From: Verrucomicrobiaceae bacterium
GTDB lineage: Bacteria > Verrucomicrobiota > Verrucomicrobiia > Verrucomicrobiales > Verrucomicrobiaceae
DNA: 52,522 nucleotides
Direction of reading: 5' to 3'
Assembly (NCBI GenBank): GCA_031411715.1
Contig: JANOBP010000515.1
Span: forward strand, 1-52,522
Shown here: piece after piece, positions 1 to 52,522 of the stretch
Position numbering within the stretch: the stretch's first letter is position 1
Layout of the letters: each line of letters opens with the position of its first letter
Notes under the pieces: generated by a model
What the model was told of the DNA's origin: nothing
Seen by the model: the letters and a program-made list of their open reading frames with translations, nothing else
The model's database searches: none
Program-made: the position numbers and the translations under genes

Positions 1-13
1 ACTCACCGCTTAA

Positions 14-1642
<1,629 letters not shown>

Positions 1643-1702
1643 TTTTTTGAACGTGCAGCGTGACCAACCACACGCCGCACCTCAAAAATCCAAAACCCCC
1701 AC

Positions 1703-1736
1703 GCGGCCCGGAAGGAAACTTCCGGGCTGCTTTTTG
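1703..1736 (+). terminator. Rho-independent terminator of groEL
   Basis: GCGGCCCGGAAG-GAAA-CTTCCGGGCTGC 12-bp stem (one G.U) with a GNRA loop, followed by TTTTTG, 60 nt after the groEL stop. Confidence 0.92.
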
Positions 1737-1821
1737 TACCTGAAGTTTCCCCTCATCCACCGAATGACAAAAGGGCCGACATCTGGCAGTCTAGCCGCGA
1801 ATTACCCATCGTTGCTCCGAT

Positions 1822-4800
1822 ATGAAAAGACCCTCACGACAGTTCCTTCTGCTTCTTCTCGTTATTGGCACGGTCTGGTTGATATGGAGGTCGGAGGAGG
1901 AGTACGTGGCAATCAAGCCGTCAGCGCCGCCCTCGCCGCATCATCCAGTCGCTGCTGCCATCCCCGTCATGCCGCAGCCAAGTGCCACAGCGTCTGTGCG
2001 GCCTTCAAGAGTCATCAGCAGTGCCTGGAAAAGTGAATCCGAGCCTGTGATGGCAGTCTTCGCCGATTGGTGTGCCCGCTACGATGCAGCAGGAATCAAA
2101 GAGAGGGATGCCATGCTGGCGGAAGGCATCAAACTCGCTCAACAACGCCGCGAAACACTCGTGAAGTGGATTCGCAGTGATCCCGAGCGTGCACTGGCCG
2201 CCGCTGTGCCTGAGATGATGCGGCGCAGACTTCCAGCAGAAATCGTCGCTTTGCTGGAGGAGCGCATTTCCGGCCGGGGTGAGCTCGCACGCATCGCCGC
2301 CGTGCCCGCTCCTGGTGAAAGAGTCACCGAGCCAGAGTTCCATAAGGCCTTAATTGGGCAGCGTGAGTTCCGTGCCTTTCCATATGGTCGTCGTGCCATG
2401 CTCAACACCCTTCCGTCGGTCAGCCTGCTCGGCATCGCTCTGGATGGCTCTATGGCCGTGAGTGATTCCCCTGTGCGCGTGTTGGAAACGGGCGAAACAG
2501 CTGCAGGAAGACCTGTGGAGGCTGTTTGCCCCATTTCAGGCATTACCACAGCCGTGGAGCCGGATGTCACACTCAATCTTGATCCTGCCGCACCGACCGC
2601 GTTGGAAGTAAACGGCCGCATTGAGGTGACATGCGAGTCTGCTCATGCGGAGCGCCTCGAGGCGCAACTGATCTCGGCGGAAGGAGATGGAAATGAAGTC
2701 CTGGCAGGCAACAACCTGCCCGGCACCAGTGGCGTGGTGGGCAGGCCCGCGCAGTCATGGACGCACGGAGCCAAGAAGCTCCTCATCATCCGCGTCGACT
2801 TCTCTGATCTGACCGGCACACCGCTCAACTCCCAGGCCAGCAACACACCCATCACCGAGGATCATGCCGTTAATGCCATCAACTCAGCCAATGGCGTACG
2901 TGACTTTTATGAGCAAGGCAGCTTTGGCAAAACCAGCCTCAGCATCGGCCCCACCGTCAGTGGAGACTCGCCAGATGTCACAGGGGTGCTGCGCATGCCT
3001 CAGACGGCCAGCCACTACGCCACGAACGACCTCTCCAGCCTGCTGCATAGTGATGCGCGTGCCGCAGCGGCCACCGCCGGCTTTTCAGTTGAGACTTATG
3101 ACCGCATTGGCGTCGTGTTTTCTCGGCTCACCGCACTCCCAGGCTCACGGATCACTTATGGCGGCCTCGGCAGCATCGAAGGAAGGAATTTTTGGGTGAA
3201 CGGGGCTTACAGCTTCTCCCTTTTGGCTCATGAGATCGGTCATAACTACGGCCTGCATCATGCCAATCTCTGGCGCGTCACGGATGGAGACCCCATCTCA
3301 CCCGCCGGCACTTCGGATGAATATGACGACACTTTCGACATCATGGGCAACGGCAGCAGCATTGATCACCACTTCAGCCATTGGAACAAGAGCCTCCTGC
3401 AATGGATCCCAGACAGCGGCGTGACCACCATCAGCACAGGCGGCACTTATCGCGTCTATCGCTTCGATCATGTCTCCGCCAACCTCAGCAATGCTCTTGC
3501 CTTGAAGATCGTTCGCAATCGCGAACAAGACTACTGGATCGGCCTGCGCCGAGCTACCACCAATGCTTCCCTGGACGGCGGCGCATACGTCATCTGGGGC
3601 TACAACAACAATCGTGAGGGTGACCTGCTCGACCTCACCGCGCCCGTCAACACCGTGGCCAGCGCCGCTCTCGCCACAGGTGCAACCTTCACGGATAACG
3701 TGGCGGGCATCACCCTACAGCCCATCACTCAAGGCGGCAGTGGCGCAGACGAATGGCTTGACGTCCAGGTCACACTCCAGCCACGCATCTCATGGGCTCT
3801 GGGCGAATTCATCGTCGATGAGCAGGGCGGCAGCGCCACGCTCACCCTCAACCGAGAAAGCAACGCCGCAGGCAGTGTCAGCGTCACCTACACCACCAGC
3901 AATGGCACCGCCACTGCCCCGGCCGACTATACCGCCAGCTCGAACACCGTCACATGGCCCAATGGGGATCTCACTCCCAAGACCTTCACCATCCCCATCA
4001 TCGCGGATGCACTGATTGAAGGCACCGAGAGCTTCACCGTCACTCTCAGCGGTCCCACCGGAGGCGCCGTGATCGTCAATAGCGCCAGCAGCACCGTCAC
4101 CATCGCAGACCCCGGCGCACGCGACACGACCTTCACGCCGCAGTTCGTCAACAGCTCGGTCGAGAAGGTGCTGCTGCTGCCAGATGGCAGCGCACTTCTC
4201 GGCGGCTATTTCAGCACCATCCAGGATGCTAGCTTCACCACCCACAGCCGTGGAGGCATCACCCGCATTAAATCAGATGGTAGTCATGACACCACCTTTG
4301 CCGTGGAAGGCGGCTTCGGCAGCTTTGATGGCAGTAAACACGTCGCCGACATCGCGCGGCAGCCAGATGGGAAATTCATCGTTGTGGGGGAATTCACCAC
4401 CTTTCATGGCCAAAGCCGCAACCGCATCGTGCGCTTGAATTCAGATGGCACGCTGGACTCAAGTTTCAATGTGGGCACTGGAGCCAACGGCGTAGTGTAT
4501 GCCGCCGTGGTGCGGCCCGATGGCAAAATCCTCATCGGTGGCGGTTTCACTGACTACAATGGCAGCGCACGTGAGTATCTGGCGCTGTTGAATGCGGATG
4601 GCACGCTGGATACCAGTTTCCTCGGTCCGAACTTTGCCGACGTCAGCGGTTGGCGTGTCGAATCACTCGCGCTGCAGGCAGATGGCAAGGCTCTGGTGGG
4701 GGGTAGCTTCTATTTCAGCGGCTCGCCCTTCAAGGCGAGTCTCTGCCGTGTGACGGACACGGGCGCTCTCGACGCCGCCTTCAATGGCGTGACCAATGGT

Positions 4801-6000
4801 GCCCATGCTTCTGGCTCCACTGGCAGCATCCGCTCAGTTTATGACATCAAGGTCGAGATGGATGGTGGCATCCTCATCGCCGGCAGCTTCACCGCGTTCA
4901 ACAACGTCAATCGCGGCGGCCTCGCACGCCTCACCAGCACAGGCGCTCTCGACGCCACCTTTACTCCCGTCACCGATGCCTCTTGCAACACGATCTTGAT
5001 CCAACCAGATGGTCGCCTCCTCATCGGTGGCGACTTCACCACTTTCAACGGCACCACGGTCAATCACCTCGTCCGTCTCAGCAGCGCTGGCGTCGTCGAG
5101 ACCAATTTCAGTGCCGCAGGTGGCTCAGATGGCAGCATCAACGCCTTCGCCCTTCAGCCTGATGGGAAAATCCTCCTCGGTGGCAGTTTTATGCATTTTC
5201 AGGGCTCCACCAGCGACAGGACCTACTGGCGCTTCTTCGGTGGTCTGCCAGGCATACCCGGCACCATTCAGTTCAACACTGAAACTGTCTCCGGCATTGA
5301 AGGCAGCACGGCCACACTCAACGTTGCCCGCAACGGTGGCAGCAGCGGCGTCATCTCCGTCGGTTACGCCACCGTCACTGGCACCGCAGGCAGCAGTGAC
5401 TTCACCAACACCACGGGCACGCTAACTTGGACGGATGGCGACACTGCCATCAAAACGATCACCGTTCCCATCACCGCAGACGGCACCGCTGAAGCCACGG
5501 AGAGCCTCTTGGTGCACCTCGGCCAGCCTTTGCGCAACAGCGCCCTGCTTGCAGGCGTGCAACGTGCCACCATCAACATCACCTCCGCCTTCGAATCCTG
5601 GCGCAGCAGCCAGTTCTCCCTCGCAGACCTTGCCGACAGCAACATCAGCGGAGACCAGGCTGATCCCGACAAAGACGGGATCGTTAACCTGCTCGAGTTC
5701 GCTCTCAATCTCCCGCCAAAAAACCCTTCCGCCTCGGGCGGTCCAGCCGTGACCACGCAAAACGTCAGTGGCTCTAATTACCTCACCCTCACCTTCCGCC
5801 GTCGCACGCCAACTCTCGATCTCACCTATCAAGCACAGACCAACGGCACACTTCCCGGCACCTGGCTCAGCAATGCCATCCAAGTCGGCTCTCCCATCAA
5901 CAACGGAGACGGTACCGAGACCGTCACCTTCCGGGATACCACGCCTCTCACCAGCGCCGCCATGCGCTTCCTCCGCCTGCAAGTCTCACGGGCACCGTGA
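1822..6000 (+). CDS. Large secreted metzincin metallopeptidase (M11/M6-like) with Calx-beta domains, delta-60 (DUF5122) propeller repeats and a verrucomicrobial C-terminal domain
   Basis: N-terminal hydrophobic anchor; HEIGHNYGLHH zinc motif and DTFDIMG Met-turn; two Calx-beta-like units (GTATAPADY..TVTWPNGDLTPKTFTIPIIAD..EGTESF; GTAGSSDF..TLTWTDGDTAIKTITVPITAD); repeated QPDGKILIGGxF...RLNSDGTLDxxF; C-terminal W..ADPDKDGIVNLLEFAL...RFLRLQV. Confidence 0.88.
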   Translation: MKRPSRQFLLLLLVIGTVWLIWRSEEEYVAIKPSAPPSPHHPVAAAIPVMPQPSATASVRPSRVISSAWKSESEPVMAVFADWCARYDAAGIKERDAMLAEGIKLAQQRRETLVKWIRSDPERALAAAVPEMMRRRLPAEIVALLEERISGRGELARIAAVPAPGERVTEPEFHKALIGQREFRAFPYGRRAMLNTLPSVSLLGIALDGSMAVSDSPVRVLETGETAAGRPVEAVCPISGITTAVEPDVTLNLDPAAPTALEVNGRIEVTCESAHAERLEAQLISAEGDGNEVLAGNNLPGTSGVVGRPAQSWTHGAKKLLIIRVDFSDLTGTPLNSQASNTPITEDHAVNAINSANGVRDFYEQGSFGKTSLSIGPTVSGDSPDVTGVLRMPQTASHYATNDLSSLLHSDARAAAATAGFSVETYDRIGVVFSRLTALPGSRITYGGLGSIEGRNFWVNGAYSFSLLAHEIGHNYGLHHANLWRVTDGDPISPAGTSDEYDDTFDIMGNGSSIDHHFSHWNKSLLQWIPDSGVTTISTGGTYRVYRFDHVSANLSNALALKIVRNREQDYWIGLRRATTNASLDGGAYVIWGYNNNREGDLLDLTAPVNTVASAALATGATFTDNVAGITLQPITQGGSGADEWLDVQVTLQPRISWALGEFIVDEQGGSATLTLNRESNAAGSVSVTYTTSNGTATAPADYTASSNTVTWPNGDLTPKTFTIPIIADALIEGTESFTVTLSGPTGGAVIVNSASSTVTIADPGARDTTFTPQFVNSSVEKVLLLPDGSALLGGYFSTIQDASFTTHSRGGITRIKSDGSHDTTFAVEGGFGSFDGSKHVADIARQPDGKFIVVGEFTTFHGQSRNRIVRLNSDGTLDSSFNVGTGANGVVYAAVVRPDGKILIGGGFTDYNGSAREYLALLNADGTLDTSFLGPNFADVSGWRVESLALQADGKALVGGSFYFSGSPFKASLCRVTDTGALDAAFNGVTNGAHASGSTGSIRSVYDIKVEMDGGILIAGSFTAFNNVNRGGLARLTSTGALDATFTPVTDASCNTILIQPDGRLLIGGDFTTFNGTTVNHLVRLSSAGVVETNFSAAGGSDGSINAFALQPDGKILLGGSFMHFQGSTSDRTYWRFFGGLPGIPGTIQFNTETVSGIEGSTATLNVARNGGSSGVISVGYATVTGTAGSSDFTNTTGTLTWTDGDTAIKTITVPITADGTAEATESLLVHLGQPLRNSALLAGVQRATINITSAFESWRSSQFSLADLADSNISGDQADPDKDGIVNLLEFALNLPPKNPSASGGPAVTTQNVSGSNYLTLTFRRRTPTLDLTYQAQTNGTLPGTWLSNAIQVGSPINNGDGTETVTFRDTTPLTSAAMRFLRLQVSRAP

Positions 6001-6003
6001 GGC

Positions 6004-6819
6004 TCACTCCTCCACCGTCACTTGCGTGCGGATCAGATAACCGGCCTCCTTCTTCTCCAGCCGGATCAGATTCTGTGCCGCCACAGCCTCCAGCAGCGTG
6101 CTGAAGGTGCGGAAGCCGTAGAAACGCTCATCAAACTGCGGCTGTAGGCGGCGGATGGCCTGCTTCACAGGTCCGGCCCACACCGTATCACTGCCGCTAC
6201 GGGCTAGAAGGGCTTCAATCGTCTCCAACACCAGTTGGATGGCCTTTTCAGGATCACCGCCGGCCTTTTTCTCTGGCGCGGCAGGCTTGGTGTTGGCAGG
6301 GCGCTTCGCCTGCACCGCACGTGCTTTGGATTTCTCCTCTTCACGCACCAAGTCGTCGTAAAAGATGAATTCGTCGCAGTTGCCGATGAACAGATTGCTC
6401 GTGCTCTGCTTCACGCCCACACCGATCACGATCTTGTTGTTCTCACGCAGCTTGCTCACCAGCGGGGAGAAATCCGAGTCACCGCTCACGATGGCAAAGG
6501 TATCCACGTGCCCCTTCATGTAGCAGAGGTCCAGCGCATCCACCACCATGCGGATGTCCGCCGAGTTCTTCCCGCTCTGGCTCACATGCGGGATGTCGAT
6601 CATCTCAAACGCCGCCTCATGCATCGTGGCCTTGAATCCCTTGTAGCGCTCCCAGTCACAGTACGCCTTCTTCACCACGATGCTGCCCTTCAGCAGCAGC
6701 CGCTCCAGCACCTTGGTCATGTCAAACTTGTCATACTTCGCCTCCCGCACGCCGATGGCGAGGTTTTCAAAGTCACAGAAAACAGCAATCGTGTGCGCGC
6801 GGTCATTGGGGGCAGCCAT
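6004..6819 (-). CDS. NYN domain (LabA/DUF88, PIN-like) protein with C-terminal OST-HTH/LOTUS domain
   Basis: AVFCDFENL, KAYCDW, GKNSADIRMVVDALD, IVSGDSDFSPLV, CDEFIFYD; C-terminal PQFDERFYGFRTFSTLL is typical of OST-HTH. Confidence 0.93.
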   Translation of the reverse strand: MAAPNDRAHTIAVFCDFENLAIGVREAKYDKFDMTKVLERLLLKGSIVVKKAYCDWERYKGFKATMHEAAFEMIDIPHVSQSGKNSADIRMVVDALDLCYMKGHVDTFAIVSGDSDFSPLVSKLRENNKIVIGVGVKQSTSNLFIGNCDEFIFYDDLVREEEKSKARAVQAKRPANTKPAAPEKKAGGDPEKAIQLVLETIEALLARSGSDTVWAGPVKQAIRRLQPQFDERFYGFRTFSTLLEAVAAQNLIRLEKKEAGYLIRTQVTVEE

Positions 6820-6914
6820 GCCGCATCGTCCGCGCTGAGCCGCCCCAGGTCAACCCACGTTACGGGTCGTTCATGTGGCTAATTCTTTTTAGAATCGGAG
6901 AACGATGGCGTTGC

Positions 6915-9900
6915 CTATGGCGAGGTGACTCTCACCCGCATGAACCGGGAGTCGGCTGCGCCTTGGTTCACGATGTCGTGGAAGCGCACGACGCGGAGAC
7001 TGTTGATTGGCGCATCCTGGATGACGGTGCCCGTGCCGGTCCAGGCCGTGGCCGAGGTCCGGGTCGCGATGGGGGTCCAGGTACTGAGAGATTCACTGTT
7101 GGCCGCTTCGATGATGTAGGTGATGCCACCGGGCAGCGGGTCTGGAAGTGTGAGGGTGAGAATGAGGTGATCGGTGGGGCCGGTGCCGCTCATGCCGTTG
7201 CTCTGAACATCAGCCAGGGTGACGCCAGCGGCTAGGGGATCGAGTCCAAGAGCAAAACCGAGCAGGTTGTTGATGCCATCTTTATTGGGGTCGGCTTCCG
7301 GGCCGCTGATGAGTGGATCGGCGAGCTGGGTCGAGTTGAACTTGCTGGTCTGCCAGGAGTTGAAGGTGGCTGCGTCAGGGGTCCAGACGACCTGGTCCAC
7401 CCATGCCAAATCTAGTCCGCCATCGAAGATGTTGTCCTTCATGTAGCGCCAGCGCAGGGTTTGGGTGCCGGCGGGGATGGTGTAAGTCTTCAACTGCCAG
7501 TCCACATTGCCGCTGATTCGTCCAGTTTGCAGTGCGCTGTTGCGGTAGAACTCCAGATAGTCATAACCGCTCTCCGAGGACACCTTCCACCAGTAGGTCA
7601 AGGTGCCAGGGCCGGTGACGGTGGTCTCCATCCACGATTGCTGGCTGTTGCCGATGTCTCCGCTGACAGCCGCGTCCACACCATCGTGGGAAGGAGTTGG
7701 TCCGATGCCTCTCCACACCGCGTTGCCGCCGGTGGTTAAGGTGAGGGAAGTGTCCAGCGCCTCGGGTAGCGCCACGGTGATTGGCGGCACGACAGTGGTG
7801 AAGGAGTCCAGCCAGGCCTTGTTCTGGCCGCCGCCGCCAGTGCTGTCACGCGCATAGGTCCAGCGCAGGGTGTGCTGCCCGGCTCCCACGGTGTGCGTCA
7901 CCTGGATCCAGTCCTGCTCCCAGCTGATGCTGGTGCCCACCTGGGTGCCGTTCACGGTGAAGGAGAGCGTGTCGTATTGATATTCGGCGGAGATCTTCCA
8001 CCAGAATTTCACTTCGAGAGGGCCGGTGACGACGGTTTCGACCCAGGAACTTTGATTGTCGCCGATCGAGCCGGAGGCGGCGGCATCCACGCCGTCACGG
8101 TTGGGGGATGGAGCCAAAAAGCCGGACCATGGGAGATCTCCGCCAGTAGTCCAGGTGCGGCCGGGTGTGTCCAGCGCCACGTCCAGTGTGGTAGGCTGCA
8201 GCACGGTCAGCACGGCGGTGCGTGAGGTGGCGCTGCCGAGACTATTGGTCACGATGCAACTGTATCTGCCCGCGTTGGCGGACTGGACGTTTGTTAGCAC
8301 CAGCGCGTCGCCAGTGGCTCCCGAGATATTTTGCGGCACGCCCAGGCCGTCTTCTTTGCGCCATTGATAGGTGCCAGCGCTTCCGCGGTTGATCACTTTG
8401 AGCTCCACCGTCACGCCGCTCGCGACCGTGCGGCTGCCTGGCAGTGCTGAGTCCAGGGTCACCGGGATTGCGACGTTGGCGGGATTGTCATAGATCAGCA
8501 CGCGCTGCTCTCCACTGGGGGAGAGACTGTAGCCCGACGAATGAAGCGCTGCCAGCCTGTTGTCTGGCAGCAAAGTCGTGAGGCTCACGCCCCAGGGGTC
8601 GGTCTGGTTCATGTAGAACTGCAAGTCACCCGTGTTGCTGATCTTGCCGTAAATGGACTGCGCCATCGAGTTCCCGAGAGAGAACCAGCCAAAAAACAGC
8701 ACATCTCCGGCTGGCGTCACATTGAGGAGGCTCAGACCATCCGTGCCATACACGGAGGTGTCCGTTTTGGCGATGGCCCGCGTCCACAGCAGATCACCCG
8801 ACAAGGAAAAGCGCAGCACCAGCGGGTGCGCGTCAGGATACTCCGATTGGAGGCTTGCGGGTGCGCTGTGTGACACGGTGACGCCCTGGCTGCCCACATG
8901 GAAGCGGTAGTCTCCGCCCGTGGGGCCGCTGTAGGGGTCGATGTACACACTCCGTTCCGGGCCAAAGCGCCGCCAAACTTGGTTGAGAGACGAATCATAC
9001 TTCGTCACGCAGCAGCGGCCGTCATCGTTCCCCAGTTCGAAGGTGCTCAGTACATACACATTTCCAGCGGCATCCGTGGAAAGAGCCTCCCAGTATTGCG
9101 GAGCAACGCACAGGCTGGTTTCCAGCGTGGCGAGGATCGATCCATCGCTGCCGATCTTGCGCAGCACCTGGCGCGAGTAGCCAGCCCCTTCGGTGCCATC
9201 GCGTGTGATCACATACGTGTTGCCGGAGGCGTCGCTGGTGGAATACAGCGGCGCGCTCAGCTCATACGGACTGCCTTGGCTCCCCAGACGCGTGTAGGCC
9301 TGCGCCACGCCAGTAGGGGACACACGCGCTACGACGGTGTTCTGATAGTAGATGCTTGGGTGGTAACTGCTCGTGTTGTCGATCACCACGCTGACTGCGC
9401 CGTCGGCATGCAGCTCGATGGCGCTCACCTGGCAGCGATCCAGCCAGCCGCTAGGCGGGAGCAACGGCCCCATCTCCGGCAGAACCCGGCGCCAGACGAG
9501 ATTCCCGTCCGCGTCGAATTTGACCAGCATGACGTGCGACAGGTAGTAGAAGGAAGGGCTATTGTAGGAAGTGTACTGCAAGAGGTTGAACGCCGCGTAG
9601 GTGTTGCCAGCAGCGTCGGTCTTGGCCTTGGCGATTTCAGCGCGGTAGATGCCCGCTTCATAGTTCGATATCTGAATGGCCGGCCCGCCGGGTGACCATT
9701 GCTCATAGTAGTTGATGGTGGGGCCGCTCGTCTCAGAGTAAGTGGTCCGCTGCCGCCGCCATGCACCCTCACCGATGCGCTGGATCACGCCGTGGGTAAT
9801 GTCCCGGGTGTTACCGTTTCCGTAAAACACCCTCTCGGTCAGACCATTGGTCACAAAATAGCGCCCCTGGCTGTCGGCGGTGAAGGACACCGGATACACA

Positions 9901-12900
9901 TTCCCGCCGTTGCCGGGCTGGCCGGCCAGCCAGGGCGTGGTGTTATGCACCTGCGTGGTGCCCAGTCCGCTTGTGATCGGCGCTGTTTGCTTCGGTTGCA
10001 CACGGGCCAGCAAGTCCTGCGGAGCCAGCCAGACGGGATTGTAGTTGATCACGAGGTTCGCGCTGCGCTGGGTTTGATTGCCTGCCAAGTCCCGTGCGAT
10101 GGCGATCAGCTCATAATTGCCGTTCTGCATGCCCCAGAAGTAGCGGTTCAGGCAGGGGAAGCTCTTTTGAAGCGCCCAGGCCTCCGATTGCGGTCCCGCA
10201 TAGACGCCCGGCATGATCGCTTGGGTCGTGTTGGTGGTCCACATCGACCCCGTCCAGTAGTAGTTGTCTGACAACCGCTTCACAAACAGCGTCACCTGCG
10301 GCTGCCCGGAGCTGTCCGTGGCCGTTCCATTAAAGCTCGACGCCAGCAATGGCGACTGCGTGATCACCGCGTTATTGAGCGGGGAAACGATGACGCAGGT
10401 CGGCGGCGTCGTGTCCACGCGGAAGAGGATCTGGTTGTTACCTGCCAGTCCGCCCGCGACGGGGAGAGAAATGTTGCCATTTCGGTCCATCACCGAGGCG
10501 CTCAGCGCATACTGCGTCTCACCCGGCGGAAGGCTGGCACCGGGTATCGTGCCGGGATACGTCCAGGTGCCGTCCGGCTGGATCGGCACCTCCAGCGCCA
10601 CGGAGGATGCCTGCCACCCGCTGCCGTTCCAAAAGCCCGCGCTGCTCGACAGCGTCAAGTTCACGCGGTCCTGGCTGAAACCGGTGCCGGAGTAGTCCGT
10701 CGCCGTACCGCCGATGCTCCAGCCTTGTTTGACAAAGCCATTGTGAGCGGGCGTGGTGATGCTCACGCGCGGCGGTGCCGTGGCGATGTAAAACGTCTCC
10801 TCGAGATAGCGAGTGCCTTGTGGACTTTCACGATTGTGTGCAGTGACCGCCACTTTGTAGGTTCCATCCGGCAGCTCCGCCGCTCCTGCGGGCAGCCGAT
10901 AGCCCAGCCCTGGTGCCTCCCAGCTGTAATCGGCCTCGTCGTACTCGACATCCAGATGGCCGGGGGTGGTTGACCACTCCTCACCGTTCCAATACTGGAA
11001 GGAGTTTGGCGCGCCGCCCATTCCCGGCACAAAGCGCATGAGATACAACTCCACCCCTTGCACCTGGCTTTCCCCATCCGTGGCCGCGCCGGTGAGCGCC
11101 GGCATCGCATGCTCGGCATAGCGGGCACCATGGAATGAAGGAAAGAACGCCACATCCGGCTCCGTCGTGTCCAAGGCTGTGAGGAGGTATGTCGGGCTGG
11201 TGACGGTGAATTCATTCGTCGCCGCATCCTTGGCAGTGATAGTGACCTCAAATTTAATGCGCTCACGCAGCGCCTTGCGCGGTGGTAGAACACCCTCCTT
11301 GGGAGCCCAGCGCCCTGCTTCGATCGATACTCCCAGTTTACCATCGTTCACAGATGGCACCCAGTCCGCGCCATTCCAATACACAACGTCACCGCCCGCC
11401 GCATTCGTCCCCTTGATGGTCATAAACACATCCGGCTCGGGATCCCCCGCCTCCGTGAAGGTTCCTCCTAGGTTCGCTGTGCCAAAATCAAATATCACGG
11501 CTCCTCCCCCGGCCACAGGATCAATCGTGGCTGCCGGAGCCACGCTGTCGATGGTGAACGTGGCCAACTGCTCCGCCCACGGGGACCAGTTGCCCTCCAT
11601 GTCACACGCGCGCACCTGCACCACATAAGTCGCGTTCGGCATGGTTGTGGGCAGGTCACCAGAGGCGAAGAGCTGCCACTCCCCTGGCAGAGGCGCGCCC
11701 CCTGGAACACCGATGGTGCGGATATGCGTGCTCTCATTCAGCTGTCCTGGCGGATCGAACTCCCCAGGCACCCACTTCCACCATCTTCCGTTGGAACTCA
11801 TGACGATCTGCACCGCGCTCACCCCGATGCCATAAGGATCAGCTGTCGTCCCTCGGATTCCATTCAGATACGTCGCGCCAAAACCGAACGCTCCTGAGAA
11901 GTGCTGGTGCACCGTGTCGGACGGGTTCGTGATTCGAATTTCCGGCGGCCGGTTGTCGCCCGCGTTGGTCACGATGAAATCCTGCACCATCGGGCTTGTC
12001 GTGCCCGTGTAGATCGGCGTATCCGCCAGCAGGAAGGTGTAGCCCGCCTTCGTCGCCTTCACCCGGTAGTTGCCCACCGGCACGCCCTTGAAGGCATACT
12101 CGCCGTTGATGTCTGTGAACACCACCCGCTCGCCCGTTTCTGTCAGCAGATTGGTGAAATGCGTTTCATCCGTGCCGTTGCCGATCAATTCCACCTTCAC
12201 CCCTGGAAAGACCCAGCCGCTATTCAGCCTCACCTTCCCCTTCACCGTGATCGACGGGCCATACACCTCCTGGATCGTCTCCCGGTCCCCCGCGCTGAAG
12301 AAAGCCGTGATGTTTCCCACCGGAGTCCCGAGGTCACCTATGAATTGGTAGTTCGGCGTCGTTCCCATGGTGCCCGTCTTCAACTCGTTCGGCGGCTTCG
12401 CCCACATTGTCAGGTGATCCTTCGACAGCCACGGCAGTTTGAAGGCCAGCCGGTCATAATGCATCATCGAATCGTAGTCATAGTCTGTGTGGAGCGTCGC
12501 CTGCGCGATGTCGAAATTGATGTTGGTCGTCGGGATCGCGTTCCATAAGTTCAGTTCCACATAGGTGTTGCGGTCACTCCGGCACTGCTCGTGGATGAAG
12601 CCCAGCATATGCCCCATCTCATGCGCCAAGATGGAGCCCTTCCAGTTATGGATCGACATCGGTTGCATCAGCGCGTTGGGAAAACCGATGTTTCCGGACC
12701 GCCCGATCCAGGCGTAATTAACGTCCTTGACGATCTCAAAGAACCTGAGGTCGTTTGTCTGCACTTCGACAAAATTGCCATCCGGTGACTGGTGGAAGCC
12801 TGATTGCGTCGTCGGCACAAACTTCAGGTTGCCAAACTGCTGCCACGCCCGCGCCGCCAACCGGAAGACATCCCGCTTCTCTTCCGACACATCATCCTTG

Positions 12901-13046
12901 AACACGTACGGCACCCTCCCGCCTGGCCAGCACATGTCCCCCGGCACCTGGTTGTACTTGATGGCCCCAGCAAAGGCCTCCGAAACCAACATGCTGGAAA
13001 CAACGGCCGCGATGCCAAAAACTTGAAGTAAACGCATCCAAGCCAC
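6915..13046 (-). CDS. Giant secreted astacin-family (M12A) metallopeptidase with carboxypeptidase-regulatory-like and Ig-like domains, a propeller region, two tandem repeat modules and a verrucomicrobial C-terminal domain
   Basis: Signal peptide ending AFA (start GTG 13046 or ATG 13037); WPGGRVPY, HEMGHMLGFIHEQCRSDR, YDYDSMMHY astacin signature; TDINGEYAFKGVPVGNYRVKATKAGY; several DxxxP...Y.V...A.D.xGN Ig units; I-set-like YQWRK...NAGRYSCIVTN; C-terminal ADPNKDGINNLLGFAL...RFMRVRV. Confidence 0.9.
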   Translation of the reverse strand: MAWMRLLQVFGIAAVVSSMLVSEAFAGAIKYNQVPGDMCWPGGRVPYVFKDDVSEEKRDVFRLAARAWQQFGNLKFVPTTQSGFHQSPDGNFVEVQTNDLRFFEIVKDVNYAWIGRSGNIGFPNALMQPMSIHNWKGSILAHEMGHMLGFIHEQCRSDRNTYVELNLWNAIPTTNINFDIAQATLHTDYDYDSMMHYDRLAFKLPWLSKDHLTMWAKPPNELKTGTMGTTPNYQFIGDLGTPVGNITAFFSAGDRETIQEVYGPSITVKGKVRLNSGWVFPGVKVELIGNGTDETHFTNLLTETGERVVFTDINGEYAFKGVPVGNYRVKATKAGYTFLLADTPIYTGTTSPMVQDFIVTNAGDNRPPEIRITNPSDTVHQHFSGAFGFGATYLNGIRGTTADPYGIGVSAVQIVMSSNGRWWKWVPGEFDPPGQLNESTHIRTIGVPGGAPLPGEWQLFASGDLPTTMPNATYVVQVRACDMEGNWSPWAEQLATFTIDSVAPAATIDPVAGGGAVIFDFGTANLGGTFTEAGDPEPDVFMTIKGTNAAGGDVVYWNGADWVPSVNDGKLGVSIEAGRWAPKEGVLPPRKALRERIKFEVTITAKDAATNEFTVTSPTYLLTALDTTEPDVAFFPSFHGARYAEHAMPALTGAATDGESQVQGVELYLMRFVPGMGGAPNSFQYWNGEEWSTTPGHLDVEYDEADYSWEAPGLGYRLPAGAAELPDGTYKVAVTAHNRESPQGTRYLEETFYIATAPPRVSITTPAHNGFVKQGWSIGGTATDYSGTGFSQDRVNLTLSSSAGFWNGSGWQASSVALEVPIQPDGTWTYPGTIPGASLPPGETQYALSASVMDRNGNISLPVAGGLAGNNQILFRVDTTPPTCVIVSPLNNAVITQSPLLASSFNGTATDSSGQPQVTLFVKRLSDNYYWTGSMWTTNTTQAIMPGVYAGPQSEAWALQKSFPCLNRYFWGMQNGNYELIAIARDLAGNQTQRSANLVINYNPVWLAPQDLLARVQPKQTAPITSGLGTTQVHNTTPWLAGQPGNGGNVYPVSFTADSQGRYFVTNGLTERVFYGNGNTRDITHGVIQRIGEGAWRRQRTTYSETSGPTINYYEQWSPGGPAIQISNYEAGIYRAEIAKAKTDAAGNTYAAFNLLQYTSYNSPSFYYLSHVMLVKFDADGNLVWRRVLPEMGPLLPPSGWLDRCQVSAIELHADGAVSVVIDNTSSYHPSIYYQNTVVARVSPTGVAQAYTRLGSQGSPYELSAPLYSTSDASGNTYVITRDGTEGAGYSRQVLRKIGSDGSILATLETSLCVAPQYWEALSTDAAGNVYVLSTFELGNDDGRCCVTKYDSSLNQVWRRFGPERSVYIDPYSGPTGGDYRFHVGSQGVTVSHSAPASLQSEYPDAHPLVLRFSLSGDLLWTRAIAKTDTSVYGTDGLSLLNVTPAGDVLFFGWFSLGNSMAQSIYGKISNTGDLQFYMNQTDPWGVSLTTLLPDNRLAALHSSGYSLSPSGEQRVLIYDNPANVAIPVTLDSALPGSRTVASGVTVELKVINRGSAGTYQWRKEDGLGVPQNISGATGDALVLTNVQSANAGRYSCIVTNSLGSATSRTAVLTVLQPTTLDVALDTPGRTWTTGGDLPWSGFLAPSPNRDGVDAAASGSIGDNQSSWVETVVTGPLEVKFWWKISAEYQYDTLSFTVNGTQVGTSISWEQDWIQVTHTVGAGQHTLRWTYARDSTGGGGQNKAWLDSFTTVVPPITVALPEALDTSLTLTTGGNAVWRGIGPTPSHDGVDAAVSGDIGNSQQSWMETTVTGPGTLTYWWKVSSESGYDYLEFYRNSALQTGRISGNVDWQLKTYTIPAGTQTLRWRYMKDNIFDGGLDLAWVDQVVWTPDAATFNSWQTSKFNSTQLADPLISGPEADPNKDGINNLLGFALGLDPLAAGVTLADVQSNGMSGTGPTDHLILTLTLPDPLPGGITYIIEAANSESLSTWTPIATRTSATAWTGTGTVIQDAPINSLRVVRFHDIVNQGAADSRFMRVRVTSP

Positions 13047-13189
13047 TAATACTCCCTGCGGGGAATCTCAACGCCTAATTGGAGTGACGGCACCGCGCGA
13101 AAAAAGGATACGGAAAAAGAAATGTGCCGGACTCCAGCCCCCAGCCCCAGTTCCAACGACTCCACCGCCGCCACCAACGCATTGCAAAC

Positions 13190-13232
13190 CCCGCCCCGGG
13201 TGTGCGTCCTCCCGCCCCGGATGTGCGCCTCC
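13190..13232. repeat. Two-copy 21-nt tandem repeat in intergenic DNA
   Basis: CCCGCCCCGGGTGTGCGTCCT followed by CCCGCCCCGGATGTGCGCCTCC. Confidence 0.7.
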
Positions 13233-13551
13233 ATTCCGCAAACTCATGCCTAAACCCTGTGAAGGGCAGAAAGGGCTACTCGGAGTGCCATCCTCGCTCC
13301 CGTCCGTCCAGCCCGCGCTCCCAAGAGCGCCAGCCGGAAAACTCCAGCCAGAACAAGGCCCCCATCGGGAAATCAAAGCGCTCCGAAGGAAAACAAAACG
13401 CCTGGCATGAAAGCACCCAAGGATTGACTTCCGGCGGCATTCCCGCTTCCATCGGCCCATTCCTAATAGTCCTTCCTTTTCGTGAACAGCCCCCTTTCAC
13501 CGCCACTCAACCCGGTTATTCCACAAAAAACGTTAGGCGACTGAGCGCTCC

Positions 13552-13818
13552 ATGCTTGCCAAATCTAAATTCGGATGGCTATTCTGGCTCGGCGCACTTG
13601 TCTGGGTGTTCCTATTCTATCTTGCGCTCGCCACCGGTGTCATATCTTTACTCTTCGATCCCCCGAAACTCGTTCGCTATATCATTCAGCTTAACTCCTT
13701 TGAAGGCGTCCAACCGAGTATTCATAACATTGGCGTAACTGTCGCCGGGGATAGTCTGCTGATCCTATTCATTGCGAGCGGTGCTTATTGCCTTCGAGTT
13801 TGTTTGCGTGCCCGATGA
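13552..13818 (+). CDS. Small hypothetical membrane protein (2 predicted TM helices)
   Basis: ATG start; two hydrophobic stretches (FGWLFWLGALVWVFLFYLALATGVISLLF; SLLILFIASGAYCL); visibly more AT-rich than neighbours; no family recognised. Confidence 0.5.
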   Translation: MLAKSKFGWLFWLGALVWVFLFYLALATGVISLLFDPPKLVRYIIQLNSFEGVQPSIHNIGVTVAGDSLLILFIASGAYCLRVCLRAR

Positions 13819-13832
13819 ACCAAACGTCTCCT

Positions 13833-15671
13833 ATGAAAACAGCGATTCTCGTTCTCTTGGCGGTTGTTCAGCCAGCGCTTTATGCCGCTACCTACCGCGT
13901 CTCCGAGAACGTGGTGGATGTCACCAAGCCGCCCTATTCTGCAAAGGCCGATGGGGTGTCCGATGACACCGAAGCGCTTCAACGCGCCATCAATGAGCAC
14001 ACCGGGCGGCATCGCATTCTCTACTTCCCGCGCGGCACCTACCTCGTGAGCGCCACGCTGAAGTGGCCTAAAAAGTTTGGCGGACGGGACAATTGGGGAA
14101 AGACGTTTCTTTGCGGTGAGTCGCGCGAGGCGAGCACCATCCGGCTCAAGGACGGGACGTTCACCGATGCGAAAAAGCCCGAGGCCATCATGTGGTGCGG
14201 GGGCTTCGGCTCGGCGGATTGGTTCCACAATTACGTCGAGAACCTGACCTTCGATGTCGGCGCGGGGAATCCAGGCGCGGTGGCGCTCCAGTTTTACTCC
14301 AACAACTCCGGCGCGGTGCGGGACTGCCGTTTCGTGGCGTGCGCGGGCAGCGGACACACCGGGCTCGACCTCGCGCATCGCGACATGAACGGCCCGTTGC
14401 TCGTGCGTAACTGCGAGGTCATCGGCTTCCGGCGCGGCATCGCCACGGCACGGGCGGTGAACGGGCAGGTTTTCGAGCACATCATCCTGCGTGGGCAGAC
14501 CGAAGTGGGTTTTGCCAACGAGGGGCAGGCAATTAGCATCCGTGGCTTCCAGAGCGACAGCACCGTGCCCGCGCTCACTACCTACGGCACCCTGTGCCTG
14601 CTGGATGCCAAACTCACCGGCACCGGTGATGCCGCCAAGAAGCCGGCCATCGTGAATTTCAACGGAGGGCGCATTTTCCTGCGCGACGTGAAGACGACCG
14701 GCTACGCCCGCGCGCTGGGCGATGTCTCGCATACGCCGGATTCCGGCGCGGCGTATCGTCTGCGTGGCGAGGACAAGCCCGGCAGCCTAGGTCCAGACAT
14801 TGCGGAGTATTGCTCGCATCCCGCGACGAGTCCGTTTCCCTCGCCCGCGCAATCGCTCCGACTGCCCGTAAAGGAAACGCCCGAAGTGCCGCGCGACGAC
14901 CCAAAGACTTGGGCAGACGTCAACGACTTCGGCGCGGACCCGACGGGCAAGGCCGACTCCGCTACCGCCATTCAGAAAGCGATGGACTCGGGGGCGACCA
15001 CGGTTTTTCTCCCCGGCAACTATGCCCTTAAAAGCACGGTCATCATCCGCGGCAAAGTGCGCCGCGTGGTCGGCACCGGCGGGATGATTGATTACACCTC
15101 GCAGGTGAAGCCCGACTTTCGCCTCGTGGATGGTGACGCGCCGGTGGTCATGCTGGAGCACTTCGCCTACATCCACGGCGGACTTGAGGTGGACACCCGC
15201 CGCACGCTCGTCCTGCGCAGCGTCGCCGACTGCGACCTCACGAGCACCAAGCGGGCGGAGGGATCGGAGTGGTTCTTCGAGGATGTCGTGACGCACAACC
15301 TCGTTCTGGGGAGGCAAAAACTGTGGGCGCGGCAACTCAACATCGAGAACCAAGGCACCCACCTCCTCAACGACGCTGGTGACGTGTGGATTCTCGGCTA
15401 CAAGACCGAGCGTGGCGGCACCCTCCTCAACACTCGCAGCGGCGGGCGCAGCGAAATCCTCGGCGGTTTCAGCTACACCACGACGGCGGGCAAACTCGCG
15501 CCCATGTTCGTGAACACCGACTCCTCGGTGTGGGCGTTTTTCAACGAGGTCTGCTACAACGGCGACCCGTTCCTAGTGCGCATCTCGGAGACACGCGGCA
15601 CCGAGGCAAAGACATTGGGCAAGGACGACGGGCACACTGCGCCGTATTCTGGCCGCTCCCCAAAGCGCTGA
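13833..15671 (+). CDS. Secreted right-handed beta-helix glycan-active enzyme (Pectate_lyase_3 / GH28-GH55-related)
   Basis: Signal peptide MKTAILVLLAVVQPALYA from ATG 13833; two helix-cap motifs DVTKPPYSAKADGVSDDTEALQRAI..LYFPRGTYLVS and DVNDFGADPTGKADSATAIQKAM..VFLPGNY. Confidence 0.85.
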   Translation: MKTAILVLLAVVQPALYAATYRVSENVVDVTKPPYSAKADGVSDDTEALQRAINEHTGRHRILYFPRGTYLVSATLKWPKKFGGRDNWGKTFLCGESREASTIRLKDGTFTDAKKPEAIMWCGGFGSADWFHNYVENLTFDVGAGNPGAVALQFYSNNSGAVRDCRFVACAGSGHTGLDLAHRDMNGPLLVRNCEVIGFRRGIATARAVNGQVFEHIILRGQTEVGFANEGQAISIRGFQSDSTVPALTTYGTLCLLDAKLTGTGDAAKKPAIVNFNGGRIFLRDVKTTGYARALGDVSHTPDSGAAYRLRGEDKPGSLGPDIAEYCSHPATSPFPSPAQSLRLPVKETPEVPRDDPKTWADVNDFGADPTGKADSATAIQKAMDSGATTVFLPGNYALKSTVIIRGKVRRVVGTGGMIDYTSQVKPDFRLVDGDAPVVMLEHFAYIHGGLEVDTRRTLVLRSVADCDLTSTKRAEGSEWFFEDVVTHNLVLGRQKLWARQLNIENQGTHLLNDAGDVWILGYKTERGGTLLNTRSGGRSEILGGFSYTTTAGKLAPMFVNTDSSVWAFFNEVCYNGDPFLVRISETRGTEAKTLGKDDGHTAPYSGRSPKR

Positions 15672-15836
15672 ATGGATTCGGGACTAGGTGACTGAGGATC
15701 ACGCTTTGGGATCCACAATGACGCCGTTGGTGAGAGTCGCGACGGGCGTCCCGGCACCTAATCCGCATTTCTCACACGCCCACCTGGAATCGAAACAGAG
15801 TGTTTACAGGAAAGCAACGCTCACAGAGTCAGAGTC

Positions 15837-16036
15837 CACACCGCAGAGCATCGGGACGCCGTGTGATTGGGGTGTGGGGCAGGGAGTCACTTTCCGTTGG
15901 TGAAAGAGGGTGGGTAAAAGATCAGAAAAAATGGTTCCCCATCTTTTACCCCCAATCTTTTACCAGCCAGGTTATTCGGGAGAAAGGCGGCCCTCTGTAA
16001 AAGGATTCTCTGCGGTGTTCTCGACTCTGCGGTGTG
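15837..16036. repeat. Nested inverted-repeat element
   Basis: Outer CACACCGCAGAG (15837-15848) with reverse complement at 16025-16036 and a second copy at 16008-16018; inner GGGTAAAAGAT (15912-15922) with reverse complement at 15941-15951 and a second copy at 15955-15964. Confidence 0.8.
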
Positions 16037-16335
16037 AGAAGTCCGGGCTAACAACTCCGGTGATGCCCCCAGCAAAACAACAGCCACCCACCCACCGCGA
16101 CTGCCGCCTCGCGGAATAGTCACACCGTCAACGATCACTCCCAGGTGCGTGTAAACCGACGTTTGTGTTGCCGTACTCCAACATCGGAGTGTAAAACGAC
16201 ACTCATGGACGCTCCAGCCCGTAGTATTCCCATACATCCGTCGGATCTAAAGCTGCTGACAAACCTCACGATGTGTGAATGATCTTCAATGTTGCCCAAC
16301 CATCAGCACCCTGAGCCAACCACCAACATAAAACG

Positions 16336-16749
16336 ATGAAAACACCACACTTTGACGATAATGGATGCGACGACTCCACTTTCTGGCCGTTTACGATTGA
16401 GGATCGCCGCGATGGTGACGAGCCAGATGTCCGATTAGCGTTCGGTGATTTTGAGATCCTTGAGGAGACCGTTGGGATTCCCCCAGAAGACTATGAACTC
16501 AACGGCCATGACATGGCCGACATGATGAGCAGCATTATTGATGACAACAGACTGATTCAGCATCCCCACGGAACGTATGAGGGCGGCTATTTTGACAACT
16601 GCGAGTCAAACACCTGCTACTTCCACTTCAACCATCTAGATGACGCGGTCAGAGTTGCTGAGTTTTGTCTTGATCTATTCAAGGACAAGACACGATTGGC
16701 TCCCTTTTTTCCTGGAAGCGGCACAAGCGAAGAGGGTGACGACCACTGA
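16336..16749 (+). CDS. Acidic hypothetical protein resembling Imm51-family immunity proteins
   Basis: 137 aa, very acidic; WPF...ELNGHDM...FDNCESNTCYF resembles, from memory, the Imm51 pattern PF...EGNGYDW...FDPEAGMFCAY; A-rich leader before the ATG. Confidence 0.55.
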   Translation: MKTPHFDDNGCDDSTFWPFTIEDRRDGDEPDVRLAFGDFEILEETVGIPPEDYELNGHDMADMMSSIIDDNRLIQHPHGTYEGGYFDNCESNTCYFHFNHLDDAVRVAEFCLDLFKDKTRLAPFFPGSGTSEEGDDH

Positions 16750-16796
16750 AGAACACCCCGGAGCCGCTACGGCACAACAGCAGACGAACGGACATG

Positions 16797-16826
16797 GTTA
16801 TCATTGCGCGAAGCCGCGATGATAAC
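16797..16826. other. Hairpin between convergent genes (possible terminator or repeat)
   Basis: GTTATCATTGCG-CGAAGC-CGCGATGATAAC, 12-bp stem with one G.U; no U-tract. Confidence 0.5.
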
Positions 16827-17008
16827 GGTTGTTGGACGATTCGCGGTCGGGTGGTCTTCGACTTACTCCTTGGGGAAAGCTTTTTGCCGCTTCGGCTTGC
16901 GCGATTGATTGAAGCTGCGGTTGTTTCGGCAGTTGGACTTCGGCACCGCGGGCATGATGCGGCGCGGCGGGCGGGGCAGGGGATTGGAGTGGTTGGCGGA
17001 CCGGACGA

Positions 17009-17992
17009 CTACAGCGTCAATTCCAACTGATCCACGGCACCCAAGGCACGCGCGTCATATCCACGCGCACGCAGTTCGGCGGCGAATTCACGGGTGAAGC
17101 CGTGCACGAGGTAAATGCGCTTGGGTTTGACGATTTCGACCGTCTCCAGCAGCTCGGGGTGATCGGCGTGATCGCTGAGCGGAAACACTTCATCCACGCC
17201 GTAGCGGAACTTCGCACTCGGATCCAGCGCCCAGCCGCTGGCCATGGCGTAGCGGCAGTGGGGCAGGGAGAGCTTCTTCCCCGGCGGAAACACCAGCGCG
17301 TGGCCACGGACTTCATTCGCGTCAAACAATCGCCACTGCGGCAGCTCGCCGAGATGCGGCTGAAGCACCTGCGTCATCTGCGCCACGGATGGATGCACCA
17401 TCACGGGCACTTCCAGGCCATGCAGCAGGCTGAGCAGCTCCTGCGCCTTGCCCAGCGAGTAACCGAGCAGTACCGGCACGCATCCATCTACCAGCGCTTG
17501 CTCCACAAACTCATGCATCGCCACGCGCACCTCATGCAGCGGTGGAAAGCGATACTTGGGCAGGCCAAACGTCGTCTCCATGATCAGTGTGTCCGCCTGC
17601 ATCAACTGGCACGCTGCCGCGCTCAATCCCTGACGCAGCTTGTAGTCACCGGTGTAGAGCAAGGTGGCCCCATCGGCCTTCCGCGTGAGATGCAGCATCG
17701 CTGAGCCCGCGATGTGGCCGGCATGCAACAGCCGCAGTTCCCAGCCTTCCCATTCATGCACCGCACCAAACTCCGGCGAGACGACCACGCCGGCTTTTTT
17801 AGCCGTTTTGCGAGCCACCATGAGCTGATGCGTGATTTCCGAGCAAAACGTCAGCTCATGCCGCGCGACGTGATCACTGTGCGCATGCGAAACAAACGCT
17901 CGCGCCTTGCCGTGATGCGGATCCAGCCACAGATCCGCCTCAGGGAGGTAAATTCCCTTTGGATGAGTGACTTCGATGAGGGCGGGGATCAT
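17009..17992 (-). CDS. Metallo-beta-lactamase/beta-CASP nuclease (SNM1/Pso2-like, ligase-associated exonuclease type)
   Basis: LWLDP, FVSHAHSDH, AGHIAGSA, LLYTGDYK, LIMETTFGLP, GYSLGKAQ, FPLSDHADH, LVHGF; start set at ATG 17992. Confidence 0.9.
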   Translation of the reverse strand: MIPALIEVTHPKGIYLPEADLWLDPHHGKARAFVSHAHSDHVARHELTFCSEITHQLMVARKTAKKAGVVVSPEFGAVHEWEGWELRLLHAGHIAGSAMLHLTRKADGATLLYTGDYKLRQGLSAAACQLMQADTLIMETTFGLPKYRFPPLHEVRVAMHEFVEQALVDGCVPVLLGYSLGKAQELLSLLHGLEVPVMVHPSVAQMTQVLQPHLGELPQWRLFDANEVRGHALVFPPGKKLSLPHCRYAMASGWALDPSAKFRYGVDEVFPLSDHADHPELLETVEIVKPKRIYLVHGFTREFAAELRARGYDARALGAVDQLELTL

Positions 17993-18112
17993 GCGTGAGA
18001 GTTGGCCTGTAGCACGGAGGATGCGGATTGTCCTCAGCTCTCGCACAAGCACGGCGGCTGTGAATGCGGCTTGTCTCGGCAGGCAGGCTGCACAGTTTCA
18101 TCCACCACACTC

Positions 18113-21100
18113 ATGGCCACGGCACAGGACATCGCCCTCACCACCCACCAGCACCAGATTTTGGGAACGGTGCTGGAGGGTTGTGACGACATGGCTCTGC
18201 CGCGAGGTGCCGTGCTGATGCGCGAGCGTGCGGTGCGGAGCGTGACGTGGGTGGCCCTGGGTGAGGTGCTGGAAGCAAAGGTGCAGGACGAGTTCCTCTG
18301 CACCACACGCTTGTGCTTTGTCGCAGATTCGGTGGAAACGCACTGCACCTGCAAAGCCGGGAAGATCTGCCAGCACGTCGTCGCCTTGATGTTGGAGCTG
18401 CGTAAAAATGCCCGCCGCGCCAACGTCCCCACGGGTCCCAGCCAGCAGGCTGCCGCCTTCGCCGCGCCGGACCCAGCCTCGCTAGCGGGTCTCGTCGCGG
18501 CCAAGTTGGACAAGCCGCTGCCTTTGCCGAAGGCTGCGGTGGATTTTCTGACGGCCACGGAGGGCCTTTGGCAGCGTAAAATCCAGCGCGTTGAGCAGTC
18601 CTACCTGCATCAGCTCTGCGGCACGCAGAGCCACTGGGGCCATATGCAGATCGAGCTGTATCCGCAGGATTTGCCACCGCAGACGGTCTGGGAATTCCTA
18701 GCGTATCTGGCGGCCGCCGTCCGCAGGTGCCAGCTCACGCTGCCAGAGCCTCTGTCAGAGGCGGTGGATGCCAAGCTGCAAAAAGAACTCCTCACCCGAT
18801 GGGATCGACTCCATGAAATCACCAAGTGGCGGCTGTCATTGGGCAGTTGGCAGGATTCCACGCTCACCCATGTCCAGGAAGCGCCGGAACTGCGGCTGCA
18901 GATGTATCCTGGCGGTGTCGTCATTCAGGTCCGTCATCCGGGAGAGGAAGGTTACGTCAAAGCGACGCAAAAGCTGCTCAAGCAACTCTCCACGAAATCC
19001 TACGCGCAGCCAACGCCTCAACTCAGCGCGGGTTCCAGCATCGTGCTGCATGCAGCGGTGGACAGCTTTGGACGCATCCAAAACCCAGAGATCGAGCCGA
19101 TGTCTGAGCTGCTGAACAAAAGCCTCACCCAGCTCGCCAGCAGCCAAGAGCTGTTTCACTCCCATGTCATCGGCTCTGACGGTGAGCCGCTCCACTTTGT
19201 GGATGAAGCTCTGCGCTGGGAGCTGACTCCGCCGACGGATGACACGGGCGACTACGCACTGCGCCTCCTCAATGAACAAGGCGTGGCCCCGCCACCTCCA
19301 CTGGCCATCCTGCGAGGCAGTCCGCTGCGCTACGTGACCAGTGAGCTTGTTTACACACTGCCCTATTGGCCCTTTGGCAAGGAACGCATGAAATGGCCGG
19401 TGAGCATCCCCGCCGCTGCGTTGGAGACGCGGGAAGGCGTCAGCGCACTGGGCAAGCTGGGCGTCGAGGTACCGCAGCGCCTCGCTGGCAAGGTGCGCCT
19501 CGTCAAAGCGGACATCCAGGTCCGTTGCAAGCTGCATCGCCCAATGGGCACCAGCAGCGAGTACCTGCGCATCAAAGGGCGCGCCACTTTCGACGGCATC
19601 CAGGAGCCGAGCGACTGGAACAGCAGCAACTGGCAGGCCAACCACTCGCAGCGAACCAAGTCTGACCGACCGAAAGACGATTATGTGCAGATCGACAAAT
19701 CCGTTATGCCTGCCGCAGGGGCCTGGCTGCGACAGTTGCCACTGAAAGTCGCCGAGCATCTCGCGCACGAGATTTGGGTCGAGCAGCGCATTCAGGGTAA
19801 AGACTGGCCGGAACTCTTCCTCGCCTGGCTCGACCGCCGGCCCAAGGGCATCACCGTCGAGCTGGATGCCGAGCTCGCCAGTCTGCGTGAAGGAAAAGTC
19901 GCTGGCAAAGTGCGGCTCGACATCGAGGAATCCAAGAACGGCATCGACTGGTTCGACCTCACCGTTGCACTGGACGTCAGTGATCACAGTTTGAGCCAGG
20001 AAGAGATCGATCTGCTGCTCAAAGCCAAAGGTAAATGGGTGCGCATCGTCGGCAAAGGCTGGCGCAAGCTCGACTATCAGCTCAGCGATGAGCAGCTCCA
20101 GGAACTCGCCGAGCTCGGCCTCGCTACCAACGACTTCAGCCCCGAAAAACAGCAGCTTCACGCCCTCCAGCTCGGGCGGCTGGCCAAGAACACCACCCTC
20201 CTCACCGCCGACCGCGTGGAGCAGGTACAGCGCCGCGTGGAGGAAATCCAGACCCGCGTCACACCCGCTGCGCCCGCCGTGATCACCGCCACCATGCGGC
20301 CTTATCAGCTCGAAGGCTTTCATTTCCTCGCCTACCTCACCGCCAACCGCTTCGGCGGTGTGCTGGCGGATGACATGGGCCTCGGCAAGACCTTGCAGGC
20401 GCTCGCCTGGATCGCGTGGCTGCGCGGTGAGAAAAAAGTCAGCGATCCCGTGCTCGTCGTCTGTCCCAAGTCCGTGCAGGACAACTGGCGGGCCGAGTGC
20501 GCCAAATTCTTTCCCCAACTCAAAGTCGAGGTCTGGAACCGTGCCACAGCCGGCAAAACCGGGCTCAGTGGTGAAAGCGACCTCCTCGTCATTCACTACG
20601 CCCAGCTCCGCATTCACGAAGAGCCCATTCGCAAGGTCCAGTGGGGCGCGGTGATCCTCGATGAAGCGCAGGCCATCAAAAACCCCACCTCGCAGAACTC
20701 GCGAGCTGCGTGTGCGCTCATCGCCCCACATCGCCTCGCACTCACCGGCACGCCGATTGAAAACCGCTTGCTCGACCTGTGGTCCATCTTCGCCTTCGCC
20801 ATGCCTGGAGTGCTGGGCAACCGCAGTAGCTTCACCAAGAATTTCGACGGCAAAGACGATCCCCTGGCCCGCCGCCGTCTTGCAGCCCGCACGAGGCCTT
20901 TTTTGCTCCGCCGCACCAAAAACGAGGTCGCCAAAGATCTCCCTGACCGCATCGAAGAAGATCTCATCATCGAGCTCGAAGGCACGCAGGCCACGTTATA
21001 CCAAGCAGAGCTCAAGCGAGCCCGCGCACAGCTCTTGAAGGCCGAAACCAGCAAGCAGCTCGACAAACTGCGCTTCAACATCCTCACCAGTCTTTTGCGG

Positions 21101-21691
21101 CTTCGTCAAATCTGCTGCCATCCGCGCCTGCTCGGCCTCGATGCCTCTTCCAAGAAGAAAGGCGACGAAAAAACCGACGAAAGCGCCAAGGTAGCCGCGC
21201 TGATCGAGTTGCTGGAACCCTTGATGGAAGAAGGCCAGAAGGTGCTCGTCTTCTCGCAGTTCGTTGAGATGCTCGCCATCATCGAAGCGGAGATGCAGGA
21301 GCGCGGCTGGACCACTTTCAAGCTCACTGGCCAGACCGAGGAGCGCGGTGCTCTCGTCGATTCCTTCCAAAGCCACGCAGGCTCCGCCGTGTTCCTCATC
21401 AGCCTCAAAGCCGGCGGTTTCGGCCTCAATCTCACGGCGGCCAGCTACGTCGTGCTATTCGACCCATGGTGGAATCCTGCCGTCGAAGCCCAGGCCATCG
21501 ACCGCACGCACCGCATTGGCCAGAAGCAGACCGTTTTCGCCTATCGACTGCTCATCAAAGGCACCATCGAAGAAAAAATCCGCCTCCTGCAAAAACAAAA
21601 AGGTGCCATCGCCAACGACATCCTCGGCGAAGAAAATTTCGCCAAAGCCCTCACCCTGGATGACTTCCACTTCCTGCTGGGTGAAGAATGA
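18113..21691 (+). CDS. SWIM zinc-finger SNF2-family helicase/ATPase
   Basis: CTCKAGKICQH (SWIM); MRPYQ, LADDMGLGKT, ILDEAQAIKN, LTGTPIEN, FLLRRTK, KVLVFSQF, LISLKAGGFGLNL, DPWWNPAVEAQAIDRTHRIGQ; start set at ATG 18113. Confidence 0.95.
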   Translation: MATAQDIALTTHQHQILGTVLEGCDDMALPRGAVLMRERAVRSVTWVALGEVLEAKVQDEFLCTTRLCFVADSVETHCTCKAGKICQHVVALMLELRKNARRANVPTGPSQQAAAFAAPDPASLAGLVAAKLDKPLPLPKAAVDFLTATEGLWQRKIQRVEQSYLHQLCGTQSHWGHMQIELYPQDLPPQTVWEFLAYLAAAVRRCQLTLPEPLSEAVDAKLQKELLTRWDRLHEITKWRLSLGSWQDSTLTHVQEAPELRLQMYPGGVVIQVRHPGEEGYVKATQKLLKQLSTKSYAQPTPQLSAGSSIVLHAAVDSFGRIQNPEIEPMSELLNKSLTQLASSQELFHSHVIGSDGEPLHFVDEALRWELTPPTDDTGDYALRLLNEQGVAPPPPLAILRGSPLRYVTSELVYTLPYWPFGKERMKWPVSIPAAALETREGVSALGKLGVEVPQRLAGKVRLVKADIQVRCKLHRPMGTSSEYLRIKGRATFDGIQEPSDWNSSNWQANHSQRTKSDRPKDDYVQIDKSVMPAAGAWLRQLPLKVAEHLAHEIWVEQRIQGKDWPELFLAWLDRRPKGITVELDAELASLREGKVAGKVRLDIEESKNGIDWFDLTVALDVSDHSLSQEEIDLLLKAKGKWVRIVGKGWRKLDYQLSDEQLQELAELGLATNDFSPEKQQLHALQLGRLAKNTTLLTADRVEQVQRRVEEIQTRVTPAAPAVITATMRPYQLEGFHFLAYLTANRFGGVLADDMGLGKTLQALAWIAWLRGEKKVSDPVLVVCPKSVQDNWRAECAKFFPQLKVEVWNRATAGKTGLSGESDLLVIHYAQLRIHEEPIRKVQWGAVILDEAQAIKNPTSQNSRAACALIAPHRLALTGTPIENRLLDLWSIFAFAMPGVLGNRSSFTKNFDGKDDPLARRRLAARTRPFLLRRTKNEVAKDLPDRIEEDLIIELEGTQATLYQAELKRARAQLLKAETSKQLDKLRFNILTSLLRLRQICCHPRLLGLDASSKKKGDEKTDESAKVAALIELLEPLMEEGQKVLVFSQFVEMLAIIEAEMQERGWTTFKLTGQTEERGALVDSFQSHAGSAVFLISLKAGGFGLNLTAASYVVLFDPWWNPAVEAQAIDRTHRIGQKQTVFAYRLLIKGTIEEKIRLLQKQKGAIANDILGEENFAKALTLDDFHFLLGEE

Positions 21692-21707
21692 GGAACCTCC
21701 GTAGCGA

Positions 21708-22544
21708 ATGCAAAGCGACCCTCATTTCCACCAACTGTTCCAAACTCATCCAGATTGGCTGTTCGACATTTTGGGTGAGCCAGTCCCTGCCAATTGCCAC
21801 TTCACCAGTCCAGTCGCTAAGGCAGTGCAGCGTCAGCTTGATGGTTATCTGACTGCCGACGGCAGGCCACCAACCGTGGTCGAGATCCAAATGTGGCCCG
21901 ATGCGGTCATTTACCTGCGCACGGGTATGGAGCTAGCCCAAGTAGGCATCCAAATCCATCCGCAGGCTGCCGCAGCGATCATCCTCTTTGGTTCGGCAGA
22001 CCTCGATCCGCGCACAGAGCCATGGTGCTCCTTTATCCGCGCCATCTATCTGGATCATGAGTTGGAAAGGCTCGCGCGGGAGCAGCCGGAGCATTTGCTA
22101 CTCAGCGTGCTCTTTCCCTTGATCCAGCCAGATCAATCAAAGCTTGTCGCGGAAGGCCCGTTGCATTATTATCGACTCAAGACTGCTGCTGCCCCACCGA
22201 AAGACCGTGACATCCTGCTACGAGTACTGACCGACTTTTTGTTCCAACGACTGCCTCAATATACGCACTCCCAACTCGCCATGATGATGAACCTAACTCC
22301 ACTCGAAGAAACCGAAGGCTACAAGTCCCTCATTCGTGACGCGACGGCCAAAGGACTCTCACAGGGACTCTCGCAGGGACTTATTCGGGTAGCTCACCGC
22401 CGTTTCCCAGACGCGGATCGTTCCATTGATGGGGCCATAGCGGATCTCGATTACCTACAGCTTGAGCGCTTGACCGACGTCATGCTTGATTTACCCGACC
22501 TCCAAGCACTTGAAACTTGGTTGATCAGTGCCGTGAGTCGCTGA
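21708..22544 (+). CDS. Rpn/DUF2887-family PD-(D/E)xK nuclease with DUF4351-like C-terminus
   Basis: MQSDPHFHQLFQTHP..LF, RQLDGYL..VVEIQ; LEETEGYK..GLSQGLSQGL..RRF..LERLTDVMLD..LETWL. Confidence 0.82.
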   Translation: MQSDPHFHQLFQTHPDWLFDILGEPVPANCHFTSPVAKAVQRQLDGYLTADGRPPTVVEIQMWPDAVIYLRTGMELAQVGIQIHPQAAAAIILFGSADLDPRTEPWCSFIRAIYLDHELERLAREQPEHLLLSVLFPLIQPDQSKLVAEGPLHYYRLKTAAAPPKDRDILLRVLTDFLFQRLPQYTHSQLAMMMNLTPLEETEGYKSLIRDATAKGLSQGLSQGLIRVAHRRFPDADRSIDGAIADLDYLQLERLTDVMLDLPDLQALETWLISAVSR

Positions 22545-22593
22545 GGACAAGAAGTGACACTGGGTTGCGGCGCCGCAGTTTTGGCAGCAAGGA

Positions 22594-23973
22594 ATGCACA
22601 TGTCGCCCCTCGCCGATCAACTCATCTCTATTCTCGGTCCAGACCGAGTCTCTGTCACCAGCGCGGACATCGCCACGCATAGCACGGACAAATGGTTCGC
22701 ATCGCATCCGCCGGATGTCGTCGTGCATGCGGAATCAGCGGAGGACGTGTCCAAGGTGCTGCGCTTTGCCAATGAGCAGAAGATTCCCGTCACGCCGCAA
22801 GGCTCGCGTGTCGGCTATGTCGGAGGCGCTGTGCCACTCAGAGGAGGCATTGCGCTCTCCGTGGCGCGCATGAATCGCATCCTCGAAATCAAGCCGGAGG
22901 ACGGCGTCGCTGTCGTTCAGCCCGGTGTCATCACAGGCCATCTTCAGGCCGAAGTTCGCAAGCTCGGTTGGTTTTATCCGCCTGACCCTGCCTCGCTCAA
23001 AGAATGCAGCCTCGGTGGCAACATCGCCACCAATGCCGGTGGTCCGCGCTGCCTCAAATACGGCGTTACACGGCATTACGTGCTCGGTTTGCAGGCCGTG
23101 CTGGCGGATGGCAGCATCGTGAACGCTGGCGGTCGCTGTCACAAAAACAAAACCGGATTTGACCTCGTGGGGCTCATGGTCGGCAGTGAAGGCATGCTCG
23201 GCGTCGTCACACAGGCCACGTTGCGCATCATTCCACATCCGCCGCAGCGCGCGATGCTCTCCGCAGGCTTCAGCACCTTCACCGAAGCCGCCAATGCCGT
23301 GCAGCGCATCCTCGGCAGCGGCTTCTTGCCTTCAGCACTCGAAATTGCCGACAAATTCACCCTGCGGGCTGCACGCGAGTATCTTGGTGCCTCCGTCACG
23401 CCAAAAGGTGATGCACATCTTCTGGTCGAGATCGATGGGCAGATCGAATCCGTGCGTGGTGAACTCACGCAACTCGCCGCACTCGTGCGCAGCCTCGGCA
23501 GCATCAGTCTGGAGGAAGCCGTCGGAGAAGAAGCCTGCGAAGCCTTTTGGAAGCTGCGCCGCGAGTTTAGCTATAGCCTGCGCAATACCGGCCTCATCAA
23601 GCTCAACGAGGACATCGTCGTCCCACGCAGCCGTCTCGTCGATCTTGTTGAGTTCGCCGAGCAATTGCAGGCTGAGTTTGGCTTCCCCGTGGCCAGCTTC
23701 GGCCACGCGGGCGATGGCAACATCCACGTCAACATCATGGTCCCCACCATGGACGACCCAACGATCCGGGAGCGCGCCGAAGCCGCCTTGGATCGCCTTT
23801 TCCATCAAGTCATCGACTGGAACGGTGCCATCACCGGAGAGCACGGCATCGGCATTGCCAAGTCGCGCTGGTATCCACATGCCGTGCCAGAAGCCGCACG
23901 CGCCATGCACACCGCTTTAAAGAACGCGCTCGATCCCAACGGCATCCTCAATCCGGGGAAGTTTATTTCTTGA
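22594..23973 (+). CDS. FAD-linked oxidase, GlcD / D-lactate dehydrogenase family
   Basis: VVQPGVIT, FYPPDPAS, LGGNIATNAGGPRCLKYGVTR, GSEGMLGVVT, NEDIVVP, FGHAGDGNIH, ITGEHGIG, LDPNGILNPGK. Confidence 0.93.
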   Translation: MHMSPLADQLISILGPDRVSVTSADIATHSTDKWFASHPPDVVVHAESAEDVSKVLRFANEQKIPVTPQGSRVGYVGGAVPLRGGIALSVARMNRILEIKPEDGVAVVQPGVITGHLQAEVRKLGWFYPPDPASLKECSLGGNIATNAGGPRCLKYGVTRHYVLGLQAVLADGSIVNAGGRCHKNKTGFDLVGLMVGSEGMLGVVTQATLRIIPHPPQRAMLSAGFSTFTEAANAVQRILGSGFLPSALEIADKFTLRAAREYLGASVTPKGDAHLLVEIDGQIESVRGELTQLAALVRSLGSISLEEAVGEEACEAFWKLRREFSYSLRNTGLIKLNEDIVVPRSRLVDLVEFAEQLQAEFGFPVASFGHAGDGNIHVNIMVPTMDDPTIRERAEAALDRLFHQVIDWNGAITGEHGIGIAKSRWYPHAVPEAARAMHTALKNALDPNGILNPGKFIS

Positions 23974-24313
23974 GCTTGGAAAGCACGTCATCTGCCGCCG
24001 TGGCGTCATTACCATCAAGCGGGGCGATTTTTTCGGCGATGCGAAAGATGACCAGGATCAACTCGACGATGACACGAGCAATGACAGCATAGGCCAGTAG
24101 GGCCAATGGAGCTGTGATCAGCCCCCAAAACCCACTCCACATCCAGTTCCAGGCATAAATGACCGCACCAATGAGGCTGAGGGCATAAACGACTCGAATC
24201 AGTCTGGGTGTGACCAGTCGCTTGAAGGACAAATCGAGCACCAAGTCGAGAATAGCCCGAATAAACGACCAAAGTCGGTTCAGGGGCGAGGAAGACGGCA
24301 TTTCGGCATTCAT
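23963..24313 (-). CDS. DUF4282 membrane protein
   Basis: DLSFKRLVTPRLIRVVY...RVIVELILVIFRIAE pattern with two TM helices; start ATG 24313 or 24301. Confidence 0.85.
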   Translation of the reverse strand: MNAEMPSSSPLNRLWSFIRAILDLVLDLSFKRLVTPRLIRVVYALSLIGAVIYAWNWMWSGFWGLITAPLALLAYAVIARVIVELILVIFRIAEKIAPLDGNDATAADDVLSKLKK

Positions 24314-24397
24314 ACTCCACTTTAGGCCGCTGCTGCCCGCGCGGCAACACACCAAAATATCGACTTCTGATGACCATTTTTCGCCTCGGAATACCGG

Positions 24398-24433
24398 TTG
24401 CGCCCTCTGGCAACCACGGCCAGAATCCGCGCC
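24398..24433 (+). promoter_or_regulatory. Putative sigma70 promoter for dksA with GC-rich discriminator
   Basis: TTGCGC (24398-24403), 17 nt, CAGAAT (24421-24426), then CCGCGCC. Confidence 0.45.
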
Positions 24434-24501
24434 TCTTTTTCCGCCCTCGATAACGTGTGCGGCAAAATTAAACTCCTCGGAAAACTCACCCTGCAAACAC
24501 C

Positions 24502-25539
24502 ATGCCTGCGAAAAAGTCCAAGCCCGCAGCCAAAAAAGCTGCCAAGCCCGCGAAGAAACCAGCTGCCTCCAAGCCAGCGAAGAAGCCCACGGCTTCCAAG
24601 CCAAAGTCAGCAGGGAAGCCGAAGAGTAAGCCCGTCCCCGCCAAGAAACCCGCTCCGAAAAAATCGGCTCCAAAGAAGCCTGCTCCAAAACCTGTGAAGA
24701 AAGCCCCTGCTAAACCAGCCAAAAAAGTTCTCGCTAAAAAGCCCGTTTCCAAAAAAGCCGCTCCTGCTAAACCAACCAAGAAGCCCGCTCCTGCAAAGGC
24801 CCCCGTCAAAGCCGCCAAACCCGCTGCGAAAGCCCCAGCAGCTAAAAAAGTTTCAGCCAAGCCTGCCCCCGCGCCAAAAGCCGCGGCCCCTGCACCAGCT
24901 CCAAAAGTCTCCAAGTCCAAGGGCCCAGCCCCGCTGACCGTAGCCAAAGCCCGCACCGGCCCCGCCACAGGCACACCCCGCCGCCCCGTGCGTGAAGAAG
25001 AAGGTGCCACCATCGACATCATCAAAGGTCCGGTGAAGATGACGCCTTTCCTCAAGAAGCAGAAGCAAAACCTCGTCGAGCTACGCGACGCTTACCTGAA
25101 CTCCATCCAAGGCGCTGCCAGCATCGCCATGGGCGGCGAAGAGGCCTCCGCCTTCGGAATGCATCAGGCAGATGCCGGAAGTGACGCCTATGACCGTGAC
25201 TTCGCCCTCAGCATGCTCGGCAAGGAGCAGGACGCTCTTTATGAGATCAATGAGGCCCTGAAGCGCATCGAAACCGGCACCTACGGCCTGTGCGAAGGTA
25301 CTGGCAGCAGAATTTCCGAAGAACGCCTCGAAGCCATGCCCTTTGCCCGTTTCAGCATCATCTGGCAGGAAAAAGTCGAGCGCGAGCAGCGCCGTGGTGG
25401 CTGGAATCGCCCAGTTCACAGCCTCTTCGGTCTGGATGACACCAGTGATAAAGAGGACGACGAAAAAGACGAAGATGAGGCCCCCACCAGCGCCTCCGGT
25501 AACAACAATGCTGAGTCGCTTGACTTTAGTAAAGAGTAG
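24502..25539 (+). CDS. dksA: DksA/TraR-family regulator with histone-H1-like Lys/Ala/Pro N-terminal extension and acidic tail
   Basis: About 150 aa of PAKK/KPA repeats; GMHQADAGSDAYDR coiled-coil tip; LYEINEALKRIETGTYGLCEGTG.RISEERLEAMPFARFSI; tail DDTSDKEDDEKDEDE. Confidence 0.88.
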   Translation: MPAKKSKPAAKKAAKPAKKPAASKPAKKPTASKPKSAGKPKSKPVPAKKPAPKKSAPKKPAPKPVKKAPAKPAKKVLAKKPVSKKAAPAKPTKKPAPAKAPVKAAKPAAKAPAAKKVSAKPAPAPKAAAPAPAPKVSKSKGPAPLTVAKARTGPATGTPRRPVREEEGATIDIIKGPVKMTPFLKKQKQNLVELRDAYLNSIQGAASIAMGGEEASAFGMHQADAGSDAYDRDFALSMLGKEQDALYEINEALKRIETGTYGLCEGTGSRISEERLEAMPFARFSIIWQEKVEREQRRGGWNRPVHSLFGLDDTSDKEDDEKDEDEAPTSASGNNNAESLDFSKE

Positions 25540-25556
25540 CCTAGCATCCGCGCCCC
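25520..25556 (+). promoter_or_regulatory. Putative sigma70 promoter for rpmG-rpsR overlapping the dksA 3' end
   Basis: TTGACT (25520-25525), 16 nt, TAGCAT (25542-25547), then CCGCGCCCC; rpmG ATG at 25563. Confidence 0.55.
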
Positions 25557-25562
25557 AAAATT

Positions 25563-25736
25563 ATGCCACGCGAAATCATCACCCTCGAATGCACTGAAGC
25601 GAGAGCTTTGGGTCTGTCGCCGTCACGCTACGTGACCACCCGTAACAAGAAAAGCATTCGCACTCCGAACCGCCTCGAAAAAGTGAAGTTCAATCACTTC
25701 ATGAAGAAGCGCACCCTCCACCGCGAAATCCGCTAA
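25563..25736 (+). CDS. rpmG: 50S ribosomal protein L33 (absent from the ORF track, 57 aa)
   Basis: Hand translation MPREIITLECTEARALGLSPSRYVTTRNKKSIRTPNRLEKVKFNHFMKKRTLHREIR. Confidence 0.95.
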   Translation: MPREIITLECTEARALGLSPSRYVTTRNKKSIRTPNRLEKVKFNHFMKKRTLHREIR

Positions 25737-25748
25737 CAAGCCCTTTCT

Positions 25749-25988
25749 ATGCAGCCCAAAACCAAAGAGCGCCTCTCCAATCTGCGCCGTCATAACCGCA
25801 AGATGCCCCGCCGCCGCGTGGACATCCCCGTGGAGAAAATCCTCTACACCAATCCTGAGATCCTTGCTCGTTTCACTTCTGAAACCGGCAAGCTCATCCC
25901 ACGGCGTATCACCGGCCTCCCAGCTTGGTTGCACCGCAAGGTCACTCGTGAGATCAAGCGCTCCCGCGCTGTCAATCTCATGGGCTAA
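25749..25988 (+). CDS. rpsR: 30S ribosomal protein S18
   Basis: ILYTNPEILARFTSETGKLIPRRITGL...HRKVTREIKRSR matches the S18 core; no cysteines. Confidence 0.95.
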   Translation: MQPKTKERLSNLRRHNRKMPRRRVDIPVEKILYTNPEILARFTSETGKLIPRRITGLPAWLHRKVTREIKRSRAVNLMG

Positions 25989-26028
25989 GTCGGCAGCCGT
26001 CGATTTTTTGACCCGCTATTGATTTCAC

Positions 26029-26063
26029 ATCCCACTGTTGCTCATCGCGGCAGTGGGATTTTT
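26029..26063 (+). terminator. Rho-independent terminator after rpsR
   Basis: ATCCCACTGTTGC-TCATC-GCGGCAGTGGGAT 13-bp stem (two G.U) followed by TTTT. Confidence 0.75.
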
Positions 26064-26076
26064 GTCTCTCCCAGTC

Positions 26077-26862
26077 ATGTCCACACTTAAAGATACCCAG
26101 AGCGAGCTTGATGACCGCCAATTGGCCATCGATCGCGTCGGCGTGCGCAGTTTACGCTTCCCGCTGCGCATTCGTGATCGAGATGCCGCAGTCGTCCAGC
26201 ACACCGTCGCCACCGTTTCACTCGCCGTCGATTTGCCTCATCAGTACAAAGGCACGCACATGAGCCGCTTCGTCGAGGTGCTACACGCACACGGCACCGA
26301 GCTTACAGTGGCCACCGTCGCTGGCATGCCGCATGAGTTGATCAAAAAACTCCACGCTGACAAGGCACACGTCGAGCTCCGCTTTCCCTACTTCCGCTCC
26401 AAGAAAGCTCCCGTCTCCAAAGCTGAGGGCCTGCTCGACTACGGCGTCATTTTCGAAGTCAACGCAGACAAATCGGCCACCGATTTCGTCCTCACCGTCG
26501 AAATTCCCGTCACCACGCTCTGCCCTTGCTCCAAAGCCATCAGTGCACGCGGAGCACACAATCAACGTGGCACGGTCACTCTCGCCATCCGCTTTGATGA
26601 ACCGGTATGGATCGAGGATCTCATCGAACTCGTCGAATCCTCGGCCAGCAGCGAGCTTTACAGCGTCCTCAAGCGGCCCGATGAAAAATTCGTGACTGAA
26701 GCCGCCTACGACAATCCCGTTTTCGTCGAGGACCTCGTCCGCAACGTGGCACAGAAAGCCAAAGCGCATCCGCACATCATCTGGTTCCGCGTCGAAGCCG
26801 AAAACTACGAGTCCATTCACAATCATAACGCTTGGGCCATGATCGAGAGTGCGCCTCATTAA
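26077..26862 (+). CDS. folE2: GTP cyclohydrolase IB (FolE2)
   Basis: DTQS..D.R.LAIDRVGV, KGTHMSRF, VTTLCPCSKAIS, GAHNQR, LKRPDEKFVTE, NPVFVEDLVR, ENYESIHNHNAWA; start ATG 26077. Confidence 0.97.
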   Translation: MSTLKDTQSELDDRQLAIDRVGVRSLRFPLRIRDRDAAVVQHTVATVSLAVDLPHQYKGTHMSRFVEVLHAHGTELTVATVAGMPHELIKKLHADKAHVELRFPYFRSKKAPVSKAEGLLDYGVIFEVNADKSATDFVLTVEIPVTTLCPCSKAISARGAHNQRGTVTLAIRFDEPVWIEDLIELVESSASSELYSVLKRPDEKFVTEAAYDNPVFVEDLVRNVAQKAKAHPHIIWFRVEAENYESIHNHNAWAMIESAPH

Positions 26863-26866
26863 CCTC

Positions 26867-27952
26867 ATGTCCTCCTACGTCACCGCCGTCCTCCCCACCG
26901 ATCAGCCACCGCTCATGCACCAGGCCGTCGGCGAGGCTGTGCGGCTCCTGCGTGAAGGTGAACTCGTCGCGCTTCCCACCGAGACCGTTTACGGCCTTGC
27001 CGCCAATGCGCTCGATGCGGAAGCCGTCGCGAAAATCTTCGAGGCCAAAGAACGCCCGACATTTGATCCACTCATCGTTCATCTCGTCGATAAAAAGCAG
27101 CTCAGCCTTGTCGCTGATGTTCCTGAAGACATCGCGCATGTCGTTCATCTGCTCACTGAAAAATTCTGGCCCGGCCCGCTTACCATCTTGCTGCCCAAGA
27201 AGCCCATCGTGCCCGACATCGTTACCGCAGGCCTTCCCACCGTCGCCGTGCGCGTCAGCAGCAATCCCATCTTCCGCCGCGTCATCGCCGCGCTCGACAA
27301 GCCACTCGCCGCCCCCAGCGCCAATCGCTTCGGAGCCATCACGCCCACCAGCGCCAGCGCCGTTCTTGCTGAGCTTGATGGACGCATTCATCTCATCGTC
27401 GATGCCGGAGCCAGCCTCTACGGCTTGGAGTCCACCATCGTCCGGATCGAGGCCGCCAGCCCCAAGCCCATCATCCACATCGTTCGCCCCGGACCGCTCA
27501 CGCCGGATGATTTGAAGCCCTATGGCAAAGTCCGCCTCGGCACACGCACCGTGCTCGATCAAGCCACCGACGCACCCGGCCAGCTTGCCAATCATTACGC
27601 ACCGCACACACCACTGCGTCTCCTGCTTAGCCCACGCGAGTTCCAGCCGGAAGAAGGCAAGCGCTACGCCCTCCTCAGCCTCCGTGGTGAAGAAAAAGAC
27701 GGCTACATTCATCTCCACGATTGGGAAGAAGTCATGATGCTCAGTCCCGGCAGTGGCAAGCTCCCCGAGGCCGCCGTCCGCCTCTTCTACATCCTCCGCG
27801 CGCTCGATAAAATCGGCGTCGATGAAATCATCTCTGAGCCCATGCATGAGCACGGCATGGGCATCGCCATCATGGATAAACTGCGCCGCGCTTCCATCAA
27901 CAAGCCCGCACCCATCCAAGGCAATCCCATGCACGCCTCACAGCGTTCGTAG
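26867..27952 (+). CDS. tsaC: L-threonylcarbamoyladenylate synthase, Sua5 type (YrdC + SUA5 domain)
   Basis: LVALPTETVYGLAANA, KERPTFDPLIVH, FWPGPLT, PLAAPSANRFG, GLESTIV, APGQLANHYAP; start ATG 26867. Confidence 0.95.
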   Translation: MSSYVTAVLPTDQPPLMHQAVGEAVRLLREGELVALPTETVYGLAANALDAEAVAKIFEAKERPTFDPLIVHLVDKKQLSLVADVPEDIAHVVHLLTEKFWPGPLTILLPKKPIVPDIVTAGLPTVAVRVSSNPIFRRVIAALDKPLAAPSANRFGAITPTSASAVLAELDGRIHLIVDAGASLYGLESTIVRIEAASPKPIIHIVRPGPLTPDDLKPYGKVRLGTRTVLDQATDAPGQLANHYAPHTPLRLLLSPREFQPEEGKRYALLSLRGEEKDGYIHLHDWEEVMMLSPGSGKLPEAAVRLFYILRALDKIGVDEIISEPMHEHGMGIAIMDKLRRASINKPAPIQGNPMHASQRS

Positions 27953-27957
27953 TGCCA

Positions 27958-28380
27958 TCAAAACAGCACAGCTGGACTCACGCTGAAATGCGCCGCCAGT
28001 TTGGCGATGTGATCTCTGGTCAGCTCTCGCTCACCACTTAGCAGACGACTGGCCAATGAACGTGTCACATCCAACACGCGCGCCAGTTCAGCTCCCGTCA
28101 TCTCATGCTCCTCGATAAGGTGCTTGAGCGCCTCCAGTCCGGAAACGGACGGTGCCTGTGGCTTTTCATATTCCGTGATCAAAGAACACAGCAGGTCAAA
28201 GTAGTCCTCCTGATCGGCTGTGAGCTTGTGTCCAGCCATAGCATCCGTCATCTCAAGCACTTCGCGGAGTTCCTGACGGTCGTGAATCTGCCGTGGTAGC
28301 AGCATCAGACACAAACCCGTGTAATCAGTTGGCAGCTTATCAAAGCTTAGCTTGTTAGTGTTTTTGGCGATGGTTTTCAT
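27958..28380 (-). CDS. higA: HigA-type HTH antitoxin
   Basis: DYFDLLCSLITEYE, LKHLIEEHEMTGAELA..SLASRLLSGERELTRDHIAKLAAHFSVSP; ATGA overlap with the upstream toxin stop. Confidence 0.88.
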   Translation of the reverse strand: MKTIAKNTNKLSFDKLPTDYTGLCLMLLPRQIHDRQELREVLEMTDAMAGHKLTADQEDYFDLLCSLITEYEKPQAPSVSGLEALKHLIEEHEMTGAELARVLDVTRSLASRLLSGERELTRDHIAKLAAHFSVSPAVLF

Positions 28381-28685
28381 AGCTCGTTCTTCCAGCGGTT
28401 TTTCGAATATTCAGCGTGCGTCAGAAAGCGCAGGATATAGGCGATTTGGCGATTGTAGTGCAGCGCGGTGATAAGGCGGTACTTATTGCCGCTGATGTTG
28501 AAGATGGTCACAGTCCGACCACTTTCGACCGAGACGGCGTCCGCATGGGGGTATGTTTTTCGCGTCGCATGCAGGGACTTCCATTCAGCCAAGCGGACGA
28601 CCTTCCTCCAGCTTTGCAACGCAATCGCTGCATCTGGATGCAGTCTGCCAGCCTCGAGAAGAGCAGTTTCCTTGATGATTCGCAC
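28377..28685 (-). CDS. higB: HigB-type mRNA interferase toxin
   Basis: (M)RIIK..L..HPDA..L.SW..AEW..YPHAD.V..TIFNISGNKYRLI..Y..LTHAEYSK; toxin-first order; GTG start at 28685. Confidence 0.92.
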   Translation of the reverse strand: MRIIKETALLEAGRLHPDAAIALQSWRKVVRLAEWKSLHATRKTYPHADAVSVESGRTVTIFNISGNKYRLITALHYNRQIAYILRFLTHAEYSKNRWKNEL

Positions 28686-28691
28686 GGCCAC

Positions 28692-28720
28692 ACTCTCTGC
28701 TAATGTTGCCAAAAAGTCAA
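28692..28720 (-). promoter_or_regulatory. Possible higBA promoter giving a leaderless mRNA
   Basis: Minus strand TTGACT (28720-28715), 17 nt, GAGAGT (28697-28692), with the GTG start 7 nt downstream; the -10 is weak. Confidence 0.35.
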
Positions 28721-28881
28721 TCTATCGAGCATTTCCTGTAACGCGCAGTCGAATCACGCACTGGCCCCAAGACTTCGCCGTCTGGAGCGTCATTCCTTCG
28801 CAAGTCTTTACATATTCTTGACTCGCCTTTTTTGGGGCGGGTCGTTAGGATTTGTGAATTCAATTCAACCAGCTTTCTCCT

Positions 28882-31800
28882 ATGCGTGTATTTTCATCAA
28901 TCCTCGCGCTGCTGCTGAGCACCGCTCATCTCCTGGCTCAAGCACCCGTGCCGCCCTTCCTAGTTCCGGCACCAGCGCCAGCGCCGACGCCTGCACCAGT
29001 CCCAGCAGCGCCGAAACCATTGCCGGAGCGTGAGCGCAAGGTTTACATCCCATTCGATGAACTCGAAAAAGTCTTCCAAGACGGCGGCAAGGGTGTCTTC
29101 CTGCCTTATCGCGAATTTCTCGATCTCTGGAATGAACTCACGCTCAAGCGCGAAACCGAGGACAAGCCGCCGCCAGCCGATGCCGTGCTCGCCAAGGCCG
29201 AGTACACCGGCCATGTCGAAGGTGACAGCGTTGTGCTCGATGCCAAGATCACTGCCGAGTCCTTCAAAAAAGGCTGGGCGCTGCTGCCACTCACGGAAAA
29301 GGCCGCGCCTGGCATTGGCGAGGCTTCCACGGGCAAAGCGGTGCTTCGTTCTCGCCCCGATGGCGCGGATTTGATGCTACCGGAGAAAGGCGTCTATGAA
29401 ATCACGCTCAAGATTTACGCGCCCATCATTCGCAGCGCTGGCAAAGCTCACGTCACGCTGAATCTTCCCCGTGCCGCCGTCTCGCGGCTCACGATGGCCA
29501 TTCCCGGTGAAGGCCTCGAGTTCGATCTGCAGCCCGCCGCCGCCTTCACGGCACAAGCTGCGGCAGGTAACACACAGTTCTCCTGTTTCTTCGGTGCTGG
29601 CACGCAGCAAACCATCTCATGGGGTGCCGCGCAGGCCGTCACGCAGATGAATGCGCTCGTCCTCGCGCAAACCAAGCTCAGCACACAAATCGGCGTCGGT
29701 TCCATCGCCACCAAGGCGGACATCGACTTCCGCATCCTCCGTGCGCCGGTTAATGAGTTGAAGATCGCGCTGCCAGCGGATCAAGAAATTCTCGGCGTCA
29801 CTGGCGCAGGCATTAAAGAGTGGAAAATCGACCCCGCAGTCACCGCAGGCCGTAAAACACTCATCGTGCTGCCTGAAAAGCCGCTTCGTGATGATTACTC
29901 ACTGAAGCTCGAACTCGAAGGCCCCGTGGCCAAATTACCCGCTGAGGTCAGCGTGCCGGAAATCGAGATCGTCGGTGCCGCGCAGGTCAATGGCACCGCC
30001 AGCATCGCCGCGGAAGCGCAGCTCGATGTCACGCCAAAAACCCTCACCTCCACCGCACGCTCACTCGCGGGCGATAGCCGCTCTCAAGTCGGCACCTTCC
30101 GCATTTTGCGCCAGCCCTACAAGCTCACGCTCGATGTCGCCGAAGCCAAACCGCAGGTCGAAGCCACCAGCCTGACCAAACTCACTCTGCGACGCGATGT
30201 GGCGACACTCACCGCCGATTTCAATTTCACCGTGCGCCGCGTCGGCATCTTCGAGACACGCCTCACGCCACCCGCAGGTTGGACCATCACCGACGTGAAA
30301 GGCCAGATCGACTCCTGGAGCCTCGAGGGCACGGATGTCGTCATCAAGCTGCCCAAACAAACCGCCGGCGATTTCAAATTCACGCTCACCGCACGTCAGC
30401 CGCGCCCGACGGCCACCGCAGATGTCACGATGCCCGTTTTCACACCGCAAAACGTCACACGGCATGAAGCACTCGTCGGTGCCACGATTCATTCCAGTTT
30501 GGAACCCAACACCAAAGAACTCGGCGACTTCCAGCAGGAAGACGTCAGCACCGTGCAGCTCCAAAGTGAGGCCAACGCCACCGAACTCGCCTTCCGCTAT
30601 CGCGATGCCGCCAAGCCTGCCGTCTTGAGCCTCAAGAGCCGCAACAGCCAAGTCAGCGTCGAAGTGCTCACACTGGTCGAAGTAAAAGAACAAGCCACCA
30701 AGCACACCTGGACGCTCGCCTTTGATGTCGCTTATGCCGCCACGGATCGCTTCGTGCTCGCTGTGCCGAAAACCATCTCCGCAGAAGTGCGTTTCGTCGA
30801 TCCGCAGGTCAAAGAGATCAACAAAGACCACAAGCCCGCCACCGCCGTCGTTCTGCCGGATGCCGTCAATTACGCACTGTGGGAAGTCGTGCTGAGAAGC
30901 GAGCGCCAAGGTGCCTTTGTCCTCAGTGCCAGCTTGGAGCGCCCTGTAGCCATTGAGGCTGGAAAAACCGGTCAAGTCGAGCTGCTGCATGTCCATGTGC
31001 CCGGCGCGTTTCAAGAAACCGGCCAGGTCGCCGTCGTGAAAGCCGACAGCCTCGAAATCCGCAAGTCAGAGCCCGAAACACTCGAAGAAATCGACGCGCG
31101 TGAATTGCGCCGCGAGTTGCAGCGTCCTGGCGTCTTCCTCGCATACAAGTACCGCTCACTTCCGATCAAGCTCGGCGTCGAGCTGGCCAAAAACAGCTTC
31201 ATCCAGGTCCCACGCGCCATCATCACGCACGCCGATCTCACCACCGCGGTTTCCACCGATGATGCGCAGGTCACGGAGGTGATCTATTGGGTCAAAAACA
31301 ACGACCAGCAGTTCCTCGTCGTGCGTTTGCCGAAAGGCGGCAAGCTTAACTCCGACGTCTTCGTCAATCGTGACCCGCAGCAGCCCATGCGCCGCGAAGG
31401 CAGTGACGATTTGCTCGTGCGCCTTCCATCTGGCGATGCCGCACGCACCGCCTTCCCCGTGCGCTTCGTCTTTGAAGTGCCTAGCGCTCACGCTGGTGAA
31501 AAATTCGGCCTTTGGGGCAGTTTTGCCATCCACACGCCACAGGCAGACGAAGTCGGCATCATGGAGACGCGGCATCGCCTCTACCTACCAGAGGCTTGGC
31601 ACTACACGCGCTATGACGGCCCCTTCACAACCGAGTCCACCGACCGTTCCTGGCGTCACATCCGCACAGCGGTGAATTACCTGCTGCCATCTTTCGGCCC
31701 GCAGATCGACCCCAACGAGCAATTCACCACCAACGAGCCACCACAGGTCCAGCAGGACGTGCGTAGCCTCTATGGCTTCAATGTTTCACAAACCGGTCAT

Positions 31801-32256
31801 CTCGAAACCCTCCACCGCCTCGGCCCGCCTGCGCCGACGGATGTCACCTATCGCGGCAAGAAGCTCACCTTCTTCTACCAAGCCGCTGCCTTCTTGATCA
31901 CGCTGCTGCTCGGCCTGCGTTGCTGGCAGCGCGGTGCGCGTGAAAAGCTGCTCTACCTCGCGCTCGTCGGCCTTGGCTCCATGCTGCTCACCGGCCTGCT
32001 CAGCGCCGCCAATGTGCCCATCGCGCAGTCCATCATGCTCGGCGTCGGTTTGAGCCTCGGCGCGTGGTTCGCGCTCGGCTTCCTCAGCCTTGGCAAAGCC
32101 TTCGCCAAGCGCAAACCCGCGCTTCCACCACCACCGCCGCCCACCCCAGAGCCACCTGCGCCGCCACCGCCGTCCACACGCGGTAAAAAATCCGCCCCTC
32201 CGCCAACACCCACCGTTCCCGAGATTCCCGCCGAAGAAACCCAACCGGAGAAGTGA
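28882..32256 (+). CDS. Giant exported, membrane-anchored beta-rich protein A of a three-paralog operon (function unknown)
   Basis: Signal peptide MRVFSSILALLLSTAHLLA; Pro-rich linker; about 950 aa beta-rich body; three C-terminal hydrophobic helices and a Pro-rich tail; shares motifs with the next two genes. Confidence 0.9.
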   Translation: MRVFSSILALLLSTAHLLAQAPVPPFLVPAPAPAPTPAPVPAAPKPLPERERKVYIPFDELEKVFQDGGKGVFLPYREFLDLWNELTLKRETEDKPPPADAVLAKAEYTGHVEGDSVVLDAKITAESFKKGWALLPLTEKAAPGIGEASTGKAVLRSRPDGADLMLPEKGVYEITLKIYAPIIRSAGKAHVTLNLPRAAVSRLTMAIPGEGLEFDLQPAAAFTAQAAAGNTQFSCFFGAGTQQTISWGAAQAVTQMNALVLAQTKLSTQIGVGSIATKADIDFRILRAPVNELKIALPADQEILGVTGAGIKEWKIDPAVTAGRKTLIVLPEKPLRDDYSLKLELEGPVAKLPAEVSVPEIEIVGAAQVNGTASIAAEAQLDVTPKTLTSTARSLAGDSRSQVGTFRILRQPYKLTLDVAEAKPQVEATSLTKLTLRRDVATLTADFNFTVRRVGIFETRLTPPAGWTITDVKGQIDSWSLEGTDVVIKLPKQTAGDFKFTLTARQPRPTATADVTMPVFTPQNVTRHEALVGATIHSSLEPNTKELGDFQQEDVSTVQLQSEANATELAFRYRDAAKPAVLSLKSRNSQVSVEVLTLVEVKEQATKHTWTLAFDVAYAATDRFVLAVPKTISAEVRFVDPQVKEINKDHKPATAVVLPDAVNYALWEVVLRSERQGAFVLSASLERPVAIEAGKTGQVELLHVHVPGAFQETGQVAVVKADSLEIRKSEPETLEEIDARELRRELQRPGVFLAYKYRSLPIKLGVELAKNSFIQVPRAIITHADLTTAVSTDDAQVTEVIYWVKNNDQQFLVVRLPKGGKLNSDVFVNRDPQQPMRREGSDDLLVRLPSGDAARTAFPVRFVFEVPSAHAGEKFGLWGSFAIHTPQADEVGIMETRHRLYLPEAWHYTRYDGPFTTESTDRSWRHIRTAVNYLLPSFGPQIDPNEQFTTNEPPQVQQDVRSLYGFNVSQTGHLETLHRLGPPAPTDVTYRGKKLTFFYQAAAFLITLLLGLRCWQRGAREKLLYLALVGLGSMLLTGLLSAANVPIAQSIMLGVGLSLGAWFALGFLSLGKAFAKRKPALPPPPPPTPEPPAPPPPSTRGKKSAPPPTPTVPEIPAEETQPEK

Positions 32257-32257
32257 G

Positions 32258-35200
32258 ATGAAACCGCCTCCCATGGAGAGCCGACGACTCGTCGGCATAT
32301 CCCACCTCAACATGGCATGTCGGCGCATTGCCGCCGCATTCGTCATTCTACATTCGTCATTCGTCATTGCCGCTGACGCACCGGCAAATCCCACGCGCAC
32401 TGAACTCTGGGTCCCCACCAAGCAGCTCGACCTCATCCTCCAAAAACACCCGAAGGCCGTGCTGCTCAACCGTCAGCAATACGAGACACTCATCCGCGAC
32501 GCCGCGAAGACCAAGCCCGTCGAGGATCCCAAGCTCGCCGCGCCGAAAGAACTCATCATCGAGGGCCTCAAACTCCGTGGCAAAGCAGCGCCGGGTGCCA
32601 CCAGCATCACACTCACCGGCGAGCTCACGCTCAACGTGCCTGCGGATTCCTGGAGCCAAAAAGTGATCGAGTGGCCATTCCATCTCGACATCTCGGAGGT
32701 CACCAGCGACGGCACCATCCTCGCGTGGCTCACCAATGAAGTGTTCACTGCTTCAAACATCCCTGCAGAGACCATGCGCCGCCTGAACATCGCTGCGCGC
32801 GGCCCGGGCCGCCGTGTGCTGCGCTTCACCAGCATTTTGCCGCTCTACTACCGACTGCGCAGTGGCGAGCGCGGCCTGGATCTCCAATACACCGGCTGCG
32901 GTGGCCAGATCGAGCTGGAGCTCCCGCCTGGAGCCGCGCTCCTGCCCGGCTCCGCCGCCACGCATGAAGGCCAGCGTGTCACCGCCGCCTTTGACCACCG
33001 CTTCATCCGCCGCAGCGACAATGGAGACCCTCTCACCTCTATCCCACCTGATAAACGCACCTCGGGCTCCGTGCTCATGGACGCCTGCCGCATTCGCTGG
33101 ATCGAATCCCCCGGCACACTGCCACAGGATGCGCTGCGCTTTGAAAACAGCGGCAGCGCACGCTTCAGCATCTCCGACTCCTCGGTCTTCACGCATTTGC
33201 AATTTCTGACCCACGTCCGCCAGAGCACCACAGGTCAGTATGAAGCCATCTGGCCCATCCTAGGCACAGACAACACTCAAGTCACCGATGTCACGGGTCC
33301 TGATGTGCTCAAGTGGGAGCAGCATGGCCAAAAACTCCACGTCACCTTGCAGCAGTCATCCTCACTCGCCCCCGTGGATGTGCAGATGAGTCAAAGCCTC
33401 ACGCTCGATGCCGCATCCAGCGTCACGCTGCCCTCGCTCAGCGTTCCGGTGCTGCTTCCAGCATCCTACACCATCGGCGAAGGCCTCGACATCCTCTCCC
33501 TCGACACCACCAACGACAACTTCATCCGCCTCGACCGCGAGCCACCTCAACTCAAGCTCCGCATCGCCAAGCCACGCATCGAGACCGATGTCGATGTCCT
33601 CGCGCGCATCGACAAAGACAGTGTGCAGATCGAGCGCAAGCTGATGCTACGCAGTGATCGCCCCGCCACCGAGCTCAAGATCACCTTGCCTGCTGGTGAG
33701 GAGTTCATTGCCATTTTGTCGAAGCCGGTGGGTTCTGAGCAACAGATGACCACCTCCAACGCGGTGACTTTGACGCCCAACACTGCCGCCGTGGTCACAC
33801 CGAACAACATCAGCCAGCCCATCTTCTCCGACCGAGTGATCACCTCGAATGTCGTCAACAATGCCACAGGCAGCGCATCACCCTTCCGCCTCACATGGCG
33901 TCGCGTCGGCCAGACGATCTCGATTCTGCCCTCGCAGCCGATTTCACCTGCCAACTCGCTCGAATTCAGCATCACCTCGCGCCTGAAGCTCGCCAAGGCT
34001 TGGAATGGCCCGCGCAATCCAGAAACCGTCACCATTCGTCATCTCGACATCCCGGACGCGGTCAAAGTCGCTGGCTACACCGCGCTCGACTTCGATGATG
34101 CCTGGCGCGTCGCTTTGAAAGCCACCACCGGCTTGGAAGACCGCGATGCACGCCTCACTCCGGTGAAGGGCCGCATGGCGTGGTTTGGCCTGCGGGAGCA
34201 TGGGCTGAGTTTTGAAGTCGAGCGCGCTGAGGCTGTCTTCTCGACCGAAGTCATCGCGTATGCCTTGCCACGCGCCCGCACCATCGAGATCGAAGGTCAG
34301 TTCGCGCTCGACATCAGCGGCGCACCGCTGCGCAGCTTTCAGGTCAAGCTGCCCATCGATGCGGCCAAACTCCTCCGCGTGACTTCACCACTCATTGGCG
34401 AGCAGCAACTCGATGAAAAAACCGGCATCTGGACCCTCACGCTCCGCCAGGAAAGCAAAGGCCACCAAAACATCCGCTTCCGCCTCAGCCTGCCTGCTTC
34501 ATCCAACAGCACGCCGGCCACCGACACACCGACCACCGTCGCACCGATCACTGCCACCCTCCCACGCATCGAGTTGCCTCAATCCCGCCGCTTCGCCGGC
34601 ACCTGGGTCATCGAGGCCAACACCGACACGCAGCTCAGCACGCAGGCGCAGTCCATGCAGCCGCTGGATGTCCTGCGCGCACCCGCCATGGCCGACTACC
34701 AGCCACGCCACCGCATTACCAGCGCCTTCACATATGGAGCCACTGAGCACGCCCTCACCATCACCGCGCGCCGCCACGCCCATAGCGAGCTCGCCGCGCT
34801 CGTCGTCACGCAGATGCAACTCCGCAGCGTCCTCGATGCCGACGGCCACAGCCTCCACGAGGCCCACCTCACGCTCACCCATTCCGGCGAGCAATTCATC
34901 GCCCTCACCCTCCCACCCGCCGCCGAGTTGCTCAGCACCCTCGCCAATCACCAGGCCGTGAAACCCGTTCGTAGCGTCGGCGACGCCATCGCCATCCCGC
35001 TCCCCGCCGGCAGCGCCAACGAGCCAGACACCACCGTCACCATCCAGTATCGCCTCACCACCGCACCTTGGAACTCGCACGGAGAACTCGCCCTCACGCC
35101 CATCACCCTCGCCCCCAACATCCCCATCCTCACCACCGACTGGCAAGTCCACACCCCACCCAAATTCGGCTATGACAAGGTCAAGACCACGCTGGAGCAG

Positions 35201-36535
35201 GATTTTAACTTCCCAGTTCCTGGATTTATGGAACTCGATAAATTTTGGGAAATTAAAGACTGGATTCACAGCATCAAAACCAGTGGGGCAGCAGATCCAG
35301 CAAATCCTGAGTTTGCCCCCGATGAAGCGCGCCACCTCTTGGCCTACGAACAGCGGCGCACCAAGATGCTGGCTCAAGTGGATGAGCAGTGGGAGGAAAA
35401 AGCCCCGACCAATGTCACTCAGGCAGCTCCAGCGTCCACTTCCAGCCGCAGTGCCGGAGCCTATATCACCGAGAAGATGGACAAGATCATCTTCCCAACG
35501 GTGTTGTTCCAAAACGCCACCGTTGATGAGGCGATCGAATTCATCCGCATTAAATCGAAGGATCTAGACACCTCCGAATCAGATCCAACTCGCAAAGGCA
35601 TTAGTGTCATTCTTCGCTCTGGCGACGCTCCGGCCTCAGCCAAGATTTCACTCGATCTAAAAGACGTTCCAATGAGCGAAGCACTCCGCTACATCTGCGA
35701 CCTCGCGCAAATGAAGTACAAGGTGGAGTCATATGCCGTGGTCATCTCTCCAATCACTGAAAACAACAACGAGATGTTCACGCGCAGCTACAAAATGGCG
35801 CCAGATGCCCTGGCCAGATTGGCGGAAGACAAAGACAGCGGTGTAGCGGCAGTGGACCCATTTGCATCAAAATTACCAGTTTCAGGCGATGCTAAAAAGA
35901 AAGCCCAGCCCTCCGCTCGCGACCTTTTGATCGAACAAGGCATCTCTTTCCCCGAAGGAGCCACCGCCTCTTACGATGCGGCCACTTCAACCATCGTCGT
36001 GCGCAACACGGCTGCAAATTTAGACCTGACGGAATCCCTGGTGGAAGAAGGTGATAAGAAGGCTTTCAAAAAGAGCACTTCAAAATCCAAAGGCGGTCGT
36101 CTCTACGCATCCGACGATGAAATGCTCTTCGACGACCTAGCCGCCAAATCCGGCCTCATCCCGCTGGATGTCACCATGCCGGTAACAGGCCGCATGCTGC
36201 GCTTTCATGGGCATCAGGCACCGGAGCCGTTGGTGCTGCAATATCGCTCATGGGAGCATCAGATGGCCTGGGCGGTGCTGGCGATGCTGGTGGGCATGCT
36301 GGCCTTTGCTCGCTTCGCGTGGCGACGACCTTGGGTCATGACGCTGCTTGTGCTGGTCCTTGCCGCGTGGGGTTTCCCGCTTGTTTTCGAAGGACAAGCC
36401 CTCGCCTACCTCAACGCCGCCACCTTTGGCTGGCTTTGCGCCCTCACCCTGTGCGTGCTGCTCAGCGTGATGCGCTACGGCACCTCTCTCCGCCAAAAAT
36501 ACGCACCCTCAACGATGCAGGAGGCAACGGCATGA
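32258..36535 (+). CDS. Giant exported, membrane-anchored protein B of the operon, with embedded secretin N-terminal (STN/N-domain-like) region
   Basis: ATG 1 nt after the A stop (alternative ATG 32312); signal-like RRIAAAFVILHSSFVIA; insert KMDKIIFPTVLFQNATVDEAIEFIR...ISLDLKDVPMSEALRYI...GISFPEGATASY..STIVVRNTAANLDL; three C-terminal TM helices. Confidence 0.88.
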   Translation: MKPPPMESRRLVGISHLNMACRRIAAAFVILHSSFVIAADAPANPTRTELWVPTKQLDLILQKHPKAVLLNRQQYETLIRDAAKTKPVEDPKLAAPKELIIEGLKLRGKAAPGATSITLTGELTLNVPADSWSQKVIEWPFHLDISEVTSDGTILAWLTNEVFTASNIPAETMRRLNIAARGPGRRVLRFTSILPLYYRLRSGERGLDLQYTGCGGQIELELPPGAALLPGSAATHEGQRVTAAFDHRFIRRSDNGDPLTSIPPDKRTSGSVLMDACRIRWIESPGTLPQDALRFENSGSARFSISDSSVFTHLQFLTHVRQSTTGQYEAIWPILGTDNTQVTDVTGPDVLKWEQHGQKLHVTLQQSSSLAPVDVQMSQSLTLDAASSVTLPSLSVPVLLPASYTIGEGLDILSLDTTNDNFIRLDREPPQLKLRIAKPRIETDVDVLARIDKDSVQIERKLMLRSDRPATELKITLPAGEEFIAILSKPVGSEQQMTTSNAVTLTPNTAAVVTPNNISQPIFSDRVITSNVVNNATGSASPFRLTWRRVGQTISILPSQPISPANSLEFSITSRLKLAKAWNGPRNPETVTIRHLDIPDAVKVAGYTALDFDDAWRVALKATTGLEDRDARLTPVKGRMAWFGLREHGLSFEVERAEAVFSTEVIAYALPRARTIEIEGQFALDISGAPLRSFQVKLPIDAAKLLRVTSPLIGEQQLDEKTGIWTLTLRQESKGHQNIRFRLSLPASSNSTPATDTPTTVAPITATLPRIELPQSRRFAGTWVIEANTDTQLSTQAQSMQPLDVLRAPAMADYQPRHRITSAFTYGATEHALTITARRHAHSELAALVVTQMQLRSVLDADGHSLHEAHLTLTHSGEQFIALTLPPAAELLSTLANHQAVKPVRSVGDAIAIPLPAGSANEPDTTVTIQYRLTTAPWNSHGELALTPITLAPNIPILTTDWQVHTPPKFGYDKVKTTLEQDFNFPVPGFMELDKFWEIKDWIHSIKTSGAADPANPEFAPDEARHLLAYEQRRTKMLAQVDEQWEEKAPTNVTQAAPASTSSRSAGAYITEKMDKIIFPTVLFQNATVDEAIEFIRIKSKDLDTSESDPTRKGISVILRSGDAPASAKISLDLKDVPMSEALRYICDLAQMKYKVESYAVVISPITENNNEMFTRSYKMAPDALARLAEDKDSGVAAVDPFASKLPVSGDAKKKAQPSARDLLIEQGISFPEGATASYDAATSTIVVRNTAANLDLTESLVEEGDKKAFKKSTSKSKGGRLYASDDEMLFDDLAAKSGLIPLDVTMPVTGRMLRFHGHQAPEPLVLQYRSWEHQMAWAVLAMLVGMLAFARFAWRRPWVMTLLVLVLAAWGFPLVFEGQALAYLNAATFGWLCALTLCVLLSVMRYGTSLRQKYAPSTMQEATA
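32280..32296. repeat. Perfect palindrome at the A/B junction
   Basis: GCCGACGA-C-TCGTCGGC. Confidence 0.7.
32337..32368 (+). repeat. CATTCGT heptamer tandem repeat encoding the signal peptide core of protein B
   Basis: CATTCGT CATTCTA CATTCGT CATTCGT CATT. Confidence 0.85.
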
Positions 36536-39500
36536 ACCCAAATCCTTCTCTTCCTCCCTTTGCACGTCTCACCGCTCTCGTTTCAAGGAGTAGGAGTCTG
36601 ATTGCAGCGGCATTCGTCATTCTGAATTCGTCATTCGTCATGGCACAGCAGCAGCCCGATCCCGCCGCGCACACCGTCATCATTCCCTACACCGGCTCTC
36701 CGCTACACCAGACGCCCACACGCTTCTATCTCGGCTACGATGAATTCCAGCGCCTCTGGTCGCTGGCCAAAGAGAACCGCAAACCTGCCGTTACCAAGGC
36801 CGAGGATACCGCGCTGGTTATTCATCAGTCGCTTTACGATGCAACCATCGAGGAGCGTGGTCTCGTCATCAACGCACGCATCACCGCCGTCACGCGTGGG
36901 CATTGGAGCAAGCTCGCGCTGCCCTTCATCCGTATTGAGAACGGCAAGGATCGCGACGGCGCGCTCGTCGGCGAGGTCAATGTGAATGGCAAAGCCGCTG
37001 CGCTGACGGATGGCTACATCACCTTGGAAAATCCTGGCACGCACAGCATCGCCCTCACGGCCACGTTGCCACTGCCACCCAGTTGGACTTCGCTGAAGCT
37101 CCGCCTTCCTTCAGCCATGGCCGGTGTGTTGGCTCTGCATACACCGAAGTCGGACGGCTGGCCACGCATCAACGACACCGCCGCTCTCACCGTCGAAGAA
37201 AAACCCGACGCACGCCTCTTCACCCACGCGCTGGGACTTCACAGTGAGCTGCAGCTCACGCGCACCACGCGCGGCCTTGATCGCGGCGAAGGCCCCGTGC
37301 CCGCCGCACGCGTGGAGGCCACGTTGAGCCTGCAAGACATGCAGTTGCCCACTTTGGACGCCACGCTGCACTACGACTTCCCTGGAGCCACCCGCCGCAC
37401 GCTGAGCTTCAGCATTGATCCCGAGCAGGTTAATCTCGACTTCATCAAGGTGACTTCAGGCGACAAGCATGTGCCGATGGATCGCATCGAAACTGAGCTC
37501 GAGCCCAAACGCGTCGTCTTCAAGCTGCACCTCCGCCACGAGATCAGCGGCAGCGCCCGCATTGAGCTATCCGGGTTCGGAATTTCGCTCGGAGTCCCGC
37601 TAGGAGTCCCGCCTTCAGGCGGTAGAGCTCCCGCAGGCACTCAGGCCACCGCACCAGCTAACAATGCCTCTCCGGCTAAAGCCGGTACTCCGAACGGTAC
37701 CCCGAGCACCTTCCGCGCACCTTTGCCCGAAGCCGTGCGCATCACCCAAAAGCTCACGCTTCAGCATGACGCCGCCACGCAGCTCACACCGCAGCCGGAT
37801 GCCAATCAACAGCGCATCGCCGCCGATGCGCTCACCTTCCAGAGCAATGGCACGGCTCCGCTGCGATTCCTCATCAAAGCCACGCCTCAATTTGAAAGCG
37901 CCGATGCCAACTACGTCTTCCAGTTGAGCGAGCAAAAGGCCGAACTCCTCGCCGCGCTCGCGCTCAAACGTAAACGCGGCCTGTGGACGCGTGCGGAGAT
38001 CGGTTTGCCGGATGGATACGATGTGCAGATCGTGCAAGGCCCTGCCGTCATCGCCTGGCAGCATGAGGGCCGCAGTGTGTATGTGCATTTCAATCCGCAG
38101 ATCGCCGGGCAGGAGGCGCGCATCGTCGTCCACCTCGTGCGCACTCTCGCGCAGCCCGCCACCACGTGGCAGCTCACGCCACTCACGCTCAGCGGCTATG
38201 AAAAACTCACCGGCCGCGCTCTCATCGTCGCGCATGCCGCCACGGACGTGAAACTGCCCGACTTTGCTCAGCGTAGCGACATCAAGGAACTCGATGCCAC
38301 CGCTCTCGACAGCGTCTTCGCCATCGCACCGCCATTGGAGAAAAAACGCGCGCTCAAGCTCGAAGGCGGCACCTGGAGCACACAGGTCACGCTCGCACGC
38401 CAGCCCGCGCGCTTTGCCGCGGATGCCATCGCGCTCGTGCTCGCCTCTGATGCTGGCATCCGCCTCTCACAGCAGCTTGCCATCCATGTCGAGCAGGGCG
38501 CGCTGCGTCAGATCAGCCTGCGCCTGCCCGCAGCATTGCCTGAGGCCGTCGTCACCGGTCCGCTGCTGCGTGAGATGCGCACCCGCATCGAAAACAACGA
38601 GCGCATCTACGACTGCTCCTTCCAAACCGACGTGCTCGACCAAGCCGCGCTCACCTTTGATCTCGATCTGCCCATCAGCGCCACGCTCGACGTGCCCTTC
38701 GTCAAACTTCCCGATGCAGGCCGCCTCACACGCTGGTTCGTGCTCGACAATGCTTCCGCCCGCGAGGCCACCATCACCACGCAGACCGCATTGGAGGCCG
38801 TCACGCGCGATGCGCTGCCGTATTTGCCCGCAGGCCTCTCCAGACCTCAATTCTTCCGCGCCACCCAAGACGGCACGCTCACGCTCGCCTACCAGCAACT
38901 CACCAGCACGGAAGGAAACGCTGCACTCATCACCCTCGCCGATCTCACCACCATCCTCCGCGCCGATGGCCAGCGCTGGGACATCGCGCAGTATTCGCTT
39001 ATCAACCGCTCACTTCAGTTCCTGCCCGTCATTTTACCACAAGGAGCCGAACTCATCACCGTCAGCGTCTCCGGCCAGCCCGTGCGTGCGGATGAAGAAA
39101 CACAAAACGGCAAGCGCACACGCCTGATCCCGCTCATCCACACCAAACCCGGCCAGCGGGCACTTGAAGTGAAGTTGATCTATCGTTTTGCCAAATCCGA
39201 CCTCAACAATTCCAAGCTCGACGATCCCGAGCTTCCTGGACTCAGCGTCGAGCGCACCACCTGGACCGTCTGGACCCCCAACGGCCACCAACTCGCTAAC
39301 CACGACGGCAACATGGAAGAAGTCGGCAAAGAAGGCCGCGAGCTCCAACAACTCGAAGGCATGCTCAGCGAACTCGGCGAAGCCAACCGCACCCTCGCCC
39401 GCGGCGACCTCGACGGCGACAGCGCGAAGCAAGCCTATGATCAAGCGAAGGAACTCACGCAGAAAGTGCGCGACAAAAAGCAGGAGACCCTCTCCAGCAT

Positions 39501-41007
39501 CGTCTCCAACGGCCTCACAAGGCTCATGAGTGGCCGCTACGAACAAAAAAGTTTGTCTGACTTCGCAGGTGGCGGCGAGTACATGGCCAATCCTCAAACA
39601 GACCAGATGGACTATGAAGTCGCCCAACAAGGCAAGCTCCTCGAAGACAACTATAAGCGCTACGCTGGCAAAGACGCCCAACAAAACCTCGGGAAGTCCA
39701 AAGCCGATGCCAACACCACTTGGAACTCCAACAAGACCGGTGACGGCACTCTGAAGCTCCAAGGAGCAAACACCTTCAGCGGTGGAGTGGCCGTGAATGG
39801 CGGCCAGCTCTTCAACGACAACGTCGCCGTCGATAACACCTACTTCGCCAACCAAGGCACGACTCGAATCGGCATTTCTGGCCCTGTCGCAGGAAAGCCA
39901 GACACGGAGATCCGCCGCGAAGTCAACGTGGCTCCTGGTTCTGCAAACCTGCCGCCACAGATCCCGCAAGGCACAGGCAATATGGATCTTGGCAGCGCAA
40001 GCACTCTGACTGTGAATGGTGGAGTGAATAGCACGGGCATCAATCAAGGAATCACCATCGGCTCGCTTACCAGCGGCTGGCGCGCTGGCAGCGTCACAAT
40101 CAACAACACGGCCGTTGATGACGCGCTCATCACAAGCGTTCCGAATGTCGTCGCTCAAACCAATGGCGACGCGCCCCTCACACCGCAATTGAACATATCT
40201 TCAGGAGGTCAGCTCGACATATCAGGCCGTGAACTCTCAGCAATTGCTGGCAGCGGGATCTCCTCCACCTCTGGCAATACTTATGCTGGAGCCAACATCA
40301 CCACTTTCGGTTCCGCCGGATCTCCCCCACCTGCACCTCAAGTACAGTTGAGTGGAGGCAGTCTCAGTTTTTCCAACTCAGCAAGCCTCACAAAATCAGG
40401 CGGCGGCACCCTCGTCCTCTCTGGCAATACAGCCGCTGGAGGCATCAACACCCCCCAAATGACTCAACAAGGTCAGCTCAACATCAATGGCAGCACCATC
40501 AACTCCAACGCTCGCGGTAACAACCTCAGCCAAGTCGATGCACCTGCGGAAAGAGATGGCAGAACACAATCAGGAATGCAGATCGCAGCGGGCGCACCCA
40601 TCAAAGCTTCGTCAGGCGGGCGTGCTAACTACGCCGCCGCCGATCCTTTCTCCTCCACCCCAATGCCCGCATCTCAACCTGCAGTCGCAGCCCTAAAAGC
40701 AGAGCCCATCTCGGACGAACGTCAGCCCGCCGCCAAACCCGCCAGCGCCGCCCCCATTCAGCAATCCGCAATCCAAAATCCGCAATTCCTGAAGCCCACC
40801 GGTCGCCATGCGCTCGAAATCGCGCTCCCCACCGAAGGCGTTGCGCATCACTTCTCCAAGCTCAAAGACCACGCCGTCCTCGAGATCACACTCAAGTCCC
40901 TCAGCAAGCCACAAACCACTTCCCGCGCGATCTACCTCACCCTCGGCCTTCTCGCCTGCTTCGGAGCTTGGCGTTGGAGCACCAAGCGCCAGGCACGGCC
41001 TGCGTGA
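36532..41007 (+). CDS. Giant exported, membrane-anchored protein C of the operon, with autotransporter-associated beta-strand (PATR-like) repeats
   Basis: ATGA overlap with the B stop and CAGGAGG upstream; signal-like SLIAAAFVILNSSFVMA; NKTGDGTLKLQGANTFSGGVAVNGG and LTKSGGGTLVLSGN; one C-terminal TM helix followed by a basic tail. Confidence 0.9.
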   Translation: MNPNPSLPPFARLTALVSRSRSLIAAAFVILNSSFVMAQQQPDPAAHTVIIPYTGSPLHQTPTRFYLGYDEFQRLWSLAKENRKPAVTKAEDTALVIHQSLYDATIEERGLVINARITAVTRGHWSKLALPFIRIENGKDRDGALVGEVNVNGKAAALTDGYITLENPGTHSIALTATLPLPPSWTSLKLRLPSAMAGVLALHTPKSDGWPRINDTAALTVEEKPDARLFTHALGLHSELQLTRTTRGLDRGEGPVPAARVEATLSLQDMQLPTLDATLHYDFPGATRRTLSFSIDPEQVNLDFIKVTSGDKHVPMDRIETELEPKRVVFKLHLRHEISGSARIELSGFGISLGVPLGVPPSGGRAPAGTQATAPANNASPAKAGTPNGTPSTFRAPLPEAVRITQKLTLQHDAATQLTPQPDANQQRIAADALTFQSNGTAPLRFLIKATPQFESADANYVFQLSEQKAELLAALALKRKRGLWTRAEIGLPDGYDVQIVQGPAVIAWQHEGRSVYVHFNPQIAGQEARIVVHLVRTLAQPATTWQLTPLTLSGYEKLTGRALIVAHAATDVKLPDFAQRSDIKELDATALDSVFAIAPPLEKKRALKLEGGTWSTQVTLARQPARFAADAIALVLASDAGIRLSQQLAIHVEQGALRQISLRLPAALPEAVVTGPLLREMRTRIENNERIYDCSFQTDVLDQAALTFDLDLPISATLDVPFVKLPDAGRLTRWFVLDNASAREATITTQTALEAVTRDALPYLPAGLSRPQFFRATQDGTLTLAYQQLTSTEGNAALITLADLTTILRADGQRWDIAQYSLINRSLQFLPVILPQGAELITVSVSGQPVRADEETQNGKRTRLIPLIHTKPGQRALEVKLIYRFAKSDLNNSKLDDPELPGLSVERTTWTVWTPNGHQLANHDGNMEEVGKEGRELQQLEGMLSELGEANRTLARGDLDGDSAKQAYDQAKELTQKVRDKKQETLSSIVSNGLTRLMSGRYEQKSLSDFAGGGEYMANPQTDQMDYEVAQQGKLLEDNYKRYAGKDAQQNLGKSKADANTTWNSNKTGDGTLKLQGANTFSGGVAVNGGQLFNDNVAVDNTYFANQGTTRIGISGPVAGKPDTEIRREVNVAPGSANLPPQIPQGTGNMDLGSASTLTVNGGVNSTGINQGITIGSLTSGWRAGSVTINNTAVDDALITSVPNVVAQTNGDAPLTPQLNISSGGQLDISGRELSAIAGSGISSTSGNTYAGANITTFGSAGSPPPAPQVQLSGGSLSFSNSASLTKSGGGTLVLSGNTAAGGINTPQMTQQGQLNINGSTINSNARGNNLSQVDAPAERDGRTQSGMQIAAGAPIKASSGGRANYAAADPFSSTPMPASQPAVAALKAEPISDERQPAAKPASAAPIQQSAIQNPQFLKPTGRHALEIALPTEGVAHHFSKLKDHAVLEITLKSLSKPQTTSRAIYLTLGLLACFGAWRWSTKRQARPA
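36611..36641 (+). repeat. CATTCGT heptamer tandem repeat encoding the signal peptide core of protein C
   Basis: CATTCGT CATTCTG AATTCGT CATTCGT CAT. Confidence 0.85.
37587..37707. repeat. REP-like inverted pair lying in frame within gene C
   Basis: GGAGTCCCGCCTTCAGGCGG (37603-37622) and CCGGCTAAAGCCGGTACTCC (37672-37691) match at 16/20 as an inverted pair, each with an internal palindrome; partial extra copies on both flanks. Confidence 0.75.
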
Positions 41008-41023
41008 GCCTGTCGCCATGACG

Positions 41024-41098
41024 GAATAGACGATAGCAATAGACAATAACCTCCCTGCGAAGCCCCACGGACCTATCGTCTATCGCTATTGTCTATTC
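41024..41098. terminator. 25-bp inverted repeat between convergent genes (possible bidirectional terminator), built from short repeats
   Basis: GAATAGACGATAGCAATAGACAATA (41024-41048) pairs with TATCGTCTATCGCTATTGTCTATTC (41074-41098), three imperfect positions; followed by two CATTCGT units at 41104-41117. Confidence 0.65.
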
Positions 41099-41116
41099 TC
41101 ATCCATTCGTCATTCG

Positions 41117-42403
41117 TCATTTCTTCCGATCCATCATCACCGCGCCCAGAATCACCAGGCCTAGCACGATGTTCTGCGTGTTGCTCTCCACATTGGTGAG
41201 ATTCATCCCGTTCTGAATCACCGCGATGACAAACGCACCGATTAGCGTGCCCCACATCGTCCCGCGTCCGCCGCTCAAGCTCGTCCCGCCCACCACCGCC
41301 GCTGCGATGGCGAAGAGTTCATACTTCGCACCGAAGGTGCCCGAGCCGCTCTTGAGCTGCGAGGCCATCACCACGCCGCCCAGGCCTGCCAGCAGGCCAC
41401 ACATCGCATACGCCATCACCGTCACGCGGCGCACGGGCACTCCCGAGATCAGCGCCGCCTCGACATTGCCCCCCACGGCATACAAATGCCGTCCAAGCCG
41501 CATGCGCGTCATGATCACATGCGCCACGGCATACAGCAGTACCATCAGCACCGCAGAATTGGGCACCTTCAGCACATCCGCGCCGCGCCCCAGCCACACA
41601 AACGACTCCGGCACCTGCGACACGCTTTGATTGTCCGCCAGCCGATATGCCAGGCCGCTGCAGACCAGCATCATCGCCAGCGTCACGATGAACGGCGGCA
41701 TGCGCATCCAGGTAATCAAGCCACCTGACATCAATCCACACACGCCGCACACACCCATCCCGCATAGCGACGCCAACACCATTTGCAGCGCATCCGCTTT
41801 CTCGCCGCCGAACTGATCGCGAATCACCAGCGTCGTCACCACCGCCGAAAGCGCTAGCAAACTGCCCACACTCAAGTCGATGCCACCCGAGATGATCACC
41901 ATCGTCATCCCTATGGCCAAAATCGCTATCACCGCGATCTGCCCGGTAATGTTCAGCAGATTTTCTTGAGTCAAAAACACCGGCCACACACGCCCCTGCG
42001 GCTTCAGCACCTTCGTGTCCTTCAGCGCCGGAAAATCCGTCGCCAAATCCTCAAAGATCAGCCATCCCGCCGTCACCTGCGTGCCCACGATGAAATCCAG
42101 CCCACCACTCGCTGCAGCGCGTGTCAGTGCCGCACGCGCATCCCGCGGCTCGCCCTTCACGCTCTCCACCACACGCGCACCGAGCTCCTTTTTCAGTGCC
42201 GCCTCAAACACCGCATCCTCCGCCTGTGCCCGCACCGCGATCATCACACGCGCCTTTTCACCCATCTGCGCCGCCAATTCCCGCGCCGCCGCCGCATCCT
42301 GCGGAAACTGCTCCGTGCGTGTCACCACACTGAAAAATCCGCACAGCAACAAAAGCACCAGCAGCATACTGGATTGGGCAAGGTGATGGCGAACAAAGCT
42401 CAT
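41117..42403 (-). CDS. Sugar ABC transporter permease (RbsC-like) with an extra extracytoplasmic domain
   Basis: NLLNI..IAVIAILAIGMTMVIISGGIDLSVGS, PPFIVTLAM, LGRHLYAVGGNVEAALISGV, YELFAIAAAVVGGTSLSGGRG; start set at ATG 42403 because the longer track ORF overlaps the divergent gene. Confidence 0.92.
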   Translation of the reverse strand: MSFVRHHLAQSSMLLVLLLLCGFFSVVTRTEQFPQDAAAARELAAQMGEKARVMIAVRAQAEDAVFEAALKKELGARVVESVKGEPRDARAALTRAAASGGLDFIVGTQVTAGWLIFEDLATDFPALKDTKVLKPQGRVWPVFLTQENLLNITGQIAVIAILAIGMTMVIISGGIDLSVGSLLALSAVVTTLVIRDQFGGEKADALQMVLASLCGMGVCGVCGLMSGGLITWMRMPPFIVTLAMMLVCSGLAYRLADNQSVSQVPESFVWLGRGADVLKVPNSAVLMVLLYAVAHVIMTRMRLGRHLYAVGGNVEAALISGVPVRRVTVMAYAMCGLLAGLGGVVMASQLKSGSGTFGAKYELFAIAAAVVGGTSLSGGRGTMWGTLIGAFVIAVIQNGMNLTNVESNTQNIVLGLVILGAVMMDRKK

Positions 42404-42496
42404 AGTCGAGAACAGACCATATGAACCAGAAACGGCCTGTTGCGCAAACAGTAGCCGTATCCAATCAAGTGCAGAAGCCCAGAATAATAAACCAAA

Positions 42497-43240
42497 GTGA
42501 CCTCCGCCATCATTCCCACTCTCGAAACCCGCCTTAACGTGCGTGAGCTTCCGCAGCGGCAGCATGTCATGTATCAGCGTTGGGAAAACCTGCTCTTCCT
42601 GCACTGGCGTTGGGATGCGGCAGAGATTCAGCGCACCTTGCCGTCGGGGTTGATCGTGGACACATTTCAAGGTCAGGCCTGGCTTGCCATCGTGCCGTTT
42701 TTCATGCGAGGCATTCGTCCGCGCTTCTGTCCTGCCGTGCCCGGCATCAGTGACTTCCTCGAACTCAATGTGCGCACCTATGCTCACGATGCACAGGGCC
42801 GACCCGGTGTCTGGTTTTACTCGCTCGACTGCAATCAATCCCTCGCCGTCTGGACCGCACGCACCTTCTTCCACCTGCCCTATCAGCATGCTGCCATGTC
42901 GGCTCAGAGCTTAAATGGATGCATCGACTACACTTGCCAACGCCGTGGCGATTCAAACGGATCGCGCTTCCGCTATCACATTCATCCACAGGCTCACCTC
43001 GCTGAGCCGGGCACACTCGAGTTCTTCCTCGCAGAGCGCTACCTGCTCTTTTCACAGAGTCCACGTGGCATCCGCTGCGGTCAGGTCCACCACACGCCCT
43101 ATCCACTTGCCGCTGCCACACTTGAATCATGGGATGTGAATCCCTTCCTCCAGGCAGGCTTTGCATCACCAGCGCGTCCGCCAGACCATGTCATTGCCTC
43201 CGCCGGCGTCGATGTGCGCGTGTATCCGCTCACAGATTGA
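42497..43240 (+). CDS. DUF2071 (YqjF-family) protein
   Basis: MYQRWENLLFLHW, LPSGLIVDTF.GQAWLAIVPF, FLELNVRTY, PGVWFYSLD, LPYQHA.M, LEFFLAERY. Confidence 0.92.
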   Translation: MTSAIIPTLETRLNVRELPQRQHVMYQRWENLLFLHWRWDAAEIQRTLPSGLIVDTFQGQAWLAIVPFFMRGIRPRFCPAVPGISDFLELNVRTYAHDAQGRPGVWFYSLDCNQSLAVWTARTFFHLPYQHAAMSAQSLNGCIDYTCQRRGDSNGSRFRYHIHPQAHLAEPGTLEFFLAERYLLFSQSPRGIRCGQVHHTPYPLAAATLESWDVNPFLQAGFASPARPPDHVIASAGVDVRVYPLTD

Positions 43241-43282
43241 CCACCATTTGCACTTTGGAGAACCATTGGTAATTTTGCGATC

Positions 43283-43861
43283 ATGACCGCTCTTGCTCGC
43301 GCCACCGCACACCCTGACTTCGGACACCTCCGAATGACCGAGGCTAAATACCTCGACTCAGAGTCTGCCAGTCCTGTGAAGCGTGAGTTCTTCAATGGTT
43401 CCGTCGAAGCGATGGCGGGTGCCAATGTGCGACACGAAATCGTTGCCATGAATCTGGCTGCCATCATTCATGCCCATCTTAAAGGGAAGCGTTGCCGTGT
43501 CTTCAAGTCCGACATGAAACTGCGCGTTCTGACGGATGACAAAGTCGTACACTTCTATCCCGACATCATGGTCACCTGTGATCGCAAAGATTCACATCCG
43601 ATCTACAAGGAGAGGCCAAAACTCATCATCGAAGTGGCGTCCGAAGACTGGGAGCGTGACTACTATATGAAACTCGCCGCATACCTGCCAATTGCATCAT
43701 TAGAAGAGTACGTGGTGGTATGGCCGCACAAGAAAAAAGCCAACGTGACCATCTTCCGACCGCAAACCGGCTTAAAGCCAGCTTCCGTTCATAAGAAGGG
43801 CTCCTTCACGCTACAATCTATCGACCTAACGATCTCGATGGCGGATGTTTACCGCGAGTGA
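43283..43861 (+). CDS. Uma2-family endonuclease
   Basis: MTEAKYLDSE..KREFFNG..AMAGA..H, CRVFKSDMKL, FYPDIMVTCD, PKLIIEVAS, Y..IASLEEYVVV. Confidence 0.92.
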   Translation: MTALARATAHPDFGHLRMTEAKYLDSESASPVKREFFNGSVEAMAGANVRHEIVAMNLAAIIHAHLKGKRCRVFKSDMKLRVLTDDKVVHFYPDIMVTCDRKDSHPIYKERPKLIIEVASEDWERDYYMKLAAYLPIASLEEYVVVWPHKKKANVTIFRPQTGLKPASVHKKGSFTLQSIDLTISMADVYRE

Positions 43862-45092
43862 CCACTGCATCAATCCACTGCATCAAAACTTCCTTGTCCT
43901 GCTCCTTGGCGATCAACCCCGCGCATTTTGCCGCAGCCTCACGGAACGAGTTCTCGGTCAGCAAGCGCTTCAACTCACGCACCACACGCTTTGGCGTGAA
44001 TTGACGCACACTCAGCCCGATCCCGGCCCCCAGCCGCTCCAACCGGTCCGCGTTGTCCGGCTGATCATGCGCCATGGCCATGATGAGTTGCGGCACATTG
44101 GCAGCAAAGCCTTGTGACATCGTGCCAATGCCACCGTGGTGCACAAACACCGACGCATGCTTCAGTAGCGTGCTGAACGCCGCATAGTCCACCGTGATAA
44201 AATTCTCCGGCAACCCCGCTGGGACTTGGTCTGGCTTACGCGTCACAAAAACCGCTCGGCAACCCAACTCACGCACTGCAGCAGCAGCCACGTCAAAAAA
44301 CCGCGCTGCCTGAACATTCGCGCTGCCAGGTGTGAAGACCATGGGGCGCTCTCCAGAGGCTAAAAACGCCTGCAACTCCGGCTGCAGTGCCTTTTCGCTC
44401 GCCAAGTCCTCCAGGGGAAACGTCCATTGCATCAAATTCGCAGGCCAATCCGGCTGAGGCCCGCCAAACCACTCGGGGAACAGCGTCAGCACACCATCCG
44501 GCGAGTCCCACCACTCACGCCACAGACTGCGCGGCGGCTTCACGCCGTTGGCTTCACAGATGCGGCGCACTTTCGGCAGCGCGAAAAGATCGACAGGATT
44601 TGGCAGTGAGAACATCACACGCTTGAACCACACAGGCATGCGTCGCAGCCAACTCATGGCCGGATGAAGCAGCGGTGTCTCATGCACACTCATGAAAACC
44701 ACCGGCTGCAAATGCACGGTGATCAGCGGGATGCCGTGCTTCTCGCGAGCCATTCGCGCCCCGAAAGCCGTCATCGGGGCCAGCATTAAATCTGCCCCGC
44801 CACAGCTCTCAATAGCCGCGAGATAACGCTCCGTGGATGCCGCTGCGAACTCAAAGACCACTTTCGTCCCCACACCCGCCTGCCAGATGCGTGGATCACG
44901 AATCATCGCCTCAAACTCGTCTTCTTTGCCCAGCGAGACGAATTCCAACCCGGCACCACGCGCGTGCTCCTCAAACAAACACGCCGTGATCATCGTCACG
45001 CGGTGTCCACGTGCCAAAAGATGCCGCCCCAGCCAGATAAACGGGAAAACATCACCCGCACTGCCAAAGGGAAGCAAAAGGATGTGCGCCAT
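43818..45092 (-). CDS. GT1-family glycosyltransferase (RhlB/MGT-like)
   Basis: ILLLPFGSAGDVFPF, VFTPGS, FVHHGGIGT, PQLIMAMAHDQPDNADRL; start ATG 45092; 3' end overlaps the Uma2 gene by 44 nt. Confidence 0.92.
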   Translation of the reverse strand: MAHILLLPFGSAGDVFPFIWLGRHLLARGHRVTMITACLFEEHARGAGLEFVSLGKEDEFEAMIRDPRIWQAGVGTKVVFEFAAASTERYLAAIESCGGADLMLAPMTAFGARMAREKHGIPLITVHLQPVVFMSVHETPLLHPAMSWLRRMPVWFKRVMFSLPNPVDLFALPKVRRICEANGVKPPRSLWREWWDSPDGVLTLFPEWFGGPQPDWPANLMQWTFPLEDLASEKALQPELQAFLASGERPMVFTPGSANVQAARFFDVAAAAVRELGCRAVFVTRKPDQVPAGLPENFITVDYAAFSTLLKHASVFVHHGGIGTMSQGFAANVPQLIMAMAHDQPDNADRLERLGAGIGLSVRQFTPKRVVRELKRLLTENSFREAAAKCAGLIAKEQDKEVLMQWIDAVVTRGKHPPSRSLGR

Positions 45093-45096
45093 CGTC

Positions 45097-46011
45097 TCAG
45101 CCAAGCAGCGGCTTTAGCATCTCACAAATTTGCGGCACTTCGACGAGAGCGTCATCCTTCTTTTCATACTCCAGCGTGAACCAGCCTTGGTAATTCGCGT
45201 CCCGCATGATCTGGATCACGCGCTTCACATCACTGACCTCGGGTTCCTTGGACCCCTCACGTGTGATTTCCATCTTGAGCTGAACATTGACCGCATACGG
45301 TGCGATCTTGGTCAGGTCTGCATACGGATCAGCCGTGTGAAAATTCCCGCTGTCGAGATTGATGCCGGCCCACGGACTTTTGGCCGCCTGCACCATCTTC
45401 ACCAAATTGTCTGGCTTGGCGACAATGCCGCCGTGATTCTCCAAACCGAGGAAGACACCTTTCGTCGCTGCATAGTCGAGGCATTCCTGATACGCCTCCA
45501 GGCAGTTCGTCACCGCCTGCTCTTCAGTGAGATCCTTCGGCTTCGCACCTGCAAACACTCGGATATGCGGCGCACCCATTACCGCGGAGTGATCGATCCA
45601 TTTTTTCGTGTATGCGATCTGCTCATTGAGCTTGTCGCCTTTTGGCAGTGCAAAATTATTCCCCACTGCCGTCCCGGCGATCTGCACACCACGCAGATAG
45701 GCGCGGCGCTTTACTTCCAGCAAAAAAGCCACGTCCACATCCGGCGGGAAGAAATAGCTCGTCACCTCGGCTCCCGGCACGCCGTGATCACCACACCAGT
45801 CGATGAAGTCGAGAATGTTCCATGGCTTATGATCGCCCACCGGCTTCTGCTCCTTGTCACGGCTCCATTGGAAATACTTGCCGAAGCTGTACGCAGCCAC
45901 GCCAAGTTGCATGCGGCTTTTGCCAGGACGCACGATGGGATCTATCGCGGATAGAGTGGAGACGCCAAGGGCGCCGAGGCTGGTGGAGAGGAAATGACGA
46001 CGTGTGCTCAT
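45097..46011 (-). CDS. Tat-exported sugar phosphate isomerase/epimerase-family (xylose isomerase-like TIM barrel) protein
   Basis: MSTRRHFL Tat motif from ATG 46011; AAYSF, EVTSYFF, IRVFAG, LGLENHGG, NLDSGNF, YQGWFTLEYE. Confidence 0.9.
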   Translation of the reverse strand: MSTRRHFLSTSLGALGVSTLSAIDPIVRPGKSRMQLGVAAYSFGKYFQWSRDKEQKPVGDHKPWNILDFIDWCGDHGVPGAEVTSYFFPPDVDVAFLLEVKRRAYLRGVQIAGTAVGNNFALPKGDKLNEQIAYTKKWIDHSAVMGAPHIRVFAGAKPKDLTEEQAVTNCLEAYQECLDYAATKGVFLGLENHGGIVAKPDNLVKMVQAAKSPWAGINLDSGNFHTADPYADLTKIAPYAVNVQLKMEITREGSKEPEVSDVKRVIQIMRDANYQGWFTLEYEKKDDALVEVPQICEMLKPLLG

Positions 46012-46139
46012 GAGGGAATGAAGAACGGTGAATTCTTTGTGCCTTAGCATGATTCTTTGCTTTGGGAAAAATGGTTACATCCAGCGGCGGCGAAATCGGG
46101 ATGAAATTCATTGCCTCGCCGACTGCCAAGAACTAGCTC

Positions 46140-47402
46140 ATGCGTTGCATGTCCGAAATCGATGGGATTCATAGTGAAGATGGGCGCGTGGGCGGTTTGT
46201 CCTCGCGTTCAGAGACACCGCAACGTGGTCGGAAGTTGTTGTTTGTTTCGAACCTCTTCCCCGACAGCACAGCGCCCTATTTCGGACTCGATAATGCGAC
46301 TGTGCTGCATGAGATGCGTGTCACACATGGGTGGGACGTCAGCGTGGTTTGTCCACGCCCGACGCTTTCGCTCAAACGACTGGCGCGCACGGGTGGTGGA
46401 TGGGCCTGCCGTGAGAAGGATGCTGTGCTGAGGCCTCAGTTCATTCCTGTGCCCTATGTGCCGCGCGTGGGTAGCCGCGTGAATCATCTGCTCATGGCCG
46501 CGCGACTGCGTCCGTTCTTGAAGCGTATGGCGGGAGACTTTGATGTTCTACTTGCTTCGTGGCTTTATCCTGACGGCTGTGCGGCGGCGATGGTTGCTCG
46601 CGAAATGGGACGGCCGTGCCTGCTTATCACTCAGGGCAGCGATACGCATCAGTACTTGCAGCATCCCGAGCGGCGGCGGTTGATTCTGAAGGCCATCTCT
46701 CAGTCTCACAGTGTCATCGCGCGTAGCCGGGATTTGGCCCTCCGCCTCGCTGAGGCTGGCGCGGATGCGAAGAAGCTGCATCCGATCTACAATGGTGTCG
46801 ATCTGACCGTGTTTCGACCACGCCCACAGGCAGAAGCGCGCGCGCAGCTTGGTCTGTCACCTGATGCTCGTATTGCGCTTTTTGTGGGTAATTTTCTCGA
46901 CGTCAAAAACCCATTCATGCTGGTGCGCGCCTTTGCGTCTTTTGTGAAAGACGCGCCGGAGAAGGATAACCTGCTCATGATGGCAGGTCGTGGCCCAATG
47001 CTTGACCAAGTTCGTGATCTTGCTGCCGAGCTCGGCATTGCGGATCGTGTCGCGCTCACAGGCCCGCTCGACTCCGGGCAGATTGCACTACGCATGGTTG
47101 CGGCGGATTATCTTTGTCTTTCCAGCCGCAATGAAGGGCTGCCAAACGTCATTTTAGAGGCCTTTGCCTGCGGACTGCCTGTGCTCAGCACCAATGTTGG
47201 CGGTATTTCCGAGGTGGTGAATGATCCGACGCGTGGACTGCTCGTCACACCTGGAGATCAAAACGCCTACACGGAAGGGCTTCGGCACATGGCTGCGACA
47301 ACCTGGCAGCGTGATGTGATCGCTGAAGTCGGTGCGCATTTTTCATGGGGAAATGCAGCGTCGGCGTACGATACCCTTCTCACTTCTGCGGTCTCATCAT
47401 GA
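46140..47402 (+). CDS. GT4-family glycosyltransferase (TuaC-like)
   Basis: VSNLFP, WLYPDG, ITQGSD, IYNGVD..F, LFVGN...KN, LSSRNEGLPNVILEAFACGLPVLSTNVGGISE; exact start uncertain. Confidence 0.92.
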   Translation: MRCMSEIDGIHSEDGRVGGLSSRSETPQRGRKLLFVSNLFPDSTAPYFGLDNATVLHEMRVTHGWDVSVVCPRPTLSLKRLARTGGGWACREKDAVLRPQFIPVPYVPRVGSRVNHLLMAARLRPFLKRMAGDFDVLLASWLYPDGCAAAMVAREMGRPCLLITQGSDTHQYLQHPERRRLILKAISQSHSVIARSRDLALRLAEAGADAKKLHPIYNGVDLTVFRPRPQAEARAQLGLSPDARIALFVGNFLDVKNPFMLVRAFASFVKDAPEKDNLLMMAGRGPMLDQVRDLAAELGIADRVALTGPLDSGQIALRMVAADYLCLSSRNEGLPNVILEAFACGLPVLSTNVGGISEVVNDPTRGLLVTPGDQNAYTEGLRHMAATTWQRDVIAEVGAHFSWGNAASAYDTLLTSAVSS

Positions 47403-47443
47403 GAAGAGGCCGCGCTTTTCACCGTTCTACCATCCCCAACGCC

Positions 47444-48637
47444 ATGCTGCGCAACACCCTTATTCTCGTTTCCCTTCTATTCAGTATCGCTCACGCCGAG
47501 CCCACGAAAGTCCGCCTCTGGCCGGAAGGCGCTCCCGGTGCCAAGGGGGATACCGACAAGGACCAGCCATTCATCAATGTCTGGCCTGCCGCGAAGGAGC
47601 AGGCCAACGGCGCAGCTTTCGTCGTGTGTCCCGGTGGCGGTTATGGTGGTCTCGCGGCCGATCACGAAGGCATCCAAGTGGCGAAATGGTTCAACGGCAT
47701 CGGCGTCTCCGCATTCGTGCTGCATTACCGCCTCGGCTCCGCTGGCTATCACTTCCCCACGCAGCTCATCGACGTGCAGCGCGCCATCCGGCATGTGCGG
47801 GCCAATGCCAAGCAGTATGGCATCGATCCACAGCGCATCGGCATCATCGGTTTCTCCGCTGGCGGACATCTCACCTCCATGGCAGCCACCATGTTCGATG
47901 AAAAGCCCGCCGGTGCCACGAACGACGCCATCGACCAAGTCAGCGCGCGTCCTGATGTCGCCGCGCCGACTTATCCGGTCATTTCGATGATTCAGGACTT
48001 TGGGCACAAAGGCTCACGTAAAAATCTACTCGGCCCCAATGACAGCGACGAGTTGGCGAAGCACGTCAGCACCGAAACGAGAGTCACCGCCAACACGCCG
48101 CCCATTTTTATCTTCCAGACGGATGAAGACACCGTCGTCCCTGCCGAGAACGCCGTGGCCTTCTATCTCGCCTGTCGCAAAAACAAAGTGCCCGCTGAGT
48201 TGCACATCTACCGACCCGGTCCACACGGTGTCGGTTTATTTCTCGGTGACCCCGTGCTTGGCACCTGGAGCGCACATCTGCATGACTGGCTGCGCAATCA
48301 GGGTTTCCTCAAGCCCATGAAGCGCACCGCCATCAACGGCAGCCTCAACATCAACGGCAAGCCTGTGAGTTGGGGCAGTGTCATCTTCAATCCCGAGGAT
48401 GCATCTGCGCCCGTCGCGTGCGCCCGCGTGATGGGCGGCAAGTTTAAGCTCGACGAAAAAACTGGGCCCGTGGTCGGTAAATCAAAGCTCACCATCAGCT
48501 ACAGCGCCGCCGATGTGCCCGGCCTTGAAACGGCCAATGGCACGGTCACAACCAAAGAACAAAAGACCGGCTCAGGTGATTGGAGCATCGAGATCGTTGA
48601 GAATACAAAGGATCTCAAGCTCGAGGCCACTCGGTAG
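47444..48637 (+). CDS. Secreted alpha/beta-hydrolase (carbohydrate esterase-like) with an extra C-terminal beta-sandwich domain
   Basis: Signal peptide from ATG 47444; VCPGGGY, DVQRAIR, IGIIGFSAGGHL nucleophile, QTDEDTVV, GPHGVG; extra ~105 aa INGSLNINGKPVSWGSVIFNP...GKFKL..GPVVG. Confidence 0.9.
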   Translation: MLRNTLILVSLLFSIAHAEPTKVRLWPEGAPGAKGDTDKDQPFINVWPAAKEQANGAAFVVCPGGGYGGLAADHEGIQVAKWFNGIGVSAFVLHYRLGSAGYHFPTQLIDVQRAIRHVRANAKQYGIDPQRIGIIGFSAGGHLTSMAATMFDEKPAGATNDAIDQVSARPDVAAPTYPVISMIQDFGHKGSRKNLLGPNDSDELAKHVSTETRVTANTPPIFIFQTDEDTVVPAENAVAFYLACRKNKVPAELHIYRPGPHGVGLFLGDPVLGTWSAHLHDWLRNQGFLKPMKRTAINGSLNINGKPVSWGSVIFNPEDASAPVACARVMGGKFKLDEKTGPVVGKSKLTISYSAADVPGLETANGTVTTKEQKTGSGDWSIEIVENTKDLKLEATR

Positions 48638-48641
48638 CTCG

Positions 48642-49889
48642 CTACGACTTCAACGCTTCTTCGCGTGGTCGAATCATCAGCACGAGGAAGACGGAGGCGA
48701 TGCAGAAGCTCGCAAAGATGCCGAAAGTGATGTTCAGCGGCACTTTGTGGTCGTTCAGGATGCCGAAGACCCAGTCGGCGACTCCACCACTGCTCATGCT
48801 CACAAAGTTCATGATGCCATAACCGGTCGCACGTAGCTCGGGGCGGGTGATTTGAGAAAGGATGGGCATGTTGTTACCATCAAAGAAACCCCAGCCGATG
48901 CCGAAGAGAATCAATGAACCGATGGCTAGTGCGAAGGAATGCATGGCCGGCGCATTGCCGACACCGAACAAGGCAGGAACGATGAGCGTCATGCCAATCG
49001 CACTGACATGAATGCGGCCGCGTTGCGTCTTCCGCATCCAGCGATCTGCCAGCAAACCTCCGGCCAAGGCGGAGACCACTGCAGCCGCCTGCCAGTAGAG
49101 TGCGGCCGACACACCGGCCTTTCCTTGGCTGATGTCGAACTCCTTTTGCAAAATGGCGGGCATCCAGTCGCGCACGACCCACGCGGCGACGGCTGGTAGC
49201 GTGAAGTAAAGCACCAGTAGAATGAAGGATCGATTGGTGAACAATTCTCGCGATGCCATGAGCACGGATGGCTTATCGGAAGGTGCCGAGCTTGCCACAC
49301 GAGGCACATCTTTGATCAGTAGAAGCAGCGGCACGGCGTATAGGATGCCAGCGAGCCCTGTGTAATCAAAAGCACCTCGCCAACCGAAATCCGGCCACTC
49401 ATTCACATAACCTGCAAAACCACCCAGCATCACGCCGCAATAGATGCCAGTCTGGTGAATACCCACTGCGCGTGAACGTGTGTCGCCCGTGTGATAATCG
49501 GCGATCAACGCCAACGCGGCTGGAATGTAGAACGCCTCACTGATGCCCATCGCTGTGCGTGCCCAGAGCAGCTCATGATAGTCGCTGACATGGCCCGTGA
49601 GATAGGTGATAGCCGACCAGACGATCAAACTACCGCAGATGGCATACTTTCGACTGAAGCGATCCGCGATGTAGCCGCCGATGGGGCTGAAAAAAGCATA
49701 GACCCATTTGAACTGGCCCAACATGTAACCCCAGTTTGCTTCACTGCCGATGCTGGTGATTTCCGTCATCACCGAAACCTTCATTGAGGCGATCATCTGC
49801 CGATCCAGGTAGTTCAGAAGCGCCACGGGAAAGAGCAGCGCGACGATGGTCCAGGCGAGGCGGCCGGGGGATGAGTTGGTTGGATTCAT
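48642..49889 (-). CDS. MFS transporter (hexuronate/ACS-like)
   Basis: LLNYLDRQ, GGYIADRFSRK, RTAMGISEAFYIPAALALIADYH, GGLLADRW, multiple TM helices. Confidence 0.93.
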   Translation of the reverse strand: MNPTNSSPGRLAWTIVALLFPVALLNYLDRQMIASMKVSVMTEITSIGSEANWGYMLGQFKWVYAFFSPIGGYIADRFSRKYAICGSLIVWSAITYLTGHVSDYHELLWARTAMGISEAFYIPAALALIADYHTGDTRSRAVGIHQTGIYCGVMLGGFAGYVNEWPDFGWRGAFDYTGLAGILYAVPLLLLIKDVPRVASSAPSDKPSVLMASRELFTNRSFILLVLYFTLPAVAAWVVRDWMPAILQKEFDISQGKAGVSAALYWQAAAVVSALAGGLLADRWMRKTQRGRIHVSAIGMTLIVPALFGVGNAPAMHSFALAIGSLILFGIGWGFFDGNNMPILSQITRPELRATGYGIMNFVSMSSGGVADWVFGILNDHKVPLNITFGIFASFCIASVFLVLMIRPREEALKS

Positions 49890-50004
49890 ATCGGGCCCGA
49901 GTGGAGCGTATCACGATGAAATGAGCAACACAGAAGCCATGCACGCTTTTGCCACTGCGATGACGATGCTTGATCCGTAGCCATCCTTCGTCGAAAAGCA
50001 CTTC

Positions 50005-51276
50005 ATGAAGCTCTTACTCTTCCTTTGCCTCGTTTCCATGCTCGCAGCCGCTGAAAGCGACTATCCGCTCGTTCCAGCTCAAGAATGCCGTCCGCGCATG
50101 GGATTGCCCCATTTCTTCGCCAAAGCCAAAACGCCCGGCGCAGAGGTCAAAATCGGCTATCTCGGCGGTTCCATCACCGCGCAGCCCGGTTGGAGGCCGA
50201 AGACGCTCGCGCATTTTCAGAAGACGTGGCCTCAAGCCAAGTTCAGCGAGATCAATGCCGCTATCGGCGGCACCGGCTCGGATCTCGGTGTCTTCCGCCT
50301 GAAGCAAGACGTGCTCGATCACAAGCCGGACCTGCTCTTCGTCGAATTTGCCGTGAACGACGGCGGCGCATCGCCAGAGCAGATTCACCGCTGCATGGAA
50401 GGCATTGTGCGCCAAACGTGGCGCGCGCTTCCTGAATGCGACATCTGCTTTGTCTATACGCTGACAGAGGCACTCTCGCCCGCGATGCTTGACGGCAAGT
50501 TCCAACGCAGCGCCAGCGCCATGGAAAAGATCGCCGACCACTACGGTATTCCGACCATCCACATGGCCATGGAAGTCGCGAAGCTCGCTAAAGAAGGCAA
50601 GCTCGTATGGAAGGCCAAGTTGCCAAAGACTGACGAGGAAAAGAAGGCGCTGGGCGACAAATTTGTCTTCGCACCTGACAGTGTGCATCCGCACGTCGAA
50701 ACCGGTCACGAGTTGTATCTTCAGGCCATCGTTCGCTCGCTCGCGCCAATCGAATCCGCTTCCAAAACCACCGGCGCTCACGCATTGGCCGCGCCTTTCA
50801 TCGCTACAAATTACGAGCAGGCCAAACTCGTGCCCATTACTGCCGCCACGCTCTCCAGCGGCGTGCAACCGGCTCCCGAGGACTTTGCGAAGCGCTGGAG
50901 CAACCGCATGAGTGCTCTCCACAAAGCCTCCAAGCCCGGCGAAACCATCAGCTTCAAGTTCAAAGGCACGCGCTGCTCCATCTACGACATCATTGGCCCT
51001 GACTGCGGGCAAGTGATCGTCACCGTCGATGACCAGCCCGCCAAGATTGTCCCGCGCTTTGACGCTTACTGCACCTACCACCGCCTCGCCACGCTCAGCC
51101 TCGGCAGCGAGCTGCCTGACACGGTTCACAGCGTCAAAATCGAGATCCATCCCGCCCAGCCGGACAAAGCCACGATCCTCGCTAAAAACGGCAACAAGAT
51201 CGATAAGCCCGAGCGCTTCAACGACACCGCGTTTTATCCCGGTGCGATCCTTCTAGTTGGCGAGATCGTGAAGTGA
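50005..51276 (+). CDS. Secreted SGNH/GDSL hydrolase
   Basis: Signal peptide; GYLGGSIT (block I), NAAIGGTGS (II), FVEFAVND (III), PDSVHP (V). Confidence 0.92.
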   Translation: MKLLLFLCLVSMLAAAESDYPLVPAQECRPRMGLPHFFAKAKTPGAEVKIGYLGGSITAQPGWRPKTLAHFQKTWPQAKFSEINAAIGGTGSDLGVFRLKQDVLDHKPDLLFVEFAVNDGGASPEQIHRCMEGIVRQTWRALPECDICFVYTLTEALSPAMLDGKFQRSASAMEKIADHYGIPTIHMAMEVAKLAKEGKLVWKAKLPKTDEEKKALGDKFVFAPDSVHPHVETGHELYLQAIVRSLAPIESASKTTGAHALAAPFIATNYEQAKLVPITAATLSSGVQPAPEDFAKRWSNRMSALHKASKPGETISFKFKGTRCSIYDIIGPDCGQVIVTVDDQPAKIVPRFDAYCTYHRLATLSLGSELPDTVHSVKIEIHPAQPDKATILAKNGNKIDKPERFNDTAFYPGAILLVGEIVK

Positions 51277-51344
51277 GGGCTGTGGATGGGTTTGTGAAAA
51301 ACTTCCGCTGGTCATGAATCGTGCGGTCAGTTAAATTCCGTCTC

Positions 51345-51581
51345 ATGGAACGCACTATCATCAGCACGGAGGAACTCCTCCACACCAACCCTAAACTCAA
51401 AGTATTGTGGGAGAAGGACCATCAAATCCGCTTGAAGCAGCCCTTGCGCACCTCCGAGGAGGCTATGGCGCAAGCCCTGGAACAAAAGAGAGTGGCTGGT
51501 TTACGCGCCTCGAGTTTGAGGAGCATGAACTCCTCAACTGGGCCCGCGAGTCTGGCATCCTTGGTGGCGAGCATGAGCTGA
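51345..51581 (+). CDS. Small hypothetical ORF overlapping the kinase gene in another frame
   Basis: ATG at 51345; helical-looking MERTIISTEELL...PLRTSEEAMAQALEQKR; overlaps the next ORF by 175 nt. Confidence 0.4.
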   Translation: MERTIISTEELLHTNPKLKVLWEKDHQIRLKQPLRTSEEAMAQALEQKRVAGLRASSLRSMNSSTGPASLASLVASMS

Positions 51582-52105
51582 TGCCGGTTACAGATGCCGA
51601 CGGTCAGGAGCATCGTGTCCGATTTGATGATTCGAGCGGCAGGTGGTTCAAAGCAACGCACCCAGAGACCTACGGCGGCGCGCCTCAGATCAGTTACGAT
51701 CTTGATCCGGTGACGGATCGCCCGGCGCAGCGGCTGGTGATGGGCAAAGGCACGCCGATGCAATACCTGGAGCGCTGGAGTCTCTTCAACGCGGTGTTTG
51801 GTGACGAAGTGCGGCTGGAGCGTGTGCTGGCAGTGGGTTACGGCCTGTCGATCCTGATTTCGCAGCGTGACATCACGGGCGATGCGCCGGAGCTGCGCGA
51901 GATCGAGGATTTTTTCCGACAGCGTGGATTCGAGCCAGTTCCGTCTTCTCAAGATGCTTTTTACCGGGCAACGGATGATGTGCTGGCGCTGGACGCGCAT
52001 CAGGCCAATCTCGTGCGCACGGCCGATGGCTTGGTGCCCATCGACATCCCGGTGTTTCGACCGGATACCGACATCGCCAAATGGCTGCGGCGGGTGGGTT
52101 TGTGA
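51407..52105 (+). CDS. Putative polyvalent-protein-type kinase domain (Kinase-PolyVal-like)
   Basis: GQEHRV..WFK, TPMQYLERW.LFN.VFGD, ILISQ..ITG, EI..FF..RGF, DAHQANL...VPID; GTG start, with an in-frame TAA at 51392 blocking extension. Confidence 0.75.
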   Translation: MGEGPSNPLEAALAHLRGGYGASPGTKESGWFTRLEFEEHELLNWARESGILGGEHELMPVTDADGQEHRVRFDDSSGRWFKATHPETYGGAPQISYDLDPVTDRPAQRLVMGKGTPMQYLERWSLFNAVFGDEVRLERVLAVGYGLSILISQRDITGDAPELREIEDFFRQRGFEPVPSSQDAFYRATDDVLALDAHQANLVRTADGLVPIDIPVFRPDTDIAKWLRRVGL

Positions 52106-52164
52106 CATGGCATTTTGAATTCACGGTGGCAATTCTTCGCATCCGACTGCGTAATCATGGCCGC

Positions 52165-52522
52165 ATGCGCACGCTCTTCTGCCTTCTTCTTTTCACTCTC
52201 TCCATTCACGCCGAGCCGGAGACCGTCATGGTGACGATGCGGGATGGTGTGAAATTGGCGACGGACATTTATCGGCCCGCTGGAGAGGCAGGGAAGCTGC
52301 CGGTAATCCTGACGCGCACGCCTTACAACAAGGGGGGCGCGAAGAAGCATGGTGAATATTTCACGCAGCATGGCTACATTTTCATCGCGCAGGACACTCG
52401 TGGTCGCTACGGCAGTGAAGGCGTGTGGCACTGGATGACAGACGACGCGCCGGACGGTGTGGACTGTGCCAAGTGGATCATCTCACAACCATGGAGTGAT
52501 GGGCAGATCGGCATGATCGGCA
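52165..52522 (+). CDS. CocE/NonD-family hydrolase, truncated by the window edge
   Basis: Hand translation MRTLFCLLLFTLSIHA..VTMRDGVKLATDIYRP..LPVILTRTPY..QDTRGRYGSEG..DGVDCAKWIISQPWSDGQIGMIG. Confidence 0.93.
   Translation, partial: MRTLFCLLLFTLSIHAEPETVMVTMRDGVKLATDIYRPAGEAGKLPVILTRTPYNKGGAKKHGEYFTQHGYIFIAQDTRGRYGSEGVWHWMTDDAPDGVDCAKWIISQPWSDGQIGMIG

What the first reader, a model, noticed from the sequence alone, without database searches (positions are those of the whole stretch)
28882..41007. Candidate undescribed envelope system: three coupled giant paralogs with a shared scaffold and a swappable payload slot
Seen: three ORFs (1124, ~1425, 1491 aa) joined by a 1-nt gap and an ATGA overlap, each with a signal peptide, a beta-rich body and C-terminal TM helices. 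N-termini align (A VYIPF..VFLPYREFLDLW; B LWVPT..VLLNRQQYETLI; C VIIPY..FYLGYDEFQRLW). Late domains align (A ADLTTAVSTD..QFLVVRLPKGGKL..HRLYLP; B MQLRSVLDADG..QFIALTLPPAAEL..WQVHTP; C ADLTTILRADG..QFLPVILPQGAEL..WTVWTP). A closing motif precedes the membrane anchor (A YGFNVSQTG; B GLIPLDVTMPVTG; C GRHALEIALPTEG). Between the last two motifs A has ~60 aa, B ~330 aa with secretin N-domains, and C ~500 aa with a helical segment and autotransporter-type repeats. No catalytic motif was recognised. Inference: a heterotrimeric membrane-anchored periplasmic or surface scaffold that displays domains captured from other secretion systems at one permissive loop.
Basis: partly seen in the sequence, partly recalled or inferred. 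Interest (0 to 1): 0.85.

Follow-up and report, generated by a model that had tools for sequence, protein, structure and literature searches.

The report
Membrane scaffold that captures pilus parts
Three adjacent, related giant membrane-protein genes of an unnamed family likely build a three-part scaffold in the space between the two bacterial membranes, and one loop of it carries copies of the cell's own pilus-machine parts, here a piece that most resembles the same genome's pilus pore protein, which would let the scaffold dock on that machine.

Summary
A (1124 aa), B (1425) and C (1491) are homologous over about 800 aligned columns (HHalign 99.8-100%). The order A-B-C is kept in all 21 loci long enough to show it, with B-C fused in 7. 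Each module is predicted to have five beta-sandwich domains of the ribophorin I / M1-aminopeptidase N-domain fold. The 'slot' is a loop inside the last, membrane-proximal domain. In B it holds N-terminal domains of the genome's own PilQ-like secretin. In a tree these copies interleave with secretins of their own lineage (at least 10 label changes) and show purifying selection. Other lineages hold pilin domains there. A trimer of the N-terminal parts got weak support (0.38 vs controls 0.00). No family model, solved relative or paper was found for the scaffold. Function is not shown: docking at the pilus machinery is my best inference; a tolerant insertion site in an envelope-stress scaffold is the main rival.

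The parts
28882..32256 (+). Gene A, 1124 aa: signal peptide, Pro-rich linker, N-terminal hub motif, five beta-sandwich domains, short slot, three TM helices, Pro-rich tail
29035..29160 (+). A hub motif (residues 52-93), present in the modules of three-module systems; candidate trimerisation site
29173..31857 (+). A ectodomain D1-D5 (residues 98-992), ribophorin I / M1 aminopeptidase N-domain fold
31624..31776 (+). A slot (about residues 915-965), short, with one amphipathic helix; loop inside D5
31858..32109 (+). A three predicted TM helices (residues 993-1076)
32258..36535 (+). Gene B, 1425 aa, same scaffold; fused to C in many relatives
32337..32368 (+). Short genome-wide DNA repeat inside B's signal region (a second copy near 36611 in C)
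35183..36151 (+). B slot (residues 976-1298), inserted in D5
35342..36091 (+). Captured secretin fragment in the B slot (residues 1029-1278: helix, N0/STN domain, ring-type N-domain); 59-65% identical to the genome's own Amuc_1098-family secretin at G000:C545:1003-3705
36251..36499 (+). B three predicted TM helices (residues 1332-1414)
36532..41007 (+). Gene C, 1491 aa, same scaffold, one C-terminal hydrophobic anchor
39307..40800 (+). C slot (residues 926-1423): conserved helical start, then a G/S/N/T-rich stretch with a PATR repeat (39733-39810) and a low-complexity tail
40927..40977 (+). C C-terminal hydrophobic segment (residues 1466-1482), likely single TM anchor
   Evidence: sequence; homologous fusions

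Best explanation
A, B and C are three homologous modules of an unnamed protein family that likely assemble into an inner-membrane-anchored, periplasmic, non-enzymatic heterotrimer, and B carries in a loop next to the membrane a copy of the N-terminal domains of the cell's own pilus secretin, which would let the complex dock on the type IV pilus machinery. Shown: the three genes, their homology, their linkage, B-C fusion in relatives, the secretin origin of the insert, its grouping with secretins of its own lineage, and purifying selection on it. Predicted: five ribophorin-I-like beta-sandwich domains per module and the slot inside domain 5. Inferred: export by signal peptides and anchoring by the C-terminal helices (3+3+1; in fusions a fourth helix after B returns C to the periplasm); joining of the three chains through their N-terminal hub motifs; and use of the captured N0/N-domains (pilin domains in other lineages) as a self-matching handle that binds what the real secretin or pilin binds. 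The likely job is envelope upkeep at pilus sites, judged from the regulators next to related forms.
For: Homology A/B/C 99.8-100%. Of 33 genome loci, 24 extend beyond A and all 24 have B next; all 21 that reach C have it, 14 separate and 7 fused to B. In 61 family genomes 25 have the locus, each with at least two modules, and 36 have no match at E 1e-20. A + B-C also occurs outside the family (L036, L037, L050, L060) and in 8 of 11 metagenome loci found with P0210, the other 3 starting inside the fusion. Hub motif: found in A, B and C types with subtype-specific forms and in 0 of 15 two-module proteins that have no A beside them. Complex of the three N-terminal parts: weak support, 0.38 vs best of 3 controls 0.00 (also 0.00 with B replaced); runs share at least 45% of contacts; partner pLDDT at least 68; this mark was reached by 116 of 157 solved complexes and 2 of 215 mismatches, but at 0.60 or under by only 18 of the 157 and by both mismatches. 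D5 aligns as one domain around the slot (ERAP1 3qnf Z 13.4, rmsd 3.2, 158 aligned, model range 191-674) and the insert matches secretin N-domains (EscC 3gr5 Z 9.9, PilQ N0 4ar0 Z 8.6, rmsd 2.1). Of 17 B-slot units from 12 genomes, the own-genome secretin ranks first of 25 genomes for 11, second for 5, fifth for 1. The tree needs 13 slot/secretin label changes, at least 10 forced by starred branches (18 units, one later dropped). Slot vs own secretin: dN 0.18-0.50 with dS 1.2 to saturated; 1099 of 1353 conserved positions kept vs 399 of 860 variable ones. Type IV filament parts recur in other lineages: DUF1559 pilin in P0210 and P0245, GspG in P0161 (E 9e-31) and secretin N-region in P0169 and P0236, a pilin-like helix after a TM segment in 25 of 37 hub-less two-module slots, near-duplicates included. 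Context of relatives: 13 of 17 hub-less loci follow a YfbK/vWA anti-sigma gene, 11 with an ECF sigma before it; the short form precedes a creD-like gene in 7 of 10 divergent creD-like loci, creBC-like genes usually adjacent.
Against: No binding, localisation or phenotype was measured. The secretin is in 25 of 25 family genomes but the locus in only 25 of 61, so pili do not need it. Four family members have B slots of 95-264 aa without a full secretin unit (L145-L148), and many type I fusions outside the family have slots with no Pfam hit. The same secretin unit turns up elsewhere: in a YfbK linker (L051), inside D4 of P0156, at the end of an unrelated protein (L136), and in several other proteins of this genome, and PATR occurs in 7 of 42 A proteins, so these domains are promiscuous. 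No slot is a recent DNA copy of its secretin (synonymous sites near saturation), so repeated capture cannot be told apart from protein-level co-evolution with these data. Slot branches are longer than secretin branches. No pilus gene was seen among the neighbours of the type I loci that I listed or scanned (the output was partly cut). The link to envelope stress comes from types II and III, not from this operon.
Confidence: 0.5

Rival explanations
1. The three proteins are a structural envelope-maintenance or stress-sensing scaffold, and the slot is only a tolerant loop that collects the most common mobile domains of each lineage; the inserts must fold but do no specific job.
For: Slots of 95-264 aa without a full unit; the unit also sits in unrelated proteins and other linkers; PATR in A, TPR in C slots; long slot branches; in a close relative (run X3, about 95% identical over the scaffold) the slots are replaced or diverged, but so are two low-complexity loops outside them; ECF/anti-sigma and creD contexts of relatives. 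That DUF1559 pilins and PATR are much expanded in these phyla is recalled, not tested.
Against: Whole domains kept under purifying selection for long enough to saturate synonymous sites; units in 23 of the 24 family-type B slots in loci L002-L033 and L049 (L033 is cut by its contig end) with 1-3 copies; separate lineages hold type IV filament parts at the same loop.
Confidence: 0.33
2. The complex is a non-catalytic accessory of a membrane enzyme or translocon, as ribophorin I is for the oligosaccharyltransferase; it holds or presents exported proteins for modification or folding.
For: Ribophorin I/Ost1 is the top fold match for A (6s7o_E Z 13.2, 307 aligned, rmsd 17.9) and for B's D4-D5-TM part (Z 14.7, 327 aligned, rmsd 21.8; Foldseek E 1e-13, next unrelated entry 1e-6): two tandem domains before a TM helix.
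Against: STT3/PglB found in 2 of 61 family genomes, neither of which has the locus, and in 0 of the 25 that do (the search rang in 4 archaeal controls). No sequence-level match to any PDB chain. The high rmsd shows that the two domains are arranged differently. M1 aminopeptidase N-domains match single domains nearly as well (Z 11-13).
Confidence: 0.1
3. The proteins are surface adhesins or a surface layer whose variable slot is an antigenic or receptor-binding tip.
For: Chains of beta-sandwich domains resemble adhesin stalks at low scores (PrgB, integrin legs); slot variation between close relatives.
Against: Multi-helix C-terminal anchors, B-C fusions with four helices between modules and TM hairpins inside many slots point to the inner membrane; the slot is in the domain next to the anchor, not at the far end; no beta-barrel, lipoprotein or sorting-signal family hit.
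Confidence: 0.05

Closest known systems
Ribophorin I (RPN1/Ost1), non-catalytic subunit of the eukaryotic oligosaccharyltransferase
   Same: Tandem beta-sandwich domains of the M1-aminopeptidase N-domain fold before a TM anchor; top fold match for both models.
   Different: Five domains per module instead of two, three paralogous modules, an insertion loop, no sequence-level match, no STT3 in genomes with the locus.
M1 aminopeptidase N-terminal domain and VIT domain (ERAP1, LTA4H, APN; inter-alpha-inhibitor heavy chain)
   Same: Single-domain fold match, Z 11-13, rmsd 3-4 A over about 150 residues; ITIH1 Z 8.7-9.3.
   Different: No peptidase or vWA domain in A, B or C; the fold is repeated as a stalk.
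Amuc_1098 family (PilQ-like type IV pilus secretin of Verrucomicrobia; outer-membrane location shown in Akkermansia, PMC4960237, passages read)
   Same: B residues 1029-1269 match model positions 209-459 (E 2.5e-74); the genome's own full member scores 1006 bits.
   Different: B has 251 bits vs a cut-off of 750, lacks the secretin barrel and is anchored by TM helices; it is a recipient of a fragment, not a secretin.
ECF sigma / zinc-finger anti-sigma with DUF3520 (YfbK) + vWA (ECF289 context in PMC7826278, passage read) and the creD-creBC locus (PMC4689548, abstract read)
   Same: Two-module and short relatives of the scaffold are encoded right after YfbK or right before creD-like genes.
   Different: The window's three-gene form has neither beside it; the passages and abstract I read do not mention this family; ECF group membership was not tested.

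Membership tests
Ribophorin I / OST complex | Tandem M1-N-like lumenal domains before a TM helix | tested here: met
   (fold only; predicted models; rmsd 18-22 A over two domains)
Ribophorin I / OST complex | Sequence match to Ribophorin_I (PF04597) or to solved RPN1 chains | tested here: inconclusive
   No hit in Pfam scans or PDB profile search; the genome search with PF04597 rang nowhere, controls included
Ribophorin I / OST complex | Catalytic STT3/AglB/PglB partner in the genome | tested here: not met
   Not found in the 25 genomes with the locus, own genome (89.8% complete) included; rang in 4 archaeal controls
M1 aminopeptidases | Catalytic zinc domain with HEXXH motif | tested here: not met
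   No peptidase family hit; no conserved His/Glu set; no such domain in the model of A
Amuc_1098 / PilQ secretins | Full-length match above cut-off with C-terminal secretin domain | tested here: not met
   B: 250.8 bits vs 750, model positions 209-459 only; no PF00263 hit
Amuc_1098 / PilQ secretins | N0 (STN) and ring-type N-domain | tested here: met
Type V autotransporters | C-terminal autotransporter beta-barrel | tested here: not met
   C has a PATR repeat but no PF03797 hit; the same scan type detects one in L045
CreD (PF06123) | Homology of D5 plus TM region to CreD | tested here: inconclusive
   HHalign 7-29% to divergent CreD-like proteins, 4% or less to canonical CreD for D5
Type IV pilus accessory complex | Physical contact with pilus machinery or a piliation phenotype | not testable with these tools
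   needs experiment

The most novel reading that the evidence does not exclude
An undescribed periplasmic heterotrimer of ribophorin-I-like repeat proteins in PVC bacteria that keeps re-acquiring pieces of the cell's own type IV pilus genes (secretin N-domains in Verrucomicrobiaceae, pilins elsewhere) in one loop and uses them as a self-matched handle to join, chaperone or gate the pilus machine.
Probability: 0.35. Interest if true: 0.88.

Novelty: categorically new. Interest (0 to 1): 0.72.

Why it matters
The family is large (6,954 clusters at 50% identity with E up to 0.001, 2,154 up to 1e-30) yet has no Pfam or NCBIfam model, no solved relative and no paper in my searches. It would add a new envelope complex to a bacterial group with unusual cell envelopes and give a bacterial structural counterpart of ribophorin I that works without an STT3. 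If the insert is functional, it is a case of a host protein repeatedly copying a domain of its own secretion machine to stay matched to it. A named Verrucomicrobium spinosum homologue (WP_157211025.1) lies in a species with transposon and knockout tools (PMC12283558, passages read), so the idea can be tested now.

Tried and rejected
Pfam/NCBIfam: no scaffold family. PDB by sequence: nothing, best E 0.011 and 0.11 in low-complexity or TM stretches. Atlas: the window protein could not be searched; a homologue gave 30 unnamed clusters, and the nearest named one (LysM, Myxococcota, 0.82-0.84) is a lead only. Plasmids and viral contigs: no match. Earlier findings: nothing. Literature: nine searches listed no paper on this family; I saw listings and abstract starts, not whole texts, and most subscription papers are not held. 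Essentiality: the V. spinosum transposon table (PMC12283558, mmc6 part 1 of 38) gives locus tags only, the two accessions were not found in 10 supplements, and mmc5 was too large to read, so this stays open. Expression: no RNA holder listed. Promoter scan upstream of A: none. CreD as a D5 homologue: inconclusive. OST accessory role: STT3 not found with the locus. Recent DNA-level conversion from the secretin: not seen; laying run X3 on the secretin gene showed no long second copy among the pieces listed. B/C signal-peptide likeness as paralogy: rejected, it is a DNA repeat. One 'slot' locus (L136) lacked the scaffold motifs and was dropped from the rank counts, but it is in the tree; L139 gave no unit over 120 aa and is not among the 18. 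The post-slot motif was missed in many divergent modules, which are left out of slot lengths. Range outside Verrucomicrobiota and Planctomycetota could not be surveyed by genome.
Full report
Observation. The window comes from a Verrucomicrobiaceae-type genome, judged by the names of the closest homologues. A (28882-32256, 1124 aa), B (32258-36535, 1425 aa) and C (36532-41007, 1491 aa) are joined by a 1-base gap and an ATGA overlap, and all quoted motifs are present. Pairwise BLASTP gives E 3e-5 to 8e-11 at about 20% identity. Profiles align end to end over the ectodomain: A/B 100% (E 3e-52), A/C 100% (2e-57), B/C 99.8% (2e-29). The scaffold has no Pfam or NCBIfam hit; the only hits are a secretin N-region in B and one PATR repeat in C.

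Anatomy. The model of A (mean pLDDT 81.7, pTM 0.44, so the domain order in space is unsure) shows a helical hub at 52-93, five beta-sandwich domains (98-250, 258-421, 424-586, 590-770, 779-992) and three TM helices. D2-D4 are repeats of each other (99.6-99.8%); D1 and D5 are more distant (up to 91%, one pair 2%); reversed controls score 2.4% or less. The best fold matches are ribophorin I/Ost1 (Z 13.2) and M1-aminopeptidase N-domains (Z 11-12, rmsd 3-4 A). A model of B 656-1415 (pLDDT 78.3) aligns D5 as one domain that opens before the slot and closes after it, and places secretin-type N0 and N-domains inside. The slot is therefore a loop in the domain next to the membrane anchor.

Linkage. 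Of 33 genome loci, 9 end in or at A; the other 24 all have B next, and all 21 that reach C have it, 7 as a B-C fusion of 2,800-3,280 aa with extra hydrophobic helices between the modules. Among 61 family genomes, 25 have the locus and 36 have no match; these are 'not found in those searched'. A phylum sample gave 44 of 301 genomes with a strict first look, a floor. The profile finds 6,954 clusters; named members are Verrucomicrobiota (including Limisphaerales, Kiritimatiellia) and Planctomycetota. Flanking genes of the three-module form vary in the loci I listed.

Three forms. Type I (this window): A + B + C or A + B-C, modules with the hub motif (missed by the short profile in L050 and in the second module of L036 and L037, found there with the longer one). 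Type II: a two-module fusion with no A beside it and no hub in 15 of 15 scored loci; 13 of 17 follow a YfbK/vWA gene, several with a zinc-finger anti-sigma domain, 11 with an ECF sigma upstream; 3 do not, 1 is cut. Type III: a 380-580 aa protein with D1-, D2- and D5-like domains (97.7%, 90.7%, 98.3%), no slot and no C-terminal anchor, upstream of a creD-like gene in 7 of 10 divergent creD-like loci (L057-L059, L092-L098), including this genome (G000:C432). CreD loss damages envelope integrity in Stenotrophomonas (PMC4689548, abstract only).

Trimer. The hub has A-, B- and C-specific forms across distant members. Folding the three hub+D1 parts gave weak support: 0.38 against 0.00 for three controls, contacts agreeing at 45% or more, partner pLDDT 68 or more; in calibration 116 of 157 solved complexes and 2 of 215 mismatches reached the mark, but at 0.60 or under only 18 of the 157 and both mismatches, and this three-chain job differs from the calibration. 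With the fusions and the all-or-none presence, a complex is likely but not shown.

The slot. Where both flanking motifs were found, slots are 28-93 aa in single-module proteins from the A-profile searches, 68-880 aa in first or B modules and 85-about 500 aa in second or C modules. In family-type loci 23 of 24 B slots hold 1-3 secretin units, some with TPRs; four further members hold none in full. C slots hold PATR in 10 of 18 scanned family-type slots besides the window's, and TPR in one. Planctomycete-like members have a TM hairpin followed by a DUF1559 pilin, P0161 a GspG pseudopilin, P0169 and P0236 secretin N-regions, and 25 of 37 hub-less first slots a pilin-like helix (pattern match, near-duplicates included). 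A contig in run X3, about 95% identical over the scaffold, has 143 bases of the B slot replaced by 395, 264 more diverged at equal length, and much of the C slot unaligned; two low-complexity loops outside the slots also differ.

Origin of B's insert. It is 65% identical to this genome's own secretin and at most 54% to any other match in 24 relatives. In a tree of 18 'slot' and 30 secretin units, slots do not form one group: 13 changes, at least 10 forced; one row (L136) proved not to be a B slot. Of the other 17, own-genome secretin ranks first for 11, second for 5, fifth for 1. Synonymous sites are near saturation (dS 1.2 or more) while dN is 0.18-0.50, as between secretins of different genera. 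So the captures are old, at about genus level, and the domain has been conserved since; 81% of conserved positions are kept vs 46% of variable ones. Between related B genes the unit has dN/dS 0.15-0.34 and higher dS than the scaffold in 11 of 12 non-independent pairs. Repeated capture is the simplest reading; co-evolution at protein level is not excluded. The same unit is also found in unrelated proteins, which favours the tolerant-loop rival.

Mechanism. Most likely (0.5) an inner-membrane heterotrimer whose beta-sandwich stalks form a periplasmic scaffold and whose B loop presents a self-matched pilus part. That secretin N0 domains bind inner-membrane platform proteins is established for GspC-GspD (entry 3oss, listed) and recalled for PilP-PilQ; that B's copy does so is inference. 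Rivals: envelope scaffold with a tolerant loop (0.33), ribophorin-like enzyme accessory (0.10; STT3 in 0 of 25 genomes with the locus), surface adhesin (0.05).

Known and new. It shares a fold with ribophorin I and M1 N-domains and a fragment with Amuc_1098 secretins (PMC4960237, passages), but fails a defining test for each family. Nine literature searches and three look-ups of earlier findings gave no description. One review passage states that BLASTP found no prokaryotic sequence similar to the non-catalytic OST subunits (PMC4973528); Asgard ribophorin papers were seen as listings only. An unreadable supplement (mmc5 of PMC12283558) may hold the essentiality data. Verdict: a real, conserved, apparently undescribed system; function open; interest 0.72.

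Noticed in passing
G000:C432 (L098:155-4706, minus strand): Short homologue of the scaffold (379 aa) followed by a divergent creD-like gene and a creB/creC-like pair; same order in 6 other loci, one with an MSEP-CTERM VIT-domain gene next to it (L096).
   Followed up: partly
L039, L041-L044, L046-L048, L051-L054, L061: Two-module relatives follow an ECF sigma and a YfbK/vWA anti-sigma gene, which stands where A stands in the three-gene form.
   Followed up: partly
L164:3473-11611 and L167:4052-12472: The pilin captured in the slot still has a prepilin-peptidase-like site (small residue, then F-T-L-x-E) in the middle of a 2,700-aa protein; five other distinct loci have it degenerate.
   Followed up: no
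window 32337-32368, about 36611-36640 and about 41105-41122: A short repeat (10-base core, 78 copies in the genome vs 7.4 expected) lies inside the coding signal regions of B and C and after C; many metagenome contigs pile up on it.
   Followed up: partly
L136; G000:C427:15580-16620, C107:2724-5429, C614:2596-5214, C513:7695-9050, C763:2552-3166: Other proteins carrying secretin N0 or N-domain copies, one (L136) 76% identical to its own genome's secretin; copying from the secretin gene may be a general habit of these genomes.
   Followed up: partly
L148:4875-8468: Its short B slot seems to hold about 20 residues resembling the secretin's barrel region rather than the N-domains (by eye).
   Followed up: no
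window 27958-28712 (minus strand): HigB-like toxin and HTH antitoxin pair, divergent from gene A.
   Followed up: no
window 1822-6000 and 6915-13046: Two large secreted-type metallopeptidases: M11/M12-like with Calx-beta and DUF5122 repeats (1392 aa), and astacin with Ig-like repeats (2043 aa).
   Followed up: no
window 51407-52105: ORF with a Kinase-PolyVal hit (E 3.6e-6).
   Followed up: no
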